In this document: positions 1 through 64,000 of the stretch, in pieces
Position numbering within the stretch: position 1 is the first letter of the stretch
How the letters are laid out: each line of letters opens with the position of its first letter
From: an uncultured Gammaproteobacteria bacterium
GTDB lineage: Bacteria; Patescibacteriota; Patescibacteriia; VMEV01; CAYQCH01
NCBI GenBank assembly: GCA_964503955.1
Contig: CAZDCG010000001.1
Coordinates: forward strand, 237,804-301,803
Direction of reading: 5' to 3'
Length of the DNA: 64,000 nt
Made by a program: the position numbers and the translations under genes
Notes under the pieces: generated by a model
Database searches by the model: none
Told to the model about the DNA's origin: nothing
What the model saw: only the letters and a program-made list of their open reading frames with translations

Positions 1-1
1 A

Positions 2-328
2 AGGCAAGGACGCCTAATCGTACTTGGCAAGAAAGTCATCGCCAGCCATGAAAATCTTGTTGGGCAGGATTTTCGAACCAATGCCGGCGACAATAGCGCG
101 CGAAAGAGACGCATTGTCACTTACCCAAAACCTGTCCAGGCCATTGCCGTGAAGGCCGTTCAAAGCCTTGGATTCGAATTTGGCGGAGTTGATATCCTCT
201 TTGACCAAAAAGGACGCCCGTTCGTGGCCGAAGTTAATATCCCGTGCTACTTTACGACCACCCAGCAGCTGACCGGCATTGATATTGCCCTGGCCATGAT
301 CAAGCATCTCTTCCCCGCTCGCAGGTAA
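2..328 (+). CDS. ATP-grasp protein (RimK / alpha-L-glutamate ligase family), C-terminal fragment entering from upstream of the window
   Basis: Frame +2 translates to ...GDNSARKRRIVTYPKPVQAIAVKAVQSLGFEFGGVDILFDQKGRPFVAEVNIPCYF...TGIDIALAMIKHLFPARR*, which tracks the RimK C-terminus (..EREIAIKAA..LDVAGVDIL...GPLVMEVNASPG..TGIDIAGKMI). It is missing from the ORF track because no start codon lies inside the window. The stop is TAA 326-328. Confidence 0.7.
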   Translation, partial: RQGRLIVLGKKVIASHENLVGQDFRTNAGDNSARKRRIVTYPKPVQAIAVKAVQSLGFEFGGVDILFDQKGRPFVAEVNIPCYFTTTQQLTGIDIALAMIKHLFPARR

Positions 329-517
329 AAAAGTGTGGAAATACGATAAAATGCTGATTTTTATCAGCCCAGTCAAGAAAACAGGATTGTGAGCTATTTT
401 GATCCTCGCATTGTATAATAAACAGGGCCAGACGGCTCTGTTTTCTGTTTCAAGTTTTACACAGTTCAAATACGGGCTTTTTTGCTATAATCTGAACCTT
501 AATCAACTTATTTTATA

Positions 518-1249
518 ATGAAACCTATGAACAAAGGGATCATCATTGCGATCGCGGTGGTTGTCATCGCCGGCGCGCTTTATCTCCTCTCCTCTAAAAA
601 AGATGCCCAGGAAGCATCCGCTCCAACAAACACAGCTTCGCAAAATGCGGCTAATGATTCGACAAATGAAAACGAAGCCGTAGCCGTTGACACCAATGAA
701 GTCGAAGCGGGCAACTACGCGGTCGCGACCGAAGAAAGCACCGTTCAATGGCAAGGATCAAAAACGCTCATCGCCAACTATAAGGATAACGGAATCTTAA
801 AGATTGAAAGCGGGAACCTGATCGCCGCTGAAGACGGAAATGTCACAGGAACTATCATCTTTGACATGACGACGATTGCGGCAACAAGCACCGGGCGGGG
901 AACCGGAGAAGACATGCTTTCCAATCATTTGAAATCCGATGATTTCTTCTCTGTAGAAACCTATCCGACCGCGGAATTCACGATCAAAAAGGCTGAACCG
1001 GCTACTGAAGGATCTGCTTCTCACACGATCACCGGAGACCTGACGATCAAAGGCATCACGCATGAAATTTCTTTCCCGGCGACTGTTGGCATGAAAGACG
1101 GCCAGCTCGTGGCAAATGCTACCGTAACGCTTGACCGCACCCTTTGGGATGTCCGCTTTGGTTCAGATAAATTCTTCGATAATCTGGCCAATAATGTCAT
1201 CGATGACAACTTCATCGTGACATTCGCGCTCATTGCCAACAAGCAATAA
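518..1249 (+). CDS. YceI-like periplasmic/membrane-anchored protein (polyisoprenoid-binding family)
   Basis: N-terminal TM/signal anchor, then a YceI-type beta-barrel signature (GDLTIKGITHEISF...TLDRTLWDV...FG). Confidence 0.7.
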   Translation: MKPMNKGIIIAIAVVVIAGALYLLSSKKDAQEASAPTNTASQNAANDSTNENEAVAVDTNEVEAGNYAVATEESTVQWQGSKTLIANYKDNGILKIESGNLIAAEDGNVTGTIIFDMTTIAATSTGRGTGEDMLSNHLKSDDFFSVETYPTAEFTIKKAEPATEGSASHTITGDLTIKGITHEISFPATVGMKDGQLVANATVTLDRTLWDVRFGSDKFFDNLANNVIDDNFIVTFALIANKQ

Positions 1250-1262
1250 GATCGCTCTTCAG

Positions 1263-1289
1263 GCCCCGGGCATACCGGGGCCTTTTCAT
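1263..1289 (+). terminator. Rho-independent terminator after the yceI-like gene
   Basis: AGGCCCCGG-gcata-CCGGGGCCT hairpin followed by TTTT. Confidence 0.6.
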
Positions 1290-1293
1290 ATCT

Positions 1294-1893
1294 ATGCTCA
1301 AGAAAAATCAATACCCTATCGCCGCCGTGAATGCGATCGCCATCATCGGTTTTTTATGGCTCTTTCTTTCCCGCCACAATTATGAATTCATTTTCTATGT
1401 GGCAGTCATTGTCTTTTTTTACGCCGTTATCCTGCTCACGAATACGCGCGTGAACTATCCAAATGGATTGCTCTGGGGGCTTACGCTTTGGGGATTGATG
1501 CATATGTCTGGCGGCGGACTCTATCTGGGCGGTACAAAGCTTTATGAAGTGATTTTGATTCCTTTAAGCGAGCAGTATCAAATCTTCAAGTACGATCAGC
1601 TCGTCCATATCATCGGATTTGGCGTCGCGACAGGAGTCATGTGGATTCTTCTGCGGCCCCATCTCGAACCTCGGCGGACACATTGGACCGCGCTTTCCAT
1701 CGTGGTGATTATGGCGGGGCTTGGCGTAGGCGCGCTTAATGAAATTATCGAATTCATCGCCACCGTGATCACGCCTGAAACAGGTGTCGGAGGCTACGAG
1801 AATACCTCGCTTGATCTGATCGCCGACCTGATCGGCGCAATCATTGCCATGGCCTGGATTTACCTGAGCGAAAAGAAAGCCACAGCCGTGTAA
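1294..1893 (+). CDS. polytopic inner-membrane protein, DUF2238/YjdF-like
   Basis: 199 aa with about 6 TM segments and a conserved-looking NEIIEF...GYENTSLDLIADLIG segment. Confidence 0.45.
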   Translation: MLKKNQYPIAAVNAIAIIGFLWLFLSRHNYEFIFYVAVIVFFYAVILLTNTRVNYPNGLLWGLTLWGLMHMSGGGLYLGGTKLYEVILIPLSEQYQIFKYDQLVHIIGFGVATGVMWILLRPHLEPRRTHWTALSIVVIMAGLGVGALNEIIEFIATVITPETGVGGYENTSLDLIADLIGAIIAMAWIYLSEKKATAV

Positions 1894-1918
1894 AACAACT
1901 GGAAAAGAAGGCAAAGAT

Positions 1919-1956
1919 CAAGGTACCTTGCATAACAAGGTACCTTGTGCTATATT
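1919..1956 (+). promoter_or_regulatory. padR promoter with two tandem copies of the perfect 12-bp palindrome CAAGGTACCTTG overlapping -35/spacer; putative PadR operator
   Basis: CAAGGTACCTTG at 1919-1930 and 1936-1947, 5 bp apart. TTGCAT (1928-1933), a 17-bp spacer and TATATT (1951-1956) with an upstream TG. Confidence 0.55.
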
Positions 1957-1977
1957 GCCCATGATATTGAAAAACCT

Positions 1978-2328
1978 ATGAGTGAAGTCAATAATTCGCT
2001 TGAAAATACCAAAGCGCAGATGCGCAAAGGCACCCTGGAATTTTGCATTCTGCTCATTATCGCGGCAGGCAAAAAAATGTACGCCTCAGATATTTTGAAA
2101 GAACTGAAAAAGGCCCAGCTTATCGTGGTGGAAGGCACGCTCTACCCCCTGCTCAACCGGCTGAAACGCGAAGGGCTGCTTGATTATGAATGGATCGAGT
2201 CAAAGAACGGCCCTCCTCGCAAGTATTACGTCGTTACTGCTAACGGGCATAAAATGATCGCTCAGCTTATTGACACCTGGAAATCCCTCAATAAATCCAT
2301 CAATTCGCTCATGAAACAATATGAATAA
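1978..2328 (+). CDS. PadR family transcriptional regulator
   Basis: Winged-helix PadR signature (LEFCILLII...YASDILKELKK...VEGTLYPLLNRLKREGLLDYEW...PRKYYVVT). The ORF-track start at 1945 is TTG inside the promoter, so the first ATG (1978) was chosen. Confidence 0.8.
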   Translation: MSEVNNSLENTKAQMRKGTLEFCILLIIAAGKKMYASDILKELKKAQLIVVEGTLYPLLNRLKREGLLDYEWIESKNGPPRKYYVVTANGHKMIAQLIDTWKSLNKSINSLMKQYE

Positions 2329-4147
2329 GACGATTAGCATCACAATCAGCGGGCAGCTCTTCCACATCGAGGAAGAAGCCTACAAACGATTAGACGAATA
2401 TTTGCGCTCTATCCGCCAGCATTTTTCCACGTTTGAAGGCCACGAAGAAATCGTTGCCGACATTGAAGCGCGCATCGCCGAACACTTTGAGGAACGCTTA
2501 ACCGGCAAACAAGTACTCTCCGTCGCCGATGTTGATGACTTGATCTTAAATATGGGCACGGTCAACGATTTTGCCGAGTTTGAAGGCGAAGGCGGCAAAC
2601 AAGACCGCGAGGAGGAACGCAAACGAACAAAAAAACTCTACCGTGATCCGGATGACAAAATCTTGGGCGGTGTTGCCGCCGGTTTGGCAGCCTACTTTGG
2701 CCTTGATACGACCTTGGTGCGTCTGATCTTTGTGGTTGCGGTTTTAACAGGCGGCTGGGGAATCCTCTTGTATCTGATCCTCTGGATTGTCACCCCTGAG
2801 GCAAGCACCACCGCAGAAAAGGCGCATATGCGCGGCGAACCCGTGACGCTTTCTTCGATAGAACAGAAAATCCGCTCCGCCATGCCTAAACGAGACGGCG
2901 CAGATAACGGCCTTAAAAAAAAATTGGTTGAACCGCCGCTGAATCTGATTGCGCGCCTATTCAACTGGATCGCGGAAGTTATCCGTGTCATCGTCCCGTT
3001 CATCGGCAAAGTTATCGGCTTCTGTGTCACGCTCGGGGCCTCCATCGCTCTATTCTTTCTCACCTTCGGCTTTATCACCTTCATGGTGAACGCCGATTCG
3101 CAGTATGTCGATTTTCCGCTGCAATCAATTGTGGCGCCCACGGTGTTTTATGCCGTCAGCATTGCCGGCTTGATCGCCGTATTTGTGCCGCTGCTATTTA
3201 TCCTGCTGGTCGGTTCTTCCCTGCTAAAAGGGAGAAGCGCATTTTCCACCACGGTGGTCGGCAGTCTGATCGCGTTATGGATCACGGCCTTGATGGTTGG
3301 CGGCGTTACGGCATTCTCTGTCGCGCCAGAATACCGTGAAAAGTGGCTGGCGCAGGAATCAACACGCGTAGAGACGGATAAGCTGTTTGAAATAACGGAG
3401 TTTAACAACATTGAACTGTCCAATGGCTTTCGCGTGAACGTACAACAAGGTGATGCTTTTGCCGTCAGCGCGTCAGGCGACATGGAAGAACTCGACCACC
3501 TGCGCATCTTTGTGGAAAATGGCGTACTGCGAGCTGAACGAGAGGCATTTGATCGCCCATGGAGGCTCTGCTTCTTCTGCTTCCGTAACCGCCAGGTGAC
3601 GCTAGATGTGACCGCACCAACCCTGCAGGGTATCAGTGCGGAAAACGGAACATCTATCCGTGCAGAAGGATTTACGTTAGAAGCATTAACGCTTTCGGCA
3701 CGCAATGGTTCTCGCCTTGAAGTAATCGCCGATGCAACAACGATTGATGCCGATGTCAGTTCAGGCTCGCGGCTGATCCTGAACGGAAACAGTGAACAGG
3801 CTGACTTGCGTCTGAGCAATGGATCACGCATCGAATGGACTGGTGGCGTAAACCGCGTCAAGACTGATATCAGCAGCGCTTCCCGTCTGATCCTTGAAGG
3901 AACGGGCAATGACCTGAACGCGAAAGTTTATAACGGCTCCGTATTGGACGCCATCGATTTTATCTCCCAAACCGCAACGGTGAATGCAAGCTCGGCCAGT
4001 TCCGCGCATGTGCATGCCACAACCAAACTTGATCTTCGCGCAACCAATGGCAGCCGCATTGACTATGCTGATACCGGCATCGTACCAACAAAAGAAGTTT
4101 CTACCGGCAGCCGCATCCAGGTAATTGGAGGAGAGTATTACGAATAG
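2321..4147 (+). CDS. PspC-domain membrane protein with C-terminal DUF4097/DUF2807 beta-helical (putative adhesin, YvlB/LiaG-like) repeats
   Basis: PspC motif (KKLYRDPDDKILGGVAAGLAAYFGLDTTLVRLIFVVAVLTGGWGILLYLILWIV), several TM helices, then repeated NGS(R)(I/L) beta-strand motifs. Its ATG overlaps the padR stop by 8 nt. Confidence 0.75.
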   Translation: MNKTISITISGQLFHIEEEAYKRLDEYLRSIRQHFSTFEGHEEIVADIEARIAEHFEERLTGKQVLSVADVDDLILNMGTVNDFAEFEGEGGKQDREEERKRTKKLYRDPDDKILGGVAAGLAAYFGLDTTLVRLIFVVAVLTGGWGILLYLILWIVTPEASTTAEKAHMRGEPVTLSSIEQKIRSAMPKRDGADNGLKKKLVEPPLNLIARLFNWIAEVIRVIVPFIGKVIGFCVTLGASIALFFLTFGFITFMVNADSQYVDFPLQSIVAPTVFYAVSIAGLIAVFVPLLFILLVGSSLLKGRSAFSTTVVGSLIALWITALMVGGVTAFSVAPEYREKWLAQESTRVETDKLFEITEFNNIELSNGFRVNVQQGDAFAVSASGDMEELDHLRIFVENGVLRAEREAFDRPWRLCFFCFRNRQVTLDVTAPTLQGISAENGTSIRAEGFTLEALTLSARNGSRLEVIADATTIDADVSSGSRLILNGNSEQADLRLSNGSRIEWTGGVNRVKTDISSASRLILEGTGNDLNAKVYNGSVLDAIDFISQTATVNASSASSAHVHATTKLDLRATNGSRIDYADTGIVPTKEVSTGSRIQVIGGEYYE

Positions 4148-4181
4148 GCTGATAGCGTATTTGCGTTAACCAAACAGAATA

Positions 4182-4220
4182 CCCCCGGCTGGATGGAATC
4201 CAATCGGGGGTTATGTTTTG
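4182..4220 (+). terminator. Rho-independent terminator after the pspC-domain gene
   Basis: CCCCCG...CGGGGG hairpin followed by TTATGTTTT. Confidence 0.55.
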
Positions 4221-4343
4221 CTGCAGAGCAAGACGGCGGGATTCAACTTCCCGAAAGGAGGAGGAGAAGAAGGATAAGGACAAGAAGCAGGGTTTGGGAT
4301 TGACACAACCGCTCCTTTACCGTAGACTTTTAGAATTTCCCCT

Positions 4344-5387
4344 ATGACACGCAATGAATTCTTCAAAACCGAGTTTGCCGATGAGCCTGCCTACCGCGTG
4401 AAACAGCTGCTGCAGGCGCTTTATCGTCCTGAAATCCGTTCTTTCAACGATATTTCCACCCTGCCCGCCGCTCTTCGCGTGCGATTGCAGCAGCTGCCTT
4501 TTATCGCCTTTCAAGCGTCCACCGTGCTTGAGAGCAAAGACAAGCGGACATTCAAAGCTATGCTGACATTGCATGACGGCGAGCAAATCGAAACCGTTCT
4601 GATGAACAACCGCAAAGGAGCCTGGACGATTTGTGTTTCATCGCAAGTCGGCTGCGCCATGCGCTGCGGCTTCTGCGCGACCGGCACCATGGGCTTTAAG
4701 CGCAATCTGACCAGCGATGAAATTACGGACCAGTACCGTTTCTGGATGCACTTTCTGGCAGACAGGCCGCAGCTTGAACAGCGCATCTCCAATATTGTCT
4801 TCATGGGCATGGGAGAGCCTTTGGCAAATTACGCGCATGTCAAAGAAGCTATCAATGAATGGTTGAACTTCGTTGAGATCGGACCAACACGCATTACGGT
4901 TTCAACCGTGGGCATGCTTCCGCAGATGGAAAAACTGCTCACTGATCCTGAATGGCCGGGCATTAAGTTTGCTGTTTCTCTTCATTCCGCCGACCGGACC
5001 ATCCGTAAAGAAATCGTGCCTACATCGTACCCTGACTTTCTCCCCCGTCTTCAGCAATGGTGCAAAGAATATCTGCAAAGATTCGGCACCCGGGGCAAGC
5101 ACCTGACGTTTGAATACGTCATGCTTGATCAGACAAATGACAGCCTTGAAGACGCAAAAAAGCTCGCGAATTATGTAAACCGTACAGGCCCCATCAAGGT
5201 GAATCTGATTCCGTATAATCGCACCTCAAATCCCTTTGAGCGGACAAAATCAGAAGGGCTTGAACAATTCTTAGAGATGCTCAAATCAAAAGGTGTCACA
5301 GCGACCATCCGCGACACCCAGGGACAGGATATTGAAGCTGCTTGCGGCCAGCTCGTGAAACTCGGCCAGAGAAAGAAAGCAGCCTAG
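4344..5387 (+). CDS. rlmN: 23S rRNA/tRNA adenine-C2 methyltransferase RlmN (radical SAM)
   Basis: CxxxCxxC radical-SAM motif (GCAMRCGFCATG), and RlmN-like N- and C-terminal regions (MGMGEPLANY, IPYN). Confidence 0.85.
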   Translation: MTRNEFFKTEFADEPAYRVKQLLQALYRPEIRSFNDISTLPAALRVRLQQLPFIAFQASTVLESKDKRTFKAMLTLHDGEQIETVLMNNRKGAWTICVSSQVGCAMRCGFCATGTMGFKRNLTSDEITDQYRFWMHFLADRPQLEQRISNIVFMGMGEPLANYAHVKEAINEWLNFVEIGPTRITVSTVGMLPQMEKLLTDPEWPGIKFAVSLHSADRTIRKEIVPTSYPDFLPRLQQWCKEYLQRFGTRGKHLTFEYVMLDQTNDSLEDAKKLANYVNRTGPIKVNLIPYNRTSNPFERTKSEGLEQFLEMLKSKGVTATIRDTQGQDIEAACGQLVKLGQRKKAA

Positions 5388-5590
5388 TTTTTTTGCGAAT
5401 TAATTGCAAGTACGCGTTCGATGATTGCATCGTACATCAGAAATCTTTTCCATCAAGATTCCTGTTCACAGCATCTGATGATGGAGGCAGGTCCATTGCA
5501 ATTTTTTTGCATTTGAAAGAGTGATGTCTCTATCATAAACAGAGGAACAGGCAATCTCAAGCTTCTTGTCATCATTCACGCATAACAAAA

Positions 5591-5625
5591 GAAACACACC
5601 GCTGAACCGGTGTGTTTCTTTATCG
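5591..5625. terminator. bidirectional hairpin terminator in the convergent rlmN/KGG intergenic region
   Basis: GAAACACACCG-gctgaa-CCGGTGTGTTTC followed by a T-rich tail. Confidence 0.5.
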
Positions 5626-5945
5626 ACTCGAAAGTCTCAGACGAGAATCAAAAAAGCCGCAGGATTTTGGTCCGGTACTTTCGCCGAAACGATGACATGT
5701 TTTGCTGAGCACGTCCTCCTCCAAGGGGAGAACGGAACACATCGATCGTCAGCGGAAGATACGCGCGATCCACCTGCCGCTTTGTTGAGAAAAAGAACAT
5801 TCCCCTCACCTCCTTCCATTGATTAACGATAAATCGTTAACTGTAAAAATCATATATTGCCGCAGCATTGCCATCAATAGAACTGTCATCAAAATGCCCT
5901 GACAAACAAAGACCACCCTGTTCAGGTGGTCTCTGGTCGACTGTT

Positions 5946-6191
5946 TTATGCTAATTCTTTTTTCCGCTTCCTCGAGGCTTTCCCTCCCTGGCGTGCGTAC
6001 TCACGGACTTGCTCAGGCGTCATGCTTTGAAATCCGCCGGAGCTGTTTTTCCCTCCCCGGCTGCGCTCTTCGCGCGTCAGCTGGTGAGCCCGGCCGCTTG
6101 CTTGAGCGGCCTTTCCCCCTTTTTGCGCGACGCGTCGCCGGGTTTCCGGGTCCGCCGAAGCAAGTCCGCGTTTCGACTTTGTTTCAGCCAT
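5946..6191 (-). CDS. KGG-repeat general stress protein (YciG/GsiB-like)
   Basis: MAETKSKRGLASADPETRRRVAQKGGKAAQ...RGGKNSSGGFQSMTPEQVREYARQGGKA carries the KGG stress-protein repeats. The start was moved to the internal ATG at 6191; the track ORF has a longer non-protein-like leader. Confidence 0.7.
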   Translation of the reverse strand: MAETKSKRGLASADPETRRRVAQKGGKAAQASGRAHQLTREERSRGGKNSSGGFQSMTPEQVREYARQGGKASRKRKKELA

Positions 6192-6417
6192 AGAAATTGA
6201 TAAATGATAGAAAAGGCAGCTCTCTTCTAGTGGTTCCGACCTGCAGTTGCCTGCCACCACCAATTGCCGCTAAAAGGACCATCCGTTTCAACCGTATCTG
6301 TATATACTACGGAGGCACAGTACGCTTTTCAAGTGGAAAGCACGTGTAAGAGGGGGTTTTGTTGTCATTTTGCAACAGCAGAAGAAATAAAAACACCTCC
6401 TTGTCTTATTCTGGGAG

Positions 6418-6678
6418 GTGAATGAAACATCTATGGAAATCCTATCGATTCTGCTGGTCGGGCTTGTTGCCGGCTGGCTTGCAAGCCTCATTATGAAAGG
6501 CCGCGGCCTTGGATTCTGGGGAGATCTGCTGATCGGGATTGCAGGAGCCTTTATCGGAGGAATGATTTTTGACGCTCTGGATATTTTTACGCCCGGACTT
6601 GTCGGTTCGATCATTTCCGCCACAATCGGGGCTCTGGTTCTGCTGGCAATGATCAGCGTGATCCGCCGTCCGGCTTAA
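6418..6678 (+). CDS. GlsB/YeaQ/YmgE family small stress-response membrane protein
   Basis: Two glycine-zipper TM helices (LLVGLVAGWLASLIMKGRGLGFWGDLLIGIAGAFIGG). Alternative start at 6433. Confidence 0.7.
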   Translation: MNETSMEILSILLVGLVAGWLASLIMKGRGLGFWGDLLIGIAGAFIGGMIFDALDIFTPGLVGSIISATIGALVLLAMISVIRRPA

Positions 6679-7270
6679 ATCTCTCACGCCGCAGTTTGGC
6701 CAGCAAAATACCTTGGACAACCAGCAGCAACGCAAACGCGGTCAGCGACATTTGCGGAATGGTAATATAGCCGAATTCCAGAAAATAGTACGACGAACAT
6801 GCCGGCCCTTCCGTTCCGGCAGCGCATTCAATCACGGAAAGAAAGGAACCTCCGTAGGTTTCTTGTATCTGAATGGCGTAGTGGTATGCGGCAATCAGAA
6901 AGCCAATCGCCGTTAACGGCAGCGTATACAGAACGGCAGCCAAATCTTTCCTCTTCAAAGCAATAGCCGCGATGAATGCCTGCGGGTAAATAAAAATGCG
7001 CTGCCACCAGCAAAGCAGGCATGGGGCAAAATCAGCTACTTCAGAATAAAACAAGCTCATAAGAACGGCCGTGGCGGGAATCAGCAGAGAAAGCCAAAGC
7101 CCATAGCGTTCGATTTCGGTTCTCGCCTTAATCCAGATACCGCTGAAAGCCGGCAGCTTTCGTAAAAGAAAACAGACCAGCAGAACAGCCAGACCAAGAT
7201 GCGTGAGCAATACAAAAACGCTTAAAACTTTGGTGACGTACAGGGCAAGATAGTAATGCATAATAACCAC
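6653..7270 (-). CDS. disulfide bond formation protein B (DsbB/BdbC family)
   Basis: Four-TM protein with a CLLCWWQR pair and a second Cys pair (ECAAGTEGPAC), matching the BdbC/DsbB thiol-oxidase topology. Confidence 0.7.
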   Translation of the reverse strand: MVIMHYYLALYVTKVLSVFVLLTHLGLAVLLVCFLLRKLPAFSGIWIKARTEIERYGLWLSLLIPATAVLMSLFYSEVADFAPCLLCWWQRIFIYPQAFIAAIALKRKDLAAVLYTLPLTAIGFLIAAYHYAIQIQETYGGSFLSVIECAAGTEGPACSSYYFLEFGYITIPQMSLTAFALLLVVQGILLAKLRRERFKPDGGSR

Positions 7271-7304
7271 ATCCTACTAAAAAGCGTTTGGAAAGTCCAT
7301 GATG

Positions 7305-7338
7305 AAAAAGACAAAAGCCGCGCTATGGCGGCTTTTTC
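7305..7338 (-). terminator. terminator downstream of hup (minus strand)
   Basis: AAAGCCGCG-ctat-GGCGGCTTT hairpin with a T-run on the minus strand. Confidence 0.5.
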
Positions 7339-7362
7339 TTGTCTGTTGCTAAGAATGCCTAC

Positions 7363-7647
7363 TTACAATACGGCGTCTTTTGCAGCTTTTGCAACGCGGA
7401 ATTTCACCACGGTTTTTGCAGGAATCTGGATCTGTTCACCAGTCATCGGGTTGCGGCCGGTGCGAGCAGCACGCTGCTTCTTCACAAGCTTCCCAAGCCC
7501 CGGCAAGGTTACTTCACCAGCGCTCTTCACTTCGCGGTAGACCATGTCGGTCAAAGCATCCCACAAAGTCATCACATCTTTCTTGCTCATTTCGGTTTTG
7601 TCAGCCAAAGCCTGCATGAGCTGAGATTTTGTCATACCTTTTGCCAT
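7363..7647 (-). CDS. hup: HU family DNA-binding protein
   Basis: MTKSQLMQALADKTEMSKKDVMTLWDALTDMVYREVKSAGEVTLPGLGKLVKKQRAARTGRNPMTGEQIQIPAKTVVKFR carries the HU arm motif. The start is an internal ATG (7647, alternative 7635); the track ORF has a non-protein-like N-extension. Confidence 0.85.
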   Translation of the reverse strand: MAKGMTKSQLMQALADKTEMSKKDVMTLWDALTDMVYREVKSAGEVTLPGLGKLVKKQRAARTGRNPMTGEQIQIPAKTVVKFRVAKAAKDAVL

Positions 7648-8063
7648 ATCTATTTTTAGGCATTTAAAGATAAGTTCTCCCCTATTATAAAGCAAAGACC
7701 GCAATTTTGTACAAGTGCGGACTATTTCACAGATCAAAGTCATCTTCTTTTGTCAAATTGAAAACCCCGTTTACTGCCCGTCAGCGTCGAGGAAATAGGA
7801 CCGATGGGCTAGGAGGGGAACCCCGGTATTCTTTCCCGCTGACAGGCAGAAAAAGGGGTTCTGCCTTGTCGGGCGCAATCTTATCTAATCACCTCCCTGC
7901 TGTCAATCCATAGCAGACAAAATCCAAAAGGCCAAACCAAGAGTGATCTTGCGGTTTTTGCCTAAGTTGACGAGAATTTGTTGATACACGCCGACAATTT
8001 TCCGGTCCGTGTTCATTTCTGCTATAATGAAGTTGCCCACCCCTGTTGCAAGGGGATTTTTTT

Positions 8064-9161
8064 ATGGAGAAAGAAGCGCTTTACCGCCATGCCTTCAATC
8101 TGGTCGAAGGCATCGGCCCGTCCCGGTTCAAACGGTTACTTCAGTATTACGGCGGCGACGTGCAAGCCGCCTGGGAAGAGATCACCAGCGCCCCTCCCGG
8201 CCTGCTACCGGCCAAATGCATGCAGTCGCTGCGAGCGCTTAAGCAAAGCATCAACCTTGATCAGGAAGCTGCTCTGCTGCAGGCGCGCAATATTTCCACT
8301 ACCTATCCAGGCCAGGCGGATTTTCCTGTTCTGCTCAGCCAAATGCCTGATCCTCCCCTGCTCATTTACTATCAGGGAACGCTGCCGTCTCAACCTTCTG
8401 TCACCCTTGTTGGCTCCCGCACGCCAACCGCATATGGCAAGCGCATTGTTGACTGGATCATGGATACGCTTGCTCCTTTTCCTATTTCCATCATCAGCGG
8501 ACTCGCCCTTGGAATTGACGGCCTCAGCCATAAAGCAGCCCTGCGTTGCGGATTAGCAACGGCGGGGATCTTAGGTTCGGGCATTGAGCGTCTTTCCCCG
8601 CCAAGCCACCGTGAGCTCGCTGAAACAATGATCAATAAAGGAGGTTGCGTGCTGAGTGAGTTCCCCCCGTTCAAGCAGGCTCATAACGGATCCTTTCCGC
8701 GGCGCAACAGGCTTTTGGCTGCCTATTCGCGCGTGACCGTTGTTATTGAGGCTGCCAGACAATCCGGAGCACTCATCACCGCGCGCTATACCAATGACTA
8801 TGGCCGGGAAGTCTTTGCCGTTCCAGGCTCCATCTTCTCCGACCGATCAGACGGTTGCCATGAATTGATCAGCCAGGGAGCTGGCATCCTGCGTGAAGCC
8901 TCGGACCTGCTTGAGGCGCTGGGATTTGGACCAAAACCAGCTCCACAGCAGTCGGCAGCTATCTCAGCGGAAGAACAGGAAATCTACTCCTTATTAGGCA
9001 GCGAGCCAAAACCTCTTGATGAAATCCGAAAGAGCTCCGCCCGCTCAAGCGGGGAATTGCTGTCGATTCTCTCAAAATTGGAACTAAAACGCCTGATACT
9101 GCATACTCCCGGTCTTGGTTATCATTGGAATGAAATGAGGATCTCAAACAGGCACTTTTGA
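8064..9161 (+). CDS. dprA: DNA processing protein DprA (Smf)
   Basis: DprA Rossmann signature (VTLVGSRTPTAYGKRIVDWIMDTLAPFPISIISGLALGIDGLSHKAAL...TVVIEAARQSGALITA). dprA-topA synteny. Confidence 0.85.
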   Translation: MEKEALYRHAFNLVEGIGPSRFKRLLQYYGGDVQAAWEEITSAPPGLLPAKCMQSLRALKQSINLDQEAALLQARNISTTYPGQADFPVLLSQMPDPPLLIYYQGTLPSQPSVTLVGSRTPTAYGKRIVDWIMDTLAPFPISIISGLALGIDGLSHKAALRCGLATAGILGSGIERLSPPSHRELAETMINKGGCVLSEFPPFKQAHNGSFPRRNRLLAAYSRVTVVIEAARQSGALITARYTNDYGREVFAVPGSIFSDRSDGCHELISQGAGILREASDLLEALGFGPKPAPQQSAAISAEEQEIYSLLGSEPKPLDEIRKSSARSSGELLSILSKLELKRLILHTPGLGYHWNEMRISNRHF

Positions 9162-9203
9162 CAAAATTTCAAGGTTTGTGCTCTAATCAGACTACATTTT
9201 TCT

Positions 9204-11489
9204 ATGGGAAAGAAGCTGGTCATTGTTGAGTCTCCCACCAAAGCCAAGACCATCAAGAAGTTTTTAGGCTCGGGATACGAGGTCGAATCTTCATTCGGGC
9301 ATGTTCGTGATTTGCCAAAAAGCAAGCTTGGCGTTGATGTGGAACATGGATTTACCCCCACCTATGTCGTTCCGGCTACCTCAAAGAAGCAGGTCACATC
9401 GCTGAAAAAACTGGCAAAAACCGCCGATGAAATTATTCTGGCGACTGACGAAGACCGCGAAGGAGAAGCCATCGCCTGGCATTTGCTTGAAGCGCTGCAA
9501 TTAAAGGATCAGCCCATTTCCCGCATCGTCTTTCACGAAATCACGAAAACAGCCATTGAAGAAGCTCTGGCTCATCCCCGCCAGATTGACCAGAACCTTG
9601 TTGATGCCCAGCAGGCCCGCCGCATCCTGGATCGCTTAGTCGGTTACCGGCTCTCTCCTCTGCTTTGGGAAAAAGTGCGCCGCGGGCTCTCTGCCGGCCG
9701 CGTGCAATCGGTCGCGGTACGCATGATTGTTGAACGCGAGCGCGAGCGGCAGGCTTTCAAGGTCGATGAATATTGGACTATTGATGCTGTTTTCAAAAAA
9801 GATCAGCAAACATTTGAAGCAAAGCTGGGGGCAATTGACGGCAAGAAACTTGATAAGCTCGCCATCGCCAATGAACAGGAGGCGAAAAAAATCCTCGAGG
9901 ATTTAAGCTCCGCCTCGTATCGTGTTGATGAAGTTGAAAAGAAACAGGCCAGCCGCAAGCCGCCGACTCCGTTTAAAACGTCGGTTCTTCAGCAGGAAGC
10001 CAATAATGTGCTTGGATTCAGCGCCAAGCAAACCATGACGCTCGCGCAAAAACTGTACGAAACCGGGTATATCACCTATATGCGTACGGATTCCCTCAAT
10101 TTGTCGGAAAAATTCCTGAATGAAGCGCAGGTCTTTATCAAGAATAACTACGGGGATGCTTATGCCAAAGGGCCTGTCCGCTACAGAACTTCAGGCAAAG
10201 GCGCGCAGGAAGCGCATGAAGCCATCCGCCCCACCGACGTAAACGCCCATCCTTCCCTGTTGCAAAAGAAGCTTGAGCGAGGCCAGTGGAAACTCTATGA
10301 CCTGATCTGGCGCCGATCGGTAGCCAGCCAGCTGCCAGCTGCCAAACTTGAACGCACCGGCATCAATATCAATGCCAAGAACTACACCTTCCGCGCCAAT
10401 GGCAGCACAGTTGTCTTTGACGGGTTCATGAAAGTGTATAAAGCAAGCAAAGAAACCCTTCTGCCAACGCTTCAAAAAGGCGATGCTGTTGAAGCAGAGT
10501 CCATCACGCCGGTCCAGCATTTTACTGAACCGCCCGCCCGCTATTCAGATGCGACCCTGGTCAAGGCGCTTGAAGAATACGGCATTGGCCGCCCTTCAAC
10601 ATACGCGCCTACGATTAGCACCATTATCAGCCGCGGCTATGTTGAACGAGACGACAACAAAAAGCTCTATCCGACCGACACCGCCTACATTGTCAATGAT
10701 TTGCTCGTGAATCATTTCCCCAAAATCGTTGATTTTGAATTCACCGCTACCATGGAAGCCTCGCTAGATGAAATAGCGGACGGCAAAATCGAAGCCACGC
10801 CAATGCTTGAAGCTTTCTACGGACCATTCAATGAAAATATCCAGGAAAAGTCTGAAGAGCTGAAACGAGAAGATATTCTTCCAGAACGCGAACTCGGCAT
10901 TGACCCGGAAACAGGCAAAACCATTCACGTAAAAACCGGCCGCTACGGAGCGTATATTCAGCTTGGCGAATGGGATGAAAAAGACCGCAAGGCAAAAAAG
11001 AACAAGCCAAAAAGCGTTTCTTTGCTGAAAGGCATGACCTTTGAAGGAGTCACGCTCCAACAGGCTCTTGATCTTCTCTCCCTGCCAAAAACGCTTGGCC
11101 AGACATCGGAGGGAGAGGATATTCAGTTGCTTATGGGACCATTCGGCCCATATCTGAAAGCCGGCAAAATGAATGTTTCTGCTCCGGCTGATGTAAACCC
11201 GCTTGAGCTTACGCCTGAAGAAGCCGTGCGCATTTTCACGGAAGGAGCCGAGAAAAAGAAAAAGATGATGGAACCTATTGCCACTCTTGGAGAAGATCCG
11301 GCAAGCGGTGGCGCGATCCTTGTAAAGCTGGGACGGTTCGGCCCGTATGTCACGGACGGCACCACCAATGTGTCCATTAAGAAGTCGATAGCTCCTGAAG
11401 AAGTCACGCATGAAATGGCCGTTGAAATGCTTGCAAAAAAACGGGCGGCAGGACCAAGCAAATTCAGACGGCGCAAGAAAACATCCTAG
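9204..11489 (+). CDS. topA: DNA topoisomerase I
   Basis: The Toprim N-terminus (LVIVESPTKAKTIKKFLG..GHVRDLP) and 761 aa of type IA topoisomerase domains. Confidence 0.9.
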   Translation: MGKKLVIVESPTKAKTIKKFLGSGYEVESSFGHVRDLPKSKLGVDVEHGFTPTYVVPATSKKQVTSLKKLAKTADEIILATDEDREGEAIAWHLLEALQLKDQPISRIVFHEITKTAIEEALAHPRQIDQNLVDAQQARRILDRLVGYRLSPLLWEKVRRGLSAGRVQSVAVRMIVERERERQAFKVDEYWTIDAVFKKDQQTFEAKLGAIDGKKLDKLAIANEQEAKKILEDLSSASYRVDEVEKKQASRKPPTPFKTSVLQQEANNVLGFSAKQTMTLAQKLYETGYITYMRTDSLNLSEKFLNEAQVFIKNNYGDAYAKGPVRYRTSGKGAQEAHEAIRPTDVNAHPSLLQKKLERGQWKLYDLIWRRSVASQLPAAKLERTGININAKNYTFRANGSTVVFDGFMKVYKASKETLLPTLQKGDAVEAESITPVQHFTEPPARYSDATLVKALEEYGIGRPSTYAPTISTIISRGYVERDDNKKLYPTDTAYIVNDLLVNHFPKIVDFEFTATMEASLDEIADGKIEATPMLEAFYGPFNENIQEKSEELKREDILPERELGIDPETGKTIHVKTGRYGAYIQLGEWDEKDRKAKKNKPKSVSLLKGMTFEGVTLQQALDLLSLPKTLGQTSEGEDIQLLMGPFGPYLKAGKMNVSAPADVNPLELTPEEAVRIFTEGAEKKKKMMEPIATLGEDPASGGAILVKLGRFGPYVTDGTTNVSIKKSIAPEEVTHEMAVEMLAKKRAAGPSKFRRRKKTS

Positions 11490-11517
11490 TGTCAAGTTTA
11501 CCTGACACGGCGTTTTT
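11489..11517 (+). terminator. first terminator after topA
   Basis: GTGTCA...TGACAC hairpin followed by GGCGTTTTT. Confidence 0.5.
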
Positions 11518-11536
11518 ACCGCTTGAAAAAGGAAAA

Positions 11537-11566
11537 GGCCCCTGTTATAGTGTACGGGCCTTTTTG
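11537..11566 (+). terminator. second terminator after topA
   Basis: GGCCCC-tgttatagtgta-CGGGCC followed by TTTTT. It overlaps the ORF-track start of the next gene, which argues for the downstream ATG. Confidence 0.55.
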
Positions 11567-11579
11567 TTTTCCTACGCAT

Positions 11580-13061
11580 ATGGCGGATGTTGAAAGTTTG
11601 TATCAACAGTTCATACAAACAGTCCGCAAACATAATCCGGACGCGGATTTTGCGCTTCTTGAAAAAGCGTTTCAATTCTCAAATGAATGCCACAAAGGGC
11701 AGATGAGGCAGAGCGGTGAACCGTATATCATCCACCCTACCCTTGTTGCGACAAATCTTGCCAGACTCAATATGGACTCGCCGGCTATTGCCGCGGGTCT
11801 TTTGCATGATGTGATTGAAGACACCGCCACCACGCCTGACCAGCTTGAAGAGTTGTTTGGCAAAAGCGTACGCGAACTCGTGGAAGGCGTTTCAAACCTG
11901 CGCCGCATCCGTTTCAGCAATAAAAGCCAGTACATCGAAAATCTGCGCAAAATGTTTGTTGCAACAGCCAAAGATATCCGCGTTATCATCATCCGTCTTT
12001 GCGACCGTCTGCACAATATGCAGACATTGGAGTATCTTACGGCCGAGCAGCAGCATCGTATCGCGCTTGAAACGCTTGAAATCTACGCCCCGATCGCCCA
12101 CCGGCTCCAAATGGGACAGCTTCGCGGCGAATTGGAAGACTGGGCATTTAAATATTTGCACCCGGAGGAGTACCGCTGGCTCTATAATGTCACTCGAAAG
12201 AATTTACAGGACAATGAAGTCCGCCTGAATCGTACCAGCGGACGCATCCGCGAATTGCTCGAACGCGAACAGATCCAGGTGGTCAATATTCAGAAGCGCA
12301 TCAAGTTTTTGTACAGCCTGTATAAAAAACTCCAGCGTTATGACAATGACCTATCGCGTATTTACGATGTCGTCGCGCTCCGCGTGATCGTCCCAAAGGT
12401 AGCTGACTGTTACGCGGCCCTAGGAATCATTCATCGTGAGTTCAAACCAGTGAAAGGACGTATCAAAGACTATATCGCCCGGCCGAAAACGAACGGCTAC
12501 ACGTCGCTGCATACCACCGTTATCATTGAAGAAGGACATATCATCGAAGTGCAAATACGCACCCCTGAAATGCATGAGAAAGCGGAATACGGTATCGCGG
12601 CCCATTGGCTGTACAAAGACGGCACGAATTCACAGCGCCCGATTGAAATCTCCTGGGTCAAGGAGCTGGCAAGACTCATCCAGGAAATTCGCGATCCGAA
12701 TGATTTTGAATCAATGAAGATCGATTTGTTCAATCACCGCATTTTCGTGCTGACCCCCCAGGGAGATGTGATCGATCTGCCTGAAGAAGCCACCCCGGTC
12801 GACTTTGCCTACCACATCCATACCGATGTCGGAAATCAAACAACCCGAGCCAAGGTCAACGGGGTTGTCCAGCCGCTTGATGCAAAACTGCAGAATGGAG
12901 ATATCGTGGAGATTATCACGGACAAGAAAAAAACCGGGCCGGATATCGAATGGCTCGATTTCGTCAAAACACATTTGGCTATATCAAAGATCAAATACTA
13001 TAACCGCAAACGTTTAGCGAAGTGGAGAGACAAGCTGCAACAGACAAAGAACTCCTCTTAA
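11580..13061 (+). CDS. rel: RelA/SpoT-family (p)ppGpp synthetase/hydrolase, short form (HD + synthetase + TGS, no C-terminal ACT/RRM)
   Basis: HD domain (HPTLVATNLARL..LLHDVIEDT), synthetase region (RIKDYIARPKTNGYTSLHTTV) and a TGS domain (VLTPQGDVIDLPEEATPVDFAYHIHTDVG). It ends after TGS at about 494 aa. Confidence 0.8.
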   Translation: MADVESLYQQFIQTVRKHNPDADFALLEKAFQFSNECHKGQMRQSGEPYIIHPTLVATNLARLNMDSPAIAAGLLHDVIEDTATTPDQLEELFGKSVRELVEGVSNLRRIRFSNKSQYIENLRKMFVATAKDIRVIIIRLCDRLHNMQTLEYLTAEQQHRIALETLEIYAPIAHRLQMGQLRGELEDWAFKYLHPEEYRWLYNVTRKNLQDNEVRLNRTSGRIRELLEREQIQVVNIQKRIKFLYSLYKKLQRYDNDLSRIYDVVALRVIVPKVADCYAALGIIHREFKPVKGRIKDYIARPKTNGYTSLHTTVIIEEGHIIEVQIRTPEMHEKAEYGIAAHWLYKDGTNSQRPIEISWVKELARLIQEIRDPNDFESMKIDLFNHRIFVLTPQGDVIDLPEEATPVDFAYHIHTDVGNQTTRAKVNGVVQPLDAKLQNGDIVEIITDKKKTGPDIEWLDFVKTHLAISKIKYYNRKRLAKWRDKLQQTKNSS

Positions 13062-15133
13062 GCTAATCCCTTGATACCTTCGTGCCGGGTCATCCCATCA
13101 CGAGGGATGGAAACATAAAACGTAGAACCTTCTCCTTCAACCGATTTGAACCAGATTTCACAACCGGCCTGCTCAAGCACTTTCTTTGTTGTATAAAGAC
13201 CAAGCCCCGTTCCCTCATGCGCAGACGTATTAGATGCCCTGAATAATCGGCTAAAAACCTTCTCCTGATCTTTTTTAGGGATGCCGATTCCCGTATCGGA
13301 TACCGTCAGTTGAATGTAATTGGCCACATGATGCATCCCTAAGACAATCTTACCTTGCTTGGGAGTGAATTTGACGGCATTCGAGATAAGATTACGAAGA
13401 ACCACTGACATAATTTGCGGGTCAACCAGAATCCCCCCAATAGAATCGTCAAACTCCTTCTTGACATTGATTTTTTTCTGCTTGATTTGCGGTATGAATT
13501 CAAGCAGCGTTTTTTCAAAAAGATGCTTTGCATCAACAATTTTAGGCTCAACGGCGATCGTTCCAAGATCGATGCGAGAAATATTCAACATCCCATTGAT
13601 AAGTTCATTCATCTTATCTGCAGCCATGATCATGGTTGATAACATGTCATGTTGCTTTGTTGATAATTTGCCGGCATCTCCATTGATCAACAAGTCTGCG
13701 TAACCACGAATCGCCGTAAGCGGCGTTCGCAGCTCATGTGAAGCAAGTGAAATGAATTCTTTGCGAAGTTTCGCCAGTTCACGTTCTTTTGTCACATCTC
13801 GAAATACCAGAATAGCTCCCCTCACCCGGCCTTCATCATCAAAGAGCGGCGCGCATGAATCAGCCACGGGCAACTGTGCCCCTGATCGTGTGATCAGGAG
13901 CGTGTCGTTTTCCATATCATGTTGTTTACCATACAACATGGTTTCTTCAATAAAGCGTATATTCTCCTGCTGGTCGTCTGCACGAACAAGTTTGAGGTAC
14001 TCTCGCAGCGGCCTGCCCAGCACTTCAGACGCTTTCCAGCCGCTGAGCTCCTCAGCCATATGATTCCATAAGGTGATATTCCAAAAACGATCAATGGCGC
14101 AAACACCGTCTCCAATGCCCTCCAAGTACACCTGATTTACCTGGCGGTATCCATCAAGCAAATTGACGAACCTGATAAGCAAATACGTGATGAGCAATGC
14201 GATCAGAGCAATCGTTGCATAGACCACCCCGAGATTTTTCAGTACATTTGTCCTGATCAGAAAAAAATCCTGATAGTGGGACAGGATCATCACTTTCCAG
14301 TCAAAACCCGGAACCGGTGCCCAGGACAAAAAAGCATCCGTATTCGACAATGGATTCCTCACCTGAACGCCGGAACCCTCCAAGTGAAGCCCAAGACTCT
14401 CAAGGCTAGCTGTAGCTGCCTCATTCAGAGAGGTCGATTTGTTTACTAATGCGTTATTTCCGTCGATATAGTAAAATTCTCCACTAAACGTTGCTTGCAG
14501 GGAAAAGCTTGCATCCGTCAAAACCTGGGGCAACATTTGAAAGACGAGGATACCAATGGGTTGAGCAAGGCTGTTTTTTATCGGGATGGCAACGGCAATC
14601 ACATCCTTCTGCGGCTCAGCGCCCCTTTCATAAATCGAGCTGACATATGGTTCCCAGTCCAGGCTCACCCCATGATACCATTCACGATGTGCATAGTTCT
14701 GCCCCACCCCGCCTCTCAGTAAAGGAAAAGCGGCAAGCTCATTACCCTCTGTATCCGTTAAAAAAATCCGGTCAATATACGGTGAATCGTTGACCAGCGG
14801 TGCCAGCTGGTTGGCCGCCTCCTCCCAACGTTGCTGCGTGACAAGGACATGAATAGCGGGATTAGCGGAAAGGATATCTGAACCCTGCGTAATAAGTTTT
14901 TCTAAATCTTCGCGCAAATGTCCGGCAAGGATGCGGACTTCATCTTCTTGCCGCTGAACTGTCAAATATGTGAGCTCTGTATATGCTGAATACAGACTGA
15001 ACACCGCAAGCAAAACAACGGGAGACAACCCGATCGTATAAAAAAAGACGTGAACCAGCCACTTGTATTTGCCGCGGGTCATCATCAAGGATGTAATGCG
15101 GTCAAGCAGGCTCTTTTTCATCATCCCCCTCAT
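13058..15133 (-). CDS. sensor histidine kinase (extracytoplasmic Cache-like sensor, PAS, HisKA, HATPase_c)
   Basis: Two TM segments flank a periplasmic sensor domain. H-box (LASHELRTPLTAIRGYADLL) and N/G-box ATPase motifs (NLISNAVKFT...DTGIGIP...GTGLGL). Confidence 0.85.
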   Translation of the reverse strand: MRGMMKKSLLDRITSLMMTRGKYKWLVHVFFYTIGLSPVVLLAVFSLYSAYTELTYLTVQRQEDEVRILAGHLREDLEKLITQGSDILSANPAIHVLVTQQRWEEAANQLAPLVNDSPYIDRIFLTDTEGNELAAFPLLRGGVGQNYAHREWYHGVSLDWEPYVSSIYERGAEPQKDVIAVAIPIKNSLAQPIGILVFQMLPQVLTDASFSLQATFSGEFYYIDGNNALVNKSTSLNEAATASLESLGLHLEGSGVQVRNPLSNTDAFLSWAPVPGFDWKVMILSHYQDFFLIRTNVLKNLGVVYATIALIALLITYLLIRFVNLLDGYRQVNQVYLEGIGDGVCAIDRFWNITLWNHMAEELSGWKASEVLGRPLREYLKLVRADDQQENIRFIEETMLYGKQHDMENDTLLITRSGAQLPVADSCAPLFDDEGRVRGAILVFRDVTKERELAKLRKEFISLASHELRTPLTAIRGYADLLINGDAGKLSTKQHDMLSTMIMAADKMNELINGMLNISRIDLGTIAVEPKIVDAKHLFEKTLLEFIPQIKQKKINVKKEFDDSIGGILVDPQIMSVVLRNLISNAVKFTPKQGKIVLGMHHVANYIQLTVSDTGIGIPKKDQEKVFSRLFRASNTSAHEGTGLGLYTTKKVLEQAGCEIWFKSVEGEGSTFYVSIPRDGMTRHEGIKGLA

Positions 15134-15140
15134 AGACTCA

Positions 15141-16040
15141 TTACGTCAGCTCGTTAAGCAGACGCTGCAATTCTTCACGGGAATAAAAGTGAATAGTGAT
15201 TTGTCCTTTCTCGCCCGTTTTTTTGATTTGCACCTTGGTCCCGAGCCGCTCACGCAGCATTTCTTCCTGGGCTTCCCGCACAGGATCAAAGCTCATACCG
15301 GAATTGGTTCGCTGGTGTTTCCTTACCGCACGCGTCGCCTGCTCAAGATCGCGCACGCTCAATTTATTTGAAAGTGCTTCCTGGGCATATTTTTTCTGCT
15401 CCTCTGAAGAATCAAGACTGGCCAGAACCTTCGCATGCCCTAAGGACAGCTTGCCCTCAGACACGGCTGTCTGAATATCAGCCGGCAAATCAAGCAGGCG
15501 CAGGATATTGGCAACCGTAGAGCGGCTTTTTCCAAGCCGTTTGGATACTTCTTCCTGCGTGAGATTGAATTCAGACATCAGGCGCTGATACGCCTGCGCT
15601 TCTTCAAGAGGGTTCAGGTCGGCGCGCTGGACATTTTCCACGATTGCAAGCGCCATTTTATCGTGTTCGCTTGCTTCCCTTACGATCGCCGGAACTTTTT
15701 TTAATCCCGCAAGCTTTGACGCGCGCAGACGACGTTCGCCGGCAATCAGCACATGCTTGCCTTGCGCATCCGCAGGCATAACAACCAGAGGCTGAAGAAC
15801 ACCATGTTCTTTGATGGATGATGTTAATTCCTCAAGCGCATGATGATCAAAATGTTTTCGCGGCTGGTGCGGGTTTGGCAAAATAAGATCAAGCGACACC
15901 TGATGCACCTGGTCTTTTGGATCGATTTGCTGCTCTGCCGCAATGGATGCTGGAGCAGACGAAGACCGCGAAGCAGCCGCTTCTGCCGGCTTATTTGGAA
16001 TAAGTGCTCCTAGTCCTTTGCCTAATCCTTTCATTGCCAT
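15141..16040 (-). CDS. parB: chromosome partitioning protein ParB (Spo0J)
   Basis: The ParB N-terminal box (PNPHQPRKHFDHHALEELTSSIKEHGVLQPLVV...GERRLRA) and an HTH. Confidence 0.85.
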   Translation of the reverse strand: MAMKGLGKGLGALIPNKPAEAAASRSSSAPASIAAEQQIDPKDQVHQVSLDLILPNPHQPRKHFDHHALEELTSSIKEHGVLQPLVVMPADAQGKHVLIAGERRLRASKLAGLKKVPAIVREASEHDKMALAIVENVQRADLNPLEEAQAYQRLMSEFNLTQEEVSKRLGKSRSTVANILRLLDLPADIQTAVSEGKLSLGHAKVLASLDSSEEQKKYAQEALSNKLSVRDLEQATRAVRKHQRTNSGMSFDPVREAQEEMLRERLGTKVQIKKTGEKGQITIHFYSREELQRLLNELT

Positions 16041-16042
16041 AC

Positions 16043-16807
16043 TTAAAATTGATGCGCTAAAAATTCTCTCGCCAGCCGGTCATAGGCTTTCGCCCCCTTT
16101 GAACGCGCGTCATATGCGAAGATGGAAATGCCATGGCTTGGCGCTTCCGTCAGACGCACATTGCGTGGAATCGCCGTGCGGTATACGTAATACGGAAAAT
16201 GCTGATATAACTCTTCAAGCACCTGCTGGGAGAGGCGGTTGCGTTTATCAAACATGGTAATCACCGCGCCGCGGACTTTGAGCTCGGGCTTGAGGTGCTG
16301 CTGGACAAGGCTGACGGTCTGCAAAAGCTGCCCTAGCCCTTCCAGGGCATAATACTCGGACTGCACGGGAATAAGGACCTCGTCGGAAGCGACAAGCGCG
16401 TTGACCGTGAGCAAGCCCAGTGCCGGCGGACAGTCGATGAGTACATAATCGTAGTCATTTCGTATTTCAAGAATCTGGCGAGCCAGCTGGAATTCGCGCT
16501 GTTCCATATCCGCCATTTCCACCGAAGCCCCGGCCAGATCCAAATTCGCCGGAGCCAGTTTGTAGCCATGATGCGTTGTTTGCATAATGACATCTCGAAA
16601 GGATTTCTGCCCGATCAAAACTTCATACATGCCATGCGATAAATTCCGGTAATCCACGCCCAGGCCTGATGTTGCGTTTGCCTGCGGATCAAGGTCAATC
16701 AGCAAAACAAATTTTCCAAGAGCAGCCAAAGCGGCCCCAAGATTCACCGCGGTTGTAGTCTTACCCACCCCGCCTTTCTGATTGACAATAGAGATCACGC
16801 GTCCCAT
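16043..16807 (-). CDS. parA: chromosome partitioning ATPase ParA (Soj)
   Basis: Deviant Walker A (KGGVGKTT) and the ParA/MinD fold. Its stop abuts the parB start. Confidence 0.85.
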   Translation of the reverse strand: MGRVISIVNQKGGVGKTTTAVNLGAALAALGKFVLLIDLDPQANATSGLGVDYRNLSHGMYEVLIGQKSFRDVIMQTTHHGYKLAPANLDLAGASVEMADMEQREFQLARQILEIRNDYDYVLIDCPPALGLLTVNALVASDEVLIPVQSEYYALEGLGQLLQTVSLVQQHLKPELKVRGAVITMFDKRNRLSQQVLEELYQHFPYYVYRTAIPRNVRLTEAPSHGISIFAYDARSKGAKAYDRLAREFLAHQF

Positions 16808-16962
16808 AGAGTAGGCTTTATTATACTTGAAAAGCGCGGCTTATACCAAATTCTGCTTTGACAAAAAACTGTGGATTTTGTAAAGTCCAAGCGACCTCAG
16901 CCAAAGAGCAGAGGTTTTTCTTTTCCGTCGGCCGCGGTGACGGAATCGTTTGTCATGACTGG

Positions 16963-17047
16963 TGGGCGAATGGCGGAACTGGTAGACGCGCACGACTCAA
17001 AATCGTGTGTCTTCGGACATGAGGGTTCGAGTCCCTCTTCGCCCACC
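16963..17047 (+). tRNA. tRNA-Leu (anticodon CAA), type II with long variable arm, CCA encoded
   Basis: Acceptor GGGCGAA/TTCGCCC, anticodon stem CACGA/TCGTG with loop CTCAAAA, variable arm GTGTCTTCGGACATG, T-arm GAGGG-TTCGAGT-CCCTC, then A + CCA. Confidence 0.8.
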
Positions 17048-17078
17048 AGTAATGATAAGCGCACGCCTGTCCGCCTCC

Positions 17079-17137
17079 GGCGGAACTCAAAATCGTGTGT
17101 CTTCGGACATGAGGGTTCGAGTCCCTCCCGCGCTACC
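17079..17137 (+). repeat. degenerate tandem copy of the 3' two-thirds of tRNA-Leu(CAA) (anticodon loop to CCA), possible integrase att scar
   Basis: GGCGGAACT followed by CAAAATCGTGTGTCTTCGGACATGAGGGTTCGAGTCCCTC is identical to the tRNA, but D-arm/anticodon 5' stem residues (GGTAGACGCGCACGA) are deleted and the acceptor 3' strand differs (CCGCGCTACCA). It lies 31 bp after the intact tRNA. Confidence 0.6.
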
Positions 17138-17215
17138 ACAAGGCGCTCGCAATTGCGAGCGTTTTGTTTTTGACAAAAGCTCAGCCTCCTCCTACTCTGC
17201 GATTTGGAGGAAGGC

Positions 17216-17767
17216 ATGAACAAAAATCAGGCTCGCGAACAGGCACGCTTGCTGCTTGGCCTTGGCGGAATGTACTGGGCTGTTGTTCAGGATCTTGCAG
17301 ACGGTCCACGCATGAAGATTCTGAATTTCTGCCACACCTTCCACGACTTTCTGGCTTGCGAGCGCCATCAGAAAAAAGGCGAACGGACATTAAACATCCT
17401 GCGCCGCAAGCTAAGTACCTGGAATCTTCGCCTTGGTATGTCCAGACCAGAAATCGAAGAACTGCTTGGCCCCTGTGCACATACCGGCAACCTCAGGCTC
17501 AAAGAGTACCTGAAGCGGCGCCCGGTCTCTGACCTGTATCAGAGCTGCATCAAGAGCATTCATGGCACCAAACGGAACATCGACCGAATGCTCTCGACGA
17601 AAGGGATCAATGATCTTTCAACGCTTTTGGCTATTCCCTACAAGAGGATGCGCTCCCACGACCGCTGGTGTATCCTGAAGATTCTTCTCCCGCTCAACCT
17701 GAATGTCGGGATGACAGCCGAAGAAATCCGGCTCGCGCTGGATTTGGAAAACGAAGAGGCCCGCTGA
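17216..17767 (+). CDS. hypothetical protein
   Basis: GGAGG ribosome-binding site 5 nt before ATG 17216. No recognisable domain. It lies between the two tRNA-remnant loci. Confidence 0.4.
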   Translation: MNKNQAREQARLLLGLGGMYWAVVQDLADGPRMKILNFCHTFHDFLACERHQKKGERTLNILRRKLSTWNLRLGMSRPEIEELLGPCAHTGNLRLKEYLKRRPVSDLYQSCIKSIHGTKRNIDRMLSTKGINDLSTLLAIPYKRMRSHDRWCILKILLPLNLNVGMTAEEIRLALDLENEEAR

Positions 17768-17927
17768 TGTGTTATCGCGGGCCTTCTTGCTTGCAAAATA
17801 TCTGAATTTATGATAGATTCGTTCATGAATGAAACGCGCGTTTCTCCTACGCCGTTTTTTGTTCACAAATATCTTATCGCTCATTTCTCCACGCATTTAA
17901 CCAGTTTAGCTGCATAAACTTGTTCAA

Positions 17928-18003
17928 CGCGGGGTAGAGAAATTGGCATCTCGCCAGGCCCATAACCTGGAGATTCCCGGTTCGAGTCCGGGCCCCGCAA
18001 CCA
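17928..18003 (+). tRNA. initiator tRNA-fMet (anticodon CAT), CCA encoded
   Basis: CGCGGGG...CCCCGCA-A-CCA with the C1:A72 mismatch typical of bacterial initiators. Anticodon loop CCCATAA, T-arm CCCGG-TTCGAGT-CCGGG. The D-arm is short (GAG/CTC). Confidence 0.7.
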
Positions 18004-18242
18004 AAAGTGCGCCACGACAAGTGGTGCATTTTTGATTGTGGGTGGACTCGCGGGGATGTTAAGGGGGCAGCGCCCCCTTATATTCCGGGGGTGACAGTGA
18101 ACCTGAGCTTGCGAAGGTGAACGCCAGAGGGGCGCAAGCCCCTATGGAGAGGTCGACGAATGAATTGAGTCGACCGAGAGTCCGGGCCCCGCAACCAAAA
18201 GACCGCCACGTAAGTGGTGGTTTTTTGATTGTGGGTGGACTA
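17984..18242 (+). repeat. two ~65-bp direct repeats (17984-18048 and 18178-18242, ~90% identical), each = last 20 nt of tRNA-fMet + terminator hairpin + GATTGTGGGTGGACT; the 130-bp spacer starts with CGCGGGGA
   Basis: Direct sequence comparison. Each copy carries a CCACG-nnn-AGTGG hairpin plus a T-run. The region between a second CGCGGGG and the second ...CCCCGCAACCA forms a tRNA-like frame holding a ~120-nt insert. Confidence 0.6.
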
Positions 18243-18252
18243 GAACCGGACA

Positions 18253-18325
18253 AGACTCACAGACAAACATTTGTCTGTGATGTCTGCCAAGTCTGCGAGT
18301 CTTAAAAGTCTGTCTATCTAGTCTG
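18253..18325 (+). promoter_or_regulatory. candidate operator module upstream of rhodanese gene: palindrome AGACTCACAGACAAA-cat-TTTGTCTGTGAtGTCT followed by GTCTG half-sites phased ~9 bp
   Basis: GTCTG/GTCT at 18273, 18282, 18291, 18299, 18308 and 18321 (spacing 9, 9, 8, 9, 13). The same module recurs at 60918-61048. Confidence 0.5.
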
Positions 18326-18383
18326 TCTTGAGCGGATTAGATATACTTACCCTGATGCAACCTGTTATTCAATCCGCGAATAT

Positions 18384-18776
18384 ATGTCTGAAAATGTCAC
18401 CCTTATCAACCAGGAGGAATCTGAAAAAGGTCTGCCTGAGCAGCTTCCCTGCGAGGCGCTTTGGCAGCTCGAACATGCCGGCGAGCGTCCCAATATTTTA
18501 GATGTCCGCGAGCAGGATGAATGGGATGCTGGCCATATTGAATGGGCAACGCATCTTCCTCTCAGTAATGTGCGTGAGCAGGTTGAAAAGATTTTTCCAA
18601 ATAAAAATGAATTGATCATCTCCTGCTGCGCTTCCGGCGGACGGTCGGCAAAAGCGGTCGATATCATGAAAGAATTGGGATACACGAATGTCAAAAATTT
18701 AATCGGCGGATACACCGGATACTGCGGCCGCGAAGACAACCCGGAGGAAATGCTTTCCGATGAGGAAGGAGCTTGA
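18384..18776 (+). CDS. rhodanese-domain sulfurtransferase
   Basis: ILDVREQDEWDAGHIEWATHLP...IISCCASGGRSAKAV carries the rhodanese active-site Cys loop. Confidence 0.8.
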   Translation: MSENVTLINQEESEKGLPEQLPCEALWQLEHAGERPNILDVREQDEWDAGHIEWATHLPLSNVREQVEKIFPNKNELIISCCASGGRSAKAVDIMKELGYTNVKNLIGGYTGYCGREDNPEEMLSDEEGA

Positions 18777-18835
18777 CTCAAGACTAACTAGACTAGCTAG
18801 TTGAGCCAGACGAAGTCCGGCAACGTTTATAACTT

Positions 18836-19765
18836 ATGCATTGGTTCTTTGACGCCATCATTTTCGGATACCTTTTGTTTTGCTTTCCGGCTGTTTACTG
18901 GCTCGCCACCGGAATGAGAAAACGCATTTCCCCCCGTATGGCGGGCATCATCACCTTCTGGCTGATTGCAGGATGGATTACTATTTTTTACGGCAGTTTT
19001 GTTGAGCCGAGAATGATTGTGGAACATGAACAGGAAATCGAACTGATCCAAGGAGACGATCAGCCGTTTACCATTGCCGTGCTTTCTGATTTGCATGTCG
19101 GTCCGTATAGAAAAGAACATTCAATCATGCGTCTGGTTGAAAAGATTGAAGAACGGAATCCGGATGCTGTTGTTCTGCTTGGAGATTTTGTGTACAAATC
19201 AGCCGAAAGCCTGCCTGAGCTCTCCCCTCTCTACTTCCTCAGCGAGTCATATCCTGTTTTTGCCGTTCTTGGAAACCATGATTACGACTTGTCCGGCAAC
19301 CAAAAAGAACCGAATGATGAACTGGCCGTAAAGGTACGCGCCGCACTAAAAACGCTTGGCGTCACTGTCTTGGAAAATGACGGGCTTCCAATTGCAAATG
19401 GCAGGCTGTACCTTGCCGGCCTGCAGGAAATCTGGACGCATCGAACCGATATCGATGCTGCATTGCAAACCAATATCGAAGGCCTGCCCGTGATCGCTCT
19501 CGCACATAACCCTGATACGGTGGCCGCCTACACGGAACGCCACGATATCGCTCTGACACTTTCCGGGCATACGCATGGAGGACAGATCCGTCTTCCCTTC
19601 ATTGGACCCGCGGGCATCATTCCAACCGAGCTTGGCCAGAAAATCGATAAAGGATTGTTTACGATTAACAATCATCAAGTCCTCATCACTTCAGGCGTTG
19701 GCGAGAGCGGCCCTCGCGCGCGGCTTTTCAATCCGCCTGAAATCATTTACCTGACCATCAAATAA
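18836..19765 (+). CDS. membrane-anchored metallophosphoesterase (calcineurin-like, YkuE/MPP family)
   Basis: N-terminal TM helices and the MPP motifs DLHVGP, GDFV, GNHD, GHTHGG. Confidence 0.8.
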   Translation: MHWFFDAIIFGYLLFCFPAVYWLATGMRKRISPRMAGIITFWLIAGWITIFYGSFVEPRMIVEHEQEIELIQGDDQPFTIAVLSDLHVGPYRKEHSIMRLVEKIEERNPDAVVLLGDFVYKSAESLPELSPLYFLSESYPVFAVLGNHDYDLSGNQKEPNDELAVKVRAALKTLGVTVLENDGLPIANGRLYLAGLQEIWTHRTDIDAALQTNIEGLPVIALAHNPDTVAAYTERHDIALTLSGHTHGGQIRLPFIGPAGIIPTELGQKIDKGLFTINNHQVLITSGVGESGPRARLFNPPEIIYLTIK

Positions 19766-19773
19766 AAAAGAGC

Positions 19774-19806
19774 GACCCCCCGCAAGCCAGAGCCGAGCGG
19801 GGGGTC
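19774..19806. terminator. strong GC hairpin after the phosphoesterase gene
   Basis: GACCCCCCG-caagccagagccgag-CGGGGGGTC. The A-run precedes it on the plus strand, so it is oriented for minus-strand termination. Function uncertain. Confidence 0.35.
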
Positions 19807-20062
19807 ATTGATGTCTGCCGGGGGATCGAGTGAACCGGCAGTGGGAGTAAGATCTCAGAGCGCGTGGGGAAGCGCGCCTTTCAATCTCCACCAGCAGAAA
19901 CGATCTGCTCTCCCTTGCCCACCGTAGGAGGCCACTGTGAGCGGTTTCTTTTTAGCAAGTCTGGAGTATTTGGTCAAACGACCGTAAAACGTTGACAAAA
20001 GGCGTTTTGAATGGCATTATGGAATTCAGACGCATACCTGTGCGTCTTTGTTTTCATATCAT

Positions 20063-20138
20063 GGCGGTGTAGCTCAGCGGTTAGAGCGATGCCTTCATAA
20101 GGCAGAGGTCGGTGGTTCAAATCCACCCACCGCTACCA
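20063..20138 (+). tRNA. tRNA-Met (CAT) elongator type (or tRNA-Ile2 lysidine; indistinguishable by sequence alone), CCA encoded
   Basis: GGCGGTG acceptor, D-arm GCTCAGCGGTTAGAGC, anticodon loop TTCATAA, T-arm GGTGG-TTCAAAT-CCACC. Confidence 0.8.
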
Positions 20139-20140
20139 CG

Positions 20141-20172
20141 AAAAAATCGCACGTACTCGGTGCGATTTTTTC
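20141..20172 (+). terminator. terminator after tRNA-Met
   Basis: AATCGCAC-gtactcg-GTGCGATT hairpin followed by TTTTT. Confidence 0.6.
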
Positions 20173-20712
20173 GTGGAAATTGACGACATGTTCCGCAAGA
20201 TAAAAATAAGACCGTAGGCAGATCACTCCGCCTACGGCCGTCTAACATTTTAGCGGCAACGTTGATACCTAAAAGTTGCAAAAGATTGCCTTCGCCTACT
20301 GAGGGCGAAATTGATTTCGTCCCTGGATTTGCCAGGCCCGAAACACAGCGTTCGATTTCAGTTGCTTAGCTTTCTGAGCTAAGTCGGGACGCGTTTCCCG
20401 CCAGACCCGCTCGAGCAGGTCCGCTAAATCCTGGTGCTTTTCTTTCTTCAAGACATGCTCCTTTGTCTCAGATTGAGACAGCTTCAATCTAGCGTGCTAT
20501 CGCTGAAAAGACAAGAGCGATGAACAATCGCCAGCCAACAAAAAACCAGCAGACTTCTGCCGGTTTTTTGTTGACGGCCTTCTTGTCTTTCTCGGATGAC
20601 TCCAAGATTGTTCAAGAAAGCCGCTCCGGCTTACTCGCGCCTTGCGCGCTTTCATGCCGGCTCGTTTTCGCACGATTTTTCCGTTTTTGTCGTGTGAAAC
20701 GCATATCCCTCC

Positions 20713-22065
20713 TTATACCCCGGCTTGTCCGGTTCTGAAGAGGGACTTGAACCAGCCAAATACCCCGGCCGCCCCGTTCTGCTGGCGCCTGGAGCGCCTG
20801 GTCAGCAGATCCGTGATCATCTGATTGGGCGATGGCCGGCGGGCGGGATCCTTGGACATGGCCTGAGCGAGCACATCGCTGAATCCCTTCGTGACTCCGC
20901 CATTGGTGGCAAGAATCGCCGGCTTGGGATCCTTCGCCTTGATCAGGCTGATATGATCCTGCAGATTCATCCCCACAAGCGGAGGATGGCCGGTCACCAC
21001 ATGGTAGAGGGTCGCAGCCACGCCGTAGACATCCGTCTTGCTGTCTACGCGCGCGCCGTCAGCCTGTTCGGGAGCCATATAGTGCAAGGTTCCAAACCCT
21101 TCGCCTTCCTGCGTCAGGGTTTCAAGCACCTTCTCGGCATCCGCGTCTTGCAGCGAAGCCGCTTCCAGCAGACGGTACGGCGAAGGGCCGTCGGTCTTAT
21201 TGCAGCGGGCCTCGCCAAAGTCGATCAGGACGGCCTTGAGATTCTCCAGCAGGATCATGACATTGGCCGGCTTGATGTCGCGGTGGACGATCCCATGCTG
21301 CTCAGCCACCACGATGACCGTAAGCAGCTGGACGCCGATCTTGATAGCCGATTCCTCGGTCAGCGTCCTGCTTGCTTCAAGCACGCTCTTGAGCGGAATC
21401 CCCATGGCCTGCTGCTCGATCACAACGAGGCCGTACTCAGGATCCTCGATCAGCTCGTACACCTCGGGAACACTCTCAAGATTCGACAGCCTTCGCTGGA
21501 TCTCAAATGCCCGGCGCACGCGCCTTGCGGCCAGACGGCCGTCATCACTGTTCACCGAAGTCGCCGGCGTGAGCTTGAGAGCCACTTGCTTCTTGTGCTG
21601 CAGATCCTGAGCCGCGACCACGATGGAGTTGGCACCTGAACCAAGCAGCTCAAATACCCGAAAGCGGTCAAAAAGCACCGGCTTGCGCCCCATCTGAACG
21701 GTCCAACGCAACCGGGCATCATTGCAGGCATGCTTGAACGCATCCTCCGCAACTTTCCCCGACATCTGCAATGCGTCCGCCAACGGAACGGTATCCGCTT
21801 CATCCGACGTATCGGGCAGCAGCGTACCGTTGGACTTGAGAGCGGACAAGCGCCTTCTCCTCGAAGATGCCGACCTGGCCAGCCTGTCCGGCAGAACCAG
21901 CGTCATCCGCTCATCCACCGCGATCACCTTATTGCAGGTAATGCAGGTGAATGTCCTGGAATTAGGGTCGAGCTCCTGGCGGATTTGCAGCAGGGAATAG
22001 CTCTTCCCCTTGCAGGCGGGGCACCACTGGTATTGTGGCGGACCCGTCTCACTCTGAAGTTTCAC
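20713..22065 (-). CDS. cytoplasmic Ser/Thr protein kinase with N-terminal zinc-ribbon
   Basis: CPACKGK...CITCNK zinc ribbon, Hanks kinase motifs (VALKL, HRDIKPANVMI, DFGEA, APE). GTG start with a strong AGGAG ribosome-binding site. Confidence 0.8.
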   Translation of the reverse strand: MKLQSETGPPQYQWCPACKGKSYSLLQIRQELDPNSRTFTCITCNKVIAVDERMTLVLPDRLARSASSRRRRLSALKSNGTLLPDTSDEADTVPLADALQMSGKVAEDAFKHACNDARLRWTVQMGRKPVLFDRFRVFELLGSGANSIVVAAQDLQHKKQVALKLTPATSVNSDDGRLAARRVRRAFEIQRRLSNLESVPEVYELIEDPEYGLVVIEQQAMGIPLKSVLEASRTLTEESAIKIGVQLLTVIVVAEQHGIVHRDIKPANVMILLENLKAVLIDFGEARCNKTDGPSPYRLLEAASLQDADAEKVLETLTQEGEGFGTLHYMAPEQADGARVDSKTDVYGVAATLYHVVTGHPPLVGMNLQDHISLIKAKDPKPAILATNGGVTKGFSDVLAQAMSKDPARRPSPNQMITDLLTRRSRRQQNGAAGVFGWFKSLFRTGQAGV

Positions 22066-22370
22066 GGCCTATCTCCTAATGAGTAGGGAGTTTGTTTGTC
22101 TTTGGTATTTCCAAAGACCGGTGAATATAACACAAAAGGAGGGGAAACACAATCCCCTCCTCCTGGCTATATTATAGCATGAGCCATCTCAACAACCAGG
22201 AAGCGTATCTGTTCTGGCATCTGCTTTCTGGAATCTGGGATCTTGCATCTGAAGCTTCCAAATTTTCACAAGCGGACCCCAGAGATCCAGAGTCTAGATG
22301 CCCGGAGCTCAGATACCAGATCTAAAGCAAAGGAGGGACAGAAAGCTTTCACCTCCCTTGCCCCTCCCCT

Positions 22371-22730
22371 TCAACTCGCTTTTCGCAATGCGCCGCCAAG
22401 CGAACGCAGCACATCATATGGATCCGCGAGCTTTGAAAGCGCGCAGGTGAAAAAAACATAATGGCCGGGAATATCCGAATCCTTTCCCACCTGCAGCTTG
22501 CATTCAATGCCACGAATGGCATCCATGCGAAAAATAATGCCTTGCGATTTCGGCAAACGGATGAATGGGTCGATTTCCTCATCCGCGAGCCGCGCCTTCT
22601 GTTCGTTCGACTTTGAACACAAGGCCGCAAAAGAGCGTCTGGCGATGGCTCGAAGAAACTGCCGTTCATCCACGCCCGGATGCACGTAGAGATGAGCGAA
22701 ACCACCGTCGGGAACGAACACGATTTGCAT
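22371..22730 (-). CDS. hypothetical protein (119 aa)
   Basis: The frame looks more protein-like than the overlapping R/C-rich alternative (22349-22774). No domain recognised. Confidence 0.3.
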   Translation of the reverse strand: MQIVFVPDGGFAHLYVHPGVDERQFLRAIARRSFAALCSKSNEQKARLADEEIDPFIRLPKSQGIIFRMDAIRGIECKLQVGKDSDIPGHYVFFTCALSKLADPYDVLRSLGGALRKAS

Positions 22731-22843
22731 TCCACATACCTCCGTTTCAGTTTCCTGAATCGACGAAACCTCATCGGCTCAGGAAGCGCCCCGTAAACAC
22801 CTTGTTCACGGGGCCGGCGGCAAAGACGCGAGTCTCTTCCGCC

Positions 22844-24991
22844 TTACGGAATCGAGGGCGCGGCCGGCAGGGTGATATTCCCTGTGACCGGATCAATGAC
22901 CAGGATGAATCCGCGATGCGGATCATGGTCATCATAGTTGTGGTTGCGCCCCGGCTCGTTCAGCGGCTGTGCCGGAGGATTCCCCGGATTATCGTCGCCG
23001 TCGAGCTTGAACCACAACAGGTGCTCCCCAAGGTCAATGCGGATGCGGACCGTGGCATGAAGGAGCTTGCCCGTGCCATAGTCCTGTGCGAGCGTCATCG
23101 ACGTACCCAGGTAATAGGCCGCCGGCGCGCCCGTATTGATCGGGTTGCGGAAAACGAATGGCTGCCAGCCCGCCTGAACGGTATTGCTTGTCGCAATCCA
23201 GGAATCCGGACAGTCGAGCAGCACATCCAGGTCCACCTCCGTCGCGCTCACGGACGTGACCGCCGCGATGGCGAACAGGCCCGGTCCCTGGTGGATGGTG
23301 CCGGTGACATCATCCACCTGAACCGAGTGCTGGCGGTAGCCCGGGAAGTCAACGAAACGGTTGCGTCTGAACACCTGAAGGTTTTTCTGCGGGCTGATGC
23401 CCTGCAAACCGCCGGGATCGGCCGCCACCGCGTCGAAGACGAAGAACGAAGGCTGCGAAGCCACGTCTTGGCTGACAAAGACATTGAAGGTGAACGAAGT
23501 GACATTGCCGATCGTTGCCGATGTCACCAGCGAGATCGTTGCCTGTTCACCCGCCAGCCTCGTCAGCGCGCAAGTCAGCGGATCGCCATTGTCATCCTGG
23601 AAGGCCACCTGCACCACCGCGGTTGTGAGCGCGGCAATCGTGGTGGAACTTGACGCAAGACCGGAGACGACCGTTGCCACATGAATCGGGGCCACGGGTG
23701 TGGGAACATGCGTCGTGAGGTTCACGGTCACCTGGCTGGTGGCCGTACTTCCGCGGCTGTCGCTTGCCGTCACGGTAAAGGTGATCGGCTGGTCGCTTGC
23801 AACCGCGGGCGTGCTAACCACGGTGGCCGCGGACGCTGGGTGAGCAATGCTTGCCGCCACGCCTGACGTCTGCGACCAGATATAGGAGATGCTCCCCTTC
23901 CCGCCGCTTACCGTCACCGAGAGGGTCGTTGAACCGCCGCCCTGCAGGGTCGAAGGAGAAGCCGCGGCCGCCGTGATTGACACGGGAGGCGTTGGCGTAA
24001 CCGTTACCTGTACGGGATTGCTGGTAATCGACTTGCTCTGATCGGTCACGGTCACCGTGAACTGCATGTCCTGGCTCGTAGCCGAAGCCGGAGCCGTCAC
24101 GGTTGTCTGCGCCACCTGCGGGCTCGCGATCTGAGCGGCCGGACCGGCAACCTGCGTCCACTGGTATGACACGGCACCGTTTGCACCGGCGGCCTGCGCC
24201 TGCAGCGTGAATGTCTGCTCCTCCTCCACGCTGCTTGGCGACGCATTCGCGCTGGTAATAGACAGTGTTGAAGGAGGCTGAGGCAAGGTCGAAGCCGGCT
24301 GAGGCGGCGCGGACGCGCCTGCATAAGGCGGCACGTAGGTATGCCAGTTGCCGTCGCTGCCAATCGCCACCCAGAGCCTGAGCTCCTTGGGCGGATCCTG
24401 GTACGACGAATCAAACGGCAGGCCCGTGAAGTAGTGGGCCGGATTGCTTGAGCCGGCCGCGGTGACAGGGTTGGTCTTATACAGGGTGATATGCATCCCC
24501 TGCGCCACGGGAACCTTGATCGTCCCGCGCCAGCCATTTCCGCCCGAAGGCATGAGCTGCACCGCGTCGAAGTTGCCCACGACCGGCGCATTCATCTTCA
24601 CCCATACCTCCGAGAGGGCGTTGTGGTTGTCGTCAAACGCCGCGTTGACCACCACGTCCACCAGCATCTGGTTGGGATCATTGGGATCAGGCCGGGGATC
24701 GGAGTACGCCACCACGCCCGGCCCGACAGCATTGCCGCCGGCCGTATCCAGGCGCCTGGTGACCACCACGACTTGCTGCCCGCTGAATGCGGGCGTCGTC
24801 TTGATCAGGTCGGCATCGGATGGCTGGTTTGTGCCGCTCGGCTGGTTCTGACCGCCGTTATTGCCCGTGGGCTGGTTCCCCTGCCCGTTGAGCACCGGCG
24901 AACCGGAGCTGCGCTTCTCCGAACAGCCAGACGAGACAATCCCCGTCATGAGGATCGCCGCCATCATCAGGATCCAATTGAACCAAGGCAT
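22844..24991 (-). CDS. secreted lipoprotein with two PKD/Ig-like repeats and low-complexity N-region
   Basis: Signal peptide plus lipobox-like VSSGC. Two ~60-aa repeats SYQWTQVAGP...FTVTVTDQSKSITSNPVQVTV and SYIWSQTSGV...FTVTASDSRGSTATSQVTV. The start was moved to the ATG with the GGGGGAGG ribosome-binding site. Confidence 0.65.
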   Translation of the reverse strand: MPWFNWILMMAAILMTGIVSSGCSEKRSSGSPVLNGQGNQPTGNNGGQNQPSGTNQPSDADLIKTTPAFSGQQVVVVTRRLDTAGGNAVGPGVVAYSDPRPDPNDPNQMLVDVVVNAAFDDNHNALSEVWVKMNAPVVGNFDAVQLMPSGGNGWRGTIKVPVAQGMHITLYKTNPVTAAGSSNPAHYFTGLPFDSSYQDPPKELRLWVAIGSDGNWHTYVPPYAGASAPPQPASTLPQPPSTLSITSANASPSSVEEEQTFTLQAQAAGANGAVSYQWTQVAGPAAQIASPQVAQTTVTAPASATSQDMQFTVTVTDQSKSITSNPVQVTVTPTPPVSITAAAASPSTLQGGGSTTLSVTVSGGKGSISYIWSQTSGVAASIAHPASAATVVSTPAVASDQPITFTVTASDSRGSTATSQVTVNLTTHVPTPVAPIHVATVVSGLASSSTTIAALTTAVVQVAFQDDNGDPLTCALTRLAGEQATISLVTSATIGNVTSFTFNVFVSQDVASQPSFFVFDAVAADPGGLQGISPQKNLQVFRRNRFVDFPGYRQHSVQVDDVTGTIHQGPGLFAIAAVTSVSATEVDLDVLLDCPDSWIATSNTVQAGWQPFVFRNPINTGAPAAYYLGTSMTLAQDYGTGKLLHATVRIRIDLGEHLLWFKLDGDDNPGNPPAQPLNEPGRNHNYDDHDPHRGFILVIDPVTGNITLPAAPSIP

Positions 24992-25031
24992 GACACCTCC
25001 CCCTGTGAGACGTTTCCTGTTTTTTGTTAAG

Positions 25032-25056
25032 ATCATCCTTATGAAATAAGGATCAT
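25032..25056. promoter_or_regulatory. palindrome GATC-ATCCTTAT-gaa-ATAAGGAT-CATC between promoter and RBS of the PKD lipoprotein gene
   Basis: Perfect 8-bp inverted arms. A TTGACA -35-like hexamer lies upstream on the minus strand (25083-25088). Confidence 0.4.
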
Positions 25057-25107
25057 CCAGAATAAAAAGAATTGTTGTTTTTGTCAAGCCAGGTGAGCGT
25101 CATTTTT

Positions 25108-25136
25108 CGACAAAAAAGCGGCCTTTCGGCCGCTTT
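25108..25136 (-). terminator. terminator immediately after the A2M-like anti-sigma gene
   Basis: AAGCGGCC-tttc-GGCCGCTT hairpin with a T-run on the minus strand, 3 nt after the stop. Confidence 0.6.
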
Positions 25137-25138
25137 CT

Positions 25139-28100
25139 CTATTCGTTTATTTCAATGCGCTGCCTTGGCGTTCTCAATGCAACAGCTTCATGTTCGCCTC
25201 CTGTCACCGAAACTCCTTCTGCAACATAACTGCCCCCTTCGGCAACCGCCATGGCACGGTAACGAACGGTGTAGGAACTGCATTCAGGTCCAAGCCAGAT
25301 ATGCGCGTTCATGCGCCCTTCAGAGAGCCGATACGGTGCCGTGGTACAACGCTGGCCTGCTGTGTCATGCATCCACGACAATCCTCTCCACCGCCCTTGC
25401 AGTCCGCTTGGCAAAATGTCTTCCACTAGATACCCGCCGCCAAATTGAGGATTTTTCAGGCTGACAACAATTTCCACCTCCACCGGCAACGAAGGATCAA
25501 TAGACTCAACGATCCTTCCATTCTGTCGATACATGCGCGAAGCACTGATCATGGATGAATCAACCGCATCCGTGAACGGGATCTCATAGGCGGCTGTCGC
25601 ATAGAGGGGGCCTTGAACATCCTCCAGGGAAAGCTGCTGATAATCATCACGGCTCAAGCTTAAGGTAAAGCTTTCATATCCCCGCAAGGTGACAAAACGT
25701 TCTTCCTCGCCTGCACGAACGACAAAGCGCATATCTGCCACCGGCTGATGCGCAAGCTGCGCTTTCCAGTAGCGCACGAGTGCAGCCGGATCCATTTTGT
25801 CTGATTGCGCGAGAAGATAGGCATAGAACAATTCCGCACGCGCATCCTGCAATTGTGCTGCGACCAACATGGCTAATTCTGTCTGCGCGCGAATTTCTAA
25901 CGTTTCCGCATCCTCTGCTGTAATCCATGCCCGGCCGTCCTCTTCCTGATACCCAAGATCAATAGCACGAGCAAAGAGTGACCGCGCTGTCTGCACATCT
26001 CCATAAAGCAGGAGTGCGTCAGCCGCGGTCAATATAGTTTGCACATTCAAATCGTCACGATGTGCGAATTGCTGCAATTGAGCAAGACCGGGCTTCTGTA
26101 AAGCAGCCAATCCCCTGAATGCAAGGGCTGTTTCCTCAAGGGTTCGGTCCTCGTCACTGAGCACTGACGCGAAGTAGACAGCCATTTCTTCAGGTGCGTA
26201 TTCCTGATCATCAAGCAATGGCAGTAAAGCAGATGTCCGCTCAAGGTCAGCCTCGCCGAATGGATAAAGCGTGAATCCTCCGTTCGGTACTTTATACGGT
26301 GTTGTAACAGCCGTTTCCGCCGTCGCATGATCCACGCCAAAGTACTGCTTCAGTAATCCGGCTGCTGCGTCCTGAGCCACACGCCCGTCAAGGCGGGTTC
26401 CATATGCAGAGAATCCTGTCAGCATGCGATACGCATCCGCTCCAATCGATGACGAGAACGAAACATCAATACGCTTTGCTTCTTCAGGTACCTGGGGCAA
26501 CCCCTCTTGCGCCGGTTTGGCAACGGCTTCTCGTCTGGTCGCGTAACTGTCGCGAACCATAAACGACTTGATCACGATATCCTGGCGTTCCTGCGCTGTT
26601 GCTCTTATGGCGTATGCGTACAAACCCGGTTTCAATTGCCCGATAGCAAACTGAGGGTGTTCGGTTAAACGAACCGTTTGCAGCTGATCGGCGACCGGAA
26701 AATCCGCAAGCGAAGACGGCACGGCTTCAACCGCCAGCGGGCCGTAAAAAGCATATTGCACGTCATCATCGGCATGAAGGAAATCCGCATAGCTGCGGGC
26801 GGAAAGCACAATCGAATCCTCCGCCAAGTATTGATCGTTGGCAATCACTTCCACCTGCAAAGGCTGCGCGACTACCACGTCTTTGATCCCAAGCCCGCCT
26901 TTTCTGTCGGATGTGGCGGCTTTTGCAAGGATCGCCCAGGTCGTGACATTATCCGGCAAACGGAACGAAATGCGGGCATAGCCATTGGCATCCGTTTGCA
27001 CGATTTCATAATGCGCGAGTTCAAGGAATTCAGAGCGCACGTCACCGCCGCCGCCACCGCCTCCTTCAAACAGATACGGCGGATGATGCGTGGCTGCCTG
27101 CTGGCGCAGACGATGATACTGCCCAGACCACAATTCCGTCAGAGGATTTTCCGCGGCCGCATACTGGTCAAGTTCCAGATAAGCCCGATCAAGCACGCTG
27201 ATATTTACCTCCGCGCGGACAGGCTTGCCCTGCGCGTCCTTCACCTGGATTTCAGCGTTCACCTCGTCTCCCCTGCCATAAGCATCCGCGCCGGTTTGCA
27301 CGTTTACATCAAGGCGATACGGCTCCTGATCCACCGTGACCGAATCGAGAAAGAACGGATAGGTATAGTAGATTCTGCCATCAATAAGCGCCGCTCCTGC
27401 AAGCGTGAATGAAGGGCGATGTCTGTCTTCAATAAGGAAATCAGCCGTTGCCCCGCGCGTAACTTTGTACCCTTCAATCGAAGGAGCAAGCGCGTACACG
27501 AAGAAAAGCGTGTCTTCAGAAATATTGATGGCCGCGTCCTGCCAGGAATTGAGCTTGGCCTGCAATTTCACAATATCCCCCACCTGGAATCCATCTTCAG
27601 CTTTTTCATGAGAAATCGTCAGATGCGGCTGATAATGCGGCGGGGTCGCGACCTGCACGGGGATTTCTTCATCCGGATTCTCTACATACACCCTGCCATA
27701 AGGCAATTCATAGAACGAAATGTACTCTGTCTGACTGTCGTAGCGTTCAAATGCATCCATGGCTTCAAAGCGGATTTCGTAATTTCGCTCAGGCTGAGGA
27801 GTGAAGGTGAAATGTGTTCGTCCTTGCTCGTCCGTTAATCCCTCATGACGGTCAACAACCTGCTCCTTGCGGGTATATTCGTAGTAATATCTGGTGGTAT
27901 TCGTGTACTCGTCATATTCAGACATCAAAGCAGAAGAAAGCTCGGAGCTGATTTCCACCACCGTCGCGCGGAATGGCACTCCTGCCGCATGGAAGCGCTG
28001 TATCTTATTTTGCGGAGGATACGGTTCGTCTGAGGTGAGATAGTTCAAGCCCTGGACATGCGCAGTAAAGAGTACGGAGCCGTCCTCAACTTCATGCGCC

Positions 28101-30412
28101 AAATCGAAATGCAGATATTCCTGGGTTGTCATCCATGAGACGGACGCAGCGATATCACTGCCAAGGGCCTCAACAGGCTCGGCGCTGAGCCATACCCATT
28201 CGTCAGAGCAGCCCCATTCCGCCAAACATTCACGAATCTCTGATGGATAAACAAATGATGCCATTCCGGCCCCATCCGTCTGAACTGTTGCCACCGTTTG
28301 CTCATCTTGGCGGACACGGAATTCCATGAACGCCGCTGGTTTGCCATCAAACAATGTCGCGCGCAAGGTTACGAAATTGTCCTCTCCGGCATCAACACGT
28401 TGTTTCTCCGGTTCCATCGAGAGGGCGATTTCAGGCGCGCTGAATTCACGCACATCAATGGATTTTGAAAAATGAGATTGCCCATTCACATTCACGTTCA
28501 ATGAATAATAGCCTTCTGCAAGATGCGTAAGGTCAAGATCGCCGGAAAAGAAACCCAAATCATTCACAGCCGGATGCTCTGAAGCAACAACCACCTGCCC
28601 GTTCCAAACAGAGTCGCGCCAGCCGACAAGCTCTATTTCAACTTCCGACGGCATTTCTCCGTCCTGGCGCTGAACAAATCCCCAATAGCGGACCGTATCA
28701 TCCGGATGGGCTAAATACTGATCCAGAGTAACAAACCCATTGTAAATCTCTCGCTGATCAAATCTTCCAAGACGGATCGGCAACGCAGACTGATACGCGC
28801 TCGTGCGGACAAACAAAACGGTCTGCTCCTGCATCATGGCGATTTGCTCCTGCGTCAGCTCGAGCACACCGTCCGCATTGGTCGTGCCAAGCAAGGTGTC
28901 AAACGCGTAAACGGATGCCTGTGCCAATGTTTCTCCTTTTTCCACGTCCACAGCCCAGACCAAACCGTCATTCTCGGTGATTGCCGCGTACATCCCTGCC
29001 GGTGAAACAATCCACGGCATGAGGTATAAACCGCCTCCCACCTCGATCGCCAGCAAGTAGACTCCTTCATTCGCGATCGGCCTTAATGCATAGAATGCCT
29101 GATACGAAGCACTTGATTGCGAAGCAAGCTCATACTGCTGCACAGGCGAAGCAAAATCTTGATCTTCAAGAAATTCCCTAAACAATTCAGACCGCAGCTG
29201 CGACGGAATCCAAGGCGCGATCGTTGAGATTTCCCGCAATACGGATTCTGTCATTTCTTCATTCAATGCGAATACCCGCACTTGCGCCACCGGCTGGCGG
29301 GCTGTGCCGTAATGATATCCGACAAGCTCTGCTCCTTGTCCCGGCTGTGATCCGAGCTGTTCTTCATGGAACCAAATCGCGCCTGAAGAAAGCGCCTCGT
29401 CATTGGTAGCAAATTGAATGACATAATCTTCCTGCAATTCCCAATGGCCTTCAGGCTCGTTTTCCGGGCGATATTCTTCCGCCACGCCAAAGCCGGCGCG
29501 CAGACGAACCGTGTAAACCGTATTCTTCTCCCATGGACGCTCCGGCACGATAATGAATGTTCGATACCCTTCTTCAATCTTGAACGGATGCGCCGGCTCA
29601 ATGCTCACATAATCAGCCGCATTTTTTGTATTGGTATGGCTCACGTTTATGCGAACCGCCGTGTCGACGGGAATATACGAGCTTTGATCAGCCGGTGTGC
29701 TGCCCATCACCTTGAAATGATCCTGAATCTCAAATGCCCATGCGTACTCATATGGATTAAGCCCTGACGCGTCCTGGACAAGGCTTGCGATACGGACCTG
29801 CGTGACACCGCCGCGCTCAAGCTGTTCTTCAGGTTCAATGCGGTACACTGTCCCGCGCTCAATGGTTTTGATCGAAAATGATGTTCCACCGAATGAGAGA
29901 AATGCTTTCAGATCACCGGCTGAAATGCTTGTTTTGCTTGTAAGAATGAAACTGCTATCCGGCCTGACCACTCCAAGCGCATCAACGGATTCAGGTTCAA
30001 GCGTGAAATTGTCATGCGCATGCGCAACAGGCAGCATAATCCCGCCGATCTGCCCCGGCTTATTCAAGCCAGGCAAAGCAGACGGGGTGTAATGCGTAAA
30101 CGCGATCACAAGCGCGATCGCCACCATCAGGACACCGGCCGCCGAGAATGATTTCACGTGAACGAGTTTGAATAAATGTTTTCTCTGCTTTTTCTTCTTC
30201 TCTTGCTGTTCAACCGCCTTGCGTAAAATTTTTCGGAGCAGCATGTCTTTAAATTCCATACGATAGGGTTTAACGTCATGACGAGAGGCAATCATTTTCT
30301 CAGCCATGCGCAAAGCATCCTGTTCTTCAGGACTGAGCTGTTTGCGCTCAGCGTCGGAAATCTGTTCGCCCCGCAAGAGCGCATCCATGAATTGTTGCAA
30401 ATGGCTATTCAT
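25139..30412 (-). CDS. 1757-aa single-pass membrane protein: N-terminal cytoplasmic anti-sigma-factor-like domain + TM + large extracytoplasmic alpha-2-macroglobulin (A2M/MG-domain) family region
   Basis: Start ATG overlaps the ECF sigma stop by 8 nt (TATGAATAG). ~84-aa N-domain, then TM AAGVLMVAIALVIAF. MG-like segments (LRATLFDGKPAAFMEFRVRQDEQTVATVQTDGAGMASFVYP). A2M hallmark ...VLDRAYLEL...DVRSEFLELAHYEIVQTDANGYARISFRLPDNVTTW (cf. RSxFPETWxW...PDSITTW). C-terminal GGYLVEDILPSGL receptor-binding-domain-like segment. No CxEQ thioester seen. Confidence 0.7.
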   Translation of the reverse strand: MNSHLQQFMDALLRGEQISDAERKQLSPEEQDALRMAEKMIASRHDVKPYRMEFKDMLLRKILRKAVEQQEKKKKQRKHLFKLVHVKSFSAAGVLMVAIALVIAFTHYTPSALPGLNKPGQIGGIMLPVAHAHDNFTLEPESVDALGVVRPDSSFILTSKTSISAGDLKAFLSFGGTSFSIKTIERGTVYRIEPEEQLERGGVTQVRIASLVQDASGLNPYEYAWAFEIQDHFKVMGSTPADQSSYIPVDTAVRINVSHTNTKNAADYVSIEPAHPFKIEEGYRTFIIVPERPWEKNTVYTVRLRAGFGVAEEYRPENEPEGHWELQEDYVIQFATNDEALSSGAIWFHEEQLGSQPGQGAELVGYHYGTARQPVAQVRVFALNEEMTESVLREISTIAPWIPSQLRSELFREFLEDQDFASPVQQYELASQSSASYQAFYALRPIANEGVYLLAIEVGGGLYLMPWIVSPAGMYAAITENDGLVWAVDVEKGETLAQASVYAFDTLLGTTNADGVLELTQEQIAMMQEQTVLFVRTSAYQSALPIRLGRFDQREIYNGFVTLDQYLAHPDDTVRYWGFVQRQDGEMPSEVEIELVGWRDSVWNGQVVVASEHPAVNDLGFFSGDLDLTHLAEGYYSLNVNVNGQSHFSKSIDVREFSAPEIALSMEPEKQRVDAGEDNFVTLRATLFDGKPAAFMEFRVRQDEQTVATVQTDGAGMASFVYPSEIRECLAEWGCSDEWVWLSAEPVEALGSDIAASVSWMTTQEYLHFDLAHEVEDGSVLFTAHVQGLNYLTSDEPYPPQNKIQRFHAAGVPFRATVVEISSELSSALMSEYDEYTNTTRYYYEYTRKEQVVDRHEGLTDEQGRTHFTFTPQPERNYEIRFEAMDAFERYDSQTEYISFYELPYGRVYVENPDEEIPVQVATPPHYQPHLTISHEKAEDGFQVGDIVKLQAKLNSWQDAAINISEDTLFFVYALAPSIEGYKVTRGATADFLIEDRHRPSFTLAGAALIDGRIYYTYPFFLDSVTVDQEPYRLDVNVQTGADAYGRGDEVNAEIQVKDAQGKPVRAEVNISVLDRAYLELDQYAAAENPLTELWSGQYHRLRQQAATHHPPYLFEGGGGGGGDVRSEFLELAHYEIVQTDANGYARISFRLPDNVTTWAILAKAATSDRKGGLGIKDVVVAQPLQVEVIANDQYLAEDSIVLSARSYADFLHADDDVQYAFYGPLAVEAVPSSLADFPVADQLQTVRLTEHPQFAIGQLKPGLYAYAIRATAQERQDIVIKSFMVRDSYATRREAVAKPAQEGLPQVPEEAKRIDVSFSSSIGADAYRMLTGFSAYGTRLDGRVAQDAAAGLLKQYFGVDHATAETAVTTPYKVPNGGFTLYPFGEADLERTSALLPLLDDQEYAPEEMAVYFASVLSDEDRTLEETALAFRGLAALQKPGLAQLQQFAHRDDLNVQTILTAADALLLYGDVQTARSLFARAIDLGYQEEDGRAWITAEDAETLEIRAQTELAMLVAAQLQDARAELFYAYLLAQSDKMDPAALVRYWKAQLAHQPVADMRFVVRAGEEERFVTLRGYESFTLSLSRDDYQQLSLEDVQGPLYATAAYEIPFTDAVDSSMISASRMYRQNGRIVESIDPSLPVEVEIVVSLKNPQFGGGYLVEDILPSGLQGRWRGLSWMHDTAGQRCTTAPYRLSEGRMNAHIWLGPECSSYTVRYRAMAVAEGGSYVAEGVSVTGGEHEAVALRTPRQRIEINE

Positions 30413-31055
30413 ATGATTGTTCAGCGGCTTTCGCGTAGAGTTTTTTCAATCCGCGGTGAATGCGCACGGAAACGGCATTAGGCGTCAGCTCTACGATGGA
30501 AGAAATCTCTTTTACCGAGAGTTCGGCAAAGAATCGCAGCTCAATAATTTTGCGGTCTGTCTTTGAAAGCGAAGAAAGCAGCAATAAGACTTCTTCTTTT
30601 CTTTCTGCGCTGATCACTTCCTGATGCGCGCCGGCTGAAGTATCGGGACGCTCCGGCAGCACATCGGTGGCATACTCGTTCTTCGTGGAGGATTTCCGAT
30701 AATAATCCGTCAAAAGATTTGCAGCGATACGATATACCCAGGCCCCGAACGGCGCGCCGGTAATTTGAAAGCGGGGCAGCTTTTCAAAGGCTTTCAGAAA
30801 AACCTGCGAAGTCAGGTCTTCGGTTGTTTGTTCATGTCCGCAGCGGCGGTAAATATACCGGTAAATCAGCGGGAAATAGTGATGATAAAGCTTCGTGAAT
30901 GCCTGTTCATCGCCGCGTTTTGCTTTTTTAACAAGCTCTTTTTCTCCGGCAAGCGTCTCATGAGTCTGATTGGCTGAAGCCATGGCAAAAAAACGGAGCG
31001 ACTCCCGGAAAAAACCTCCTGCAAATTGTCCAATAAGATCAGCCAAAAGCGTCAT
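30405..31055 (-). CDS. ECF (sigma-70 family group 4) RNA polymerase sigma factor
   Basis: Region 2 (EQAFTKLYHHYFPLIYRYIYRRCGHEQTTEDLTSQVFLKAFEKL) and region 4 (LSSLSKTDRKIIELRFFAELSVKEISSIVELTPNAVSVRIHRGLKKL). The true start may be the internal ATG at 30983. Confidence 0.8.
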   Translation of the reverse strand: MTLLADLIGQFAGGFFRESLRFFAMASANQTHETLAGEKELVKKAKRGDEQAFTKLYHHYFPLIYRYIYRRCGHEQTTEDLTSQVFLKAFEKLPRFQITGAPFGAWVYRIAANLLTDYYRKSSTKNEYATDVLPERPDTSAGAHQEVISAERKEEVLLLLSSLSKTDRKIIELRFFAELSVKEISSIVELTPNAVSVRIHRGLKKLYAKAAEQSYE

Positions 31056-31201
31056 AAAACCGGTTCTATAGAGAAAAACGGCAATGGTTTCTCTATCTTA
31101 CATGAGCGGGTGCTTTTTCTCCATTTCCTGTACAGCAGCTCAAAGCGTGCCTGAGCAGGGATATTCTTGTATACTTTTAAGAGATTCTTAACGTTACTCA
31201 T

Positions 31202-31447
31202 GTGAGAATACTTTTAGCAATTGTGATGATTGTTTCGGGTTTCATGGTCACCTGGAAATCCGAATGGCTCTTTCAAAACTTTGGTACCATTCCGTTTTTT
31301 GAAAAATATTTCCACTCATCGGGCGGAGGAAGATTCGGCTACAAAATGGTTGGCATTATCGGGACTTTTGCGGGGATTTTTGTTCTGACCAATCTTCATA
31401 TACGCGTTCTGACAAAGATCGCGGAACTTTTCACATTCAGCTCATAA
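31202..31447 (+). CDS. small two-TM membrane protein, hypothetical
   Basis: 81-aa ORF with two hydrophobic helices. No homolog recognised. Confidence 0.3.
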   Translation: MRILLAIVMIVSGFMVTWKSEWLFQNFGTIPFFEKYFHSSGGGRFGYKMVGIIGTFAGIFVLTNLHIRVLTKIAELFTFSS

Positions 31448-31887
31448 TGGAAAAGAAGGGGCGCCAGAGCTGGCATCCCCTTCCTGATATCTCCACGCCT
31501 CAGCCATGCTGCGGCGTTTTTAATCCCCTTTATCGTTTCTCAAGGATCGCGGCCGCCCGATCACGCCAATTCTTGCCACAGACACCGCAGCAGTCAATGT
31601 GGCTTGCCGCCTGCGGATGCCTGGGCCGCACTTCACTGGCTTGCAGGACAGCCTTGCTCGAATGCTGTTGCTCATGCAGACGCCTCAGATCCTCTCGCAG
31701 CAGAGGATAAATATGCATCCACTGGGCGCAATCCGGTTCAACGCGCATGATATCTCCATGGCTTCTGCGTTTTTCATCCCGATCTGATCGGATCAGGGTG
31801 AAAAATACCGAGCCGGAACCAGACTCTTGTTGACCCGCGCGCGATCATTGAAATGCCAGGCGCCAGATCCATCTCGATCTGATCTAT

Positions 31888-31971
31888 GTGCGGACGGAGA
31901 GACTCGAACTCTCATGGGCTGATGCCCACTACGCCCTGAACGTAGCGCGTCTACCAATTCCGCCACGTCCG
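31888..31971 (-). tRNA. tRNA-Leu (anticodon CAG), type II, no encoded CCA
   Basis: Reverse complement GCGGACG...anticodon arm CTACG-TTCAGGG-CGTAG, long variable arm, T-arm GAGAG-TTCGAGT-CTCTC, CGTCCGC-A. Confidence 0.8.
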
Positions 31972-32318
31972 CACGCAAATCAGATCTGATTCTGCCAAGC
32001 CTGCGCATTAAAATCATCATGCCCGCAAGGAGAATGCCCCTTTGCGGGTGGAAAATATCATATTACAGACGAACATAACTTGCAACTAATGCAAAAGCCG
32101 CGCTGGACGAGCATCCGGCGCGGCTGATGTTACCTGCTTGCGCGGTAACGTTCGCGGTCAACACAGAAGGCCTCAAGGCCAGGCCTATTGTCGACGTAGA
32201 TCCCTGGGCTGAGCACTCCCTGATCCATGATCAAGGTGTTTTCCCAAGGCAGGTAGATGGCGTTTGCGGAATCTTCCCAGGCGAGGCAACCGGACCGGTC
32301 GCCAATGGGGCTGGTCAC

Positions 32319-32900
32319 TCAGCCCCAGGCATCATCCTCCTGAGAACCGTTTTGTCTCAGAGCAAAGCTGAACTGAAAGCGTTCAGGAGCCTCGCCGTCA
32401 TAGCGCCAGAAGACGATCTTCCCGTCGCTTCCATCCGCAAAGGACCACTCGTACATGGGCGAGCCCGCGAACTGGAGATAAACCTGCTCAACCGCCGGAC
32501 CGCCTTGCAGGGTATCAGCCCGAGCGGGAACGGCCGCGATGATGAAGGACGGGTTCCAGTACACGCCGCAGATGCGCACGCGGCCGGGATTTGCCTTCGC
32601 CGACGGCTCTCCATTCCAGCCGGCATTCCGTTGAACTTTTTGCATCCAGCTCTTTAACGCCCTGTCCTCCCCCGCGAGGGAAGCGGACGTAAGCTGGATC
32701 ACCGAGCTTGAGACAGAAGCTTCAACTCCCCTGTTCTCCCCCGGCAATGCAAGCGATGTCTCATGGCTGCGGGGAAGGCTTCGTTGAGGCGAATCACACC
32801 CGCAAACCAGAAGAAGAACGGAAAGGCGAAGAAAGCCTTTTCGCACGGATTTCCTCCTTTCAGAGACATCTATCGTAAAAGTTCTGCCAAAGAGCGTCAA
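32319..32900 (-). CDS. secreted hypothetical protein with signal peptide
   Basis: Basic n-region then hydrophobic LSVLLLVCGC. Preferred over the overlapping antisense ORF 32127-32657. Confidence 0.35.
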   Translation of the reverse strand: MTLFGRTFTIDVSERRKSVRKGFLRLSVLLLVCGCDSPQRSLPRSHETSLALPGENRGVEASVSSSVIQLTSASLAGEDRALKSWMQKVQRNAGWNGEPSAKANPGRVRICGVYWNPSFIIAAVPARADTLQGGPAVEQVYLQFAGSPMYEWSFADGSDGKIVFWRYDGEAPERFQFSFALRQNGSQEDDAWG

Positions 32901-32992
32901 GGGCCCACCGCCATGGCTTGCTCAAAAAAAGCCCCTATGCTATGATCATCTCAAGAAATCGCGACGCGCGGTTTTTTATTCTGTGAAATTCC

Positions 32993-33068
32993 GGGCCCGT
33001 AGCTCATCTGGTAGAGCGCCTCGTTTGCACCGAGGAGGTGGCAGGTTCGAGTCCTGTCGGGTCCACCA
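32993..33068 (+). tRNA. tRNA-Ala (anticodon TGC), CCA encoded
   Basis: GGGCCCG acceptor with a G3:U70-type wobble. Anticodon loop TTTGCAC. Confidence 0.85.
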
Positions 33069-33070
33069 CA

Positions 33071-33126
33071 AAACGCCGTAGCTCATGGTGTCATCTTCTG
33101 CAGACATCATCCGCTACGGCGTTTTG
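33071..33126 (+). terminator. long-stem hairpin terminator after tRNA-Ala
   Basis: AAACGCCGTAGC...GCTACGGCGTTT 12-bp stem followed by TTGC. Confidence 0.5.
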
Positions 33127-33171
33127 CTTGCTTTGCGCATTTATTGTCACAATGAAAAATTCTGGTAGACT

Positions 33172-33750
33172 TTGTGTACTATGACTATGCGATTAAAACT
33201 TATTTCAGGAATTTCCCTGGTGATCATCGCTCTCCTCTTGATTCCATGGGCATTGACGCACTTTTTTCTCAGCGCTCCTCAGGCGCCCGCGCAAGAGCCA
33301 ATAATCACCGACAATGCAGACCCATCAGACGTGACCGGCACTCCCTATGAGCTTGCAGAAGGCTTTGTGATCAATATACCCGCGCAATGGGAATTGCTCG
33401 TGCATGATGAAGAACGCAGCGTGGATCGTTATCGGTTTGAGCGCAATGGAAGCGCGAAAGGAATTTTCACCGTCAGTTTTTATCCGGAGAAAACAGATTT
33501 TCAGGAGGTGATTGAAGCGCGATACGGAAGCGGATTTGTCACTGAACCAAAACCGGTTGAGATTGGCGAGATGGAGGCCGTTTTAGTTCATTCCGCTTTC
33601 TTTGAACAAGGCGATACGGCCGATATGATTGTGCAAATTAACGAAACCACATTTCTCTCGCTCTACGGCGTATTCCTGCCTGACGGAGAAGAAGGCCAAT
33701 CAATCAAAAATGAGATCCGTTATATGCAGGAATCGCTTCGCGCCTCCTAA
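33172..33750 (+). CDS. membrane-anchored/secreted hypothetical protein
   Basis: An N-terminal TM helix, then a soluble domain with no recognised motif. A terminator hairpin follows at 33760-33795. Confidence 0.4.
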   Translation: MCTMTMRLKLISGISLVIIALLLIPWALTHFFLSAPQAPAQEPIITDNADPSDVTGTPYELAEGFVINIPAQWELLVHDEERSVDRYRFERNGSAKGIFTVSFYPEKTDFQEVIEARYGSGFVTEPKPVEIGEMEAVLVHSAFFEQGDTADMIVQINETTFLSLYGVFLPDGEEGQSIKNEIRYMQESLRAS

Positions 33751-33867
33751 AAGATCTCTTGAAATGAGAGCAGCCCCGCTCGGATGAAATCCAAGCGGGG
33801 CCGTTTTGTGGTTTGCCTCAGAGCGGGAGGATGCTCCTTGGCAGGCCGATCCACGTGGCCCAGGGAA

Positions 33868-34941
33868 CTAGCTGCGGCTCTGGCGCCAGCTCTCGCCGTT
33901 GCCGCCGAAGCTGGGCAGGCCGTAGGTGCCGCCGTTGATGCCGGCGCCCACGAGCGCGGGGCTCTCCATGCCGTCGTACACCGTGGCGGCCGCGTCGGAG
34001 ATGGCCTTGTACTGCTCGCCGGTCAGGTTCTCGGGGTTGACCTCACCGACGGCCGAGGTGCCGGCCTGGATCTGCTCGTTGACCGAGTTGACCTTGCTCA
34101 GGGCGCGGAACCACATGCCGAAGACGTAGCGCTGGCCCATGTCGTAGGCCCCCTCCAGGAACTCGGACGGGTTCTCGATGCCCAGCTGCTGGGTCTTGAT
34201 GCTCCCCGTCGAGATCAGCTGGGTGAGCATCTCGGTGAAGGGCACCTGCCGCGTGTCCGTGGCGATGTCGTGGATGTGGAAGCGGCTCGCCGCGGTCTTC
34301 TTGGCGAAGCTGCCGCCGAGCTTGACGTCGGTCACGACGTACTGGCCGTCGATCAGCAGGGCGCGCACCACGGCCATGGGGGCCGTCTTGAAGACGGTGC
34401 TCTTGCGGACGCTGCGGTCGTAGACCGCGAGCGTGAGCTCGAGGGTGTCCACCTGGCCCTCGTACTGGCCGTAGTTCAGCCAGGCGTTGAGGGCGTTCTT
34501 GATCTTGGTCACCGTCGTGACGAGGTTCGTCCGGCGGCCCTTGCCGCGCCCGGTCTTGCCCTTGTTGAACGGGATCTTGAGCACCGAGCGCATGATGTCC
34601 GCGGGCGACATCTCGAGCATCGGGTTGATCCCCCTGCCGGCGAGCGTCGCGGTGAGCGTCTCGGAGGTCACCTGCACGCCGAAGTAGTTGAAGACGCGGG
34701 AGATGCCCTCGAACATCATGATCGGCCCGCGCTTCATCTGCATCCGCGCGGTGATCTGATCGAGCGTGACGACGGTGTTGTCCTCGCAGAGCGAGATGCC
34801 GCCCGTCGCGCGGAACTGCACGAACTCGTGGCGGCTGACCAGCCGGACCTTGCCCTGCTTGATCAGGTCCACGATGCGAGCGCGGTCCGTGAACGAGGCG
34901 GCGAGCCGGGTGGAGACGTTGTTGAGGTTGATCGAACGCAT
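33868..34941 (-). CDS. hypothetical protein encoded in a ~67% GC compositional island (possible horizontally acquired / virus-derived gene)
   Basis: Of three overlapping ORFs, only this frame has a balanced, protein-like composition; the other two are Arg/Ala/Gly-rich antisense artefacts. GGAG ribosome-binding site 7 nt before ATG 34941. GC3-biased codons contrast with ~50% GC flanks. No family recognised. Confidence 0.55.
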   Translation of the reverse strand: MRSINLNNVSTRLAASFTDRARIVDLIKQGKVRLVSRHEFVQFRATGGISLCEDNTVVTLDQITARMQMKRGPIMMFEGISRVFNYFGVQVTSETLTATLAGRGINPMLEMSPADIMRSVLKIPFNKGKTGRGKGRRTNLVTTVTKIKNALNAWLNYGQYEGQVDTLELTLAVYDRSVRKSTVFKTAPMAVVRALLIDGQYVVTDVKLGGSFAKKTAASRFHIHDIATDTRQVPFTEMLTQLISTGSIKTQQLGIENPSEFLEGAYDMGQRYVFGMWFRALSKVNSVNEQIQAGTSAVGEVNPENLTGEQYKAISDAAATVYDGMESPALVGAGINGGTYGLPSFGGNGESWRQSRS

Positions 34942-35611
34942 GAAACACTCCGTGTTCTCTGGCTCTCCGTGCCCTCTTCATGAGGGCTCGACGGAGAACA
35001 CAACACTTTCAGAAACGTTGTCGGGGCGCACGCCCCAACCCTTCAGAGCGGAGTTTTGGACCTCAGTGTTCTTTTGAGGGACCAAAAAACCCCGATCTCT
35101 ATGAATACCTTTTTTCAATCGAAACTGCGAAAGTACCCATAGGGATCGGAGTTATAAAAACTCCTTACCCCAAAGTGTATGTAAAGAGCAGCCAGACCGA
35201 AGTCTGAACCCTGATCACATGAATCTATGAGCAGATTTCAGTTTTCGGAACTGCCGGAAAAAAAAAGCGCTCCCGCTTTCACGGTGGCCTTCGCATTCCA
35301 GACTGGATAGCGAAGTAAATCTATTGAAGGCAGTCGACGTCCCTCAAAAGTTTAACTTCGCTGTTCAGCCGGCAATGGAAAGAACAATTTTCTACGTGTT
35401 GATCCTCATACTATCACAGCCTAAGAGGTTGTCAAGGAATGACAACACACAGGAAAGGCCCAGCTCAAAGCCCTGATTTCCTTGGATTTCCTGTTGAATA
35501 CCTCTAATTCATCAACAGCGCTGTGGATAAGTCATCTCCAAAGAACACTTAGCGAACCCGGCTGAAGTTTTCTTCTCGAGCCGATCAAAGGTTGCGTATA
35601 CATTCCATTCT

Positions 35612-35686
<75 letters not shown>

Positions 35687-35814
35687 ACCGGGAATGAAAT
35701 GCATGATCGCCAGTAATCAGAAAGGATCGTCCAAGCCGATCCCTTTGCGCGATACTATAACAAGTCAAACATAATTCGGCAATACAAAAGAGCCCCCAAT
35801 GGGGCTCTTATTGT

Positions 35815-36387
35815 TTATTCTACGCCTCTGCCTTTTCCATACTGGACGATTTCTACTTTGATATAACGTCGTCCCCATTCTTTGGCATCAGTCTTGCTCT
35901 CCATCCAGATATCAAGGGTTTTGCTGTAGCGGGGATTCATGCGATCCTCGACGCGAAAAACCTTTTCCCCGTAGTAATCCGGAATACGGATTTTTGTTCC
36001 GATAGGATAGTAATTTGTTGCAATGACTCCGTCTCGCGTAAGCGATCCGATGGCCGTAAGGTACGGAGAGCCGTCCGTTTGCTCGGGAAGGCTGTTATAA
36101 GCGCTCGCCATCATATAATCGACGGCAATTGGCTCAACCTTCTTCATTTTCTCCGTCCATTTCTGTTCTGCCTGCTCGCGCTGTTCGCCGGCAAGCATCA
36201 CGATTGAACGTTCCGGCAAGTGGATCGTTTCACGGCCGATCAGGGAAGGAGCAACAGCATTGGTTGTGAAGAGCTCCGCGGCGCGCGACTGGTCAACCAG
36301 AAAGAGAAACCCGAATGAGAGAAGCGCCGTGGTTAGAACTACTTGTGTTTTGGTGTAACCAGAAGGATACGCTTCTGGTGACTTCAT
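35815..36387 (-). CDS. 3D-domain (MltA/YuiC-like) cell-wall-binding protein
   Basis: C-terminal VIATNYYPIGTKIRIPDYYGEKVFRVEDRMNPRYSKTLDIWMES 3D domain. Signal anchor. The start was moved to the ATG with a GGAG ribosome-binding site. Confidence 0.7.
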   Translation of the reverse strand: MKSPEAYPSGYTKTQVVLTTALLSFGFLFLVDQSRAAELFTTNAVAPSLIGRETIHLPERSIVMLAGEQREQAEQKWTEKMKKVEPIAVDYMMASAYNSLPEQTDGSPYLTAIGSLTRDGVIATNYYPIGTKIRIPDYYGEKVFRVEDRMNPRYSKTLDIWMESKTDAKEWGRRYIKVEIVQYGKGRGVE

Positions 36388-36639
36388 AGTGCAACTCCGT
36401 CTCCCCTTATCACGCAAATACCCTTTATCAGAACAACCAGATTCAGTAGAGTACCGAAAGGACACCGCGTAACAAGGAGTTAATAGACAAACGAAAAAAG
36501 GCTTGCGTGCCTTTTGTTTTTTCGTTTACCTACTAGGTGACTGGGACCTTATGGAATTTTTGTTTCTTTTGCAAGGTACGATTACCAGAATAACATATCT
36601 GGCTAAATTTGTCAAGCCTGCTGGCTGTTTTTTCGCTAA

Positions 36640-36675
36640 GGTAAAAGAAAAAACACCCGTACATACAGGTGTTTT
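36640..36675 (-). terminator. terminator after membrane-protein gene 36693-37406
   Basis: AACACC-cgtacataca-GGTGTT hairpin with a T-run on the minus strand. Confidence 0.5.
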
Positions 36676-36692
36676 CTCAAGGATGGACGAAC

Positions 36693-37406
36693 TTAAGCCG
36701 TTTGTGAAGTGCTTCCCTTCATTGAAACAAGCCCCTGATAGACCAGATACGAAAAGGCGACGGAATATGGAACAAGCAGGATGGAAACCAGCATATTCAC
36801 GATATTCATGACCATAGGCCCCGCGAGCCCTGCCAACCCTGTCGCCACGACCACAGCCAATCCAACGACAATGCCAAAGAGAAGGATTCTGCCAAAAACG
36901 GCCCACCAATATCCTTTAACAAGTGTTCTGCTGCGATCGGCAGATTCCCAGCCTCGTTTGCCTTCAAGCACCAAGGTATATGAATAGAAAGACAAGGCAA
37001 TTGCCAGATAGATTCCGGGCAGGACCAAAGCGATCATGCCAAGTGCAGTGACGATGGCCACCAGAATTCCTACCCACAGCAACGGGAAAAAGAGTGAAGC
37101 GCCGTCGCGAAAGGCCTGCTTTACGTCAGCGTATTCCGGCTGATGAAGGCCTTTGATCAACCCTACGGAAATAATGATGCTCAGGATGGCGCTCGCAAGA
37201 GTCAAAATCCAGAACGTCGTAAAAGATGAGGAAGATTCAGGATTCATGGAAAGAAGAATGCTTCCAACTCCCGAAATGACCATTGGGATCGCGGACAAAG
37301 TAAGATAAAAAGATGCTTTCTTTTTGACGATCTCATATGATTCGCTGAGCAGCTTCATGGTTGAAGGCAGCTTTGGCTTTAGGACCGGAGCGGTTGTTGG
37401 TTCCAT
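36693..37406 (-). CDS. polytopic membrane protein, hypothetical
   Basis: 237 aa with about 6 TM helices. No motif recognised. Confidence 0.45.
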   Translation of the reverse strand: MEPTTAPVLKPKLPSTMKLLSESYEIVKKKASFYLTLSAIPMVISGVGSILLSMNPESSSSFTTFWILTLASAILSIIISVGLIKGLHQPEYADVKQAFRDGASLFFPLLWVGILVAIVTALGMIALVLPGIYLAIALSFYSYTLVLEGKRGWESADRSRTLVKGYWWAVFGRILLFGIVVGLAVVVATGLAGLAGPMVMNIVNMLVSILLVPYSVAFSYLVYQGLVSMKGSTSQTA

Positions 37407-37450
37407 AGGCGAAGGGTTAAGTTTTCCCTAGTTTAACAGAAAGCTGGTCC

Positions 37451-38197
37451 TTAAGCCACCGACTGCTTCCAGAGCAGCTCAAAGGAATCGATATAGGATC
37501 TGGCAATGGTTTTATTGCGGATCTGGATAATAATCGGCTGATGGGAATAGACCTCGATATTTACAAGCTCCCTGGTAATGCGGTGAAAAGCCGGTGTTTC
37601 AAGCCCCGTTGGCAGGAAGCGAAACTCGTCCTGGGATTTCTTATTGCAATGGCGGCGAAATCCCCCGGAATGCGCTTCAGGAGCAAGCAGCAATTTTTTC
37701 ACATTGTATTGCTTTTGGAGCTGGATATAGGTGGGATACCACTCGCCCACCGTTTCATAAAATGCCTTGTCGCTCACTCCTCCAAGGATACGCATGACTT
37801 TATCTGTTGCGGCGGCGCTCTTTACGGCTGATTCCAGGCTTTCAAGCAGCCCGCTTTTCCCATAGAGAATCTGGACATGGGTATCATCCTGATTATTGTT
37901 GCGGACTTCTTCAAGCTCCTCTACGAGCACTTTTGCAAGGCGCTGCTGTTTCTCAAGCCGGTCAAGCAGAATGGATGGATTGGTTGCATGCCAATGCTGC
38001 CGGCCATTCTTCATGACCATGGTAGCCATTTGCATGTCCTTGAGCTTTTCAAGAGATTGATACACAAGCATGCGATGCAGCTTTGTTTTATTCACGATAG
38101 GGCCGACCGTGGTCATGCCTTCCTTTAAAAGCGCTAAATAGACCTGAGCCTCTCGCTCAGGAATATTCAACTGTTCCAGCTTTTTTTGTAACACCAT
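37451..38197 (-). CDS. TrmB-family transcriptional regulator
   Basis: N-terminal TrmB HTH (NIPEREAQVYLALLKEGMTTVGPIVNKTKLHRMLVYQSLEKL). The track start is TTG; the internal ATG at 38197 was chosen. Confidence 0.65.
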   Translation of the reverse strand: MVLQKKLEQLNIPEREAQVYLALLKEGMTTVGPIVNKTKLHRMLVYQSLEKLKDMQMATMVMKNGRQHWHATNPSILLDRLEKQQRLAKVLVEELEEVRNNNQDDTHVQILYGKSGLLESLESAVKSAAATDKVMRILGGVSDKAFYETVGEWYPTYIQLQKQYNVKKLLLAPEAHSGGFRRHCNKKSQDEFRFLPTGLETPAFHRITRELVNIEVYSHQPIIIQIRNKTIARSYIDSFELLWKQSVA

Positions 38198-38329
38198 AGG
38201 AAATCGATCAAAACAAAGACTTTCCAAAAGAGGCCGATTCAACGGAACTCCAAATGGAGCGTCAAATTGGCCTCTCCCCTCCTAGCCCATCTATGAAGAT
38301 GCTCTCTACATACACTTTAAGCGTAATGT

Positions 38330-38366
38330 CAAACTTAACAACAAAAGCCCTGTGTTGCAAGGGCCC
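38330..38366 (-). terminator. terminator after secreted-protein gene 38394-38924
   Basis: GCCCT-gtgttgca-AGGGC hairpin with a T-run on the minus strand. Confidence 0.5.
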
Positions 38367-38393
38367 TGTCGTCAGGATGTTATGACACTTATG

Positions 38394-38924
38394 TCAGCTC
38401 AGCAGAAGCTCGTCGCTGCCTGAAATCCATATCTGGACCGAAAACGCCTGCAATTCGCTGGTCCCGACCCCCTTTATGCAGGAGGTGGAGCACCCTGAAT
38501 CACCTGTTTCCGGCTGATACGAAATTGTCAGATACCCCTGGCGGAGCGTCGAACCGAATACCGACTCATCAAGATCAACTTGTATATAGGCAAACGGATT
38601 TGACTGCCCTCCCGCAATGGATACCTGACGGATGGGAATAACAATGTCTTCAAAATGAACCTTCAGTCCGTATGGACTTGAGCCGGCAAGCACCCATTCC
38701 TGTCTCCCCTGATTTGCGACCGTGAACAAAATCTGGTCAATGGAACCGTCAACATTTGTATCCCAGAAATGGAATCGGAGCGGCTTTCCATCTGTGGCAG
38801 CTTGAGTCAAAGCCAGGGCTTTGCGGGGCAATCCCGTCGCCAACAAGACAGCGAACACTACATTGATCAATACAGCCGCGAACAGGATCTTGCCGGATAA
38901 GATTGGCTCTTTCATCGTGCGCAT
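38394..38924 (-). CDS. secreted hypothetical protein (starts MRTMK...)
   Basis: N-terminal signal anchor. No domain recognised. Confidence 0.45.
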   Translation of the reverse strand: MRTMKEPILSGKILFAAVLINVVFAVLLATGLPRKALALTQAATDGKPLRFHFWDTNVDGSIDQILFTVANQGRQEWVLAGSSPYGLKVHFEDIVIPIRQVSIAGGQSNPFAYIQVDLDESVFGSTLRQGYLTISYQPETGDSGCSTSCIKGVGTSELQAFSVQIWISGSDELLLS

Positions 38925-39050
38925 AAGTGCGGTTCTCCACGATGAGAGATGAAAGACAATCGCTTAAGAAAGGATTCGCCTTTCAACGCTAGGCAAATAG
39001 ACGTTTCTAAGCAAGTATACTGCTGTCACCGCAAGGCGACGTTACGCAGC

Positions 39051-40550
39051 CTAGCTCGACAATATCCCCACTGCCATGGCGGGAACCCAGAAATACGCGT
39101 ACGGGCTAATCCATCCGTAGACCTGCCACTCAAAAAAATAAAGCAGGAGAAAGATCATCAATGTGCAGACATTCAGCACCAGCCGCTTTTTGGGCAAACG
39201 AGTGGCGTCTGCGGCCGTTTTCTTGCCGGCGGTTTTTGGCGTTTTAAACCAATCTGATTGTATGCCAAGCAATCCCTTCAGGTTGGCCCAAAAGTACGTG
39301 TGAAGCAATGACCAGAATAGCCATGAAGTGAAGAAAACATAAGGCAGTTCCCGAAAATGCCTCCTTCTGACCGCCGCGACGAATAAAGGCAGAAAATTGC
39401 TGATCAAAGCGACGAAAAGAAGAACCATGTACGGACCGGATAGACGAGACATGTAATACAAATACAAATTGGCCTGATAACTTTCCGGGGCAAAGCCCAG
39501 CCATGCGACGGAGATGACCGCTGAGAGAAGAGAAAGCTCTATGGCTACCGCGGTGAAGTAGTACAAATTCTGGCGAAGCAATGAGATGCGCTCCGGCCAG
39601 GATAAGTGAACGCTGCTGATGACATCGGAAAAAAATTCACGCAATGAGCGGGCTGTTCCCTGCGCCCAGCGCTCCTGCTGGCGGATCAATGAGCGATAGG
39701 TAGGAGCCACCTCTCCTTGATTGGCTACGGTTGAAAGATACGCCCCTTTCCAGCCGCGCAAATAAAATCGATTCGTCAGGTCAATATCTTCCGTCAGATG
39801 CCCGGACGTAAACCCGCCGACATCCTTGATGGCCCGTACGCGAAATAATGTGCAACATCCGGTGAAAAGCATTGGATGTCCAAGAACCTGGCGCCCCTCA
39901 TACTCAACTTCATAGCCCGATTCTTCGCTGATGCTCGCCGCATGCTGCAGAACCCCTTGAAGCCGGTTGTAATGCAAGCGCTTTGTTTGCACAAAGGCGA
40001 GTTCGTCATTTGCTTCAAGCACGGACAGGGTGTCTGACAGCGCCGAACGGTCCGGCAGCCAGTCCGCGTCCAGCAGGTACATGTATTGGATTTTCTGCCG
40101 TTGCAAATACTGCTGGACATTGCGCAGGCTCCCCGCTTTAAAACCGCTTTTCGTATAGCGGTGGATCAGGACAAATTCTTTTTTGGGAGTTGTCCAAACT
40201 TCAGCTCCGCCATAATGCTTCGCGCAATACGCGGCAGAAAGAGGCTTGCCCCCCTTCTCTTGAATCCATTTTCTAAGCAAAGGAAATGTTTCTCCATCGT
40301 CGGAATCGTCGGCGGCGATGATGGATTTGTTTTCGTATGCAAGCCGCTCGCAGGCTTTGAGCGTTTGCAGCAATACAGCCGATTCATTGTAAGAAACCAC
40401 CACGACGGCAATCCGTTTGCCGGAATGCGGCACCTTTTCAGGCTCGCGATAAAAAAAACTCGCGAACGTGTAGAGATAGTTGAAAAAAGCGAAAAAAAGA
40501 AAGTAGCTGAGGAGGAGCAGATTCACTGCTACCAAGATGAGAGCAAGCAT
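39051..40550 (-). CDS. family-2 glycosyltransferase, processive membrane-embedded type (cellulose/hyaluronan-synthase-like)
   Basis: GT-A motifs (VVVVSYNE...AADDSDD, DADW), QxxRW (IRQQERWAQG) and C-terminal TM helices. Confidence 0.8.
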   Translation of the reverse strand: MLALILVAVNLLLLSYFLFFAFFNYLYTFASFFYREPEKVPHSGKRIAVVVVSYNESAVLLQTLKACERLAYENKSIIAADDSDDGETFPLLRKWIQEKGGKPLSAAYCAKHYGGAEVWTTPKKEFVLIHRYTKSGFKAGSLRNVQQYLQRQKIQYMYLLDADWLPDRSALSDTLSVLEANDELAFVQTKRLHYNRLQGVLQHAASISEESGYEVEYEGRQVLGHPMLFTGCCTLFRVRAIKDVGGFTSGHLTEDIDLTNRFYLRGWKGAYLSTVANQGEVAPTYRSLIRQQERWAQGTARSLREFFSDVISSVHLSWPERISLLRQNLYYFTAVAIELSLLSAVISVAWLGFAPESYQANLYLYYMSRLSGPYMVLLFVALISNFLPLFVAAVRRRHFRELPYVFFTSWLFWSLLHTYFWANLKGLLGIQSDWFKTPKTAGKKTAADATRLPKKRLVLNVCTLMIFLLLYFFEWQVYGWISPYAYFWVPAMAVGILSS

Positions 40551-40551
40551 A

Positions 40552-41166
40552 TCAGCGCGGACGGAACGCCAGAGGAACCATAATGGTCAGCATGGCCAAA
40601 ACGGTCAAAGAAATGCCAAATGTCCATGAGTAGCTTCGGCCATGTGCCAAGGAGTCGCTTATCGTTTCAAAAGGGGTAAAGCTTGAGAAACTCGTCACAG
40701 AAAAGACCCAGAGCATATTTCCCGCATCGTCTGATTGGATCGGAATTACCTTAGTTGCCGTTTCATACGTCACAGGCGCGCCGTGATGTTCATGCCGGAT
40801 GACCAGAGAAGGCGCGTCCGGAGCCCACATATAGATCGTAGCCTGCTGCAAAGCATCATTGATCTTTTGCGGGACGATGATATCAAATGCCTGATCCGAT
40901 CCTTCAGGATACTCTTTGATAAGAATATGAGTATCAACAGGCTCCGTGGTTTCCACGATCATTGAGTGGATATAGCGCAGTCCCATGTCAATCGCATGGA
41001 CTCCGTCTTCCGTGTTCAAATCGAAACGGGTTACCTGAACCGAAGACGGGCCGCCAAAAGCTCCTGGCAAAATGCCGTAGCTCCCCGTGTACGCCTTGGC
41101 CGAGGGTATTTGCAAAAAGAAGAGGATAGGAAGAAAAAAGAAAGTGAGTCGCTTCATAGTCCTCAC
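40552..41166 (-). CDS. secreted hypothetical protein with C-terminal TM anchor (starts MRTMK...)
   Basis: Signal peptide ...PSAKA, and a C-terminal hydrophobic helix plus basic tail LAFRPR. Its start is 2 nt from the GT2 stop. Confidence 0.45.
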   Translation of the reverse strand: MRTMKRLTFFFLPILFFLQIPSAKAYTGSYGILPGAFGGPSSVQVTRFDLNTEDGVHAIDMGLRYIHSMIVETTEPVDTHILIKEYPEGSDQAFDIIVPQKINDALQQATIYMWAPDAPSLVIRHEHHGAPVTYETATKVIPIQSDDAGNMLWVFSVTSFSSFTPFETISDSLAHGRSYSWTFGISLTVLAMLTIMVPLAFRPR

Positions 41167-41221
41167 CTATTATGAAATGGAAGAGGACTTTGAGCAAGCC
41201 CGCAAACAAAAAAGCTCCACA

Positions 41222-41297
41222 TGGAGCGGGTAACGGGAATCGAACCCGTATCTTCAGCTTGGAAGGCTGACATAATAAACCATTATACTATACCCGC
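41222..41297 (-). tRNA. tRNA-Gly (anticodon TCC), CCA encoded
   Basis: Reverse complement GCGGGTA...anticodon loop CTTCCAA, T-arm ACGGG-TTCGATT-CCCGT, TACCCGC-T-CCA. Confidence 0.75.
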
Positions 41298-41436
41298 TCC
41301 ACATGGAACTTATTGGTAGGCGAGATTGTAACAAATGCCTTTCTGATTGTCTAGCTAAGCCCTCGACGGAAGACGAACTTGCACGAATTTTTATCGCCGG
41401 TCGTATTAGCGGCAGGAGGACCTAAACCGATTTTCT

Positions 41437-41748
41437 ATGCCTAAACGAATGAAAACCTATATTGACATGACAAAAGAAAAGCTCCGTGAATGGGAAAGCA
41501 AAGTAAAAGAACGCCAGGCAAGAGATGTTCGCTCGCAAGAACGATGGAGCCGCTATCAGGACAAAAAAGACAAGCTGGATCAAAAGCTTGAATCAATGAA
41601 AGACTCCGGCCAGGAACGGTGGGAGCAACTCAAAGAGGAAGCCGAGCGCCTGACCGATGAATTGCGAGCAGACTACGAAGAGGCAATGAAAGATCAGACA
41701 GAAGAAAGCATGCCGGATGAGGAACATGCGCGCGATCGCCGGCCCTGA
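41437..41748 (+). CDS. charged coiled-coil hypothetical protein
   Basis: 103 aa, strongly K/E/R/D-rich and helical. Confidence 0.35.
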   Translation: MPKRMKTYIDMTKEKLREWESKVKERQARDVRSQERWSRYQDKKDKLDQKLESMKDSGQERWEQLKEEAERLTDELRADYEEAMKDQTEESMPDEEHARDRRP

Positions 41749-41794
41749 TTGCCGAGCTTTTGCTCCTTTGACGTTCATGTTATGCTCTTTCTCT

Positions 41795-42322
41795 ATGAAA
41801 GAGCAACTTATTTTGGTTGATACCCAAGACCGCCAAATCGGCATTCAGGAAAAAATCGAGGCGCACAAGCGAGGCCAGCTGCACCGGGCTTTTTCCGTCT
41901 ATATCGTGAATGCTTCAGGCCAGCTCATGCTGCAGCTTCGCGCCAGCTCGAAATACCATTGCGGAGGACTTTGGACAAATACGGCTTGCGGCCACCCTCG
42001 CCCCGATGAGCCAGTAAAAGAGGCCGCGCAAAGGCGATTGAGAGAAGAAATGGGCATCGAAACCGAGCTTTGCAAAGGAGTTGAATTTATCTACCATGTC
42101 CCATTCGACAATGGCCTGACCGAACATGAATATCTTCATGTCTTTATCGGGCGCTATGAAGGAATCCCCGTGCTCAACCCTGAAGAAGCGGATGGCTGGA
42201 AATGGGTTGATATTAAAAACCTGCAAAAAGAAATCGACGCTGATCCGGACGCTTACACGTATTGGATGAAGATGACATTGCAAAAGATCCAGAAGCAACT
42301 TTTAGCTCAGGCTCGCGCTTGA
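41795..42322 (+). CDS. idi: isopentenyl-diphosphate delta-isomerase type 1 (Nudix)
   Basis: GQLHRAFSVYIVNASGQLMLQLRASSKYHCGGLWTNTACGHP...E parallels E. coli Idi (LHRAFSVFLFN...LQRRA..K..PGVWTNSVCGHP). Confidence 0.85.
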   Translation: MKEQLILVDTQDRQIGIQEKIEAHKRGQLHRAFSVYIVNASGQLMLQLRASSKYHCGGLWTNTACGHPRPDEPVKEAAQRRLREEMGIETELCKGVEFIYHVPFDNGLTEHEYLHVFIGRYEGIPVLNPEEADGWKWVDIKNLQKEIDADPDAYTYWMKMTLQKIQKQLLAQARA

Positions 42323-42922
42323 AAAGAGAACGGAAAAAGCGCGGCACCAGATAATGACACTTTTATATTTACTCATGTCGACATCGCTTGGGATGACGTA
42401 ATTTTGACTCCCTTTATTTCCTTTCAGCCTGCCCAGATTCACATAATCGTCTCCCACATCGCTGCTTGATGCGACTCCATTTGGCACAAGCCAGACATGC
42501 AGATCAGGCCCGTTCGTCACCTCAAAATCCTCAAAGCGGATAATATGCTCTCCGTCCGGCAGACGATACAAGAGTGCTTTCCCGCTTCCTTTATGAAAGC
42601 TGTCCGCATTTTGAAATGTTCCTGAAGCAAGAAGCGACGACGGCTGCCCTGATACTTCCTCCATGGCCTCTGCAACGCCAATCGGCTCGATATCAGCCAT
42701 CCGTTGGACAATGGATTGTTCTAGAGCCATCTTGACCTCGTCTGACATTGCGTCAAGCAGCTCCTGATCAGGGACCTCTACCAGATTAACCGTGTCTTGC
42801 GGTTCACGTTCCGATACGGGAAAGGACTCGTTCACCTCTTTGTCAAAAAAGAACGGAGAAACCAAATACGCCGCAATAGCCGCCGCGCAGAAAACGCAAA
42901 ACCACAAAATGATTTTTTTCAT
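42302..42922 (-). CDS. DM13-domain secreted protein
   Basis: C-terminal DM13 signature (DGEHIIRFEDFEVTNGPDLHVWL...KGSQNYVIPSDVDMSKYKSVIIWCRAFSVLF) and an N-terminal signal. Confidence 0.65.
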   Translation of the reverse strand: MKKIILWFCVFCAAAIAAYLVSPFFFDKEVNESFPVSEREPQDTVNLVEVPDQELLDAMSDEVKMALEQSIVQRMADIEPIGVAEAMEEVSGQPSSLLASGTFQNADSFHKGSGKALLYRLPDGEHIIRFEDFEVTNGPDLHVWLVPNGVASSSDVGDDYVNLGRLKGNKGSQNYVIPSDVDMSKYKSVIIWCRAFSVLFSSASLS

Positions 42923-43037
42923 AGAAACGTGTCAAAGATGAACAGAGTATACCATGCTGGTGCATCTCCCACACACCCGCCATACAACAAGGAGCTTTTC
43001 AAGCGGGCCGCAAGCATGCTTTAATAGCAGTACATCT

Positions 43038-43502
43038 ATGGCTCATAAAAAATTATTTGAATTCTTCTTTGTTCTTACGCGTATCGCTCTTGGCTCATTC
43101 ATGCTCTATGCCGGAGTGAGCAAATTGCTTTCGCAAAACTGGTCTGCTCAGATGTACCTTGAGAAAGCGCAGACATTTTCCAGCTTTTATCAATGGCTTG
43201 CACAGCCGGACATTCTTCCTTTTGTAAACATCGGCAATAGCTGGGGATTAACACTGCTTGGCGTCTCGCTGATTCTTGGCATTTTTGTCCGGCTCAGCGG
43301 ATTTTTGGGTGCCGTTTTGATGCTTCTTTACTATTTCCCCATTCTGCATTTTCCGATCGCGGGCGAACGCGCTTTGCTCATTGACGAGCATATCATTTAC
43401 GCGCTGCTGCTGCTCTCCTTTTCAGCCGGCGCAGCGGGACGCATATTCGGGGTTGATCGATGGCTTGTGAAAAAATTTCCAAAGCTCAGCCGACTGGCTT
43501 AA
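43038..43502 (+). CDS. DoxX-family membrane protein
   Basis: RIALGSFMLYAGVSKL...four TM helices typical of DoxX. Internal ATG start chosen. Confidence 0.65.
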   Translation: MAHKKLFEFFFVLTRIALGSFMLYAGVSKLLSQNWSAQMYLEKAQTFSSFYQWLAQPDILPFVNIGNSWGLTLLGVSLILGIFVRLSGFLGAVLMLLYYFPILHFPIAGERALLIDEHIIYALLLLSFSAGAAGRIFGVDRWLVKKFPKLSRLA

Positions 43503-43960
43503 TGTGCTGCCTCCCAGCAAGGACGTGATTCATTCCACGGAGAAGTTCCATACCGTTCGTACAAATACAGACCCATGTCGATATTGGCAATCGGGTCTGT
43601 TTTTCGTTTTCCTTCGTTAAATTGCGGAGTAGAGCGTTCGGTTTTATCAAGGATCTGAAAATAACCAAATGCGGAGGAAGCTTTATTCTGCACCATGCGC
43701 CACCCGCTCTCGCATTCAATAATCCTGTTCAACAGCCGATAGTTTAGCCCGTGTTCACTGGCCTGGGCGTATAAATACTGCTTGGGCAAGACTTGAGCCT
43801 GCGCGATCCGGATATACGTTTGCTCCTGACCAGCGTAATACAATAATCCCGAAGCAATCGCGAATAGCCCGCTCAAGACGAAAAACTGCAAAGCGCCGAA
43901 TTGAAAATTCCGCAGGTTCATATAGCTAAGTGTAGCATAGAACGTCAGCAGAACGCGCAT
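43499..43960 (-). CDS. transglycosylase-like (Rpf/SLT-like lysozyme fold) membrane-anchored protein
   Basis: IIECESGWRMVQNKASSAFGYFQIL catalytic-Glu motif. N-terminal TM. Confidence 0.5.
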   Translation of the reverse strand: MRVLLTFYATLSYMNLRNFQFGALQFFVLSGLFAIASGLLYYAGQEQTYIRIAQAQVLPKQYLYAQASEHGLNYRLLNRIIECESGWRMVQNKASSAFGYFQILDKTERSTPQFNEGKRKTDPIANIDMGLYLYERYGTSPWNESRPCWEAAH

Positions 43961-44021
43961 ATAAAACCCTTGCGGCAAACACCCGTTCATGGTGTGCTGC
44001 TTGATTCCGCAAGGAGGCGAC

Positions 44022-44411
44022 ATGCGATACCGAGCCTACGCAGCCGCGGCGATACTTAGCCTGCTCTTGCTCATGAGCAGCCGCGCATTTGCTGCCTTCG
44101 AGCAAAAATCAGAAGAATCCCAGGCGAGGATTATTCCTCACCCTTCCGCTGAATCGCCGTATTCAGACGCAAGCCTGAATACGCAAACGAATGCCCCCCT
44201 CGTGAGCGCCAAGACGCAGGCTCTCGTGGCGCCCCGAACGCCGGTCTACCAGGAACCGAAGGTGCGCATCACCATCATGGGCATGGAAGCAAGCCTCTTT
44301 TTCATCGTTCTGATGGCTTCGCAATCAGTGCTGGCCATTATGCTTGTCGGTGCGGACATGCGCCGGATGCAAAGAGTCAACGCGATCCTGCGCGCCTGCC
44401 AAGGAAGTTGA
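44022..44411 (+). CDS. small secreted/membrane hypothetical protein
   Basis: AAGGAGG ribosome-binding site 5 nt before ATG 44022. Signal peptide and a C-terminal TM. Confidence 0.4.
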   Translation: MRYRAYAAAAILSLLLLMSSRAFAAFEQKSEESQARIIPHPSAESPYSDASLNTQTNAPLVSAKTQALVAPRTPVYQEPKVRITIMGMEASLFFIVLMASQSVLAIMLVGADMRRMQRVNAILRACQGS

Positions 44412-44449
44412 CCGCGCCGCCGTCTGTGCTGAACGCATGGGCGGCGGCT

Positions 44450-45400
44450 TCACTGCAGGCAGCGCATGGCTTCAACCAAATGCGCGCGGTTCTCACGCAT
44501 GAGCGAAAGATAATCCTCTCCGTCAGCGACCTGGCCGGCCGTAAGATTTTCAAGCGTATGCAGCACATCGGTTGAAGCGCCGACTTCAGCCGCGATCGCC
44601 TGAGCTAATCTCGGACTGACCGTATTTTCAAAAAAGACGACATTGATCTGATGATCTCTTGCAAGCTGTGCAATTTGGGCGAGCCTTCGCACGGACGGCT
44701 CTTCTTGTGGAGAGATGCCTGAAATCGCGATCAGTTCAAATCCGTATCTGCTGGCAAGATAGTTAAACGCATCATGTGCGACAATGATTTTGTTCAGATC
44801 GCAAATAGCAAACGCTTGCTCAAACTCCGCATCAAGTTGTTTCAACTCATCAGCAAGTCTCTGCTGACGATCCGTGAAGTTGGCAGAAGATTCAGGCGCC
44901 AATTCCGCAAGACGCGTGCTGAACGCTTGTGCAAACGCAGCATAGACAACAGGATCAAGCCAGAAATGCGGATCAAATACGCCATGGTCATCCTCCTCTT
45001 CATGCTCGTATTCTTCATGCTCTTCCGTTTCAAGCAGATTCACTAATGAAGCGGCTTCGACAAGCCTGCTTGAAGGCAGATTGAGATTGTCAGCCGTCTG
45101 CTCAATCCAGGCGTCAAGCCCTGCTCCGTTATAAAGAATGAGATCAGCTCTTCGTAAAATCGTGATATCGGAAGGACGAGGCGAAAAACTATGCGGATCA
45201 GCGCCGCTTGGAAGCAAAAGCAGAACCTGCGCGTCATCACCCGCCAGATACTCCGCCGCATAAGCAAGCGGATACGTCGTAGTCACAATCAACGGCCGCC
45301 CGGCAAATATCTCTTCCCGCCCGCCTCTCCAAAAGAACACCAAGGCTAAGACGAGCGCAATAAGCGCAAGAGCAGAAAAAACGGCGATGCTATTCTTCAT
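44450..45400 (-). CDS. znuA: metal ABC transporter substrate-binding protein (ZnuA/TroA family) with His/Glu-rich loop
   Basis: TroA-fold SBP motifs (DPHSFSP...DPHFWLDP) and an acidic His-rich insert (EEHEEYEHEEEDDHG) typical of zinc-specific ZnuA. Confidence 0.7.
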   Translation of the reverse strand: MKNSIAVFSALALIALVLALVFFWRGGREEIFAGRPLIVTTTYPLAYAAEYLAGDDAQVLLLLPSGADPHSFSPRPSDITILRRADLILYNGAGLDAWIEQTADNLNLPSSRLVEAASLVNLLETEEHEEYEHEEEDDHGVFDPHFWLDPVVYAAFAQAFSTRLAELAPESSANFTDRQQRLADELKQLDAEFEQAFAICDLNKIIVAHDAFNYLASRYGFELIAISGISPQEEPSVRRLAQIAQLARDHQINVVFFENTVSPRLAQAIAAEVGASTDVLHTLENLTAGQVADGEDYLSLMRENRAHLVEAMRCLQ

Positions 45401-45490
45401 ATGATGCCAGTATAAATCAAATGCAAATCATTAGCAATTAGAAAACTTGCTCTTTTCATGGCAGCAGGCGTATCCTGAGATATTGCGCTT

Positions 45491-46258
45491 ATGCATATCA
45501 ATACATTCATCAAAGACCAGCTCTACGCTGCCGGCGAACTGATCCGGTCGCGTTATGGCAGGCAGCAGATGATTTCCACCAAAGAAAATCCCAGCGATTT
45601 TGTCACGCAAACCGATACGGAGATTCAAACGGAAATCGTCGCCGCCATTAAACGCGCGTTTCCTTCGCACGGGATCCTGTCCGAGGAAAATATCGACCAG
45701 CCAGGCGACAGCTGGACCTGGATTCTTGATCCGCTGGACGGAACAACCAATTTTGTCAGCCAGATCCCTCTTTTTGGAACCATGCTGACGCTCTGCGAGG
45801 GAGAACAGGTCATGGCCTGCGGCGTTTATCTTCCTATGAGCGACGAATACTTTCATGCGGAGCATGGGAAAGGAGCCTATTTGCATGCAACCAAAATCCA
45901 GGCGACAGAAAAAACAGATTGGCCGTATACATTCGGCTGCAGCAGCGCACGCATCAATCCTGGAAAAAAAATCATCCGTGAAGCCATGCTGAAAGCATCT
46001 AACCAAAATGATTTTTGGCTGAGCTGCTATGGATCTTCAGCCATTAGCGGCAGCTTTGTTGCCAGCGGCAAGCGCGACTGGTATCTCAGCAAGGGTTCGC
46101 TTGTCTGGGACTACGCGCCTATCGCCCTGCTGATGAGAGAAGCTGGCTGCAAAGTAACGAACCTTTCAGGAGATGAATGGACATTGCAAGATCGTGAAAT
46201 GCTTGCGGCAAATCCGGTGCTGCATGAACAGCTTTTTACTTTGTTGGAAAACGCATGA
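45491..46258 (+). CDS. inositol monophosphatase family protein (SuhB/IMPase-like)
   Basis: DPLDGTTNF, WDYAPIALL and GSSA motifs. Confidence 0.8.
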   Translation: MHINTFIKDQLYAAGELIRSRYGRQQMISTKENPSDFVTQTDTEIQTEIVAAIKRAFPSHGILSEENIDQPGDSWTWILDPLDGTTNFVSQIPLFGTMLTLCEGEQVMACGVYLPMSDEYFHAEHGKGAYLHATKIQATEKTDWPYTFGCSSARINPGKKIIREAMLKASNQNDFWLSCYGSSAISGSFVASGKRDWYLSKGSLVWDYAPIALLMREAGCKVTNLSGDEWTLQDREMLAANPVLHEQLFTLLENA

Positions 46259-46288
46259 TCAACCAAGCTGAGTGATCGGGTGGAAAAT

Positions 46289-46458
46289 CTGAAAAACTGT
46301 CACTGAATTTTCGTGAACGGGTTAACGAGTTCATGCGTTAACGGGTTTAGCTGCCCCCTTCACAACTCGTTAACACGTTAACCCGGGAACACGTTAACTC
46401 AAACACATACGATCCACTTGGTCGGGTACCCATGGAAAAACTTAAAACCTGAAAAACT
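46289..46458. repeat. ~150-bp element bounded by 10-bp direct repeats CTGAAAAACT (46289, 46449) containing five GTTAAC palindromes and terminal inverted CGGGTTAAC / GTTAACCCGG
   Basis: GTTAAC at 46321, 46337, 46369, 46377 and 46393. Inverted ends at 46318-46326 and 46377-46386. Direct repeats were read by eye. Confidence 0.45.
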
Positions 46459-46513
46459 TAAAAAAGCGAAAGCCGCGGGATCCCTAGTTAAAGGATAACC
46501 GCGGCCTCTTTGT

Positions 46514-48844
46514 TTACCGTGCTTCACGGACGATGCGCAAGCCTTCGCAAGCTTGCTCGTACTGATCACGATACCCGGCAAAATTCTTGTCGGACAGGTG
46601 CTTGCTGCATTCGTCCAGCTGCACCTCAGCAAGATCGGCGTACCGGGCTCGCCGCTCTCCCTGTTCAAAGGCTCCCATGTCCAGCAGGCTTTGCGCATGG
46701 CGCAGATCGATGAGCGGTGCGCCAGGCTTGAGCACTTGAAGGCGCTCAAGATCCTGGATGGCCGCCGTGGTATGCGCACGTGCCTCAGCCATCAGGTTAT
46801 TCCTTGTAAGAATTGCCTGATTTCGTTCGCCGCCCTGGGGCATGCGATTGATCTGCTGCGCGAGCTGTGATGCCGTTGTCACGCACTTGATAGCCAGGAG
46901 CCTGCGAATCTCCGCACGATGCTGAAGCACCATATGGAAGTTCGGATTCTGAGCGGCCGCCGCGAGCACGAAGTCGAGCGCCCGTTCGGGGTCGAGCGTG
47001 CTCATCAGCGCAGCCAAGGTGTACTTCTGCACCCATGAAGACCATTCGCGGCGAGCGAGTTCTCCGGCAAGCTGAACGAAGTGATTCTGCAGCCGCTCCG
47101 CTTCCTCGTTGAACCCGTCCCGCAAAACGACGGTCTGCGTCTGGTAGTAGATACCAACCGCGCGTCCGATACTTGCCGTCGGTTCTTCAAGCCGATCGAT
47201 AATCGAGTCGATCACCGGCCGCTCGGAGATGAAGACCTCGCTTCCCTCTCGGGTATAGGCCTCCACAGCGAGCAGCGCCTGCAAAAGATAGTCCTGACGC
47301 GTCTGGCCTTCGCTCTGCTCGGCCAGCCAGTCGTAGACCTCCACCACGCGAGGATCCTCGAGAATCGTGAGAGCCTCCGCCAGCAGAACATGCGCCTGCC
47401 GGTGCTCAGGATCAAGCTCCAGCGCGGCGAACAGCTCGTCGCGTGCCTGCTCCCACTGTGCGTAACGCGTGGCAAGATAGGCCTCGGACAGATGGCGTGA
47501 AAGACGGTTCTGACGGTTTTCCGTCTCAATCCGCGCTTCAGCCTCCTGCTTGGCCTGCGATTCCGCCTTGGCAAGCGCCTCGGCGGTGCGCCGCTTCTGA
47601 GACGCGACGATAGCCAGCAAACCAAGCAGCACCGAGATCACTGCGACAATAGCGAACAGAATCAGCATGAACTTCGCCCGCAGGCTTTGCTTGGCCGCAA
47701 AAGCGTTCAGTTCAATGCGTGTCTGCACATCAGCCTGGCGCTCCGCCTCGAAATGGGCTTCAAGATCGGCCAGCATTTCTCCCGCGTGGGCATGACGCCC
47801 TGCAGGATCATGCGAAAGACCTTTCTCCAACAGAGCGCGAATCGCAGGCGGGACGGAGAATTTCTCGATCTCCGCGAACTCCGCCGGCAGGCCGGGCTTG
47901 AGTATGGCTTCAAAGACTCCCATGGCCGTAGCCGGCGAACCGTGAAGCTTCACGCCCGTGATCAGCTCAAAGCCGATTTTGGCCAGCGCGTATACGTCGG
48001 TTCCGGGCGTGGTTGAATCGGAATTCACCTGTTCAGGCGCCATGTAGACCGGCGTTCCAAGCAAGGAGCCGTCTTCCGTGAGGCGCTGGCCAAGCTTATT
48101 GCCGCCCACAAGCCCCAGATCCATGACCACGCAGTCGCCATCGGCCTTGCGGACCATGATATTGGCCGGCTTGAGATCGCGGTGAACCAGCTCCGCCTTG
48201 TGAATCGCTTTCACACCCTTGAGCACGGAGCGGAACATGGACAGAGCCTGTTCAAGCGGGAGTCCTCCGGGGCGGATGATCTGCTTGAGATCCAGCCCCT
48301 CGATGTACTCCATGATGATCGCCTGATCGCTTCCCTCGTTGACCACCTGGAAGATGGTCACGACATTGGGGTGGCGGATCGCCGCCATGGCAGCGGCTTC
48401 ACGCATGAAGCGCAGGCGGGTTTCAAGGTCGACCGCGCCATCAAGACAAAGCTTGATCACTTCCCTGCGCTTGAGGCTGCGATTCTGGGCGAGGTAAACC
48501 ACTCCCATGGCGCCGCGCCCAAGCTCGTTCTCGATCTGGTGAGTCCTGCTCAGAAACCCCGTGTGCTGAGGCTCCCTGATTCCGGACTGGCTCTTGGCCG
48601 GCCCCGCAGCCGTTTCGTCCATGGAGCCAGCCGACTTCCACTGCGCGAGAAGGCCGGGCACTGCCTGCGCAGGCAGCCGTCCCAATCTCACGAGTTCAGC
48701 CAGCACCTGCTCAGGACTGCTGAAATTGTGCTGCGCGAAGTAGGTTTCCGCGCTCGCCGAGAGAGTCATCCCTCGAGACCGCAGAAACTGCAAAAACGTC
48801 CGCATGCTTCCCCCTTGCCCCGGATCGGGGCGATGATTGCTCAT
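46514..48844 (-). CDS. membrane Ser/Thr protein kinase with extracytoplasmic helical-repeat (TPR-like) sensor region
   Basis: Hanks motifs (GRGAMGVVYLA, HRDLKPANIMV, DLGLV, APE), a TM at FMLILFAIVAVISVLLGLLAIVA, and ~380 aa of helical repeats. The start is uncertain (48874/48844/48805); the track start is TTG. Confidence 0.8.
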   Translation of the reverse strand: MSNHRPDPGQGGSMRTFLQFLRSRGMTLSASAETYFAQHNFSSPEQVLAELVRLGRLPAQAVPGLLAQWKSAGSMDETAAGPAKSQSGIREPQHTGFLSRTHQIENELGRGAMGVVYLAQNRSLKRREVIKLCLDGAVDLETRLRFMREAAAMAAIRHPNVVTIFQVVNEGSDQAIIMEYIEGLDLKQIIRPGGLPLEQALSMFRSVLKGVKAIHKAELVHRDLKPANIMVRKADGDCVVMDLGLVGGNKLGQRLTEDGSLLGTPVYMAPEQVNSDSTTPGTDVYALAKIGFELITGVKLHGSPATAMGVFEAILKPGLPAEFAEIEKFSVPPAIRALLEKGLSHDPAGRHAHAGEMLADLEAHFEAERQADVQTRIELNAFAAKQSLRAKFMLILFAIVAVISVLLGLLAIVASQKRRTAEALAKAESQAKQEAEARIETENRQNRLSRHLSEAYLATRYAQWEQARDELFAALELDPEHRQAHVLLAEALTILEDPRVVEVYDWLAEQSEGQTRQDYLLQALLAVEAYTREGSEVFISERPVIDSIIDRLEEPTASIGRAVGIYYQTQTVVLRDGFNEEAERLQNHFVQLAGELARREWSSWVQKYTLAALMSTLDPERALDFVLAAAAQNPNFHMVLQHRAEIRRLLAIKCVTTASQLAQQINRMPQGGERNQAILTRNNLMAEARAHTTAAIQDLERLQVLKPGAPLIDLRHAQSLLDMGAFEQGERRARYADLAEVQLDECSKHLSDKNFAGYRDQYEQACEGLRIVREAR

Positions 48845-49079
48845 AGCCCCCTCGGAAAACGAAGGAAGAGTCATAAACAAGAACAACCGCGAACCATTCG
48901 CGGCCGCTCTTTATACCACAAAAGGAGCTTTATATCAAGCCCCACGTTATGATTGAACCAGCTAGATTAGCGAGACCAATCACAACCACATTGTCGAGCG
49001 CGGGGATCCCGTCCCCGCCCGAGGAGCGGCCCCAGCCTTTCAAGAGCCTCCATTCGGGCAGTCATGATATGATTTAGAC

Positions 49080-50516
49080 ATGAAGGATCCTTTCTCTGAC
49101 AAATCCTGGCCGTTTATCGATTCTCTGCTCAAAGCTTTCCCTCAAGCGGAGGTTTTCCTCGTGGGAGGATCGGTTCGTGACGCTTTGCTTGGCCGCCCGC
49201 AAAAGGATGATGATTTTGTCGTCCGCGGCATTGAACTTGAACAGCTCTCTGCCGCATTAAGCGAGTTTGGCAAAGTAAACCTGGTTGGCAAACGATTCGG
49301 CGTCATCAAATTCCGCCCGCATGACAGCCAGACAACCTATGACATTGCCCTGCCGCGCACCGAAAGCTCCCGCTCGTTTTCAGGGGCATATCGGGATTTC
49401 GATATCCAATCCGACCCGCATTTGCCCATTGAACAGGATCTCGCACGCAGGGATTTCACGATCAATGCCATGGCATTTGATTTACGGACAAAGCAGCTTG
49501 TCGATCCTTTTCTTGGCCGCAAAGATCTTGAGGACAAAGCCATTCGCGCTGTTGGTTCCCCAGCTCTTCGTTTTCAGGAGGATTACTCACGCATGCTGCG
49601 CGCGATCCGTTTTGCAAGCCAGCTTGGCTTCGCTTTGTCTGAAAAAACATCATTGGCCGTAAGAAAACTTGCTCCTCATCTTAATGACCGCATCGACAAT
49701 GAATGGGTGGTTTCAAGAGAAATCATCGGACAGGAATTCTTAAAATCATTCGACGCTTCGCCGCTCAATGCTCTGCGGCTGCTGGACGAATATCAAATAC
49801 TTGCGATTATCCTCCCCGAACTCAAAGCTCTGCAGACAACGGAGCAAACGCCTCCCTATCACCACGAAGGTACGGCATATGATCATGTGATGCTTGCGCT
49901 TAAAGCCACCGAATCGCCGGAGTATCAAATGCATTTCCCCAAGCCGCTTCCTCTGCTCAGCAAACTTGGCATTCTGTTTCACGATATTGCCAAACCGCTG
50001 ACTCCAAGCGTCGATAAAAAAGGACAGATCCATTTTTACGGGCATCAACACAAAGGCGCTGAACTCACCGCCGCCATTTGCCGACGCCTGCATTTCCCTG
50101 CCTCCTTATACGCAATTGATTGCGGCGATCTTGCCTGGATCGTGAAGCATCATCTTTTTGCCATTTCCGATTTCCATCAGCCGGCCCCTCTCACCACCCT
50201 TGAAGAGCTCTTCTTTTCGAAACGCCCCGGTGAAAGCCTTCAGCATGTTATCCTTGCAGATCTGATGGCCTCAAAAGCAGATAAAGGTATCAAGCGAGTA
50301 GAACTGTTTACGAGGTTGAAACAGCGCCTCAACGGGCTGGCTCCTGACGGAGTCTTGCCCGATCCTTTCTTGTCCGGCGATGATGTGATAGAGTTGCTGC
50401 ACATTAAACCGGGCCCGAAAATCAAGGAGATTCTGCTTGATCTGCGGGAACGCCAGCTGAAACGGGAGATCAAAACCAAACAGGAGGCGATTGATTACCT
50501 AAACGCATCAAAATGA
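49080..50516 (+). CDS. cca: CCA-adding tRNA nucleotidyltransferase with HD domain
   Basis: Pol-beta superfamily head (VFLVGGSVRD..LLGRPQKDDDF), TINAMAF, and RDFTINA...RF.ED..RMLRAIRFASQLGF. Confidence 0.8.
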   Translation: MKDPFSDKSWPFIDSLLKAFPQAEVFLVGGSVRDALLGRPQKDDDFVVRGIELEQLSAALSEFGKVNLVGKRFGVIKFRPHDSQTTYDIALPRTESSRSFSGAYRDFDIQSDPHLPIEQDLARRDFTINAMAFDLRTKQLVDPFLGRKDLEDKAIRAVGSPALRFQEDYSRMLRAIRFASQLGFALSEKTSLAVRKLAPHLNDRIDNEWVVSREIIGQEFLKSFDASPLNALRLLDEYQILAIILPELKALQTTEQTPPYHHEGTAYDHVMLALKATESPEYQMHFPKPLPLLSKLGILFHDIAKPLTPSVDKKGQIHFYGHQHKGAELTAAICRRLHFPASLYAIDCGDLAWIVKHHLFAISDFHQPAPLTTLEELFFSKRPGESLQHVILADLMASKADKGIKRVELFTRLKQRLNGLAPDGVLPDPFLSGDDVIELLHIKPGPKIKEILLDLRERQLKREIKTKQEAIDYLNASK

Positions 50517-51421
50517 ACTCATTTATTGTCCAACCGGAAGAATCCAATATGCGGCTCGATAAGTTTCTGAATGAAAAGCTGGCGGACATGACCCGCAGCC
50601 AAATTCAGAAATTGATTGAGCGAGGCTTTGTTACGGTAAACGGCAAGCAGCCCTCCGTTCATAAATTTCTGAAAAACGGAGATGAGATCTCCGTTACGCA
50701 GCCGGATATCGCGCCGCCTCCGCCTGTTCCAAAACTCACTGTCATCGCCGAAACTGACGATTATGTTGTCATTAATAAGCCCGCAGGAATTCTTACCCAT
50801 TCCGCAACCGCTTCACCTGATGCCCCGACAGTAACAAGCTGGGCATTGCAGCAGTATCCGCATATCGCTGAGGTCGGTGATCCGGGCCGGCCGGGAATCG
50901 TGCACAGACTTGATAAAGACACGTCCGGAGTCTTGGTCATCGCGAAAACGCAGGCCATGTATGACTCGCTCAAGCGCCAATTCCACGACCGGGAAGTGGA
51001 GAAAACCTACTTGGCTTTGGTTGAGGGGCATCTGGCCACGGAAAACGGATCCATCGATAAGCCGATCGGCCGTTCAAAGCAGCACCATCGCATGGCCGCG
51101 CGCACAACGCAGCTTGATGACCGGGACCGCGAAGCCGTAACGGAATATCAGGTCATAAACAGGTTTCAAAAGCGCGATTATGTGGAAGTGCATCCAAAAA
51201 CAGGCAGAACACACCAGATCCGCGTGCACCTGTACTCGCTTGGCAACCCGGTTGTGGGAGATACGCTTTACAAAATCCGGGCAATCAAACCGGATACAAC
51301 GCTTGGCAGATTATTTCTGCACGCGGCAAAACTGCGTTTTTCAGACCTTGCCGGCGAAAGAGTCAGCGTAAGCGCTCCGCTTCCAAAAGAACTTAAGCAT
51401 TACCTGGATTCACAAAAGTAG
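50513..51421 (+). CDS. rluD: RluA-family 23S rRNA pseudouridine synthase (RluD-like)
   Basis: S4 domain (RLDKFL), catalytic HRLDKDTSGVLVIAKT. Its start overlaps the cca stop. Confidence 0.75.
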   Translation: MNSFIVQPEESNMRLDKFLNEKLADMTRSQIQKLIERGFVTVNGKQPSVHKFLKNGDEISVTQPDIAPPPPVPKLTVIAETDDYVVINKPAGILTHSATASPDAPTVTSWALQQYPHIAEVGDPGRPGIVHRLDKDTSGVLVIAKTQAMYDSLKRQFHDREVEKTYLALVEGHLATENGSIDKPIGRSKQHHRMAARTTQLDDRDREAVTEYQVINRFQKRDYVEVHPKTGRTHQIRVHLYSLGNPVVGDTLYKIRAIKPDTTLGRLFLHAAKLRFSDLAGERVSVSAPLPKELKHYLDSQK

Positions 51422-51423
51422 CT

Positions 51424-52011
51424 ATGCCACGAGGAACTCTCACGGTCATGTCCGGTCCATCCGGCGTCGGTAAAAATGCCGTTGAGCAAAGACTGCGCTT
51501 GATATTGCCTGAACTGCAAAGAGTTGTGACCATGACCACGCGCAGCCCGCGCCCCAATGAACAGGAAGGAGTTGACTATCACTTCGTCACAAAGCACAAA
51601 TTTCAGGAATTAGCGGAGGCAAATGCGTTCATTGAGTGGGCCGTTGTGCACGACCAAATGTACGGTGCCCTCAAATCCTCGGTCGAGCAGGCGCTCGAGC
51701 AAGGCCGTCATCTGCTCTTGATTGTTGATGTGCAGGGAGCTCTCAAATATAAAGAAGTTTTTCCCGAAGCTCTGCTGATCTTTCTTGAGCCAGAGTCCAT
51801 GGATCAATTGAAAAAGCATCTGGCGCGCCGGTCCGGCTCCGACCAGGCGGACCTTGAATTACGCCTGAAGAACGCGGAAAAAGAGCTGGCTTTGCGTGAT
51901 TTTTATGATGAAATCGTGATAAACAGCGAAGGAAAGCTTCAGGAAACCGCCCGGCAGGTCGCCAATTTGATCCAAGTCCGCCTGAGCGGCTCCCCCGTTG
52001 ACAAAAAATAG
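51424..52011 (+). CDS. gmk: guanylate kinase
   Basis: P-loop SGPSGVGKN, and TTRSPRPNEQEGVDYHFV. Confidence 0.85.
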   Translation: MPRGTLTVMSGPSGVGKNAVEQRLRLILPELQRVVTMTTRSPRPNEQEGVDYHFVTKHKFQELAEANAFIEWAVVHDQMYGALKSSVEQALEQGRHLLLIVDVQGALKYKEVFPEALLIFLEPESMDQLKKHLARRSGSDQADLELRLKNAEKELALRDFYDEIVINSEGKLQETARQVANLIQVRLSGSPVDKK

Positions 52012-52107
52012 GGATATCGATATACTGTTGCTACTGAAATCCGCAGACGTACAGGTCTATCTGTCGTCTGTGTTTATTTGCGCCGATTCCAGCTAACTCT
52101 AACTTGT

Positions 52108-52461
52108 ATGGCGAAAAAGAAGAGCGCCCTCACATTCGACGAAATCAACATGTCAGACGTAAAACCTGGCATGGTTATTCGTTTGCACCAAACCATTAAG
52201 GACGTCAACGCAAAAGGCGAAGAAAAAGAACGTATCCAGGTATACGAAGGCTTGGTGATCCGCCACCGCGGAGGCAATGAAGCAGGCGCGACCATCACCG
52301 TTCGAAAAATCTCTGACGGCGTAGGCGTAGAAAAAATCTTCCCGGTTCATTTGCCAAGCATCAAAAAAGTAGAACTGGTCAAGCGATTCAAAGTCCGCCG
52401 CGCAAACCTCGGCTTTGTCCGAACCGAAAAGAAGCGCATGAAAGAAATTCAGGCGGCATAA
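52108..52461 (+). CDS. rplS: 50S ribosomal protein L19
   Basis: KERIQVYEGLVIRHRGGNEAGATITVRKISDGVGVEKIFPVHLPSIKKVELVKRFKVRRANL matches L19. Start at the first ATG (52108); the track start is TTG. Confidence 0.85.
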   Translation: MAKKKSALTFDEINMSDVKPGMVIRLHQTIKDVNAKGEEKERIQVYEGLVIRHRGGNEAGATITVRKISDGVGVEKIFPVHLPSIKKVELVKRFKVRRANLGFVRTEKKRMKEIQAA

Positions 52462-52474
52462 AACGAATTCCAAT

Positions 52475-52508
52475 CAAAAAACCTGCTTTTGTAAGCAGGT
52501 TTTTTGAT
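52475..52508. terminator. bidirectional terminator between rplS and tRNA-Leu(GAG)
   Basis: AAAAAACCTGCTT-ttgt-AAGCAGGTTTTTT. Confidence 0.65.
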
Positions 52509-52594
52509 TGGTGCGGACGGAGGGACTCGAACCCTCACCCTCTTACGAGGCTAGGCCCTCAACCTAGTGCGTATACCAATTCCGCCACGTCCGC
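52509..52594 (-). tRNA. tRNA-Leu (anticodon GAG), type II, CCA encoded
   Basis: Reverse complement GCGGACG..., anticodon arm CTAGG-TTGAGGG-CCTAG, long variable arm, T-arm GAGGG-TTCGAGT-CCCTC, CGTCCGC-A-CCA. Confidence 0.8.
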
Positions 52595-52810
52595 CAGCGT
52601 TTAATATTTAGCGAATCGTTTCGTTGGATTTTCCGGTGCACGATCGGTGTACAGGCGTACACCTCCGTGCGCTCCTCAAATCCGCCTCACGCTTCATCTA
52701 AATCTTAAACGCTGAAGGAAATTACTGCGGTCACGTCCGCCTGAGCTTCATGAAGCTCAGAAGAAACTGGCTATCCCAACAAGAAATCATTCATCAAAAA
52801 ATCACCAAAC

Positions 52811-52887
52811 TGGTGGGCGCTGAGGGATTCGAACCCCCGACCCTCTCGGTGTAAACGAGATGCTCTAGCCAGCTGAGCTAAGCGCCC
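52811..52887 (-). tRNA. tRNA-Val (anticodon TAC), CCA encoded
   Basis: Reverse complement GGGCGCT-TA-GCTCAGCTGGCTAGAGC, anticodon arm TCTCG-TTTACAC-CGAGA, T-arm GGGGG-TTCGAAT-CCCTC. Confidence 0.85.
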
Positions 52888-53058
52888 ACAAGTCTGATGA
52901 CCTGGTTTTGATAAAACAAGGCCTGTCCGTATTGGCAGGCGTGGCATCATAATACAATACCTCCATGGAAAAAACAAGAGGCCGCCCCCTTTTCCAAAGC
53001 GAATTTCATTGACATTCCCTCGATTTCCTCGTATTCTTTTCGTCATAGAAGTCTTCCT

Positions 53059-54102
53059 ATGTACAAATACGCAAACAATTTTGACCGCGAGACGCTTGAA
53101 AAAAAGCTTGCGGCTGAACCATTCAAACGAAAGGCTATTTCGTTCTATAAGTATGTCCGCCTGCAGGACGTACCTGCTTTGCGCAATAAACTCTACGCCG
53201 AATGGGAAGTGCTTGGCGTGCTTGGCCGCATCTATATCGCCGAGGAAGGAATCAATGCGCAGATCAGCGTGCCTGAGCATGAGGCAGATGCATTCCGCGC
53301 TTCTGTCGACCGTTATCCTTTTTTCAAAGACGTTCCTTTCAAGTTCGGCCTGGTCGACACAAAAGCGTTCATCAAGCTCACGATAAAAGTCAAAAAACAG
53401 ATCGTAGCAGATGGATTGACGATAGACGATTACGATATCGCAAATGTTGGCAACCACCTTGAACCGGAAGAATGGAACGAAGCGATGAGCAGCCCTGAAA
53501 CGATTGTGGTTGACATGCGCAATCATTATGAAAGCCGGATCGGCCGCTTTGAAAATGCGATCACTCCCGATGTCGATACGTTCAGAGAGGAATTGCCGAA
53601 AGTAAAAGAATTGCTGCAAGGCAAGGAAGACAAAAAAATTCTTCTGTACTGCACGGGAGGCATTCGCTGCGAAAAAGCCAGCGCGTATTTGAAGTCAAAA
53701 GGATTCAAAGATGTCAATCAACTCCACGGAGGCATCATCAATTATGGACATGCCGTGAAACAAGGACGTATCCAGAGCAAATATCTGGGCAAAAACTTCG
53801 TCTTTGACGAACGGCTTGCCGAACCGATCACGGATGATGTGCTTGCAGAATGCGACCAGTGCGGAGGAAAAAGCGACCGCCAAATCAATTGTAAAAATGA
53901 AACCTGCCACTTGCTTTTTATCCAATGCAATGACTGTGCTGCAAAAATGCAGGATTGCTGCTCGCAGGCCTGCATGGAATTTGCCGCCCTGGCGCTTGAA
54001 GAGCGAAGACGGCTGCGAAAACTGAATTCACATCCAACAAGCAAGTCGCAGTACGGAGAGCGGCTCAGACCAAGGCTCAAACAATCCGCGCGCCAGAACT
54101 AG
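53059..54102 (+). CDS. trhO: tRNA uridine(34) hydroxylase TrhO (rhodanese-like, YceA/UPF0176) with C-terminal Cys-rich tail
   Basis: YceA N-domain (ISFYKYVRL.D....R.....W..LGVLGRIYIAEEGINAQIS) and a rhodanese domain with catalytic Cys (LLYCTGGIRCEKASAYL). Confidence 0.75.
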   Translation: MYKYANNFDRETLEKKLAAEPFKRKAISFYKYVRLQDVPALRNKLYAEWEVLGVLGRIYIAEEGINAQISVPEHEADAFRASVDRYPFFKDVPFKFGLVDTKAFIKLTIKVKKQIVADGLTIDDYDIANVGNHLEPEEWNEAMSSPETIVVDMRNHYESRIGRFENAITPDVDTFREELPKVKELLQGKEDKKILLYCTGGIRCEKASAYLKSKGFKDVNQLHGGIINYGHAVKQGRIQSKYLGKNFVFDERLAEPITDDVLAECDQCGGKSDRQINCKNETCHLLFIQCNDCAAKMQDCCSQACMEFAALALEERRRLRKLNSHPTSKSQYGERLRPRLKQSARQN

Positions 54103-54105
54103 AGA

Positions 54106-54133
54106 CCGAACCCCGAAACGGGGTTCTTTGCTT
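54106..54133 (+). terminator. terminator after trhO
   Basis: GAACCCC-gaaac-GGGGTTC followed by TTTGCTT. Confidence 0.6.
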
Positions 54134-54183
54134 ATTGTCCAGCAGAAGCTTTCGTGGTAAGAAAGGATCAGGGAGGAGAATCC

Positions 54184-54795
54184 ATGGTTTTCTTTTTTCA
54201 AACGAGGCTTTCCAGAGCCTTTCCCGGTAAGGAAAAGGCCATTCTGAGGTGTTTTACACCTTTTAGATTCGCCCTGACACCGCCATGGTGGATGGGAACA
54301 ATTCTGATCAGCCAGGAAATCGGTCAGAGGCCGTCTAAGAACGGGCAGCCTGCCCAGCCGATCCGCCGCGAGCTCAAGCTCGCCGACCATTATCTGCCGG
54401 CAACCATCCCGCTGGATTTCAACCGAAGACATGGCCAGGAGCTTTCAGTCGTGCTCGACAGCCTTTGCCTTGCTCTCTGCAGCCGCCGAGGCCGATCGAC
54501 ACAACAGTACGAAGCACTGAAATCGCTGCTGCAGACGAAGATGCAGCAGACCGCCTACGGATTCCAACGATATCTGGACGGATACAATGTCCGTTTTCCC
54601 CAAGGATTCACCCAGATGCTTGGGAAGAACCTCTCGTACCTGCTGCTTGCCCAGGCTTGGTTTGAAGCTGTCGGCGAAGAAGACGATCGCGGACTCCGGC
54701 TGCTGCTGGAACTGTTCAAACGGGGAACACCGATCGTCTTCAGCGACACCAATCTTGAATGGCTGACCCTCTTCACCCTGCCGGCACAGGCGTGA
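54184..54795 (+). CDS. hypothetical protein
   Basis: GGGAGGAG ribosome-binding site before ATG 54184. No domain recognised. Confidence 0.4.
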   Translation: MVFFFQTRLSRAFPGKEKAILRCFTPFRFALTPPWWMGTILISQEIGQRPSKNGQPAQPIRRELKLADHYLPATIPLDFNRRHGQELSVVLDSLCLALCSRRGRSTQQYEALKSLLQTKMQQTAYGFQRYLDGYNVRFPQGFTQMLGKNLSYLLLAQAWFEAVGEEDDRGLRLLLELFKRGTPIVFSDTNLEWLTLFTLPAQA

Positions 54796-54845
54796 AGCGC
54801 GCAAGGAGGGACAAACACCGCTGCGAAAAACAGCGGTGTTCCCAT

Positions 54846-55379
54846 TTAAGCGCGCGCGTTTTTCAACGCGGTCGCGTACCAGAACATTTCTTCAAAAAGC
54901 TGATCAATCGATTTGCCGTAGATTTCATGCAGCTCTTTGTCTGTTGTCTCCTCCGAAATCTGCTGCACGTATACGCTTCGAGGAACAGGAACCATTTTTA
55001 ATCCAAGCGCCGTCCACTCGAGCTGCTGCGCGGCTTTTGTTCCCCCTCGTCCATCCGAAACCGTCACAATCCCCATCGGTTTGCGGTGGTATTCAACATA
55101 AGCCTTGTCCAGCAGAATTTTCAACTCTCCCGGATAGCCTCGATTGTATTCAGGCGAAACAATAATCAACCCGTCCGCTTTGCTGGCGATCATCTGCCAT
55201 CGCTGCACAAGCTCGTCTTCAGGATCCTTTGTAGTGACAAGCGTGGCAAAATCCGCAACAAAAATCATTTCCGTATTGACCTTTCGGTCTTTCAGTTCAG
55301 CGAGAACGAATTCAGCAACTTTTTGCGTATTGCTGCCCTCTCTGCCTGTTCCAAGAATGGTAGGGATAAACAATGGCAT
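54846..55379 (-). CDS. NAD(P)H-dependent FMN reductase family oxidoreductase
   Basis: Flavodoxin-like fold, with IIVSPEYNRGYPGELK matching SsuE/ArsH-type FMN reductases. Confidence 0.7.
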   Translation of the reverse strand: MPLFIPTILGTGREGSNTQKVAEFVLAELKDRKVNTEMIFVADFATLVTTKDPEDELVQRWQMIASKADGLIIVSPEYNRGYPGELKILLDKAYVEYHRKPMGIVTVSDGRGGTKAAQQLEWTALGLKMVPVPRSVYVQQISEETTDKELHEIYGKSIDQLFEEMFWYATALKNARA

Positions 55380-55381
55380 AG

Positions 55382-55849
55382 TTATGACAATGATTCCAGA
55401 TCGGCAAGCACCTCTTTGGCATGATCAGCTGGTTTTACCTTCGGGTAGATTTTGGCAATCTTGCCGGTTGGATCGATCAAAAATGACATGCGATTGATGC
55501 CCATGTATTCTCGCCCCATGAATTTCTTCTTCCCCCAGACACCGTATGCCTTCACAACGGTTTTCTCTTCATCTGCGAGGAGATCAAACGGGAGTCCGTA
55601 TTTTTCAACAAATTTTTTATGCCTTGCAACACTGTCCGCGCTCACGCCAAGCACCTCCACCTTTTGCTTTTTATAATCTGCATACTGGTCTCTAATACCG
55701 CAAGCTTCCTTTGTGCACCCAGGCGTATCGTCTTTTGGGTAGAAATACAGAAGCAGCCACTTGCCTTTGTAATCAGAAAGCTTATGCATTTCCCCGTCCT
55801 GATCGGCGAGCGCGAAGGCAGGGGCTTTGTCCCATTCTTTGAGTTTCAT
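55382..55849 (-). CDS. bcp: peroxiredoxin Bcp (thiol peroxidase)
   Basis: FYPKDDTPGCTKEAC peroxidatic-Cys motif. Confidence 0.85.
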   Translation of the reverse strand: MKLKEWDKAPAFALADQDGEMHKLSDYKGKWLLLYFYPKDDTPGCTKEACGIRDQYADYKKQKVEVLGVSADSVARHKKFVEKYGLPFDLLADEEKTVVKAYGVWGKKKFMGREYMGINRMSFLIDPTGKIAKIYPKVKPADHAKEVLADLESLS

Positions 55850-55982
55850 ATTCGTGAGTGGTTACAAATTATGTGTTGCTGATTGTAGGTGACATGCTTG
55901 TACTTGAACTCTAACAGACTTAGAACTCAAGCTCGTATTCGAGTTGAGCGATGAATAAAATACAGCATCGACTCCTTTAAAC

Positions 55983-56393
55983 CTACAGCCGTACATAGCT
56001 TAGAACAAGGATGACGGTTGTCAATGCGGCTGATATGACACACCAACTGCACCAGTTTTTAAGCACAAATGCCTGAATAGAGAGGAGATACAGAGAGAAC
56101 AGAAATCCGCTGATGCTGGCAAAAACCAGAAGCTGATAAACAATGGCGGGCAGAATAAATTCATAAATCATCAGCTTATAGGCTCCGGCAATCATGCCAT
56201 AATACGCCATGCCAAGCAGCGTTACTTCCATGCCTAAAACCCTGGCGTATCTGCTATGGATCACGGAATCGCAGGTATGGCCGATCGGACAGACAAGCGG
56301 GGCTTCCTTGCGTCTGCGCTTATGCAGATAGATATACAAAGCAATGCAAAAACCTGAAAGAGCGCAAAGCACAATCATCCATTCAATCAACAT
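55983..56393 (-). CDS. vitamin K epoxide reductase (VKOR) family membrane protein
   Basis: Four TM helices, a loop Cys pair (CPIGHTC) and the active-site CSWC. Confidence 0.7.
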   Translation of the reverse strand: MLIEWMIVLCALSGFCIALYIYLHKRRRKEAPLVCPIGHTCDSVIHSRYARVLGMEVTLLGMAYYGMIAGAYKLMIYEFILPAIVYQLLVFASISGFLFSLYLLSIQAFVLKNWCSWCVISAALTTVILVLSYVRL

Positions 56394-56932
56394 AAGCTGA
56401 ATCTGTTTAACAATGTATAATGCGGACCTTTATTGCTCAGAACCGATTCCATGAGCAGAACAGATGAAACATTTACGATAAAGGGGGGCATGGCAGGTAG
56501 GTCTGCGAGTTTGCCTGCGGATCCCTGCATTCTCGCCAACGTAATATGCGGGATCGGCTCCCTCGTATCAATGACAAGCGCTTCTGAAAACCGTTTCAGT
56601 TCATGCTTCATGTCACGTGCCAGTGCCGTGAACTCCGGTGCTTGAGCAAAGCTCATCCAGATCATCCTTGGAGAACCGTTTTTTAAAGGAACATACTGGT
56701 ACCCAGCGGATATGAGCGTAAACGGCCTATGCATCTTGACCACGCGCTCCACGGCTTCCTTCAAAGCAGACAGCCATTGCTGATCGACATCTCCGAGAAA
56801 TGCCACGGTGATATGATACTGTTCCTTCTCCACCCATTTCACTTGTCCGCCTGCGGAGATTTGCTGAATACACACCAATGCATCTTTTTGTCCATCTGTC
56901 AGCTCAAGAGTGAGAAACAGGCGCTTGCTCAT
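56387..56932 (-). CDS. thpR: RNA 2',3'-cyclic phosphodiesterase (ThpR/LigT, 2H family)
   Basis: Two H-x-T-x motifs (HITVAFLG and HITLAR). ATG 56932 overlaps the stop of the upstream VIT gene (ATGA). Confidence 0.7.
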   Translation of the reverse strand: MSKRLFLTLELTDGQKDALVCIQQISAGGQVKWVEKEQYHITVAFLGDVDQQWLSALKEAVERVVKMHRPFTLISAGYQYVPLKNGSPRMIWMSFAQAPEFTALARDMKHELKRFSEALVIDTREPIPHITLARMQGSAGKLADLPAMPPFIVNVSSVLLMESVLSNKGPHYTLLNRFSLC

Positions 56933-57465
56933 ACAAGCAGCTGAGCCGACCATTTGTGGACGATCGAGCCGACAAAAACGCCTAAGAGAATCGCCACGCC
57001 CCCGATCAGCATCATGCGCAAAGCGGACCGCCAGATCTTTCTTGAAGACAAAATACCCGCCAAAATACCCAGAACAAAAAGCGCAAGCAAAGCCAGCGCA
57101 ATAGACACAGGAAAAGCCTGATGGGTTTCAAGGAATATGTACGGCGCAAGAGGCAAAAACCCGGCGCAAAAATAGGAAATGAACATTACAAGCCCGCCTG
57201 TCACGGTCAAGTGTGCGCTTGGATCCTTTTTCAGCAAAACGCCTCTGCCGGAATCTTCGGCAAGAAAGCTGCCCACGCCCATGGAAAACGCCTCCACAAA
57301 AATCAGCACCAGCCCCGAAAGCAAGATGGTCGCGCGCGGCACGTCTGAAATGGCAATGCCGGACAAAAGCCCCACGGTTGAAACAAGGCTGTCTTCCACC
57401 CCGAAAATGAAGTTACGAAAATAAAATGCGAACTGTTCTCGTCTCATATACCGACAGTGTAGCAC
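56929..57465 (-). CDS. VIT1/CCC1-family (DUF125) membrane transporter
   Basis: GVEDSLVSTVGLLSGIA signature and about 5 TM helices. Confidence 0.65.
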   Translation of the reverse strand: MLHCRYMRREQFAFYFRNFIFGVEDSLVSTVGLLSGIAISDVPRATILLSGLVLIFVEAFSMGVGSFLAEDSGRGVLLKKDPSAHLTVTGGLVMFISYFCAGFLPLAPYIFLETHQAFPVSIALALLALFVLGILAGILSSRKIWRSALRMMLIGGVAILLGVFVGSIVHKWSAQLLV

Positions 57466-57536
57466 AAGAACAGCTCTCCGGCGGCAAAAAACAATCCGGC
57501 CCCGCCTCCTCTTTTGCAGAGAAAACAGGGCCGGGT

Positions 57537-57908
57537 TCAGCGGCGGGCAAATGCTCCGGATATCATGCAGATGAGCGAAGCCATGGCCGCCGCGGCAAGC
57601 GCATTATGCCAGAACCAGCGTTCTAGCCCCGCCTTCGCTCCCTTGGGGAGAAAGGCGCGCTGCATGGACTGAACAATGTCGCGGACGAACGGGAAATGCA
57701 GCAGCGCCGCATAGGTGAGTATGAGCACCAGTGCGGACGCAAGCAATCCTCGCAGCGGATGCCCCTCCGGCATTTTGCCGGTGATCATCAGCCCGAGCAG
57801 CAATCCCATGAGCAGGCCAGGCGATACGCGCCAGACCGCCTGTTGCCATGAAGGCTTATTGCTCTTGCGGGGAACGGGAGCATTGCCGCTTGGCGATGTC
57901 TGTGTCAC
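57537..57908 (-). CDS. small membrane protein, hypothetical
   Basis: 123 aa with 3 TM helices. Confidence 0.35.
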   Translation of the reverse strand: MTQTSPSGNAPVPRKSNKPSWQQAVWRVSPGLLMGLLLGLMITGKMPEGHPLRGLLASALVLILTYAALLHFPFVRDIVQSMQRAFLPKGAKAGLERWFWHNALAAAAMASLICMISGAFARR

Positions 57909-57958
57909 GGTACCTCCTTATATGCGACTCGCAAATCTAACAAAGGAGGAGATTCCTG

Positions 57959-59248
57959 TCAATCATTCTTTGCAAGCACGTGCAGCATCTGTTTCTTGCC
58001 TTCTTCCACGCCCGGCTGGTCAAAGGCATTGATATCAAAGAATTCGGCCAGGTATACGCACGCTAGTTCAAAAAACATAATCAGCTGGCCCAAATGGTAT
58101 TCGTCAATTTGCGGCAGATGAATGGTTCCGCTGGGACGATGATGCGCGGCAAGCCCGAGCACGGTTCCTTTCTGCTCGGCAAGAAGCAGCTCCTGAAAGG
58201 TTTTTCCGCCGGCAAGATCCAAATACCCTCTCCGTTTTGGAATGCGCAAATTGTCAGAACCGCCAGCCGTCAGAAAGGTAATAAGCTTGTCGAACGGACC
58301 TTCATTGTAGAGCTGAATTTGTGAATGCTGATCGCGCGGCCCCATGGCAAGCACGGGCGTAAGGCCGGAATGAACCATCTTCCCTTTCCGATTCCGTGCC
58401 TTGCTAAGGCTTTCGCCAAAAAGCTGGCGGTACCATCCCCCCAGCGATTCAAGCCGGCTTGCATAGGGCATGAGAACGGCAATGCTCTGGCCTTTCTCTG
58501 CTCCAAGTGCGTGCAGACGGGCATAGCGCATGGCGGGATTGTCTGCATCTTTTTTTGCCATGCGGTAAAAAGCCAAAGCGCCTTTCCTCAAGGCGGCAAT
58601 ATCCGCTCCGCAAAACGCGGCGCTCAGCAGCCCCACATTCGAAAGAATAGACCAGCGTCCGCCGATATTCTTTGGATGCGCAAGGATCTGAAAATGTTCG
58701 GCCTCGGCCAGCTTGTGAAGCGCGCCTCCGTTCTTTTCCGTTGTCACAAGCACATGCTTTGCGGCTCGCCCGCCCACGTGCTTAACAAGTTCTCTATGCG
58801 CGGCCAAAAAGACGGAAAGCGTTTCCACCGTATTGCCCGATTTTGAAACAGGGTTGAGCAGGCATTGCTTCCACTTCACCTTTTGCAAAACGGTTCTGAT
58901 CGCTGCGGGATCAACCGTATCGCCCAAAAAATGTACAACCTGTTTACCCTTCTGAGAAAGTGCCTGATGCAATGCCCTCGCGCCAAGATCCGACCCTCCA
59001 ATACCAATAACAAGAAGCTCGGAAAACGTTTTTCTTGCTTTTGCCGCCGCCTGCTGAATTTCACGGGTATGAGACGATGACGCCAAATTTTTTACAAACC
59101 CCTGTTCGCCCGTATCAAGGAACGCATGCGCCGCCTTATGCGCTTTCATCGCCCTGATTTGCTGTTTGCGCAGCTCCTTGTGAGTAATGCCGTATCGGCC
59201 GACACGGTCGGACATCATCAGCGTGGAATCGTAATTCAATTGCTTCAT
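57959..59248 (-). CDS. pgi: glucose-6-phosphate isomerase (short bacterial type)
   Basis: IGIGGSDLGARA, SKSGNTVET, GGRWSILSNVG and HSQIQLYNEGP PGI motifs. Confidence 0.8.
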   Translation of the reverse strand: MKQLNYDSTLMMSDRVGRYGITHKELRKQQIRAMKAHKAAHAFLDTGEQGFVKNLASSSHTREIQQAAAKARKTFSELLVIGIGGSDLGARALHQALSQKGKQVVHFLGDTVDPAAIRTVLQKVKWKQCLLNPVSKSGNTVETLSVFLAAHRELVKHVGGRAAKHVLVTTEKNGGALHKLAEAEHFQILAHPKNIGGRWSILSNVGLLSAAFCGADIAALRKGALAFYRMAKKDADNPAMRYARLHALGAEKGQSIAVLMPYASRLESLGGWYRQLFGESLSKARNRKGKMVHSGLTPVLAMGPRDQHSQIQLYNEGPFDKLITFLTAGGSDNLRIPKRRGYLDLAGGKTFQELLLAEQKGTVLGLAAHHRPSGTIHLPQIDEYHLGQLIMFFELACVYLAEFFDINAFDQPGVEEGKKQMLHVLAKND

Positions 59249-59254
59249 ACGCGT

Positions 59255-59284
59255 AAATCAAAAGACAGGCATTCGCCTGTCTGT
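59255..59284 (-). terminator. terminator after small gene 59311-59559
   Basis: AGACAGGC-attc-GCCTGTCT hairpin with a T-run on the minus strand. Confidence 0.5.
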
Positions 59285-59310
59285 ATGATACTGGTTCTGT
59301 CAAAAACCTT

Positions 59311-59559
59311 CTAGTTTGAAGGCGGAGCATAGGTAGGCCCCATAGACTGCGTGCGCGGGTCTCCTTGCTGCGGCAAAGATGGCGGCGCTGCGGGCTGGCG
59401 GATCTGCGTGCCGTCCGGCGCGGTAACGTATGCGGGAACCTCCTCAATGAGCTGTGTCTTTTTCGCCAGAGCAAAGGTGAAGGAAGCACCAAGCACAAAG
59501 GCCGCCGCCAGAAGGAGAAGCAGCCGCCCAAGGGTAAAGGAGTACATGTCTTTTTTCAT
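59311..59559 (-). CDS. small secreted Pro-rich hypothetical protein
   Basis: A signal peptide, then a P/Q-rich tail. Confidence 0.35.
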   Translation of the reverse strand: MKKDMYSFTLGRLLLLLAAAFVLGASFTFALAKKTQLIEEVPAYVTAPDGTQIRQPAAPPSLPQQGDPRTQSMGPTYAPPSN

Positions 59560-59561
59560 AA

Positions 59562-59933
59562 TTATTTGGCCAAATCAGAAAGGCGCGTTTCTTCTTTGGC
59601 GGCACGTCCGGCTTTTTTCTGCTTTTGGCGAAGTTTGTCTTTATAATCCTTCAACTCCCGCTGAACTTCATCTTTAAGTTTGTCGATCGCTGCGTACAGA
59701 TCCTCCTCCTGCGCCTGCGCGTACAAGGTTGTAGAAGGAACGGAGATATTTGCCTCTGCACGAAAAACATCGCCTTTTCGATGATGATGCGTTGTTCGTT
59801 CAAATTCAAGGTCAATGCTGGCAAACATGCCCTCCGGAATAAATTTATCAAGCTCAATAAGCTTCTTCTGCACGTATTGTCGAATTGCGTCCGTCAACTC
59901 AAAATTTTTTCCCTGCATGAGATTTATTTTCAT
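59562..59933 (-). CDS. hpf: ribosome hibernation promoting factor (HPF/RaiA)
   Basis: MKINLMQGKNFELTDAIRQYVQKKLIELDKF...RAEANISVP matches HPF. The start was moved to the internal ATG (59933); the upstream part of the track ORF is not protein-like. Confidence 0.8.
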   Translation of the reverse strand: MKINLMQGKNFELTDAIRQYVQKKLIELDKFIPEGMFASIDLEFERTTHHHRKGDVFRAEANISVPSTTLYAQAQEEDLYAAIDKLKDEVQRELKDYKDKLRQKQKKAGRAAKEETRLSDLAK

Positions 59934-60003
59934 AAAGTTCACGGGTAAAGGTAAGTCAATGGCTGCCTCCCTATTATACCTTATTTTGTCCTCCCCCGTT
60001 TCA

Positions 60004-60864
60004 CTACTTCTGGCAATTCCTGCAAAAATGCGTTCCACGGCCTGCAATGACGCGCTTTTCGATGAAATCGTCACCACAGCGCAAACATCGCTCGCCCGCG
60101 CGGTTATAAACCCGCAAATGTTTATAAAAACCGCCTTTCCGGCCCGACGCATCCACAAAATTGGAAAAGGTTGTCCCGCGCTTTAAGACGGCAGCCTCAA
60201 GCACCATGGTCAAAGACCGGAAGAGCCGCTTCTGTTCCGCAGGCGAAAGAGAGGCCAATGACCGCCCGGGAAGGATTCTTGCCCGATGCAGAATTTCATC
60301 CGCGTAAATATTTCCTACGCCCGCGATATAGCGCTGATTTAGCAAAAAAGCTTTCACCTCTCCGCGCCGGTTTTTCAGCAATGACGCGAACTGCTCCCAG
60401 GAAAACGGTTCTGCAATCGGATCGATTCCATAGCCGCGCAGATAACCTTCATATTGCTCAGGCCCGACCAACTTGATCCAGCCAAACGTACGGATATCGT
60501 TGAAGTAAATATTCGTACCGTCCGCCAAGGTGATACGGACATGCGTATGCTTATTCGGCAATGATTCCGTGCTCGCCGACGGATGCCCGCCGACCACGAT
60601 TCCTCCAGGAACTTCGCAAATCACCTGCCCGGTCATTTTTAAATGCATGAGCATGCGTTTGTCTCCATAGGCCAGCTCAAAAATGAGCAGCTTTCCTTTT
60701 CGCAGAACCGCTTCAAAACGATTGAGGCAAAGGACTTGTTTCATGTCTTCCGGATCGCTCAAGACGCACTTTCCCGTATAAAACTCAATATCCCGGATCC
60801 CCTTTCCAAGGATGAGATATTGCAAGTCTCTTCGGATTGTTTCTACTTCGGGTAATTCGGGCAT
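60004..60864 (-). CDS. mutM: formamidopyrimidine-DNA glycosylase
   Basis: N-terminal MPELPEVE catalytic Pro, H2TH domain, and C-terminal zinc finger CLRCGDDFIEKRVIAGRGTHFCRNCQ. Confidence 0.85.
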   Translation of the reverse strand: MPELPEVETIRRDLQYLILGKGIRDIEFYTGKCVLSDPEDMKQVLCLNRFEAVLRKGKLLIFELAYGDKRMLMHLKMTGQVICEVPGGIVVGGHPSASTESLPNKHTHVRITLADGTNIYFNDIRTFGWIKLVGPEQYEGYLRGYGIDPIAEPFSWEQFASLLKNRRGEVKAFLLNQRYIAGVGNIYADEILHRARILPGRSLASLSPAEQKRLFRSLTMVLEAAVLKRGTTFSNFVDASGRKGGFYKHLRVYNRAGERCLRCGDDFIEKRVIAGRGTHFCRNCQK

Positions 60865-60917
60865 GGCATTTTGTATAAGCATTCTGCGGAGAATCCAGCT
60901 GAAACTTCCGCAGAATG

Positions 60918-61048
60918 CAGACATTTCAGACTTGCCAGACTCTCAGACAAAACGCCGGTTTGAAGCAGATCTTAAGCCATCAAAGCCGCTCTGTAAAGAA
61001 AGACTCACAGACAACCAGGTCTGTGAGTCTGAAAGGTCTGTACGTCTA
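60918..61048. promoter_or_regulatory. candidate operator module upstream of mutM: four CAGAC half-sites phased 9-9-8 bp plus perfect palindrome AGACTCACAGAC-aaccag-GTCTGTGAGTCT
   Basis: CAGAC at 60918, 60927, 60936 and 60944. Palindrome at 61001-61030. GTCTG/GTCTA at 61036 and 61044. It mirrors the 18253-18325 module when oriented toward the downstream gene. Confidence 0.5.
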
Positions 61049-61054
61049 ACAAGA

Positions 61055-62536
61055 CTATAATTCAAGGCTTCCGTAATGGAAGGCCATGAACACCTTGTAT
61101 CCATCTCCCTGAGGGACAAGCGCCACCCCTGCGCCAACACTATTCCAATCTTCATGATAAATGGTCCGGTAATGCGATCCATTATAAGAGGCTTCTGAAA
61201 GGTAGAAAGCAAGCGTATTGTCCATGGCTTTCTTTATCTGCTCATTGGTCGCGCCTGAAGCATAATCCCAGGAGATATTTTCCGTGAAGTAATTCGACTT
61301 CCATCCATCTTCGCTGTAGCGCTCAGTGAAATCAAGCCCCTTTGCGTCAATCCATTGATGCATGCTCTTGCCGTCCGGACGGTCGTGGCTTGTGACTCCG
61401 CTCTTGGCCATATATTCAGCCCACTCCGTTGCCGTTGCGCGCCAGCGGTCATCGAGCACAAGCAGGCGCAGCCCCTGCTTTGCGCGAAGTTCATTGATCT
61501 TTGAAAGCCAATATTGATTCAACAGATCCAAATCGATCCCCGCTGGAACAGAAGAGTCAGGCAAGAGCTCTTTTTTCTCCTCCTTGACCGGTGTGGATGT
61601 TTTCTTGTCGGTGATCACGTACTTCTCAAATTCTCCAGCCCCGATCTGCTCAAGATCCTTATTCGTAATACCAAGACTCAACTCGCGCATGATGCGGTAT
61701 GCCTCTTCCCCGTCTTTCAGATAATGCAAGGTAAGTTTTTCAGGATGAACATAGTAGGCCTCGCCATGCGCTTGCACTTTCAACACGATTCTTCCCTTGA
61801 TATTCACCAGGACTGACTTGTCGCCTTTCATCGCACGGTCCAGATCGGTATTGGAGATGCCAAGTCCAAAGGAGCGCATCATTTCATACGCGGTCGCGCC
61901 GTCTTTCATGTAAAAGCGCGTGCCTTTCTCGGGGTGCACATACCACGCTTCTCCGTTCTTCTCGACTTGCAAAAGAATATGTCCTTTGACGCGCTCCCTT
62001 AATACTTCTTTTGGCGGCTTGGCTAGCTTCTTGGCAGCTTCTTTCTCCACAAGCGCGCGCTCCTGCTCTTTTAGCAGCTTTTCCTTTTCAGCGAGCTTTC
62101 GTGCATACTCCTCCTCGCTTTTTAATTTTTCCTGCTCCTTGATTTTCTCGTAGCTTTCGTTTTTGACTGTTTCTTTCTTCACATCAGTTGAGCCGTTCTT
62201 TGACGTGATCGAAAGAAAATCCTGCCAGACAAAACCTTTGGTTCCGTCTGAAAGCTGAATCTTATACCAGCCGTCCGCTTCGCCTAAGATCGTTACTGAT
62301 GTTCCTCCGGGAACGGTACGAACCACATTGGAATCCATGCATGTGCGGTCGCGCATATTGACCCCGCTTTTGATTTGCCCGGTCCAGTTCACGGGCGTGA
62401 CCGGGTAATTGCAGTCGATAGTGGCCAATGCCGATGACGGCATGGAGAGCCCGGCAGCCAAAACGATTGCCACGCTGAGAAGAGAAAGACGCGCTTTCAT
62501 AAAAGATGTGTTAAAGACCTTCTTAGTATAAAACAA
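61055..62536 (-). CDS. secreted SH3b-domain / CAP (SCP/PR-1-like) domain protein with two internal ~48-aa repeats
   Basis: A signal peptide, an SH3b domain (NMRDRTCMDSNVVRTVPGGTSVTILGEADGWYKIQLSDGTKGFVW), repeats GHILLQVEKNGEAWYVHPEKGTRFYMKDGATAYEMMRSFGLGISNTDL and GRIVLKVQAHGEAYYVHPEKLTLHYLKDGEEAYRIMRELSLGITNKDL, and a C-terminal CAP domain. Confidence 0.6.
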   Translation of the reverse strand: MFYTKKVFNTSFMKARLSLLSVAIVLAAGLSMPSSALATIDCNYPVTPVNWTGQIKSGVNMRDRTCMDSNVVRTVPGGTSVTILGEADGWYKIQLSDGTKGFVWQDFLSITSKNGSTDVKKETVKNESYEKIKEQEKLKSEEEYARKLAEKEKLLKEQERALVEKEAAKKLAKPPKEVLRERVKGHILLQVEKNGEAWYVHPEKGTRFYMKDGATAYEMMRSFGLGISNTDLDRAMKGDKSVLVNIKGRIVLKVQAHGEAYYVHPEKLTLHYLKDGEEAYRIMRELSLGITNKDLEQIGAGEFEKYVITDKKTSTPVKEEKKELLPDSSVPAGIDLDLLNQYWLSKINELRAKQGLRLLVLDDRWRATATEWAEYMAKSGVTSHDRPDGKSMHQWIDAKGLDFTERYSEDGWKSNYFTENISWDYASGATNEQIKKAMDNTLAFYLSEASYNGSHYRTIYHEDWNSVGAGVALVPQGDGYKVFMAFHYGSLEL

Positions 62537-62585
62537 GCTCGTATTGAAAGAAATAGAACCTTTTCATTTCGAAAACGATACTCTA

Positions 62586-62614
62586 TTGACAAATAAACCT
62601 GACTGTACTATCAT
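62586..62614 (+). promoter_or_regulatory. strong sigma-70-like promoter (TTGACA-17-TATCAT) ~380 nt upstream of response-regulator gene
   Basis: TTGACA at 62586-62591, a 17-nt spacer and TATCAT at 62609-62614. The downstream ~380-nt GC-rich region has no credible ORF. Confidence 0.45.
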
Positions 62615-62996
62615 CGATTTTCGCGTTAAGGAACGTCCTTTGCGCGACGGGATCTGCAACCCGTGGTTTGCAATTCGCGCCCAGGCTTTCGAACCACCCT
62701 CGGAGCCGCCCATCTGCAGAGAGGAGCGCGTATGCGCTTGATCGGCAGAAGCACCTACTACTAGACGAGGCTGTAGCCACAGCCTCCCCAACCCCAGCAC
62801 ACAGGAGGAGATCCGTGCAGTACCGCTGCAGAGATCCGACCTGACCACCGACCCGGTTCGATCCGTTGCCGCCCCTCCGGCCGCGACGCGTCAGCCGGGT
62901 CTTCATTTTGCTTGACAAGAGGGGGATAGCATGACAGGATTGGCCCGTCGGATATGTCCGGCTGCCCGGGAAGGGGGACCATGGTGAATCGTTTAC

Positions 62997-63431
62997 ATGG
63001 TTATCCTGCCCGGGCATTTCTGTTGCCAAATATCAGGGGGAGACTGCGTGCATTCGCCTGTCCTTGTGGTGGAAGATGATCAGGCCGTTTCAGACCTGAT
63101 TCAAACCGTGCTGCAGCAGCTGGGGGAACAATCAGCCGTTTGTGACACCGCCGAAAAAGGAATCGAGCTTATTCAGCAAGGCAGACCGGAAATGGTGATC
63201 ACCGACATGGGACTGGCCGGCAAGCTTGACGGACGGCATGTTGCAAAAAAAGCCGCCGAATGCGGATGTAAAATGATCATTATCATCTCCGGAAACTTGT
63301 CAAAAAGCGGCGAGCTGGCTGAAGAGCTTTATCGGCTGGCGGGGGCAACACCGCTGTATATCTTGCGCAAACCGTTCCGCATCATGGAACTGCAGGAGCT
63401 TATCAGGCAAATGAAGGAGAAGAGATCATGA
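62997..63431 (+). CDS. single-domain response regulator (CheY-like receiver)
   Basis: VLVVEDDQAVSDLI...MVITDMGLAG...IIIISGN...LRKPF receiver motifs. The start is uncertain. Confidence 0.6.
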   Translation: MVILPGHFCCQISGGDCVHSPVLVVEDDQAVSDLIQTVLQQLGEQSAVCDTAEKGIELIQQGRPEMVITDMGLAGKLDGRHVAKKAAECGCKMIIIISGNLSKSGELAEELYRLAGATPLYILRKPFRIMELQELIRQMKEKRS

Positions 63432-63664
63432 GACAATCGATGATCCCGCTGAGCACGATCAGCCAGATCGCCTATGCCTGCTCCATGGCTCTGGCCTTAA
63501 CCGGGCTTGCTGTGCTGGGCCTGCACGATCTGCTCTGCAGCCGCCTCCCCGAGCATCAGTACACCCATGTTGTTCTGATCACGGTCTTCTTTGATCTCCA
63601 GGCATTCTGCTTCTGGATTCTGAGCATCTTCACTTTCCAGCCTGAACAGGTTTATGGAAGATGA
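63428..63664 (+). CDS. small membrane protein, hypothetical
   Basis: Its start overlaps the response-regulator stop (ATGA). Two TM helices. Confidence 0.35.
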   Translation: MRQSMIPLSTISQIAYACSMALALTGLAVLGLHDLLCSRLPEHQYTHVVLITVFFDLQAFCFWILSIFTFQPEQVYGR

Positions 63665-63722
63665 AAGAAAATCGACCCTCAACCGTCAATTATTCTCGGC
63701 GCGGGGCCTGAAAGGATTTGGC

Positions 63723-64000
63723 ATGAAGTTGTTCTTTATCGGTTCGCTCCACATGATCGCGGAGCATCTTCCAAAAGATGTTCCGCCCGAGGTGCAAGTG
63801 TTCACCGGCCCTCATCTGCTGTCAAACTACCTCGACACCTGCGAGGAGCATGACAGCCGGGTCATGATCATCCTCAGCACCTTCGAAGGCCTCTATGAAG
63901 GCCATGAGTTTGGCACAAGCATCAACGGCAAGCTGCCCATCGTCGAGGAGATCAAGACCAAGCGGGCAGACAGCAAACGCATCGTCATTGGCGTAACAGC
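63723..64000 (+). CDS. hypothetical protein, 5' part (runs off window end)
   Basis: ATG 63723, open frame MKLFFIGSLHMIAEHLPKDVPPEVQVFTGPHLL... to the window end. No stop inside the window. Confidence 0.35.
   Translation, partial: MKLFFIGSLHMIAEHLPKDVPPEVQVFTGPHLLSNYLDTCEEHDSRVMIILSTFEGLYEGHEFGTSINGKLPIVEEIKTKRADSKRIVIGVT

Follow-up and report, generated by a model that had tools for sequence, protein, structure and literature searches.

What a second tRNA acceptor frame, filled with hairpins, represents directly downstream of an intact initiator tRNA gene is the question raised by this locus. The locus lies within a 64-kb stretch of DNA (hereafter, the window). Topoisomerase I of the window shares 62-67% identity with proteins labelled as Candidatus Uhrbacteria or Patescibacteria, and the window is therefore from a CPR bacterium (Candidatus Uhrbacteria-like). 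The neighbours of the tRNA-like element encode ParB, ParA, an unknown 183-aa protein, a rhodanese and a metallophosphatase, and 190 bp separate the element from the rhodanese gene on its downstream side. Independent Logan assemblies from several sequencing runs (L001-L003, L053) contain the locus unchanged, and two more (L050 and L054) contain it in near-identical form. As it recurs in independent assemblies, the locus is not an assembly artefact.

The direct repeats and the enclosed frame

The features of the locus are collected in Table 1. The tRNA-Met(CAU) gene at 17928-18003 carries the initiator marks, a C1xA72 mismatch and A11:U24. Two direct repeats of ~65 bp had been reported in the first-pass annotation. 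They were found with all the features described, except that copy 2 ends at 18241 and not at 18242, its hairpin loop being shortened by a 1-nt deletion. A blastn alignment of the complete 65 nt gave 90.8% identity between the copies (59/65, 1-nt indel, E = 7e-16), and the repeat search aligned 17984-18016 with 18178-18210 (94%) and 18019-18048 with 18212-18241 (93%). The tRNA segment common to both copies is 24 nt long and identical, and the repeat extends 45 nt beyond the tRNA. The shared sequence GATTGTGGGTGGACT occurs exactly twice in the window, at 18034 and 18227.

Table 1. Features of the tRNA-fMet locus and of the neighbouring tRNA-Leu-like copy, with positions in the window.
Feature	Positions	Strand	Basis
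Degenerate tRNA-Leu(CAA)-like copy, 81 nt, 9 nt after intact tRNA-Leu (16964-17048)	17058..17138	+	
Initiator tRNA-fMet, intact, anticodon CAU, CCA encoded	17928..18003	+	ARAGORN; Rfam RF00005 at 56.7 bits
Direct repeat copy 1: 3'-terminal 20 nt of the tRNA, terminator t1, GATTGTGGGTGGACT	17984..18048	+	
Terminator t1: stem TGCGCCAC/GTGGTGCA, loop GACAA, five T	18004..18042	+	Sequence; long hairpin in fold
tRNA-like element, 149 nt, putative degenerate second tRNA-fMet copy	18049..18197	+	Fold; comparison of tRNA parts
5' acceptor strand CGCGGGG, identical to tRNA positions 1-7	18049..18055	+	
Hairpin 1: AAGGGGGC-AGC-GCCCCCTT, perfect 8-bp stem, in place of D and anticodon arms	18061..18079	+	
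TCCGGG, T-stem 5' strand, pairs with 18181-18186	18084..18089	+	
Hairpin 2: weak (ACCT...AGGT), GTGAAC repeats on flanks	18097..18122	+	
Hairpin 3: CCAG-AGGGGC-GCAA-GCCCCT-A-TGG, GCAA tetraloop	18124..18147	+	
Hairpin 4: GGTCGAC-GAATGAATTGA-GTCGACC, perfect 7-bp stem	18151..18175	+	
Direct repeat copy 2: T-loop GAGT, T-stem 3' strand, acceptor 3' strand, ACCA, terminator t2, GATTGTGGGTGGACT	18178..18241	+	
Terminator t2: stem ACCGCCAC/GTGGTGGT, loop GTAA, six T, one closing the stem as final A-T	18198..18235	+	

All differences between the repeat copies are confined to the terminator hairpin. Two base pairs are changed on both sides (TG..CA versus AC..GT), and the loops differ. Both pair changes are fully compensatory, and thus both hairpins appear to be maintained. 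GATTGTGGG and the tRNA 3' end CCCGCAACC pair with each other, and the t1 hairpin is thereby lengthened to a long palindrome. Several of the nine tRNA genes in the window, including tRNA-fMet, precede long palindromic terminators with the CCA end and A/T tracts. Since these palindromes take in the CCA end, GATTGTGGG, the complement of CCCGCAACC, is part of the repeat. The fold of the whole transcript is dominated by the terminator palindromes, and is uninformative on the cloverleaf.

The spacing between the repeats is 129 nt, and its first letters, CGCGGGG, are those of the tRNA 5' acceptor strand. The first-pass annotation had stated that the interior opens with this strand, and indeed CGCGGGGA was found at 18049. 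The probability of finding the 7-nt acceptor strand by chance is p ~0.008 for any place in the 129-nt interior, and ~6e-5 for the exact repeat boundary. The interior also includes GGGGGCAGCGCCCCC (18063-18077), which is unique within the window, and GAGGGGCGCAAGCCCCT.

At its other end, the element matches 20/20 nt of the tRNA 3' end including ACCA. According to the predicted fold, the acceptor stem consists of 6 bp and the C1xA72 mismatch, with pair probabilities of 0.91-0.95. The long-range helix UCCGGG (18084-18089)/UCCGGG (18181-18186) reproduces the T-stem pairs 49-53/61-65 of the tRNA. Its four core pairs have probabilities of 0.79-0.80 and its two flanking G-U pairs 0.32-0.46, and the 5' context ATTCCGGG matches the tRNA sequence ATTCCCGG at 7/8 positions. 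Hairpins 2-4 lie inside what corresponds to the 'T-loop' of the element, and three of the four hairpins have perfect stems. The element has no D-arm, anticodon arm or loop, or T-loop, and it cannot decode because the anticodon is missing. Hairpin 3 may be a remodelled anticodon arm, with the collinear motifs CGCCAG..GCCCnTA..TGGAGA, at p ~0.07 only; the resemblance of the interior to the tRNA core is suggestive but not significant. The anatomy proposed in the first-pass annotation, a second acceptor-stem frame around ~120 nt of hairpins, bounded by the duplicated tRNA 3' end and terminator, proved to be correct.

The locus in relatives and strains

Through the rhodanese orthologues, which are 56-68% identical, the corresponding locus was located in six relatives (L004, L005, L006, L044 (also seen as L045), L047 and L048), for which the rhodanese identity is 59-68%. 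The synteny of TopA, RelA, ParB, ParA, tRNA-Leu, tRNA-fMet, rhodanese and metallophosphatase is kept. In 6/6 relatives, a single tRNA-fMet and a single terminator are located upstream of the rhodanese gene, and a second tRNA-fMet copy or the element is absent at the orthologous locus. One repeat copy is therefore missing from the orthologous loci, as had been predicted. In L006, a GIY-YIG gene is present between the tRNA and the rhodanese gene, which indicates that the spacer is an insertion hot spot. In L004, a tRNA 5'-half fragment is located between tRNA-Leu and tRNA-fMet.

The t2 stem is the same as the tRNA-fMet terminator stem of the closest relative, L048 (ACCGCCAC/GTGGTGGT), and the L004 stem differs from it by wobble-compatible transitions only. 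From the identity with L048, t2 is of the ancestral type and t1 is divergent or derived. Judging from these stems, the ancestral terminator sits on the tRNA-like element, and the working tRNA has the divergent t1.

All known copies of the element belong to one species. L054, from a different project, bears the element with 18074 C>A, the sole substitution seen among the copies, by which one pair of hairpin 1 is broken. From the tRNA to 18256, the window and L054 differ at 1 of 329 nt, versus 14/830 nt upstream and 9/331 nt downstream. The low divergence across the element gives p ~0.04 with the tRNA excluded, and could reflect constraint or recent spread. L050 is like the window upstream and like L054 downstream, and this mosaic indicates that these strains recombine.

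The element is not present in L051, an ENA contig of 759 bp that encodes a rhodanese with 99% identity to the one in the window. The contig starts inside a t1-type terminator and continues with ...GATTGTGGGT and 35 nt foreign to the window; then the shared region upstream of rhodanese follows, in the L050/L054 allele. The junction is GATTGTGGGT/ACTTGAGG. According to this one short contig, the element is polymorphic among near-identical strains. Because of the 35 extra nt, L051 is neither a simple empty site nor the product of a precise recombination between the repeats. The tandem structure is probably still polymorphic among the strains.

A parallel case at tRNA-Leu(CAA) and the probable origin of the second copy

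About 1 kb upstream of the tRNA-fMet locus, a parallel case was observed. The intact tRNA-Leu(CAA) at 16964-17048 has no terminator of its own, and the tRNA-Leu-like copy that follows it shares a 43-nt exact repeat with it (16995-17037 = 17085-17127). The sequence GGCGGAACT is also common to tRNA-Leu and the Leu-like copy, farther upstream. An internal 17-nt deletion bounded by ACT..ACT has removed the D-stem 3' strand and the anticodon-stem 5' strand of the copy; judging by the ACT repeats, the deletion is of the slippage type. A hairpin insertion, CCGCC-TCC-GGCGG, derives from the adjacent sequence by inverted copying. The acceptor 3' strand of the copy, CCGCGCT, resembles that of the relatives (CCGCGGT in L004), whereas the acceptor stem of the intact gene is entirely different (GGGCGAA/TTCGCCC). 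The copy terminates in ACCA and is followed by its own strong terminator. It is called by ARAGORN only at the 70% threshold, as tRNA-???, and with the mascRNA and Tymo tRNA-like models its scores did not exceed chance level. In both the fMet and Leu cases, an intact gene is directly upstream of a broken copy that carries the ancestral 3' features. The decayed Leu copy beside the fMet case points to a local mutational process.

The duplicated unit at tRNA-fMet begins at tRNA position +1, ends 6 nt beyond the terminator palindrome, and directly abuts the first unit. When the element was compared with the tRNA as a tandem-duplicate pseudogene, matches were obtained for the acceptor 5' strand (7/7), the T-stem 5' strand (7/8) and the 3' 20 nt plus terminator (59/65). 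On balance, we favour the view that the element is a lineage-specific, strain-variable and decaying tandem copy of the tRNA-fMet gene module (tRNA and palindromic terminator). Besides these collinear matches, this view is supported by the lack of canonical tRNA or tmRNA features, the absence of the element from the six relatives and from L051, the SNP that breaks a stem, the broken Leu copy nearby, and the failure to find another copy in the window or in the collections searched. In this process, the module would have been duplicated in tandem within the lineage of the species. The second copy would then have been reshaped by deletions and by hairpin-forming inverted-copy (template-switch) insertions, giving the four hairpins. 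The remnant is probably transcribed only when the polymerase reads through t1. It may still be a substrate of RNase P. A plain structural duplication had been mentioned in the first-pass annotation only as an outcome contradicting it. The tandem copy is now the favoured reading, on account of the unit starting at tRNA +1 and the broken Leu copy.

Similar fragments occur in other CPR genomes, namely the 5'-half fragment in L004 and a partial duplicate of the tRNA-fMet 3' part in L009 (Ca. Nealsonbacteria). Fragments of tRNA genes beside intact genes are a documented and widespread class in prokaryotes (van der Gulik et al., 2023; PMC9897764). As in that class, a partial tRNA is located beside the full gene with a 3' direct repeat, is not called by the standard finders and varies among genomes. 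The fragments described there flank kilobase-scale islands with integrases, whereas here the repeats are 129 nt apart and there is no mobile gene. Unlike those fragments, the element retains both acceptor strands, and its repeat takes in the terminator. The element most likely falls in this known class of tRNA-gene remnants, with an acceptor/T frame that is unusually well preserved.

Several observations speak against a pseudogene. The acceptor and T-stem strands, ACCA and a working terminator are retained, which is the pattern expected from selection for a 'top-half' minihelix. The terminator pairs are compensatory, the divergence between strains is low, and the similarity of the interior to the tRNA core stands at p ~0.07. 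If DNA had been duplicated at random, a boundary exactly at tRNA +1 would not be expected. The evidence from L051 is a single 759-bp contig with 35 extra nt. With respect to selection on the element, the absence from the relatives and L051 and the stem-breaking SNP stand against the divergence below that of the flanks and the compensatory terminator changes.

The repeats could also have been left by an integrative element inserted in the 3' part of tRNA-fMet, as the first-pass annotation had suggested. Such integrations are classically recognised by direct repeats of a tRNA 3' end (PMC9897764), and the repeats observed here match this signature. In such a scar, the inserted element would have supplied a replacement tRNA 3' end and t1 (attL), the original 3' end and t2 would have been left downstream (attR), and nearly the whole element would have been deleted later, with 129 nt remaining. 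The position of the ancestral-type terminator downstream and of the divergent one on the intact tRNA is what a crossover in the 24-nt identical segment predicts. The single copy in the relatives is also consistent with it, and the same intergenic site has taken the GIY-YIG gene in L006. Nevertheless, integrase or other mobile-element genes were not found between 13058 and 22065, that is, ~4-5 kb on each side, and the upstream 183-aa ORF, considered as a recombinase, matched no Pfam or PHROG family. The interior gave no blastn match in phage and plasmid collections, and was not found in viral contigs in three scans. The acceptor 5' strand at the start of the interior would be left to chance (p ~6e-5), and the repeat goes 45 nt beyond the tRNA. 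L051 has t1 and 35 unrelated nt, whereas precise excision would restore t2. Furthermore, both acceptor strands differ between the tRNA-Leu copies, which is impossible by att-type integration. We regard a collapsed scar as quite unlikely.

The perfect GC-rich hairpins near both ends of the interior, together with the presence/absence polymorphism, are compatible with a mobile insertion of another kind. The second copy of a tandemly duplicated tRNA-fMet gene would in this case have received a MITE or palindrome-associated non-autonomous element, and the GC-rich hairpins would be the ends of the mobile element. According to the blastn search, however, the interior is single-copy in the 64-kb window, and no copies were found in 46 loci from other organisms or in the phage, plasmid and viral collections. 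Terminal inverted repeats and a target-site duplication are not present. Such an insertion is very unlikely.

If the element is a pseudogene, as favoured here, streamlined CPR genomes carry very recent, strain-variable tRNA-gene remnants. Such remnants retain a perfect acceptor frame, cause metagenome assemblies to break at tRNA repeats, and could pass for novel tRNA-like RNAs. Together, the fMet and Leu cases mark the tRNA loci of this lineage as hot spots at which genes are duplicated and replaced, with slippage deletions and hairpin-creating insertions as the likely route of decay.

Known RNA classes and a possible role as an RNA

A canonical tRNA was defined as a cloverleaf with D-, anticodon and T-arms, and with either an RF00005 score at or above the 29-bit gathering threshold or a call by ARAGORN. 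The element at 18049-18197 gave no Rfam match at E<=10, and ARAGORN was negative at the default thresholds. Using Rfam 15 at the gathering thresholds, nine tRNAs and nothing else were detected in the whole window. The scan at E<=10 of a 4.5-kb region and of the isolated 206 nt gave no match on the element. These scans took in the tRNA, tmRNA, Y RNA and ribozyme families, so that the covariance models (Rfam tRNA, tmRNA and related) proposed as a check in the first-pass annotation were run over the element with no match. ARAGORN with introns of 0-200 nt and in the tmRNA mode called only the true tRNA at the default thresholds. At thresholds of 70-80%, only spurious calls were added, some of them on the reverse strand.

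Because the ARAGORN and Rfam tests were all negative, an intron-containing tRNA, a permuted tRNA and a tmRNA were rejected. The first two had been suggested for the element in the first-pass annotation, and nothing was found with introns up to 200 nt or with Rfam at E<=10; they are ruled out also by the lack of a D-arm and an anticodon loop. The tmRNA is ruled out by C3-G70 in place of G3:U70, by the negative tmRNA mode of ARAGORN and by the lack of a match in the Rfam tmRNA clan.

The element nevertheless resembles the tRNA-like domain of tmRNA, in that the acceptor and T-stem 'top half' and the 3' CCA are kept and the anticodon arm is replaced. Unlike tmRNA, it has C3-G70 and not the G3:U70 recognised by AlaRS, and a local T-arm hairpin, a tag reading frame and pseudoknots are all lacking. 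Since tmRNAs exceed 230 nt, the element of 149 nt is also shorter. YrlA (a bacterial Y RNA), mascRNA and the viral tRNA-like structures are likewise non-decoding and carry an acceptor/T module, which is acted on by tRNA-processing enzymes. The tRNA-like module of YrlA is internal and Ro-associated, mascRNA is eukaryotic, and the Rfam models of YrlA, mascRNA and the viral structures did not match the element.

The fold of the element has an MFE of -69.4 kcal/mol and z = -4.3, with acceptor pairs above 0.9 and core T-stem pairs of ~0.8. Such a fold would suit a functional small RNA for which the acceptor/T-stem minihelix of tRNA-fMet is a handle for processing and stability. This RNA would be co-transcribed with tRNA-fMet by read-through of t1, which is the weaker terminator (five U). 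It would be released by RNase P at 18049, would have its 3' end at ACCA (18197), and would display the four hairpins, one of them with a GNRA tetraloop. Both strands of both stems, ACCA and the terminator are kept and the remainder is replaced. The limits of the duplicated unit fall on the RNase P site and on the end of the terminator palindrome, the t1/t2 differences are compensatory, and the strains diverge little across the element. On the other side, the minus strand folds nearly as well (z = -4.07), and therefore the stability, to which palindromes in the DNA give rise, is not an RNA-specific property. According to the promoter scan, no promoter-like site is present on the + strand in the element or just upstream, so that the RNA would have no promoter of its own. 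The element is missing from all six relatives and from L051, its sole SNP disrupts a stem, and it has neither an Rfam family nor a homologue in the collections searched. The adjoining tRNA-Leu-like copy is plain decay. For aminoacylation, the CAU anticodon for MetRS and G3:U70 for AlaRS are both missing. The structured RNA with a tRNA-like acceptor handle, which had been proposed in the first-pass annotation, gained no positive support, as was also the case for the att scar, and we consider it unlikely.

A more specific model is that the element, perhaps together with the Leu-like copy, is a natural 'tRNA-scaffolded' small RNA that would be excised and stabilised by RNase P and the 3'-end machinery; this appears quite doubtful. 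Engineered tRNA scaffolds for the expression of recombinant RNA have reportedly been developed by Ponchon and Dardel, with the insert placed in a tRNA frame and trimmed and stabilised by tRNA-processing enzymes. An RNA made from the element would resemble them in having an insert inside a tRNA frame. The engineered scaffolds keep the D-arm and T-arm and swap only the anticodon arm, whereas the element has no D-arm or T-loop. C1xA72, G2-C71 and C3-G70, which are kept in the minihelix of the element, are determinants for the formyltransferase. Hence a tRNA-scaffolded RNA could serve as a decoy or ligand of the factors that bind initiator tRNA. Should the RNA be produced and processed, the tRNA top half would here serve as a handle for another RNA, of which natural examples are rare.

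Further copies of the frame were searched for with patterns. The pattern CGCGGGR-N(110-140)-TCCGGGYCCCGCAAC was run on 185,579 genomes and gave 37 matches with 0 homologues of the element and none in the species of the window. With the pattern CGCGGGR-N(107-137)-GARTCCGRRYCCCGCAAC, 0 matches were obtained in the JGI metagenomes. The two long ORFs crossing the element were translated, and had no match among 5.8 and 1.84 billion predicted proteins. The 37 genome matches consist of Dehalococcoidia sequences with the look of coding DNA, an intergenic block conserved in Arthrobacter, ordinary tRNA-fMet loci of two CPR genomes, and scattered singles. One of the two CPR tRNA-fMet matches has a partial 3' duplicate.

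A degenerate copy of tRNA-Leu(CAA)

A degenerate copy resembling tRNA-Leu (17058-17138) lies 9 nt past the end of the intact tRNA-Leu(CAA) gene, with which it shares an exact repeat of 43 nt. The copy has an internal deletion of 17 nt and a new GC hairpin, retains an acceptor 3' strand of the ancestral type, and carries a strong terminator of its own. The acceptor stem of the intact gene (GGGCGAA/TTCGCCC) is unlike that of the relatives at six of the seven pairs, whereas its core is nearly identical to theirs. This pattern suggests gene replacement. Separately, a fragment resembling a tRNA 5' half (GCGCGGATAGAGCTTGGACGCTC; acceptor strand and D-arm) is located between tRNA-Leu and tRNA-fMet at 3777-3800 of the relative L004.

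Coordinates of the features described in this part
Feature	Locus	Positions	Remark
tRNA-Leu(CAA) and degenerate copy with terminator	window	16964-17172	
Perfect palindrome and direct repeats	window	18258-18328	between tRNA-like element and rhodanese start codon
Palindromic tRNA terminators (examples)	window	20139-20175; 52467-52508	
Allele without tRNA-like element	L051	1-70	ENA ERZ27256727 k141_2659909
GIY-YIG domain gene and repeated-motif stretch	L006	3400-3885	between tRNA-fMet and rhodanese gene
tRNA-fMet and partial copy	L009	6979-7139	Candidatus Nealsonbacteria MAG
Conserved Arthrobacter/Pseudarthrobacter block (example)	L010	6246-6394	minus strand

The 3' flank of tRNA-fMet

In the relative L006, the interval downstream of tRNA-fMet holds a GIY-YIG domain gene (88 aa) together with a tract in which GGTTCATG motifs recur. 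Thus, within the lineage, the 3' flank of tRNA-fMet seems to be a hot spot for insertions. In the near-identical strain L051, represented by one short contig, 35 nt (ACTTGAGGTAAGGCCCACAGACTTATCAGACTTCA) directly abut a terminator of the t1 type, that of the intact tRNA-fMet; this segment does not occur in the window.

Upstream of the rhodanese gene, the window has a perfectly palindromic segment (CACAGACAAA-CA-TTTGTCTGTG) and, directly after it, the direct repeat (A)AGTCTG(TCT) in four or five copies. L051 has additional CAGACT copies in reverse orientation on the left side. From its sequence, this layout resembles an operator or iteron array, and the relatives L004, L044 and L048 lack it.

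The partial copy that follows tRNA-fMet in L009 has the T-arm and the acceptor 3' strand in common with tRNA-fMet, lacks the 5' acceptor strand, and contains a different anticodon-arm-like hairpin with the loop CTCAAAA. It is a further CPR case in which the 3' part of tRNA-fMet is partially duplicated.

Terminators and CCA ends of the tRNA genes

The terminators 3' of several tRNA genes of this genome are long perfect palindromes, and their stems take in the CCA end and an A-tract, paired with a T-tract plus TGG (e.g. CCACGAAAAAATCGCAC...GTGCGATTTTTTCGTGG). By this predicted pairing, the 3' trailer can sequester the tRNA 3' end. The CCA end is encoded in eight of the nine tRNA genes of the window, despite the presence of a CCA-adding-enzyme-like gene (49080-50516; PolyA_pol head domain and HD domain).

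A conserved block in Arthrobacter and Pseudarthrobacter

A conserved block of ~150 nt, apparently intergenic, was observed in nine Arthrobacter/Pseudarthrobacter loci (L008, L010, L014, L019, L031, L033 and L041-L043). At E<=0.01 the block had no match in Rfam, and the nine sequences showed no clear covariation. The block is framed, by happenstance, by CGCGGGA...TCCGGGCCCCGCAAC, and the hairpin ATTCCATTCAGCGGAAT inside it is invariant.

What the first reader, a model, noticed from the sequence alone, without database searches (positions are those of the whole stretch)
18253..18325. Conserved cis-regulatory module (palindrome + 9-bp-phased GTCTG half-sites) upstream of the rhodanese/phosphoesterase genes
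A near-perfect 15-bp-arm palindrome AGACTCACAGACAAA-cat-TTTGTCTGTGA(t)GTCT is followed by GTCTG/GTCT repeats at 18273, 18282, 18291, 18299, 18308 and 18321. The 9-9-8-9 spacing is close to one helical turn, as expected for a multimeric DNA-binding protein on one face. The same architecture, oriented the same way relative to the downstream gene, is found before mutM (60918-61048). A CAGAC-N6-GTCTA plus GTCTG arrangement sits before rplS (52044-52070), and AGAC...GTCT inverted repeats recur at 5632, 20025 and 59264. This suggests a regulon controlled by an unidentified factor, or an unusual promoter element.
Basis: seen in the sequence. Interest (0 to 1): 0.65.

Follow-up and report, generated by a model that had tools for sequence, protein, structure and literature searches.

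The report
Phased GTCTG repeat arrays at two promoters
Two intergenic regions of an uncultured candidate-phyla-radiation bacterium carry the same hairpin-forming palindrome flanked by rows of GTCTG spaced 8-9 bases apart; these are most likely docking sites for an unidentified DNA-binding protein that controls the rhodanese and mutM promoters, an ordinary kind of element with an unknown partner.

Summary
Runs of three or more GTCT units spaced 8-9 bp occur three times in 64 kb, against 0.005 expected. They lie at A (18253-18329, upstream of rhodanese) and B (60918-61048, between the SH3/CAP gene and mutM). The two loci share a 26/28-identical palindrome.

Mean spacing is 8.6 bp, so successive units spiral around the helix and do not sit on one face. 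At B the palindrome also reads as the intrinsic terminator of the SH3/CAP gene. The mutM promoter (TTTACA-17-TAAGAT; the -10 hexamer recurs in relatives) sits exactly between two diverging 4-unit arrays. At A the last units occupy the -35 position of a TATACT promoter.

Both modules are lineage-specific insertions. Syntenic loci in relatives (46-61% protein identity) lack them. One relative has GTCTGG x4 at 10-11 bp spacing next to mutM/hpf.

The best reading is an iterated operator for an unidentified oligomerising regulator (confidence 0.45). Rivals are a dispersed palindromic repeat cassette, an RNA-level element, and a mobile-element scar. No regulon can be shown from 64 kb. Interest is modest.

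The parts
18253..18285 (.). Palindrome A: AGACTCACAGACAAA-ca-TTTGTCTGTGAtGTCT. It consists of two inverted pairs of GTCT units. It shares 26 of 28 arm bases with palindrome B and has no T-tail on either strand.
18273..18329 (+). Array A: GTCT(G) units at 18273, 18282, 18291, 18299, 18308, 18312, 18321 and 18325 on the + strand. They run into the -35 position of the rhodanese promoter.
18342..18347 (+). TATACT, a -10-like hexamer 37 nt before the rhodanese ATG. The same hexamer serves the rplS promoter. The -35 position (18319-18324, TAGTCT) is a poor match and is occupied by a GTCTG unit.
   Evidence: sequence; the scan finds no better + strand promoter
18384..19765 (+). Downstream genes: a single-domain rhodanese (18384-18776) and a YaeI-like metallophosphoesterase (18836-19765). 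The pair is syntenic in relatives.
18777..18811 (-). Weak third GTCT-rich site in the spacer between the rhodanese and phosphoesterase genes: AGAC x2 at 9 bp plus CAGAC. It is not significant on its own.
61001..61030 (-). Palindrome B: AGACTCACAGAC-N6-GTCTGTGAGTCT. On the - strand it is a 12-bp stem with a 6-nt loop followed by TTCTTT, 24 nt after the stop codon of the SH3/CAP gene, so it reads as that gene's intrinsic terminator. It ends 4 nt before the mutM -35 hexamer.
61019..61048 (+). Array B+: GTCTG, GTCTG, GTCTG, GTCTA at 61019/27/36/44. It is followed by AGAC (61052) and TATAAT (61056-61061) on the + strand, the same order as in A, and is antisense to the flanking genes.
60969..60997 (-). 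Predicted mutM promoter TTTACA-17-TAAGAT, inside the 52-bp gap between the arrays. The dyad centre of the two arrays (60983.5) falls in its spacer. The TAAGAT -10 recurs upstream of mutM in relatives L007, L251 and L380.
60918..60948 (-). Array B-: GTCTG x4 on the - strand with spacing 8-9-9, at about +14 to +44 of the predicted mutM transcript.
60880..60917 (-). Hairpin CATTCTGCGGA...TCCGCAGAATG between array B- and the mutM ATG at 60864.
60004..60864 (-). mutM (formamidopyrimidine-DNA glycosylase). The protein starts MPELPEVE at 60864.

Best explanation
A and B are iterated operators: DNA binding sites for one unidentified sequence-specific protein that recognises (A/T)GTCTG.

Proposed mechanism.
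- The protein binds as a cooperative oligomer.
- It nucleates on the inverted pair of double units (the palindrome) and spreads over the neighbouring direct repeats.
- With 8.6 bp between units, the oligomer would wind around the DNA rather than sit on one face.
- At A it covers roughly -22 to -100 of the rhodanese/phosphoesterase promoter, including the -35 position.
- At B it covers both flanks of the mutM promoter, at -39 to -93 and +14 to +44.
- Binding would therefore set the activity of these two promoters. Occlusion or trapping at mutM is the more likely mode. Either occlusion or -35 replacement (activation) is possible at the rhodanese promoter.

What is shown: the arrays are non-random, only the cores are conserved, and their positions relative to the promoter-like hexamers and genes are as described.

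What is inferred: that a protein binds them, that it oligomerises, the sign of regulation, and the link to an oxidative or stationary-phase stress theme (MutM, rhodanese; the hibernation-factor gene hpf in relative L251).
For: - Non-random occurrence: 3 arrays against 0.005 expected, and nowhere else in the window.
- GTCT is present in all 21 units by the way the units were picked, and the next base is G in 14 of the 21. The flanking positions are nearly random and TRF finds no tandem repeat. The arrays therefore do not look like simple copies of one repeat unit.
- Both arrays sit at promoters. Units replace the -35 at A. The mutM promoter lies at the dyad centre between diverging arrays at B. 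Its TAAGAT -10 matches the mutM promoters of relatives.
- The distance between the inverted halves differs (8 against 6 bp), and unit spacing varies between 8 and 9 bp. This fits loosely coupled protomers better than a rigid dimer operator.
- A related genome has GTCTGG x4 at 10/10/11 bp in the mutM-hpf spacer, so the same core recurs at the same gene cluster.
- No integrase, transposase or Rep gene was found among the window's annotated ORFs, and gene order matches relatives.
Against: - There are only two sites, and no candidate regulator was found. The PadR, TrmB-like, HU and ECF sigma proteins in the window have no known link to this motif.
- The small ORFs scanned gave no ribbon-helix-helix or other DNA-binding hit.
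- The module is absent from orthologous promoters of six relatives.
- The 26/28 identity of the palindromes, including non-core bases, is more than operators usually need and suggests common descent by duplication.
- The palindrome at B already has a sufficient explanation as a terminator.
- Promoter calls are consensus matches only; 0.7 such matches are expected by chance in that region.
Confidence: 0.45

Rival explanations
1. A dispersed palindromic repeat cassette, similar to REP or MITE elements, spread or was duplicated in this lineage. It consists of a hairpin plus subterminal GTCTG repeats, possibly carrying a -10 element. Copies landed in intergenic DNA. One of them now serves as the terminator of the SH3/CAP gene. 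The GTCTG cores would be what the mobilising enzyme or host factor recognises. No dedicated regulon exists.
For: - Both modules are insertions relative to short, simple intergenic regions in syntenic relatives.
- The palindromes are 26/28 identical, including 15 consecutive identical bases, AAGACTCACAGACAA.
- A+ and B+ have the same order: palindrome, array, TATA(C/A)T.
- B as a whole is a 130-bp element with 4-unit inverted ends.
- A lies next to a 194-bp rearrangement of the tRNA-fMet 3' end.
Against: - No transposase or RAYT-like gene in the window.
- No target-site duplication or defined ends were seen.
- The array spacers differ completely between copies while the cores are intact. This needs long-term selection on the cores, which is not expected of a decaying mobile element.
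- There are only two copies in 64 kb.
- Searches of phage and plasmid collections, one genome per species and viral contigs found no further copies.
Confidence: 0.25
2. The element acts at the RNA level. GUCUG repeats in the mutM 5' UTR, together with the adjacent hairpins, bind an RNA-binding protein or fold alternatively to control termination, stability or translation. This would resemble TRAP or HutP, which read spaced triplets.
For: - Array B- lies downstream of the predicted mutM promoter, on the sense strand, and is followed by a hairpin before the AUG.
- Arrays A and L251 are also on the sense strand and are followed by hairpins.
- Palindrome B is a terminator-like RNA hairpin.
- The folds are much more stable than shuffled sequence, with z from -3.5 to -6.2.
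Against: - At A the array lies upstream of the only -10-like element and directly after a terminator, so it is probably not transcribed with rhodanese.
- Array B+ is antisense.
- The hairpins after the arrays lack U-tracts and do not cover the start codons.
- No Rfam family matches.
- The low folding energies follow trivially from the inverted repeats.
- No relatives carry the element, so covariation cannot be tested.
Confidence: 0.1
3. A is a scar of a mobile element integrated at tRNA-fMet, and the GTCTG repeats are arm-type integrase or excisionase binding sites.
For: - A 65-bp direct repeat of the tRNA-fMet 3' end plus its terminator lies immediately upstream of A.
- Excisionases such as Xis and Cox bind short phased direct repeats (established knowledge).
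Against: - No integrase or other mobile-element gene in the window, and gene order is identical to relatives.
- B is not next to a tRNA gene.
- The segment between the repeats is only 129 bp.
Confidence: 0.06
4. A chance clustering of a common pentamer.
For: GTCT itself is not over-represented in the window: 398 GTCT plus AGAC, against about 500 for equal base use (my arithmetic).
Against: Three arrays observed against 0.005 expected, and the same 15-mer at both loci.
Confidence: 0.01

Closest known systems
Iterated operators of ribbon-helix-helix repressors: omega of pSM19035 (7-bp heptads in direct and inverted order), ParR/parC of plasmid R1 (two sets of five iterons flanking the promoter core), and CcdA/RelB-type antitoxin operators
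   Same: - Short, non-palindromic units are repeated many times in both orientations at sub-helical-turn spacing.
- Only the core of each unit is conserved.
- The arrays overlap or flank a promoter. At B the promoter sits between two sets of units, as in parC.
   Different: - The unit (GTCTG), the spacing (8-9 bp, irregular) and the host (a chromosome of a candidate-phyla-radiation bacterium) are all different.
- No ribbon-helix-helix gene was identified.
- The targets are housekeeping genes, not plasmid maintenance genes.
- This comparison rests on my knowledge of those systems and was not tested here.
MetJ met-box operators (tandem 8-bp AGACGTCT boxes)
   Same: The core tetranucleotides AGAC/GTCT are the same, the period is about 8 bp, and there are 2-5 or more adjacent units, implying a protein array that winds around the DNA.
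   Different: - Met boxes are contiguous palindromic 8-mers in strict register. Here each unit is a single GTCTG half-site, with 8 or 9 bp steps and unrelated spacers.
- MetJ is confined to Gammaproteobacteria and controls methionine genes.
MraZ boxes (pentamer direct repeats at a 10-bp period upstream of the dcw cluster)
   Same: A pentamer is repeated 3-4 times in direct order. The array in relative L251 (GTCTGG x4 at 10-11 bp) has this geometry.
   Different: The core sequence differs, the location is not upstream of mraZ, and the window's own arrays have an 8.6-bp period and an inverted part.
Intrinsic (Rho-independent) terminators and REP-like palindromes
   Same: Palindrome B has a 12-bp stem and a T-rich tail just after a stop codon. 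Other terminator-like hairpins in the window also begin with AGAC and end with GTCT (5910, 20028, 59263).
   Different: Palindrome A has no T-tail and no gene to terminate. Terminators do not explain the flanking phased GTCTG arrays.

Membership tests
MetJ met-box operator | Two to five contiguous 8-bp boxes matching AGACGTCT in strict 8-bp register | tested here: not met
   The units are single GTCTG half-sites with steps of 8 or 9 bp, and no AGACGTCT box is present.
MetJ met-box operator | A metJ gene is present, the host is gammaproteobacterial, and the targets are methionine genes | tested here: not met
   Homologues carry Patescibacteria/Parcubacteria names. The targets are rhodanese and mutM. 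No MetJ hit among the ORFs scanned.
Ribbon-helix-helix iteron operator (omega / ParR type) | Arrays of short units in direct and inverted order that overlap or flank a promoter | tested here: met
Ribbon-helix-helix iteron operator (omega / ParR type) | A cognate ribbon-helix-helix protein that binds the units cooperatively | not testable with these tools
   No such gene was found in the 64 kb. The rest of the genome is not available, and binding needs an experiment.
Intrinsic terminator | A stable stem-loop followed by a T-run, shortly after a stop codon on the coding strand | tested here: met
   Met for palindrome B only: 12-bp stem, tail TTCTTT, 24 nt after the SH3/CAP stop. Palindrome A does not meet it on either strand.
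MITE / REP-like dispersed repeat | Many dispersed copies with similar sequence throughout, defined ends, target-site duplication, and a cognate transposase or RAYT | tested here: inconclusive
   Two copies share a 26/28-identical palindrome, but the array spacers are unrelated. No target-site duplication or transposase was seen. Genome-wide copy number is unknown.
parS centromere | A match to the 16-bp palindrome TGTTNCACGTGAAACA | tested here: not met
   No match with up to 3 mismatches.
Integrase / excisionase arm-type sites at an att site | A duplicated tRNA 3' end with an integrase-bearing element between or beside the repeats | tested here: not met
   The duplication is present, but only 129 bp lie between the repeats. 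There is no integrase in the window, and B is not at a tRNA gene.
HUH Rep / rolling-circle origin (hairpin plus iterons) | A conserved nick motif in the hairpin loop and a rep gene | tested here: not met
   The loops differ (caaacatttg in A against aaccag in B). No Rep gene was found.
Rigid dimeric palindromic operator (CRP / LexA / LacI type) | Fixed spacing between the inverted half-sites | tested here: not met
   CAGAC and GTCTG are 8 bp apart in A and 6 bp apart in B.

The most novel reading that the evidence does not exclude
The module is a self-contained cis-regulatory cassette that has been copied within this candidate-phyla-radiation lineage. It consists of a hairpin/terminator, GTCTG iterons and a -10 element, and it recruits a lineage-specific, filament-forming GTCTG-binding protein. 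If so, it would be a first defined transcription-factor motif and regulon (oxidative or stationary-phase stress: mutM, rhodanese, hpf) in an otherwise uncharacterised group. The cassette would also double as a bidirectional terminator/promoter unit.
Probability: 0.12. Interest if true: 0.6.

Novelty: new member of a known kind. Interest (0 to 1): 0.33.

Why it matters
Candidate-phyla-radiation (Patescibacteria) bacteria have tiny genomes and few recognisable regulators, and to my knowledge few or no cis-regulatory sites in them have been tested experimentally. A clear, statistically solid binding-site array gives a concrete handle for finding one of their regulators. The 18253-18329 fragment could serve as bait for a DNA pull-down, and the motif could seed a genome-wide scan. 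It could also test whether DNA-repair and sulfur/redox genes are co-controlled. If the module turns out to be only a repeat cassette, it still shows how terminators and promoter contexts are remodelled in these genomes. Either way this is an incremental finding, not a new principle.

Tried and rejected
Searches that led nowhere.
1. One genome per species, scanned for the palindrome: only two chance hairpins (a Bacillus-type terminator and an actinobacterial coding region). The source genome is not in that collection.
They returned 9-bp coding tandem repeats and (GTCT)n microsatellites, with no relative of the module.
3. Three further viral-contig scans gave only chance hits.
4. BLAST of A against phage and plasmid collections: no match.
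5. Exact-protein look-ups found the organism only in three Logan runs, on contigs of 4.2 kb or less with identical sequence, so no further genome could be scanned.
6. Phylogenetic footprinting in syntenic contigs of relatives: no module. One found only the GTCTGG x4 array in L251.
7. Literature: no paper links GTCTG direct repeats to a bacterial operator. The Patescibacteria SOS-network paper (PubMed 28618189) is not held.

Explanations considered and rejected.
- parS.
- A DNA-uptake sequence: no over-represented 8-10-mer.
- A coding repeat: the 8-bp steps break the reading frame.
- Promoters of the ECF sigma factor: no GGAAC -35 element.
- CRP/LexA-type operator: the half-site order and spacing are wrong.
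- A replication origin: GC skew is monotonic across the window.
- Known RNA families.

Full report
WHAT IS THERE

Locus A reads aAGACTCACAGACAAAcaTTTGTCTGTGAtGTCTGccaaGTCTGcgaGTCTTaaaaGTCTGTCTatctaGTCTGTCTTgagc (18252-18333). The palindrome has 11 perfectly complementary bases per arm, or 15 with one bulged T. GTCT units start at 18273, 18282, 18291, 18299, 18308, 18312, 18321 and 18325.

Locus B has three parts:
- CAGAC x4 at 60918/27/36/44, which is GTCTG on the - strand;
- a 52-bp gap;
- the palindrome AGACTCACAGAC-aaccag-GTCTGTGAGTCT (61001-61030), whose right arm starts a + strand array at 61019/27/36/44.

The 15-mer AAGACTCACAGACAA is identical at both loci.

IS IT MORE THAN CHANCE?

- Chains of three or more GTCT units spaced 8 or 9 bp occur three times, with lengths 5, 4 and 4. 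All are at A and B. Second-order Markov simulations give a mean of 0.005 per window.
- No other 80-bp window holds even five GTCT/AGAC. A holds ten and B holds seven.
- Scanning all 4-mers for arrays of four or more units at 8-11 bp returns almost only GTCT/AGAC.
- Three independent sequencing runs contain an identical locus A, so the sequence is real.
- Across 21 units picked by their GTCT core, the next base is G in 14 and the preceding base is A or T in 18. All other flanking positions are close to random.
- Tandem Repeats Finder does not report the arrays even at score 30. They are therefore not simple tandem duplications, and something appears to select for the pentamer.

- Clusters of three or more units within 30 bp outside A and B number four, against about two expected. 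The rplS leader is one of them, and its units are 11 bp apart.
- 20028 and 59263 are plain hairpins followed by T-runs, like terminators. 5632 is a single everted pair.
- AGAC...GTCT inverted pairs are mildly in excess: 17 outside the modules against 9.5 +/- 3.2. The three intergenic ones that form true hairpins look like ordinary terminator or leader hairpins whose stems happen to begin with AGAC.

CONTEXT

- The window is ordinary chromosome. Its genes include HU, dprA, topA, relA/spoT, a histidine kinase, parB, parA, tRNA-Leu, initiator tRNA-Met, rhodanese, a YaeI-like phosphoesterase, Ser/Thr kinases, an ECF sigma factor, rplS, AhpC, VKOR, pgi, hpf, mutM and an SH3/CAP protein.
- No integrase, transposase or Rep gene was found.
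- The nearest MutM and phosphoesterase homologues are only 61% and 48% identical. Where named, they carry Patescibacteria, Parcubacteria, Komeilibacteria or Uhrbacteria names. The organism is therefore an uncultured candidate-phyla-radiation bacterium.
- It is absent from the one-genome-per-species collection.

PROMOTERS AND TERMINATORS

Locus B.
- The palindrome read on the - strand is a 12-bp stem with a 6-nt loop followed by TTCTTT. It lies 24 nt after the stop codon of the SH3/CAP gene, whose CAP domain runs to residue 483 of 493.
- Relatives have a plain terminator at exactly this place. It is followed by a mutM promoter TTGAT(T/C)-N16-TAAGAT (L007, L251, L380) or -TAAAAT (L006).
- The window has TTTACA-17-TAAGAT at 60997-60969, the only promoter-like match in the region. 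It lies inside the 52-bp gap.
- The midpoint between the two 4-unit arrays (60983.5) falls in this promoter's spacer. The mutM promoter is thus bracketed by two diverging arrays: one upstream (-39 to -93, including the palindrome) and one at +14 to +44.
- A further hairpin (60880-60917) precedes the ATG.

Locus A.
- The array follows directly after a terminator copy and ends at a TATACT hexamer (18342-18347), 37 nt before the rhodanese ATG. TATACT is also the rplS -10.
- The -35 position holds a GTCTG unit in place of a TTGACA-like hexamer.
- B read on the + strand has the same order as A: palindrome, array, TATAAT.

COMPARISON WITH RELATIVES

- Gene order around both loci is conserved in contigs from about six related genomes.
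- In those genomes the tRNA-fMet terminator is followed within about 40 nt by the rhodanese start.
- None has a GTCT chain at 8-9 bp. Both modules are therefore lineage-specific insertions of about 80-130 bp.
- The relatives are too distant for this to disprove function (GC 38-53% against 50% here).
- One relative, L251, carries ccGTCTGGattaGTCTGGcgtaGTCTGCtaattGTCTGGcc just after mutM and upstream of the hpf promoter. It is the only GTCTG cluster in that 19-kb locus. The same core thus recurs at the same gene cluster, with 10-11 bp spacing.

HOW IT MOST LIKELY WORKS

The features listed below fit an iterated operator bound cooperatively by an oligomerising protein:
- cores conserved within variable spacers;
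- units in both orientations;
- loose spacing (8 or 9 bp between units, and 8 against 6 bp between the inverted halves);
- placement on or around two promoters.

Mean spacing is 8.6 bp, about 295 degrees per step. The protein would wind around the DNA, as known from my background knowledge for MetJ on 8-bp met boxes and omega on 7-bp heptads. The bracketing of the mutM promoter recalls ParR on parC of plasmid R1.

These are analogies of mechanism only. The defining features of the MetJ system are not met, and no ribbon-helix-helix or other candidate gene was found in the window. I give this reading a confidence of 0.45.

RIVALS

1. A duplicated or mobile palindromic cassette (0.25). It is favoured by the insertion status, the 26/28-identical palindromes, the shared part order, and the neighbouring 194-bp rearrangement of the tRNA-fMet 3' end. 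It is disfavoured by the unrelated spacers and the absence of any mobilising gene or further copies.
2. An RNA-level element (0.10). Array B- is in the predicted mutM 5' UTR and the folds are stable. However, array A lies upstream of its -10 and behind a terminator, B+ is antisense, and no Rfam family matches.
3. An att-site scar with arm-type sites (0.06).
4. Chance (0.01).

VERDICT

This is a real, statistically solid pair of repeat modules at two promoters. Regulation by an unidentified factor is the best reading but is unproven. A regulon cannot be claimed from 64 kb. It is a new member of a known kind of element (iterated operators), of modest interest, mainly as an entry point to regulation in candidate-phyla-radiation bacteria.

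Noticed in passing
window 18049-18197 (+), with direct repeats 17984-18048 and 18178-18241: A 149-nt element starts CGCGGGG and ends CCCCGCAACCA. These are the same acceptor-stem strands and ACCA tail as the initiator tRNA-Met just upstream (17928-18003). It folds into a closed four-hairpin structure (-69.4 kcal/mol, z = -4.3) and is followed by a second copy of the tRNA's 3' end plus terminator. It has no Rfam or ARAGORN hit and is absent in relatives. It may be a tRNA-like non-coding RNA or an integration scar.
   Followed up: partly
window 46259-46513: An intergenic region downstream of both flanking genes, the inositol monophosphatase gene (+) and a Ser/Thr kinase gene (-), holds other iterated motifs. 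(A)CGTTAAC/GTTAAC occurs five times between 46322 and 46395 (TRF period 8), and TGAAAAACT occurs three times (46290, 46434, 46449). This may be another repeat-type binding region.
   Followed up: no
L251 10970-11006: A related candidate-phyla-radiation contig (Logan SRR22808039) has GTCTGG x4 at 10/10/11 bp spacing between mutM and the hibernation-factor gene hpf. It is the only GTCTG cluster in that 19-kb locus.
   Followed up: partly
window 5910-5932, 20028-20047, 59263-59282: Several terminator-like hairpins have stems that begin with AGAC and end with GTCT, followed by a T-run. This accounts for part of the mild excess of AGAC...GTCT inverted pairs (21 against 9.5 expected).
   Followed up: partly
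window 18777-18835: The spacer between the rhodanese and phosphoesterase genes contains CTCAAGACTAACTAGACTAGCTAGTTGAGCCAGAC. This is AGAC x2 at 9 bp plus CAGAC, partly palindromic, and resembles the end of array A (GTCTTGAG).
   Followed up: no
window 62537-62996: About 460 bp lie between the SH3/CAP gene and a receiver-only response-regulator gene with no convincing ORF. Relatives have a response regulator plus a 131-aa unknown protein here.
   Followed up: no
L034, L060, L062 (IMG/VR contigs of 150-180 kb): Three large viral contigs share a conserved non-tandem array, ACCAGTCTGTATTGTCTGTCC(T/C)GTCTG(C/T)TTGTCTTTTCC. They are unrelated in context to the window and were not examined further.
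   Followed up: no

Follow-up and report, generated by a model that had tools for sequence, protein, structure and literature searches.

The window, i.e. the whole 64-kb stretch of DNA analysed, carries on its minus strand two adjoining open reading frames of 216 and 1757 codons. Their coordinates agree exactly with those of the initial annotation. The features of the locus, in the direction of transcription, are the following.

31077..31102, minus strand: candidate promoter of ECF type for autoregulation, TGTAAG-N16-CGTT(TT), some 20 nt before the sigma start codon; function putative
30405..31055, minus strand: ECF (group 4) sigma gene, 216 aa; Pfam, TIGR02937 and PDB matches
25139..30412, minus strand: 1757-aa protein with N-domain, transmembrane (TM) helix and A2M-fold ectodomain; full-length homologues P0002 (40% identity) and P0003 (24%)
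30161..30412, minus strand: cytoplasmic N-domain, putative anti-sigma, residues 1–84; AF2 model and context
30089..30148, minus strand: single TM helix, residues 89–108; hydropathy, and helix 92–106 in the model
30005..30034, minus strand: juxtamembrane LPVAHA/HDNF (slash, putative cleavage point), residues 127–136, candidate A-x-A signal-peptidase-like site 1; comparison with relatives
29480..29716, minus strand: Big_5 Ig-like domain, residues 233–311; Pfam PF13205, 38.6 bits (cut-off 23.6)
28238..28738, minus strand: MG2-like and bMG3-like domains, residues 559–725; Pfam scores below cut-offs, beta-sandwiches in the model (pLDDT about 80–90)
27029..27121, minus strand: bait-region-like flexible loop, residues 1098–1128, between BRD-like and A2M domains; pLDDT 25–41
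26846..27004, minus strand: A2M (MG7) domain core, residues 1137–1189; Pfam PF00207, 29.3 bits (cut-off 21)
25751..26449, minus strand: TED-like all-helical domain, thioester-less, residues 1322–1554; helices 765–997 of the fragment model, pLDDT mostly 80–96
25142..25735, minus strand: C-terminal beta-sandwich region, MG8/RBD-like, residues 1560–1757; model strands, and relatives match Pfam bMG10
25112..25133, minus strand: intrinsic terminator GCGGCC-GAAA-GGCCGC-TTTTTT at the end of the two-gene operon; direct reading of the sequence

The end of the sigma gene and the start of the 1757-aa open reading frame share an 8-nt overlap (ATGAATAG), which the initial annotation had noted and which is indeed present. 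The sigma gene ends ...CAA TCA TAT GAA TAG, and the other frame reads ATG AAT AGC.... Public gene callers begin the large gene at Met9, giving a protein of 1749 aa and a 16-nt gap. Met1, with the overlap, is the better reading because residues 5–13 (LQQFMDALL), which in the alignment correspond to FQQIVDTLL and LQQLIDKLL in relatives (N-domain identity 37–40%), lie partly upstream of Met9; the Met9 start without overlap is disfavoured, as sequence before Met9 is kept in relatives. The terminator previously assigned to the large gene could be read as a hairpin followed by T6; it is missing from the list of the consensus scanner but plain by eye. The pair has as neighbours genes for a PKD-domain protein and a Ser/Thr kinase as well as tRNA genes. 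Among the neighbours scanned, in the annotated part of the window, there is no PBP1c (pbpC), transglycosylase or transpeptidase gene, and no multi-gene operon of the Mag/Yfa type surrounds the 1757-aa gene. The sigma gene and the 1757-aa gene probably constitute a self-contained, autoregulated operon. In some relatives, a gene for a DD-carboxypeptidase of the Peptidase_S11 family adjoins the pair.

The product of the upstream gene is an ECF (group 4) sigma factor by its sequence. It matches Pfam Sigma70_r2 (7e-17) and Sigma70_r4_2 (2.5e-13) with no Pfam match to region 3, and scores 103.8 bits with TIGR02937 (cut-off 42.9). The best subfamily is the BldN-like TIGR02952 (1e-41), under the cut-off of that model. 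Its relatives in the PDB are ECF sigma factors, with 6dxo_A (1.2e-20), which we take to be the BldN–RsbN complex, and SigW (5wuq, 1.5e-18) as the best matches. BldN and SigW are each controlled by a single-pass anti-sigma factor. The gene is intact, and homologues of 216–218 aa span 95–100% of its length, so that the initial concern that it might be a pseudogene can be set aside.

The candidate promoter belongs to a pattern, TTGTAA(G/T)A-N15-CGTT(T/G)T, that is conserved ahead of the sigma gene at four loci (the window, L001, L048 and L050) whose sigma factors are 53–66% identical. The motif is short, and its single occurrence in the 64-kb window is weak evidence because about 0.67 matches are expected by chance.

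The topology of the 1757-aa protein is that of a single-pass membrane protein. Kyte–Doolittle windows above 1.6 cluster at starts 83–95, with one isolated window at 451, and hydropathy and model agree on the organization first proposed: an N-domain of about 84 aa, one TM helix and about 1650 residues outside. The N-domain is predicted to be helical (helices 3–13, 20–23, 28–43 and 52–81; AF2 model of moderate confidence, pLDDT 51–74). Its comparison with anti-sigma families, suggested in the initial annotation, came out negative by every route: there was no match to a Pfam anti-sigma family, zf-HC2 included, and no HxxxCxxC motif; the PDB profile search was empty; and hhalign gave a probability of 0.4% against the zf-HC2-type N-domains of relatives. 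From gene context and membrane topology, we infer an anti-sigma role for this domain. The juxtamembrane segment, disordered in the AF2 model, corresponds to the motif (L/I)IxPA[YH]A[QH]DNF conserved in relatives. A loose regular expression detects this motif in 58 of 95 N-domain-bearing representatives of the family vs 7 of 49 N-domain-less ones, an enrichment of the A-x-A motif that may be an effect of phylogenetic sampling.

The outside part of the protein is, by sequence, profile and predicted fold, a true thioester-less homologue of the A2M (alpha-2-macroglobulin) family. The AF2 model of residues 558–1757 has a pLDDT of 78.7 and a pTM of 0.64. A Foldseek search of the PDB with this model gave 340 matches at E ≤ 1e-3, of which the top 50 are all of the A2M/complement family. 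The first is ECAM (5a42, E = 4.3e-47, TMq 0.56), followed by the Salmonella A2M (4u48, 7e-46), both matching the model from end to end, and then by C3, C4, C5, CD109, TEP1 and A2ML1. In its overall fold, the model fits the superfamily plan of MG array, bait-region domain, CUB, TED and MG8/RBD. A profile of three sequences matches ordinary bacterial A2Ms at 2.7e-46 to 1e-10. Column by column, VRSEFLELAHYE...TDANGYA...LPDNVTTW corresponds to VRxxFxxxAxW...TDxxGxA...LPDxLTxW of 15 ordinary bacterial A2Ms; VRSEFLELAHYE occupies residues 1125–1136, just upstream of the A2M core, and LPDNVTTW lies inside the core. The A2M hallmarks on which the first identification was based are thus borne out by the aligned motif block, the fold match to ECAM and the Pfam A2M and Big_5 domains; Pfam MG2, likewise proposed at the outset, and bMG3 stay below their cut-offs. 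Pfam A2M_BRD has no match in the window protein and matches P0002 and other relatives.

As first reported, the CxEQ thioester is absent from the whole protein, which has four Cys in total, and FSAYGTRLD (residues 1334–1342) stands in the columns where ordinary A2Ms have YPYGCxEQ. Covalent trapping through CxEQ in the manner of ECAM is excluded because the thioester is absent. Membership of the A2M superfamily is unaffected, because thioester-less members such as MagD and C5 are known. The bait-region-like loop is the sole long low-confidence stretch within the model of the A2M core. It contains the poly-Gly tract that the initial annotation had singled out before the A2M block (G7, residues 1117–1123, nt 27044–27064). 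The tract is there, but it does not set this protein apart, since ordinary A2Ms (e.g. P0005, P0006 and P0020) have Gly-rich tracts in the same column.

The pairing of the two genes is conserved. A search with residues 1–1200 as the query and a limit of E ≤ 1e-30 gives 533 cluster representatives, and members of the family occur in Patescibacteria and Chloroflexota. Two architectures exist: of the 148 closest representatives, roughly two in three have a cytoplasmic N-domain. Among 47 related loci, 20 have an ECF sigma gene directly upstream on the same strand. One of the 20, L003, is the locus of the window in a second copy. Leaving the window's own locus aside, the adjacency is seen at 19 independent loci. 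In all 20, the large protein has a cytoplasmic N-domain (first TM helix after residue 45). Of the N-domain-less loci, 16 have a signal anchor at the N-terminus and sufficient DNA upstream, and none of these shows a sigma-like open reading frame, even in an unfiltered search at E ≤ 1. The association between N-domain and sigma gene is strong (Fisher p = 4.8e-7). The survey of sigma neighbourhoods suggested in the initial annotation adds four cases from the sigma side: behind each of the homologues at 60, 66, 45 and 40% identity comes an A2M-domain protein of 1754–1862 aa, and one homologue at 36% identity has no such protein after it. The pairing is thus kept down to 21–26% identity for the large protein and 40% for the sigma factor, in different phyla. 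In eight loci (L002, L004, L031, L032, L037, L040, L046 and L047), the N-domain carries HxxxCxxC, and that of P0003 passes Pfam zf-HC2 (22.4 bits, cut-off 22.2). An anti-sigma role of the 1757-aa protein is well supported by this context, and the sigma/single-pass membrane protein arrangement seen at the outset is reinforced by the overlap, the one TM helix and the recurrence in 20 loci.

In 57 of the 148 close representatives (about 40%), a Hint domain of 129 aa is inserted in the Gly tract of the bait loop. It has Cys1 and a terminal His-Asn, and scores 34–50 bits with Pfam PT-HINT (cut-off 27.7). Cleavage rather than splicing is predicted because the residue after His-Asn is mostly a non-nucleophile (D 40, E 9, Q 6). 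These are features of BIL and PT-HINT domains, with the difference that the Hint domain of the relatives sits in an A2M bait loop and not ahead of a toxin module. The window protein has no Hint domain, and its G7 tract corresponds to the empty site. Given these 57 representatives, chain breakage at the bait loop may be a recurring theme of the family. No paper naming a Hint domain together with an A2M-fold protein was found in the searchable literature.

We propose, tentatively and at somewhat under an even chance, that the locus is an autoregulated operon of an ECF sigma factor and its membrane anti-sigma factor, the sigma factor being released after proteolytic damage to the A2M-fold ectodomain. 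The helical N-domain would keep the sigma factor bound on the cytoplasmic side of the membrane. The thioester-less A2M-fold module is, by sequence and predicted structure, displayed outside the cell. Proteolytic damage, most plausibly in the Gly-rich loop 1098–1128, would alter or remove the ectodomain and expose the juxtamembrane segment, where the A-x-A at residues 130–132 is the candidate site 1. Regulated intramembrane proteolysis could then release the sigma factor, and free sigma would transcribe from the TGTAA-N17-CGTT promoter before its own operon. Autoregulation would in this way replace the consumed surface protein, and further envelope genes would perhaps be switched on.

The same sigma/anti-sigma pair could instead respond to a ligand, such as a host or partner surface, a cell-wall fragment or another macromolecule, and binding by the MG, TED-like or RBD-like domains rather than bait cleavage would trigger release. 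The loss of the thioester across the family (CxEQ of any kind is found in one of the 148 representatives), the occurrence of members in both Patescibacteria and Chloroflexota, and the existence of N-domain-less paralogues as plain surface proteins are in keeping with this. So is the behaviour of the A2M-fold complement components, TEP1 and CD109, which act by partner binding as well as by cleavage. In a CPR predator, large A2M-domain membrane proteins are counted in the host-interaction surface proteome (PMC8080830), which also speaks for a ligand. However, the loop at the bait position is kept as a flexible Gly-rich segment, the autoproteolytic-type Hint domain in the loop of many relatives points to chain breakage, and no ligand-binding motif was identified; we regard ligand sensing as rather unlikely.

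It seems improbable that the N-domain is no anti-sigma factor and that the sigma factor is dedicated to switching on the gene for a giant protein, be it a surface or a protective one, with co-transcription for stoichiometry and an N-domain serving membrane insertion, localization or another role. N-domains of the window type have no detectable homology to anti-sigma families, L010 has a similar helical N-domain and no adjacent sigma gene, and L011, L022 and L042–44 have N-terminal tails of 49–63 aa and no sigma gene. Against this stand the strict association over 20 loci, with none beside signal-anchored forms, and the canonical HxxxCxxC domain at the N-domain position in the eight loci mentioned above, together with the zf-HC2 match of P0003. 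Moreover, the standard order in ECF/anti-sigma pairs is a sigma factor gene and then the gene for a single-pass protein whose cytoplasmic N-domain is short and helical, and gene order and topology here conform to it. Coincidental adjacency, or the decay of one gene leaving no functional unit, has practically no likelihood. Its one point of support is the Met9 start of the public gene callers, which removes the overlap, and conservation before Met9 favours Met1; both open reading frames are intact, and the persistence of the pairing at low identity and across phyla refutes it.

Returning to the proposed release of the sigma factor by damage to the ectodomain, several known systems can be compared. 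ECAM/YfhM and the Salmonella A2M, the best structural matches, share with the 1757-aa protein the order of MG domains, bait loop, A2M/MG7 domain with LPDxxTxW, helical TED-like domain and C-terminal beta domain, and an N-terminal anchor in the cytoplasmic membrane from which the protein faces outwards. ECAM has the CxEQ thioester, and its anchor is a lipobox, whereas the 1757-aa protein is anchored by a TM helix after an 84-aa cytoplasmic domain and has in addition an N-terminal Big_5 region and an ECF sigma partner. Neither a lipoprotein signal nor, among the neighbours scanned, an adjoining pbpC, as in the ECAM/YfhM type, was found for it. Bacterial A2Ms of the MagD/YfaS type have no CxEQ thioester. 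The resemblance to MagD proposed in the initial annotation holds for this lack of a thioester within an A2M fold, but does not extend further: the window protein begins with a cytoplasmic N-domain and is partnered by a sigma factor, and no Mag/Yfa operon surrounds its gene.

The zf-HC2 anti-sigma factors (RsiW, RslA and ChrR type) and RsbN–BldN show the same order of sigma gene and single-pass protein with a short helical N-domain, and 6dxo_A and SigW are the nearest solved relatives of the window's sigma factor. HxxxCxxC is found in distant relatives (P0003, L004, L031 and others), whereas the window N-domain has neither the HCC motif nor similarity to this class. The ectodomains of the usual class I anti-sigma factors are about 10 times smaller. 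Activation by autoproteolysis is known for the anti-sigma factor FoxR. Among other anti-sigma factors activated by a cut in their outer part, RsiP is cleaved at site 1 by signal peptidase, and RsgI and FecR undergo autoproteolysis (PMC8844934, PMC10328401). The logic proposed here is that of RsiP, RsgI and FecR/FoxR, an extracytoplasmic break followed by site-2 cleavage and sigma release; the counterparts would be the A-x-A juxtamembrane motif and the Hint domain of the relatives. Neither an A2M-fold sensor nor a Hint domain is known from any of these anti-sigma factors, and cleavage in the present family is putative. Neither a report of an A2M fold in an anti-sigma factor nor a paper linking anti-sigma factors and macroglobulins was found in the searchable literature, which suggests that the conserved pair of ECF sigma factor and A2M-fold membrane protein has no published description there.

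A wider scheme can be imagined, which we consider speculative and unlikely: the A2M-fold bait protein would itself be the anti-sigma factor of a surface-damage circuit widespread among uncultivated bacteria (Patescibacteria-like, Chloroflexota and others), a cut in the bait loop would free the ECF sigma factor, and the N-terminal thioester intermediate of the self-cleaving Hint domain of the relatives could replace CxEQ for covalent capture or serve as a conditional cleavage switch. If so, the A2M/complement superfamily would gain a new kind of chemistry, and sigma/anti-sigma signalling a trigger of a new type.

In bacterial signal transduction, pairs of ECF sigma and anti-sigma factors make up the third major mode, and most of them have no known input signal. 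The best-understood function of the A2M fold is to be cut by a protease and then to change shape, and a sensor with this fold therefore provides a concrete and testable signal hypothesis. If the model fails, the locus would still be an example of a major surface protein whose expression unit is conserved and depends on a sigma factor. If it holds, the A2M/complement scaffold would have been recruited for transmembrane signalling in bacteria, the N-domain would represent a new anti-sigma family, and the Hint-bearing relatives would tie intein-like autoprocessing to A2M biology and to the control of sigma factors. The family is large and concentrated in poorly studied lineages, where interactions with other cells are attributed to giant surface proteins, and the presence of the same pairing in dozens of uncultivated bacteria suggests an undescribed way to sense attack on the cell surface.

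The two open reading frames proposed in the initial annotation are both intact and have exactly the boundaries claimed for them. The genes are:

30405–31055, minus strand: ECF sigma factor, 216 aa
25139–30412, minus strand: A2M-like membrane protein, 1757 aa

The 8 nt overlap claimed for them is also present: the junction reads CAA TCA TAT GAA TAG, with ATG AAT AGC in the second frame. It is hidden in public gene calls, where an identical protein is started at Met9 (1749 aa), leaving a gap of 16 nt. Met1 appears the likelier start (residues 1–8, 30389–30412, minus strand), because residues 5–13 (LQQFMDALL) match conserved residues of homologues that are 37–40 per cent identical over the N-domain (the cytoplasmic residues 1–84). 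The spacing between the two genes ranges from −14 to +14 nt in relatives. A hairpin followed by six T (GCGGCC-GAAA-GGCCGC, 25112–25133) lies straight after the stop codon of the large gene; this terminator, already reported in the initial annotation, was read by eye from the sequence, and the terminator scanner gave no such entry. With the hairpin in this position, the sigma and A2M-like genes therefore constitute a compact two-gene operon. By its sequence, the 216-aa protein is an ECF sigma factor of the standard kind: it scores above the cut-off of TIGR02937, the top subfamily model is BldN-like (under that model's cut-off), and among solved structures its sequence comes nearest to 6dxo_A (1.2e-20) and SigW (1.5e-18).

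The large protein has the following features.

Features of the 1757-aa A2M-like protein
Residues 1–84: hydrophilic N-domain; predicted helices 3–13, 20–23, 28–43 and 52–81 (moderate-confidence model)
Residues 89–108: single transmembrane (TM) helix, essentially the sole hydrophobic stretch of the protein
Residues 108–133: disordered segment with the motif LPVAHA|HDNF
Residues 127–136 (30005–30034, minus strand): juxtamembrane motif LPVAHAHDNF, with an A-x-A resembling a signal peptidase site
Residues 233–311: Big_5 (Pfam, passes the curated cut-off)
Residues 1098–1128: disordered loop after a helix (AlphaFold model), with seven Gly (1117–1123) inside
Residues 1137–1189: A2M (Pfam, passes the curated cut-off)
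Residues 1322–1554: all-helical TED-like domain (AlphaFold model)

The ectodomain, beyond the TM helix, had been assigned to the A2M superfamily, and three independent grounds (Pfam, profile and predicted structure) agree on this. The Pfam families MG2 and bMG3 match below their cut-offs. When the protein was combined into a profile with its two homologues of full length, P0002 (40% identity) and P0003 (24%), ordinary A2Ms of bacteria were matched with E-values from 2.7e-46 to about 1e-10, and the hallmark block VRSEFLELAHYE...LPDNVTTW can be aligned with them column by column. The model comprises a run of beta-sandwiches, the helix and disordered loop, the A2M domain and another beta domain, the TED-like domain and a C-terminal beta region. 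For residues 558–1757 (pLDDT 78.7, pTM 0.64), the top fold matches in the PDB are E. coli ECAM (E 4.3e-47, TMq 0.56) and Salmonella A2M, followed in order by C4, CD109, A2ML1, C5, TEP1 and C3; the model of residues 1–557 is moderate (pLDDT 63.7) and was kept out of the fold search. Profile or structure is needed to detect the homology, because a plain sequence search of the full-length protein against the PDB gives TEP1 alone, at E ~1.

The thioester is missing, as had been noted: FSAY-GTRLD occupies the place of YPYGCxEQ in other A2Ms. The ectodomain belongs to the A2M superfamily, but, lacking a lipobox, a thioester and a neighbouring pbpC gene, it falls outside the ECAM/YfhM type. Membership of the MagD system was rejected, the window pair having no Mag operon. 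Several ordinary A2Ms are Gly-rich in the alignment columns of the poly-Gly tract, which is therefore no distinguishing mark of this protein; a special role for the tract itself was rejected on this ground.

The association of the two genes was examined in 47 related loci tabulated by script, from public assemblies (L001–L003), a genome collection (L004–L006) and metagenomes (L007–L047). One of them, L003, is a second copy of the window's own locus.

Sigma genes upstream of A2M-like genes in the 47 related loci
First TM at residue 46–117, cytoplasmic N-domain (n = 20): ECF sigma gene immediately upstream on the same strand, 20 of 20
TM by residue 37, upstream DNA of 1.1 kb or more (n = 16): sigma gene upstream, 0 of 16
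N-terminal tail of 49–91 aa (n = 6): sigma gene immediately upstream, 0 of 6
Cut by a contig end or without usable upstream DNA (n = 5): not scorable

Fisher's exact test on 20/6 versus 0/16 gave p = 4.8e-7, and the 16 early-TM loci gave no upstream sigma gene even when a broad sigma HMM was run unfiltered at E ≤ 1. Examined from the other side, the neighbourhoods of sigma genes contain the A2M partners anticipated in the initial annotation: sigma homologues at 60, 66, 45 and 40 per cent identity are each followed directly by an A2M-domain protein of 1754–1862 aa. A homologue at 36 per cent identity is found in another genomic setting, where a protein of 100 aa comes next. Degeneration of the pair into pseudogenes and chance adjacency were both rejected, as the two frames are intact and the pairing recurs in related loci.

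Among the six loci with a tail of 49–91 aa, the tail is convincingly helical in L010 only. This locus (1848–7133) has a 90-aa helical cytoplasmic N-domain and no sigma gene nearby, and its upstream gene codes for a secreted protein of 479 aa; either its sigma gene lies at another site, or such N-domains serve a different function. Paralogous or orthologous forms of the same ectodomain that have just a signal anchor at the N-terminus, and no partner sigma factor, are present in L006 (6040–7800, Patescibacteria SAG AM-311-L03) and in 15 other loci. In a neighbour-joining tree of the ectodomains, which is rough and carries no support values, the sigma-coupled and uncoupled forms interleave, which hints that the N-terminal module may have been repeatedly gained or lost.

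The family is large. An exhaustive HMMER search with residues 1–1200 gave 533 representatives of 50%-clusters at E ≤ 1e-30, 1812 at E ≤ 1e-10 and 4023 at E ≤ 1e-3, a tail that must include ordinary A2Ms. In the best 148 long matches, the first TM lies after residue 40 in 95 and earlier in 49; CxEQ is present in only one of the 148. Named relatives include a Patescibacteria single-cell genome, Chloroflexota MAGs and 'bacterium CG10_46_32'.

The N-domain was compared with anti-sigma families, and the match looked for since the initial annotation did not appear. Pfam and NCBIfam scans of the window N-domain gave nothing relevant at E ≤ 10, scans of 27 related N-domains revealed no shared family, and an N-domain profile gave only chance matches (E ≥ 0.4) against all PDB sequences. 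The classical anti-sigma zinc-binding domain is zf-HC2, with the motif HxxxCxxC. This motif is present in the N-domain of eight loci, including two Chloroflexota MAGs, and the N-domain of P0003 scores above the Pfam zf-HC2 cut-off. Alignment of 74 window-type with 8 zf-HC2-type N-domains by hhalign gave a probability of 0.4%, and a zf-HC2 or class I identity was rejected for the window N-domain, which, as far as sequence comparison goes, fits no known anti-sigma family. From its context and topology, it probably acts as an anti-sigma domain. The protein would work like other transmembrane anti-sigma factors, but its N-domain fails the single available class I sequence test.

The best-supported reading of the pair is a sigma/anti-sigma switch in which the A2M-fold ectodomain is the sensor. 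The analysis establishes the conserved pairing of the genes, the topology, the fold, the lack of a thioester and the flexible loop; the steps of the switch that follow are inferred. The N-domain would sequester the sigma factor; cleavage or a conformational change of the ectodomain would license juxtamembrane and intramembrane proteolysis; and the freed sigma factor would switch its own operon on again and so renew the supply of the surface protein. We regard an anti-sigma relationship of the large protein to its neighbour as likely. That the large protein has no anti-sigma role at all is improbable: such a reading would suit an N-domain outside every known family, and the constant company of a sigma gene at loci with this topology speaks against it. 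The complete protease-triggered model is held tentatively, at somewhat less than an even chance. Its main competitor keeps the same sigma/anti-sigma logic, with a ligand or cell contact sensed instead of protease attack, and seems rather unlikely.

Two conserved motifs bear on the proposed switch. The pattern TTGTAA(G/T)A-N15-CGTT(T/G)T is kept upstream of the sigma gene in four loci (sigma factors 53–66% identical); its overall layout is that of an ECF promoter, which makes autoregulation of the operon plausible. It occurs once in the window, at 31077–31102, which is close to chance expectation. A search for TGTAA-N16-18-CGTT over the 64 kb window found the operon's own site and no further targets, a count indistinguishable from chance. 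The second motif, (L/I)IxPA[YH]A[QH]DNF, lies about 25–30 residues past the TM helix in many members and is matched by a loose regular expression in 58 of 95 representatives with an N-domain versus 7 of 49 without. Its A-x-A could be a candidate site-1 cleavage position, by analogy with RsiP, which signal peptidase cuts at site 1 (PMC8844934). Equally, the motif could simply open the first ectodomain, perhaps as its first strand, or its enrichment could come from biased sampling.

Family members of about 1850 aa carry a 129-aa Hint domain (Pfam PT-HINT, 34–50 bits, cut-off 27.7). It is inserted exactly within the Gly tract of the bait loop, the flexible segment ahead of the A2M domain, as ...AEGG-G|CFLxGTxIxMADG...HTYIAxGxYVHN|(D/E)KGG..VRxxF; in the window protein this site is empty (27044–27064). 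Of the 148 closest representatives, 57 have Hint (46 of the 95 with an N-domain, 9 of the 49 without). Relatives bearing it include L051 (7579–13122), L053 (5404–10992), L014, L019, L022, L024, L028 and L041, and the proteins P0029–P0035 and P0040. The first residue is Cys in 62 of 63 cases, and the terminal His-Asn is followed by D, E or Q in 55 of 62, mostly by Asp or Glu. In intein chemistry, classical splicing is not expected without Cys, Ser or Thr at +1, and bacterial intein-like (BIL) domains cleave at one or both junctions. Because the +1 residue is none of these three, self-cleavage rather than splicing is expected of Hint in the relatives, probably at one or both junctions by analogy with BIL domains. 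The insertion seems to single out the bait loop as a point at which breaking the chain is important to this family; it proves nothing about the window protein.

Other genes of the window include the following.

2321–4147, plus strand: 608-aa membrane protein of envelope-stress type, with PspC, a membrane region of PspC/LiaF type and an adhesin-head-like DUF2807 domain
20713–22065, minus strand: Ser/Thr protein kinase, next after the PKD-domain gene
22844–25087, minus strand: protein of ~715–747 aa with K319L-like PKD domains and its own promoter-like site, directly downstream of the operon
46514–48886: second protein kinase
61055–62536, minus strand: 493-aa protein with SH3_3 and CAP (cysteine-rich secretory protein) domains, likely secreted or surface-located

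A kinase gene also follows the pair in L048–L050. A Peptidase_S11 gene (DD-carboxypeptidase of PBP5 type) adjoins the pair in L048 (14010–14918), L049 (11718–12578), L050 (14194–15099) and L053 (1963–2877); none was seen beside the window pair. This neighbour recalls the known association of A2M with PBP1c in Proteobacteria. The rest of the window is ordinary chromosome, with topoisomerase I, DprA, RelA/SpoT, ParA/ParB (15141–16807), nine scattered single tRNA genes (16964–52887) and many frames without a Pfam family, a content that fits a small, poorly characterised genome.

Large membrane A2M-domain proteins have been described in a CPR predator as a possible protease defence, with no link to sigma factors (PMC8080830). 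Full-text literature searches found no paper tying anti-sigma factors to macroglobulin domains, and none joining Hint or BIL domains with macroglobulins or A2M-like proteins; macroglobulin-domain anti-sigma factors are also absent from the main text of the paper that reclassified ECF sigma factors. The sigma/anti-sigma kind of system is itself known. Because these searches link no anti-sigma factor to macroglobulins, what is new here is the sensor fold in such a system and the N-domain family. The finding gains interest from the abundance of the family in little-known lineages and from the relatives that carry a Hint domain in the bait loop.
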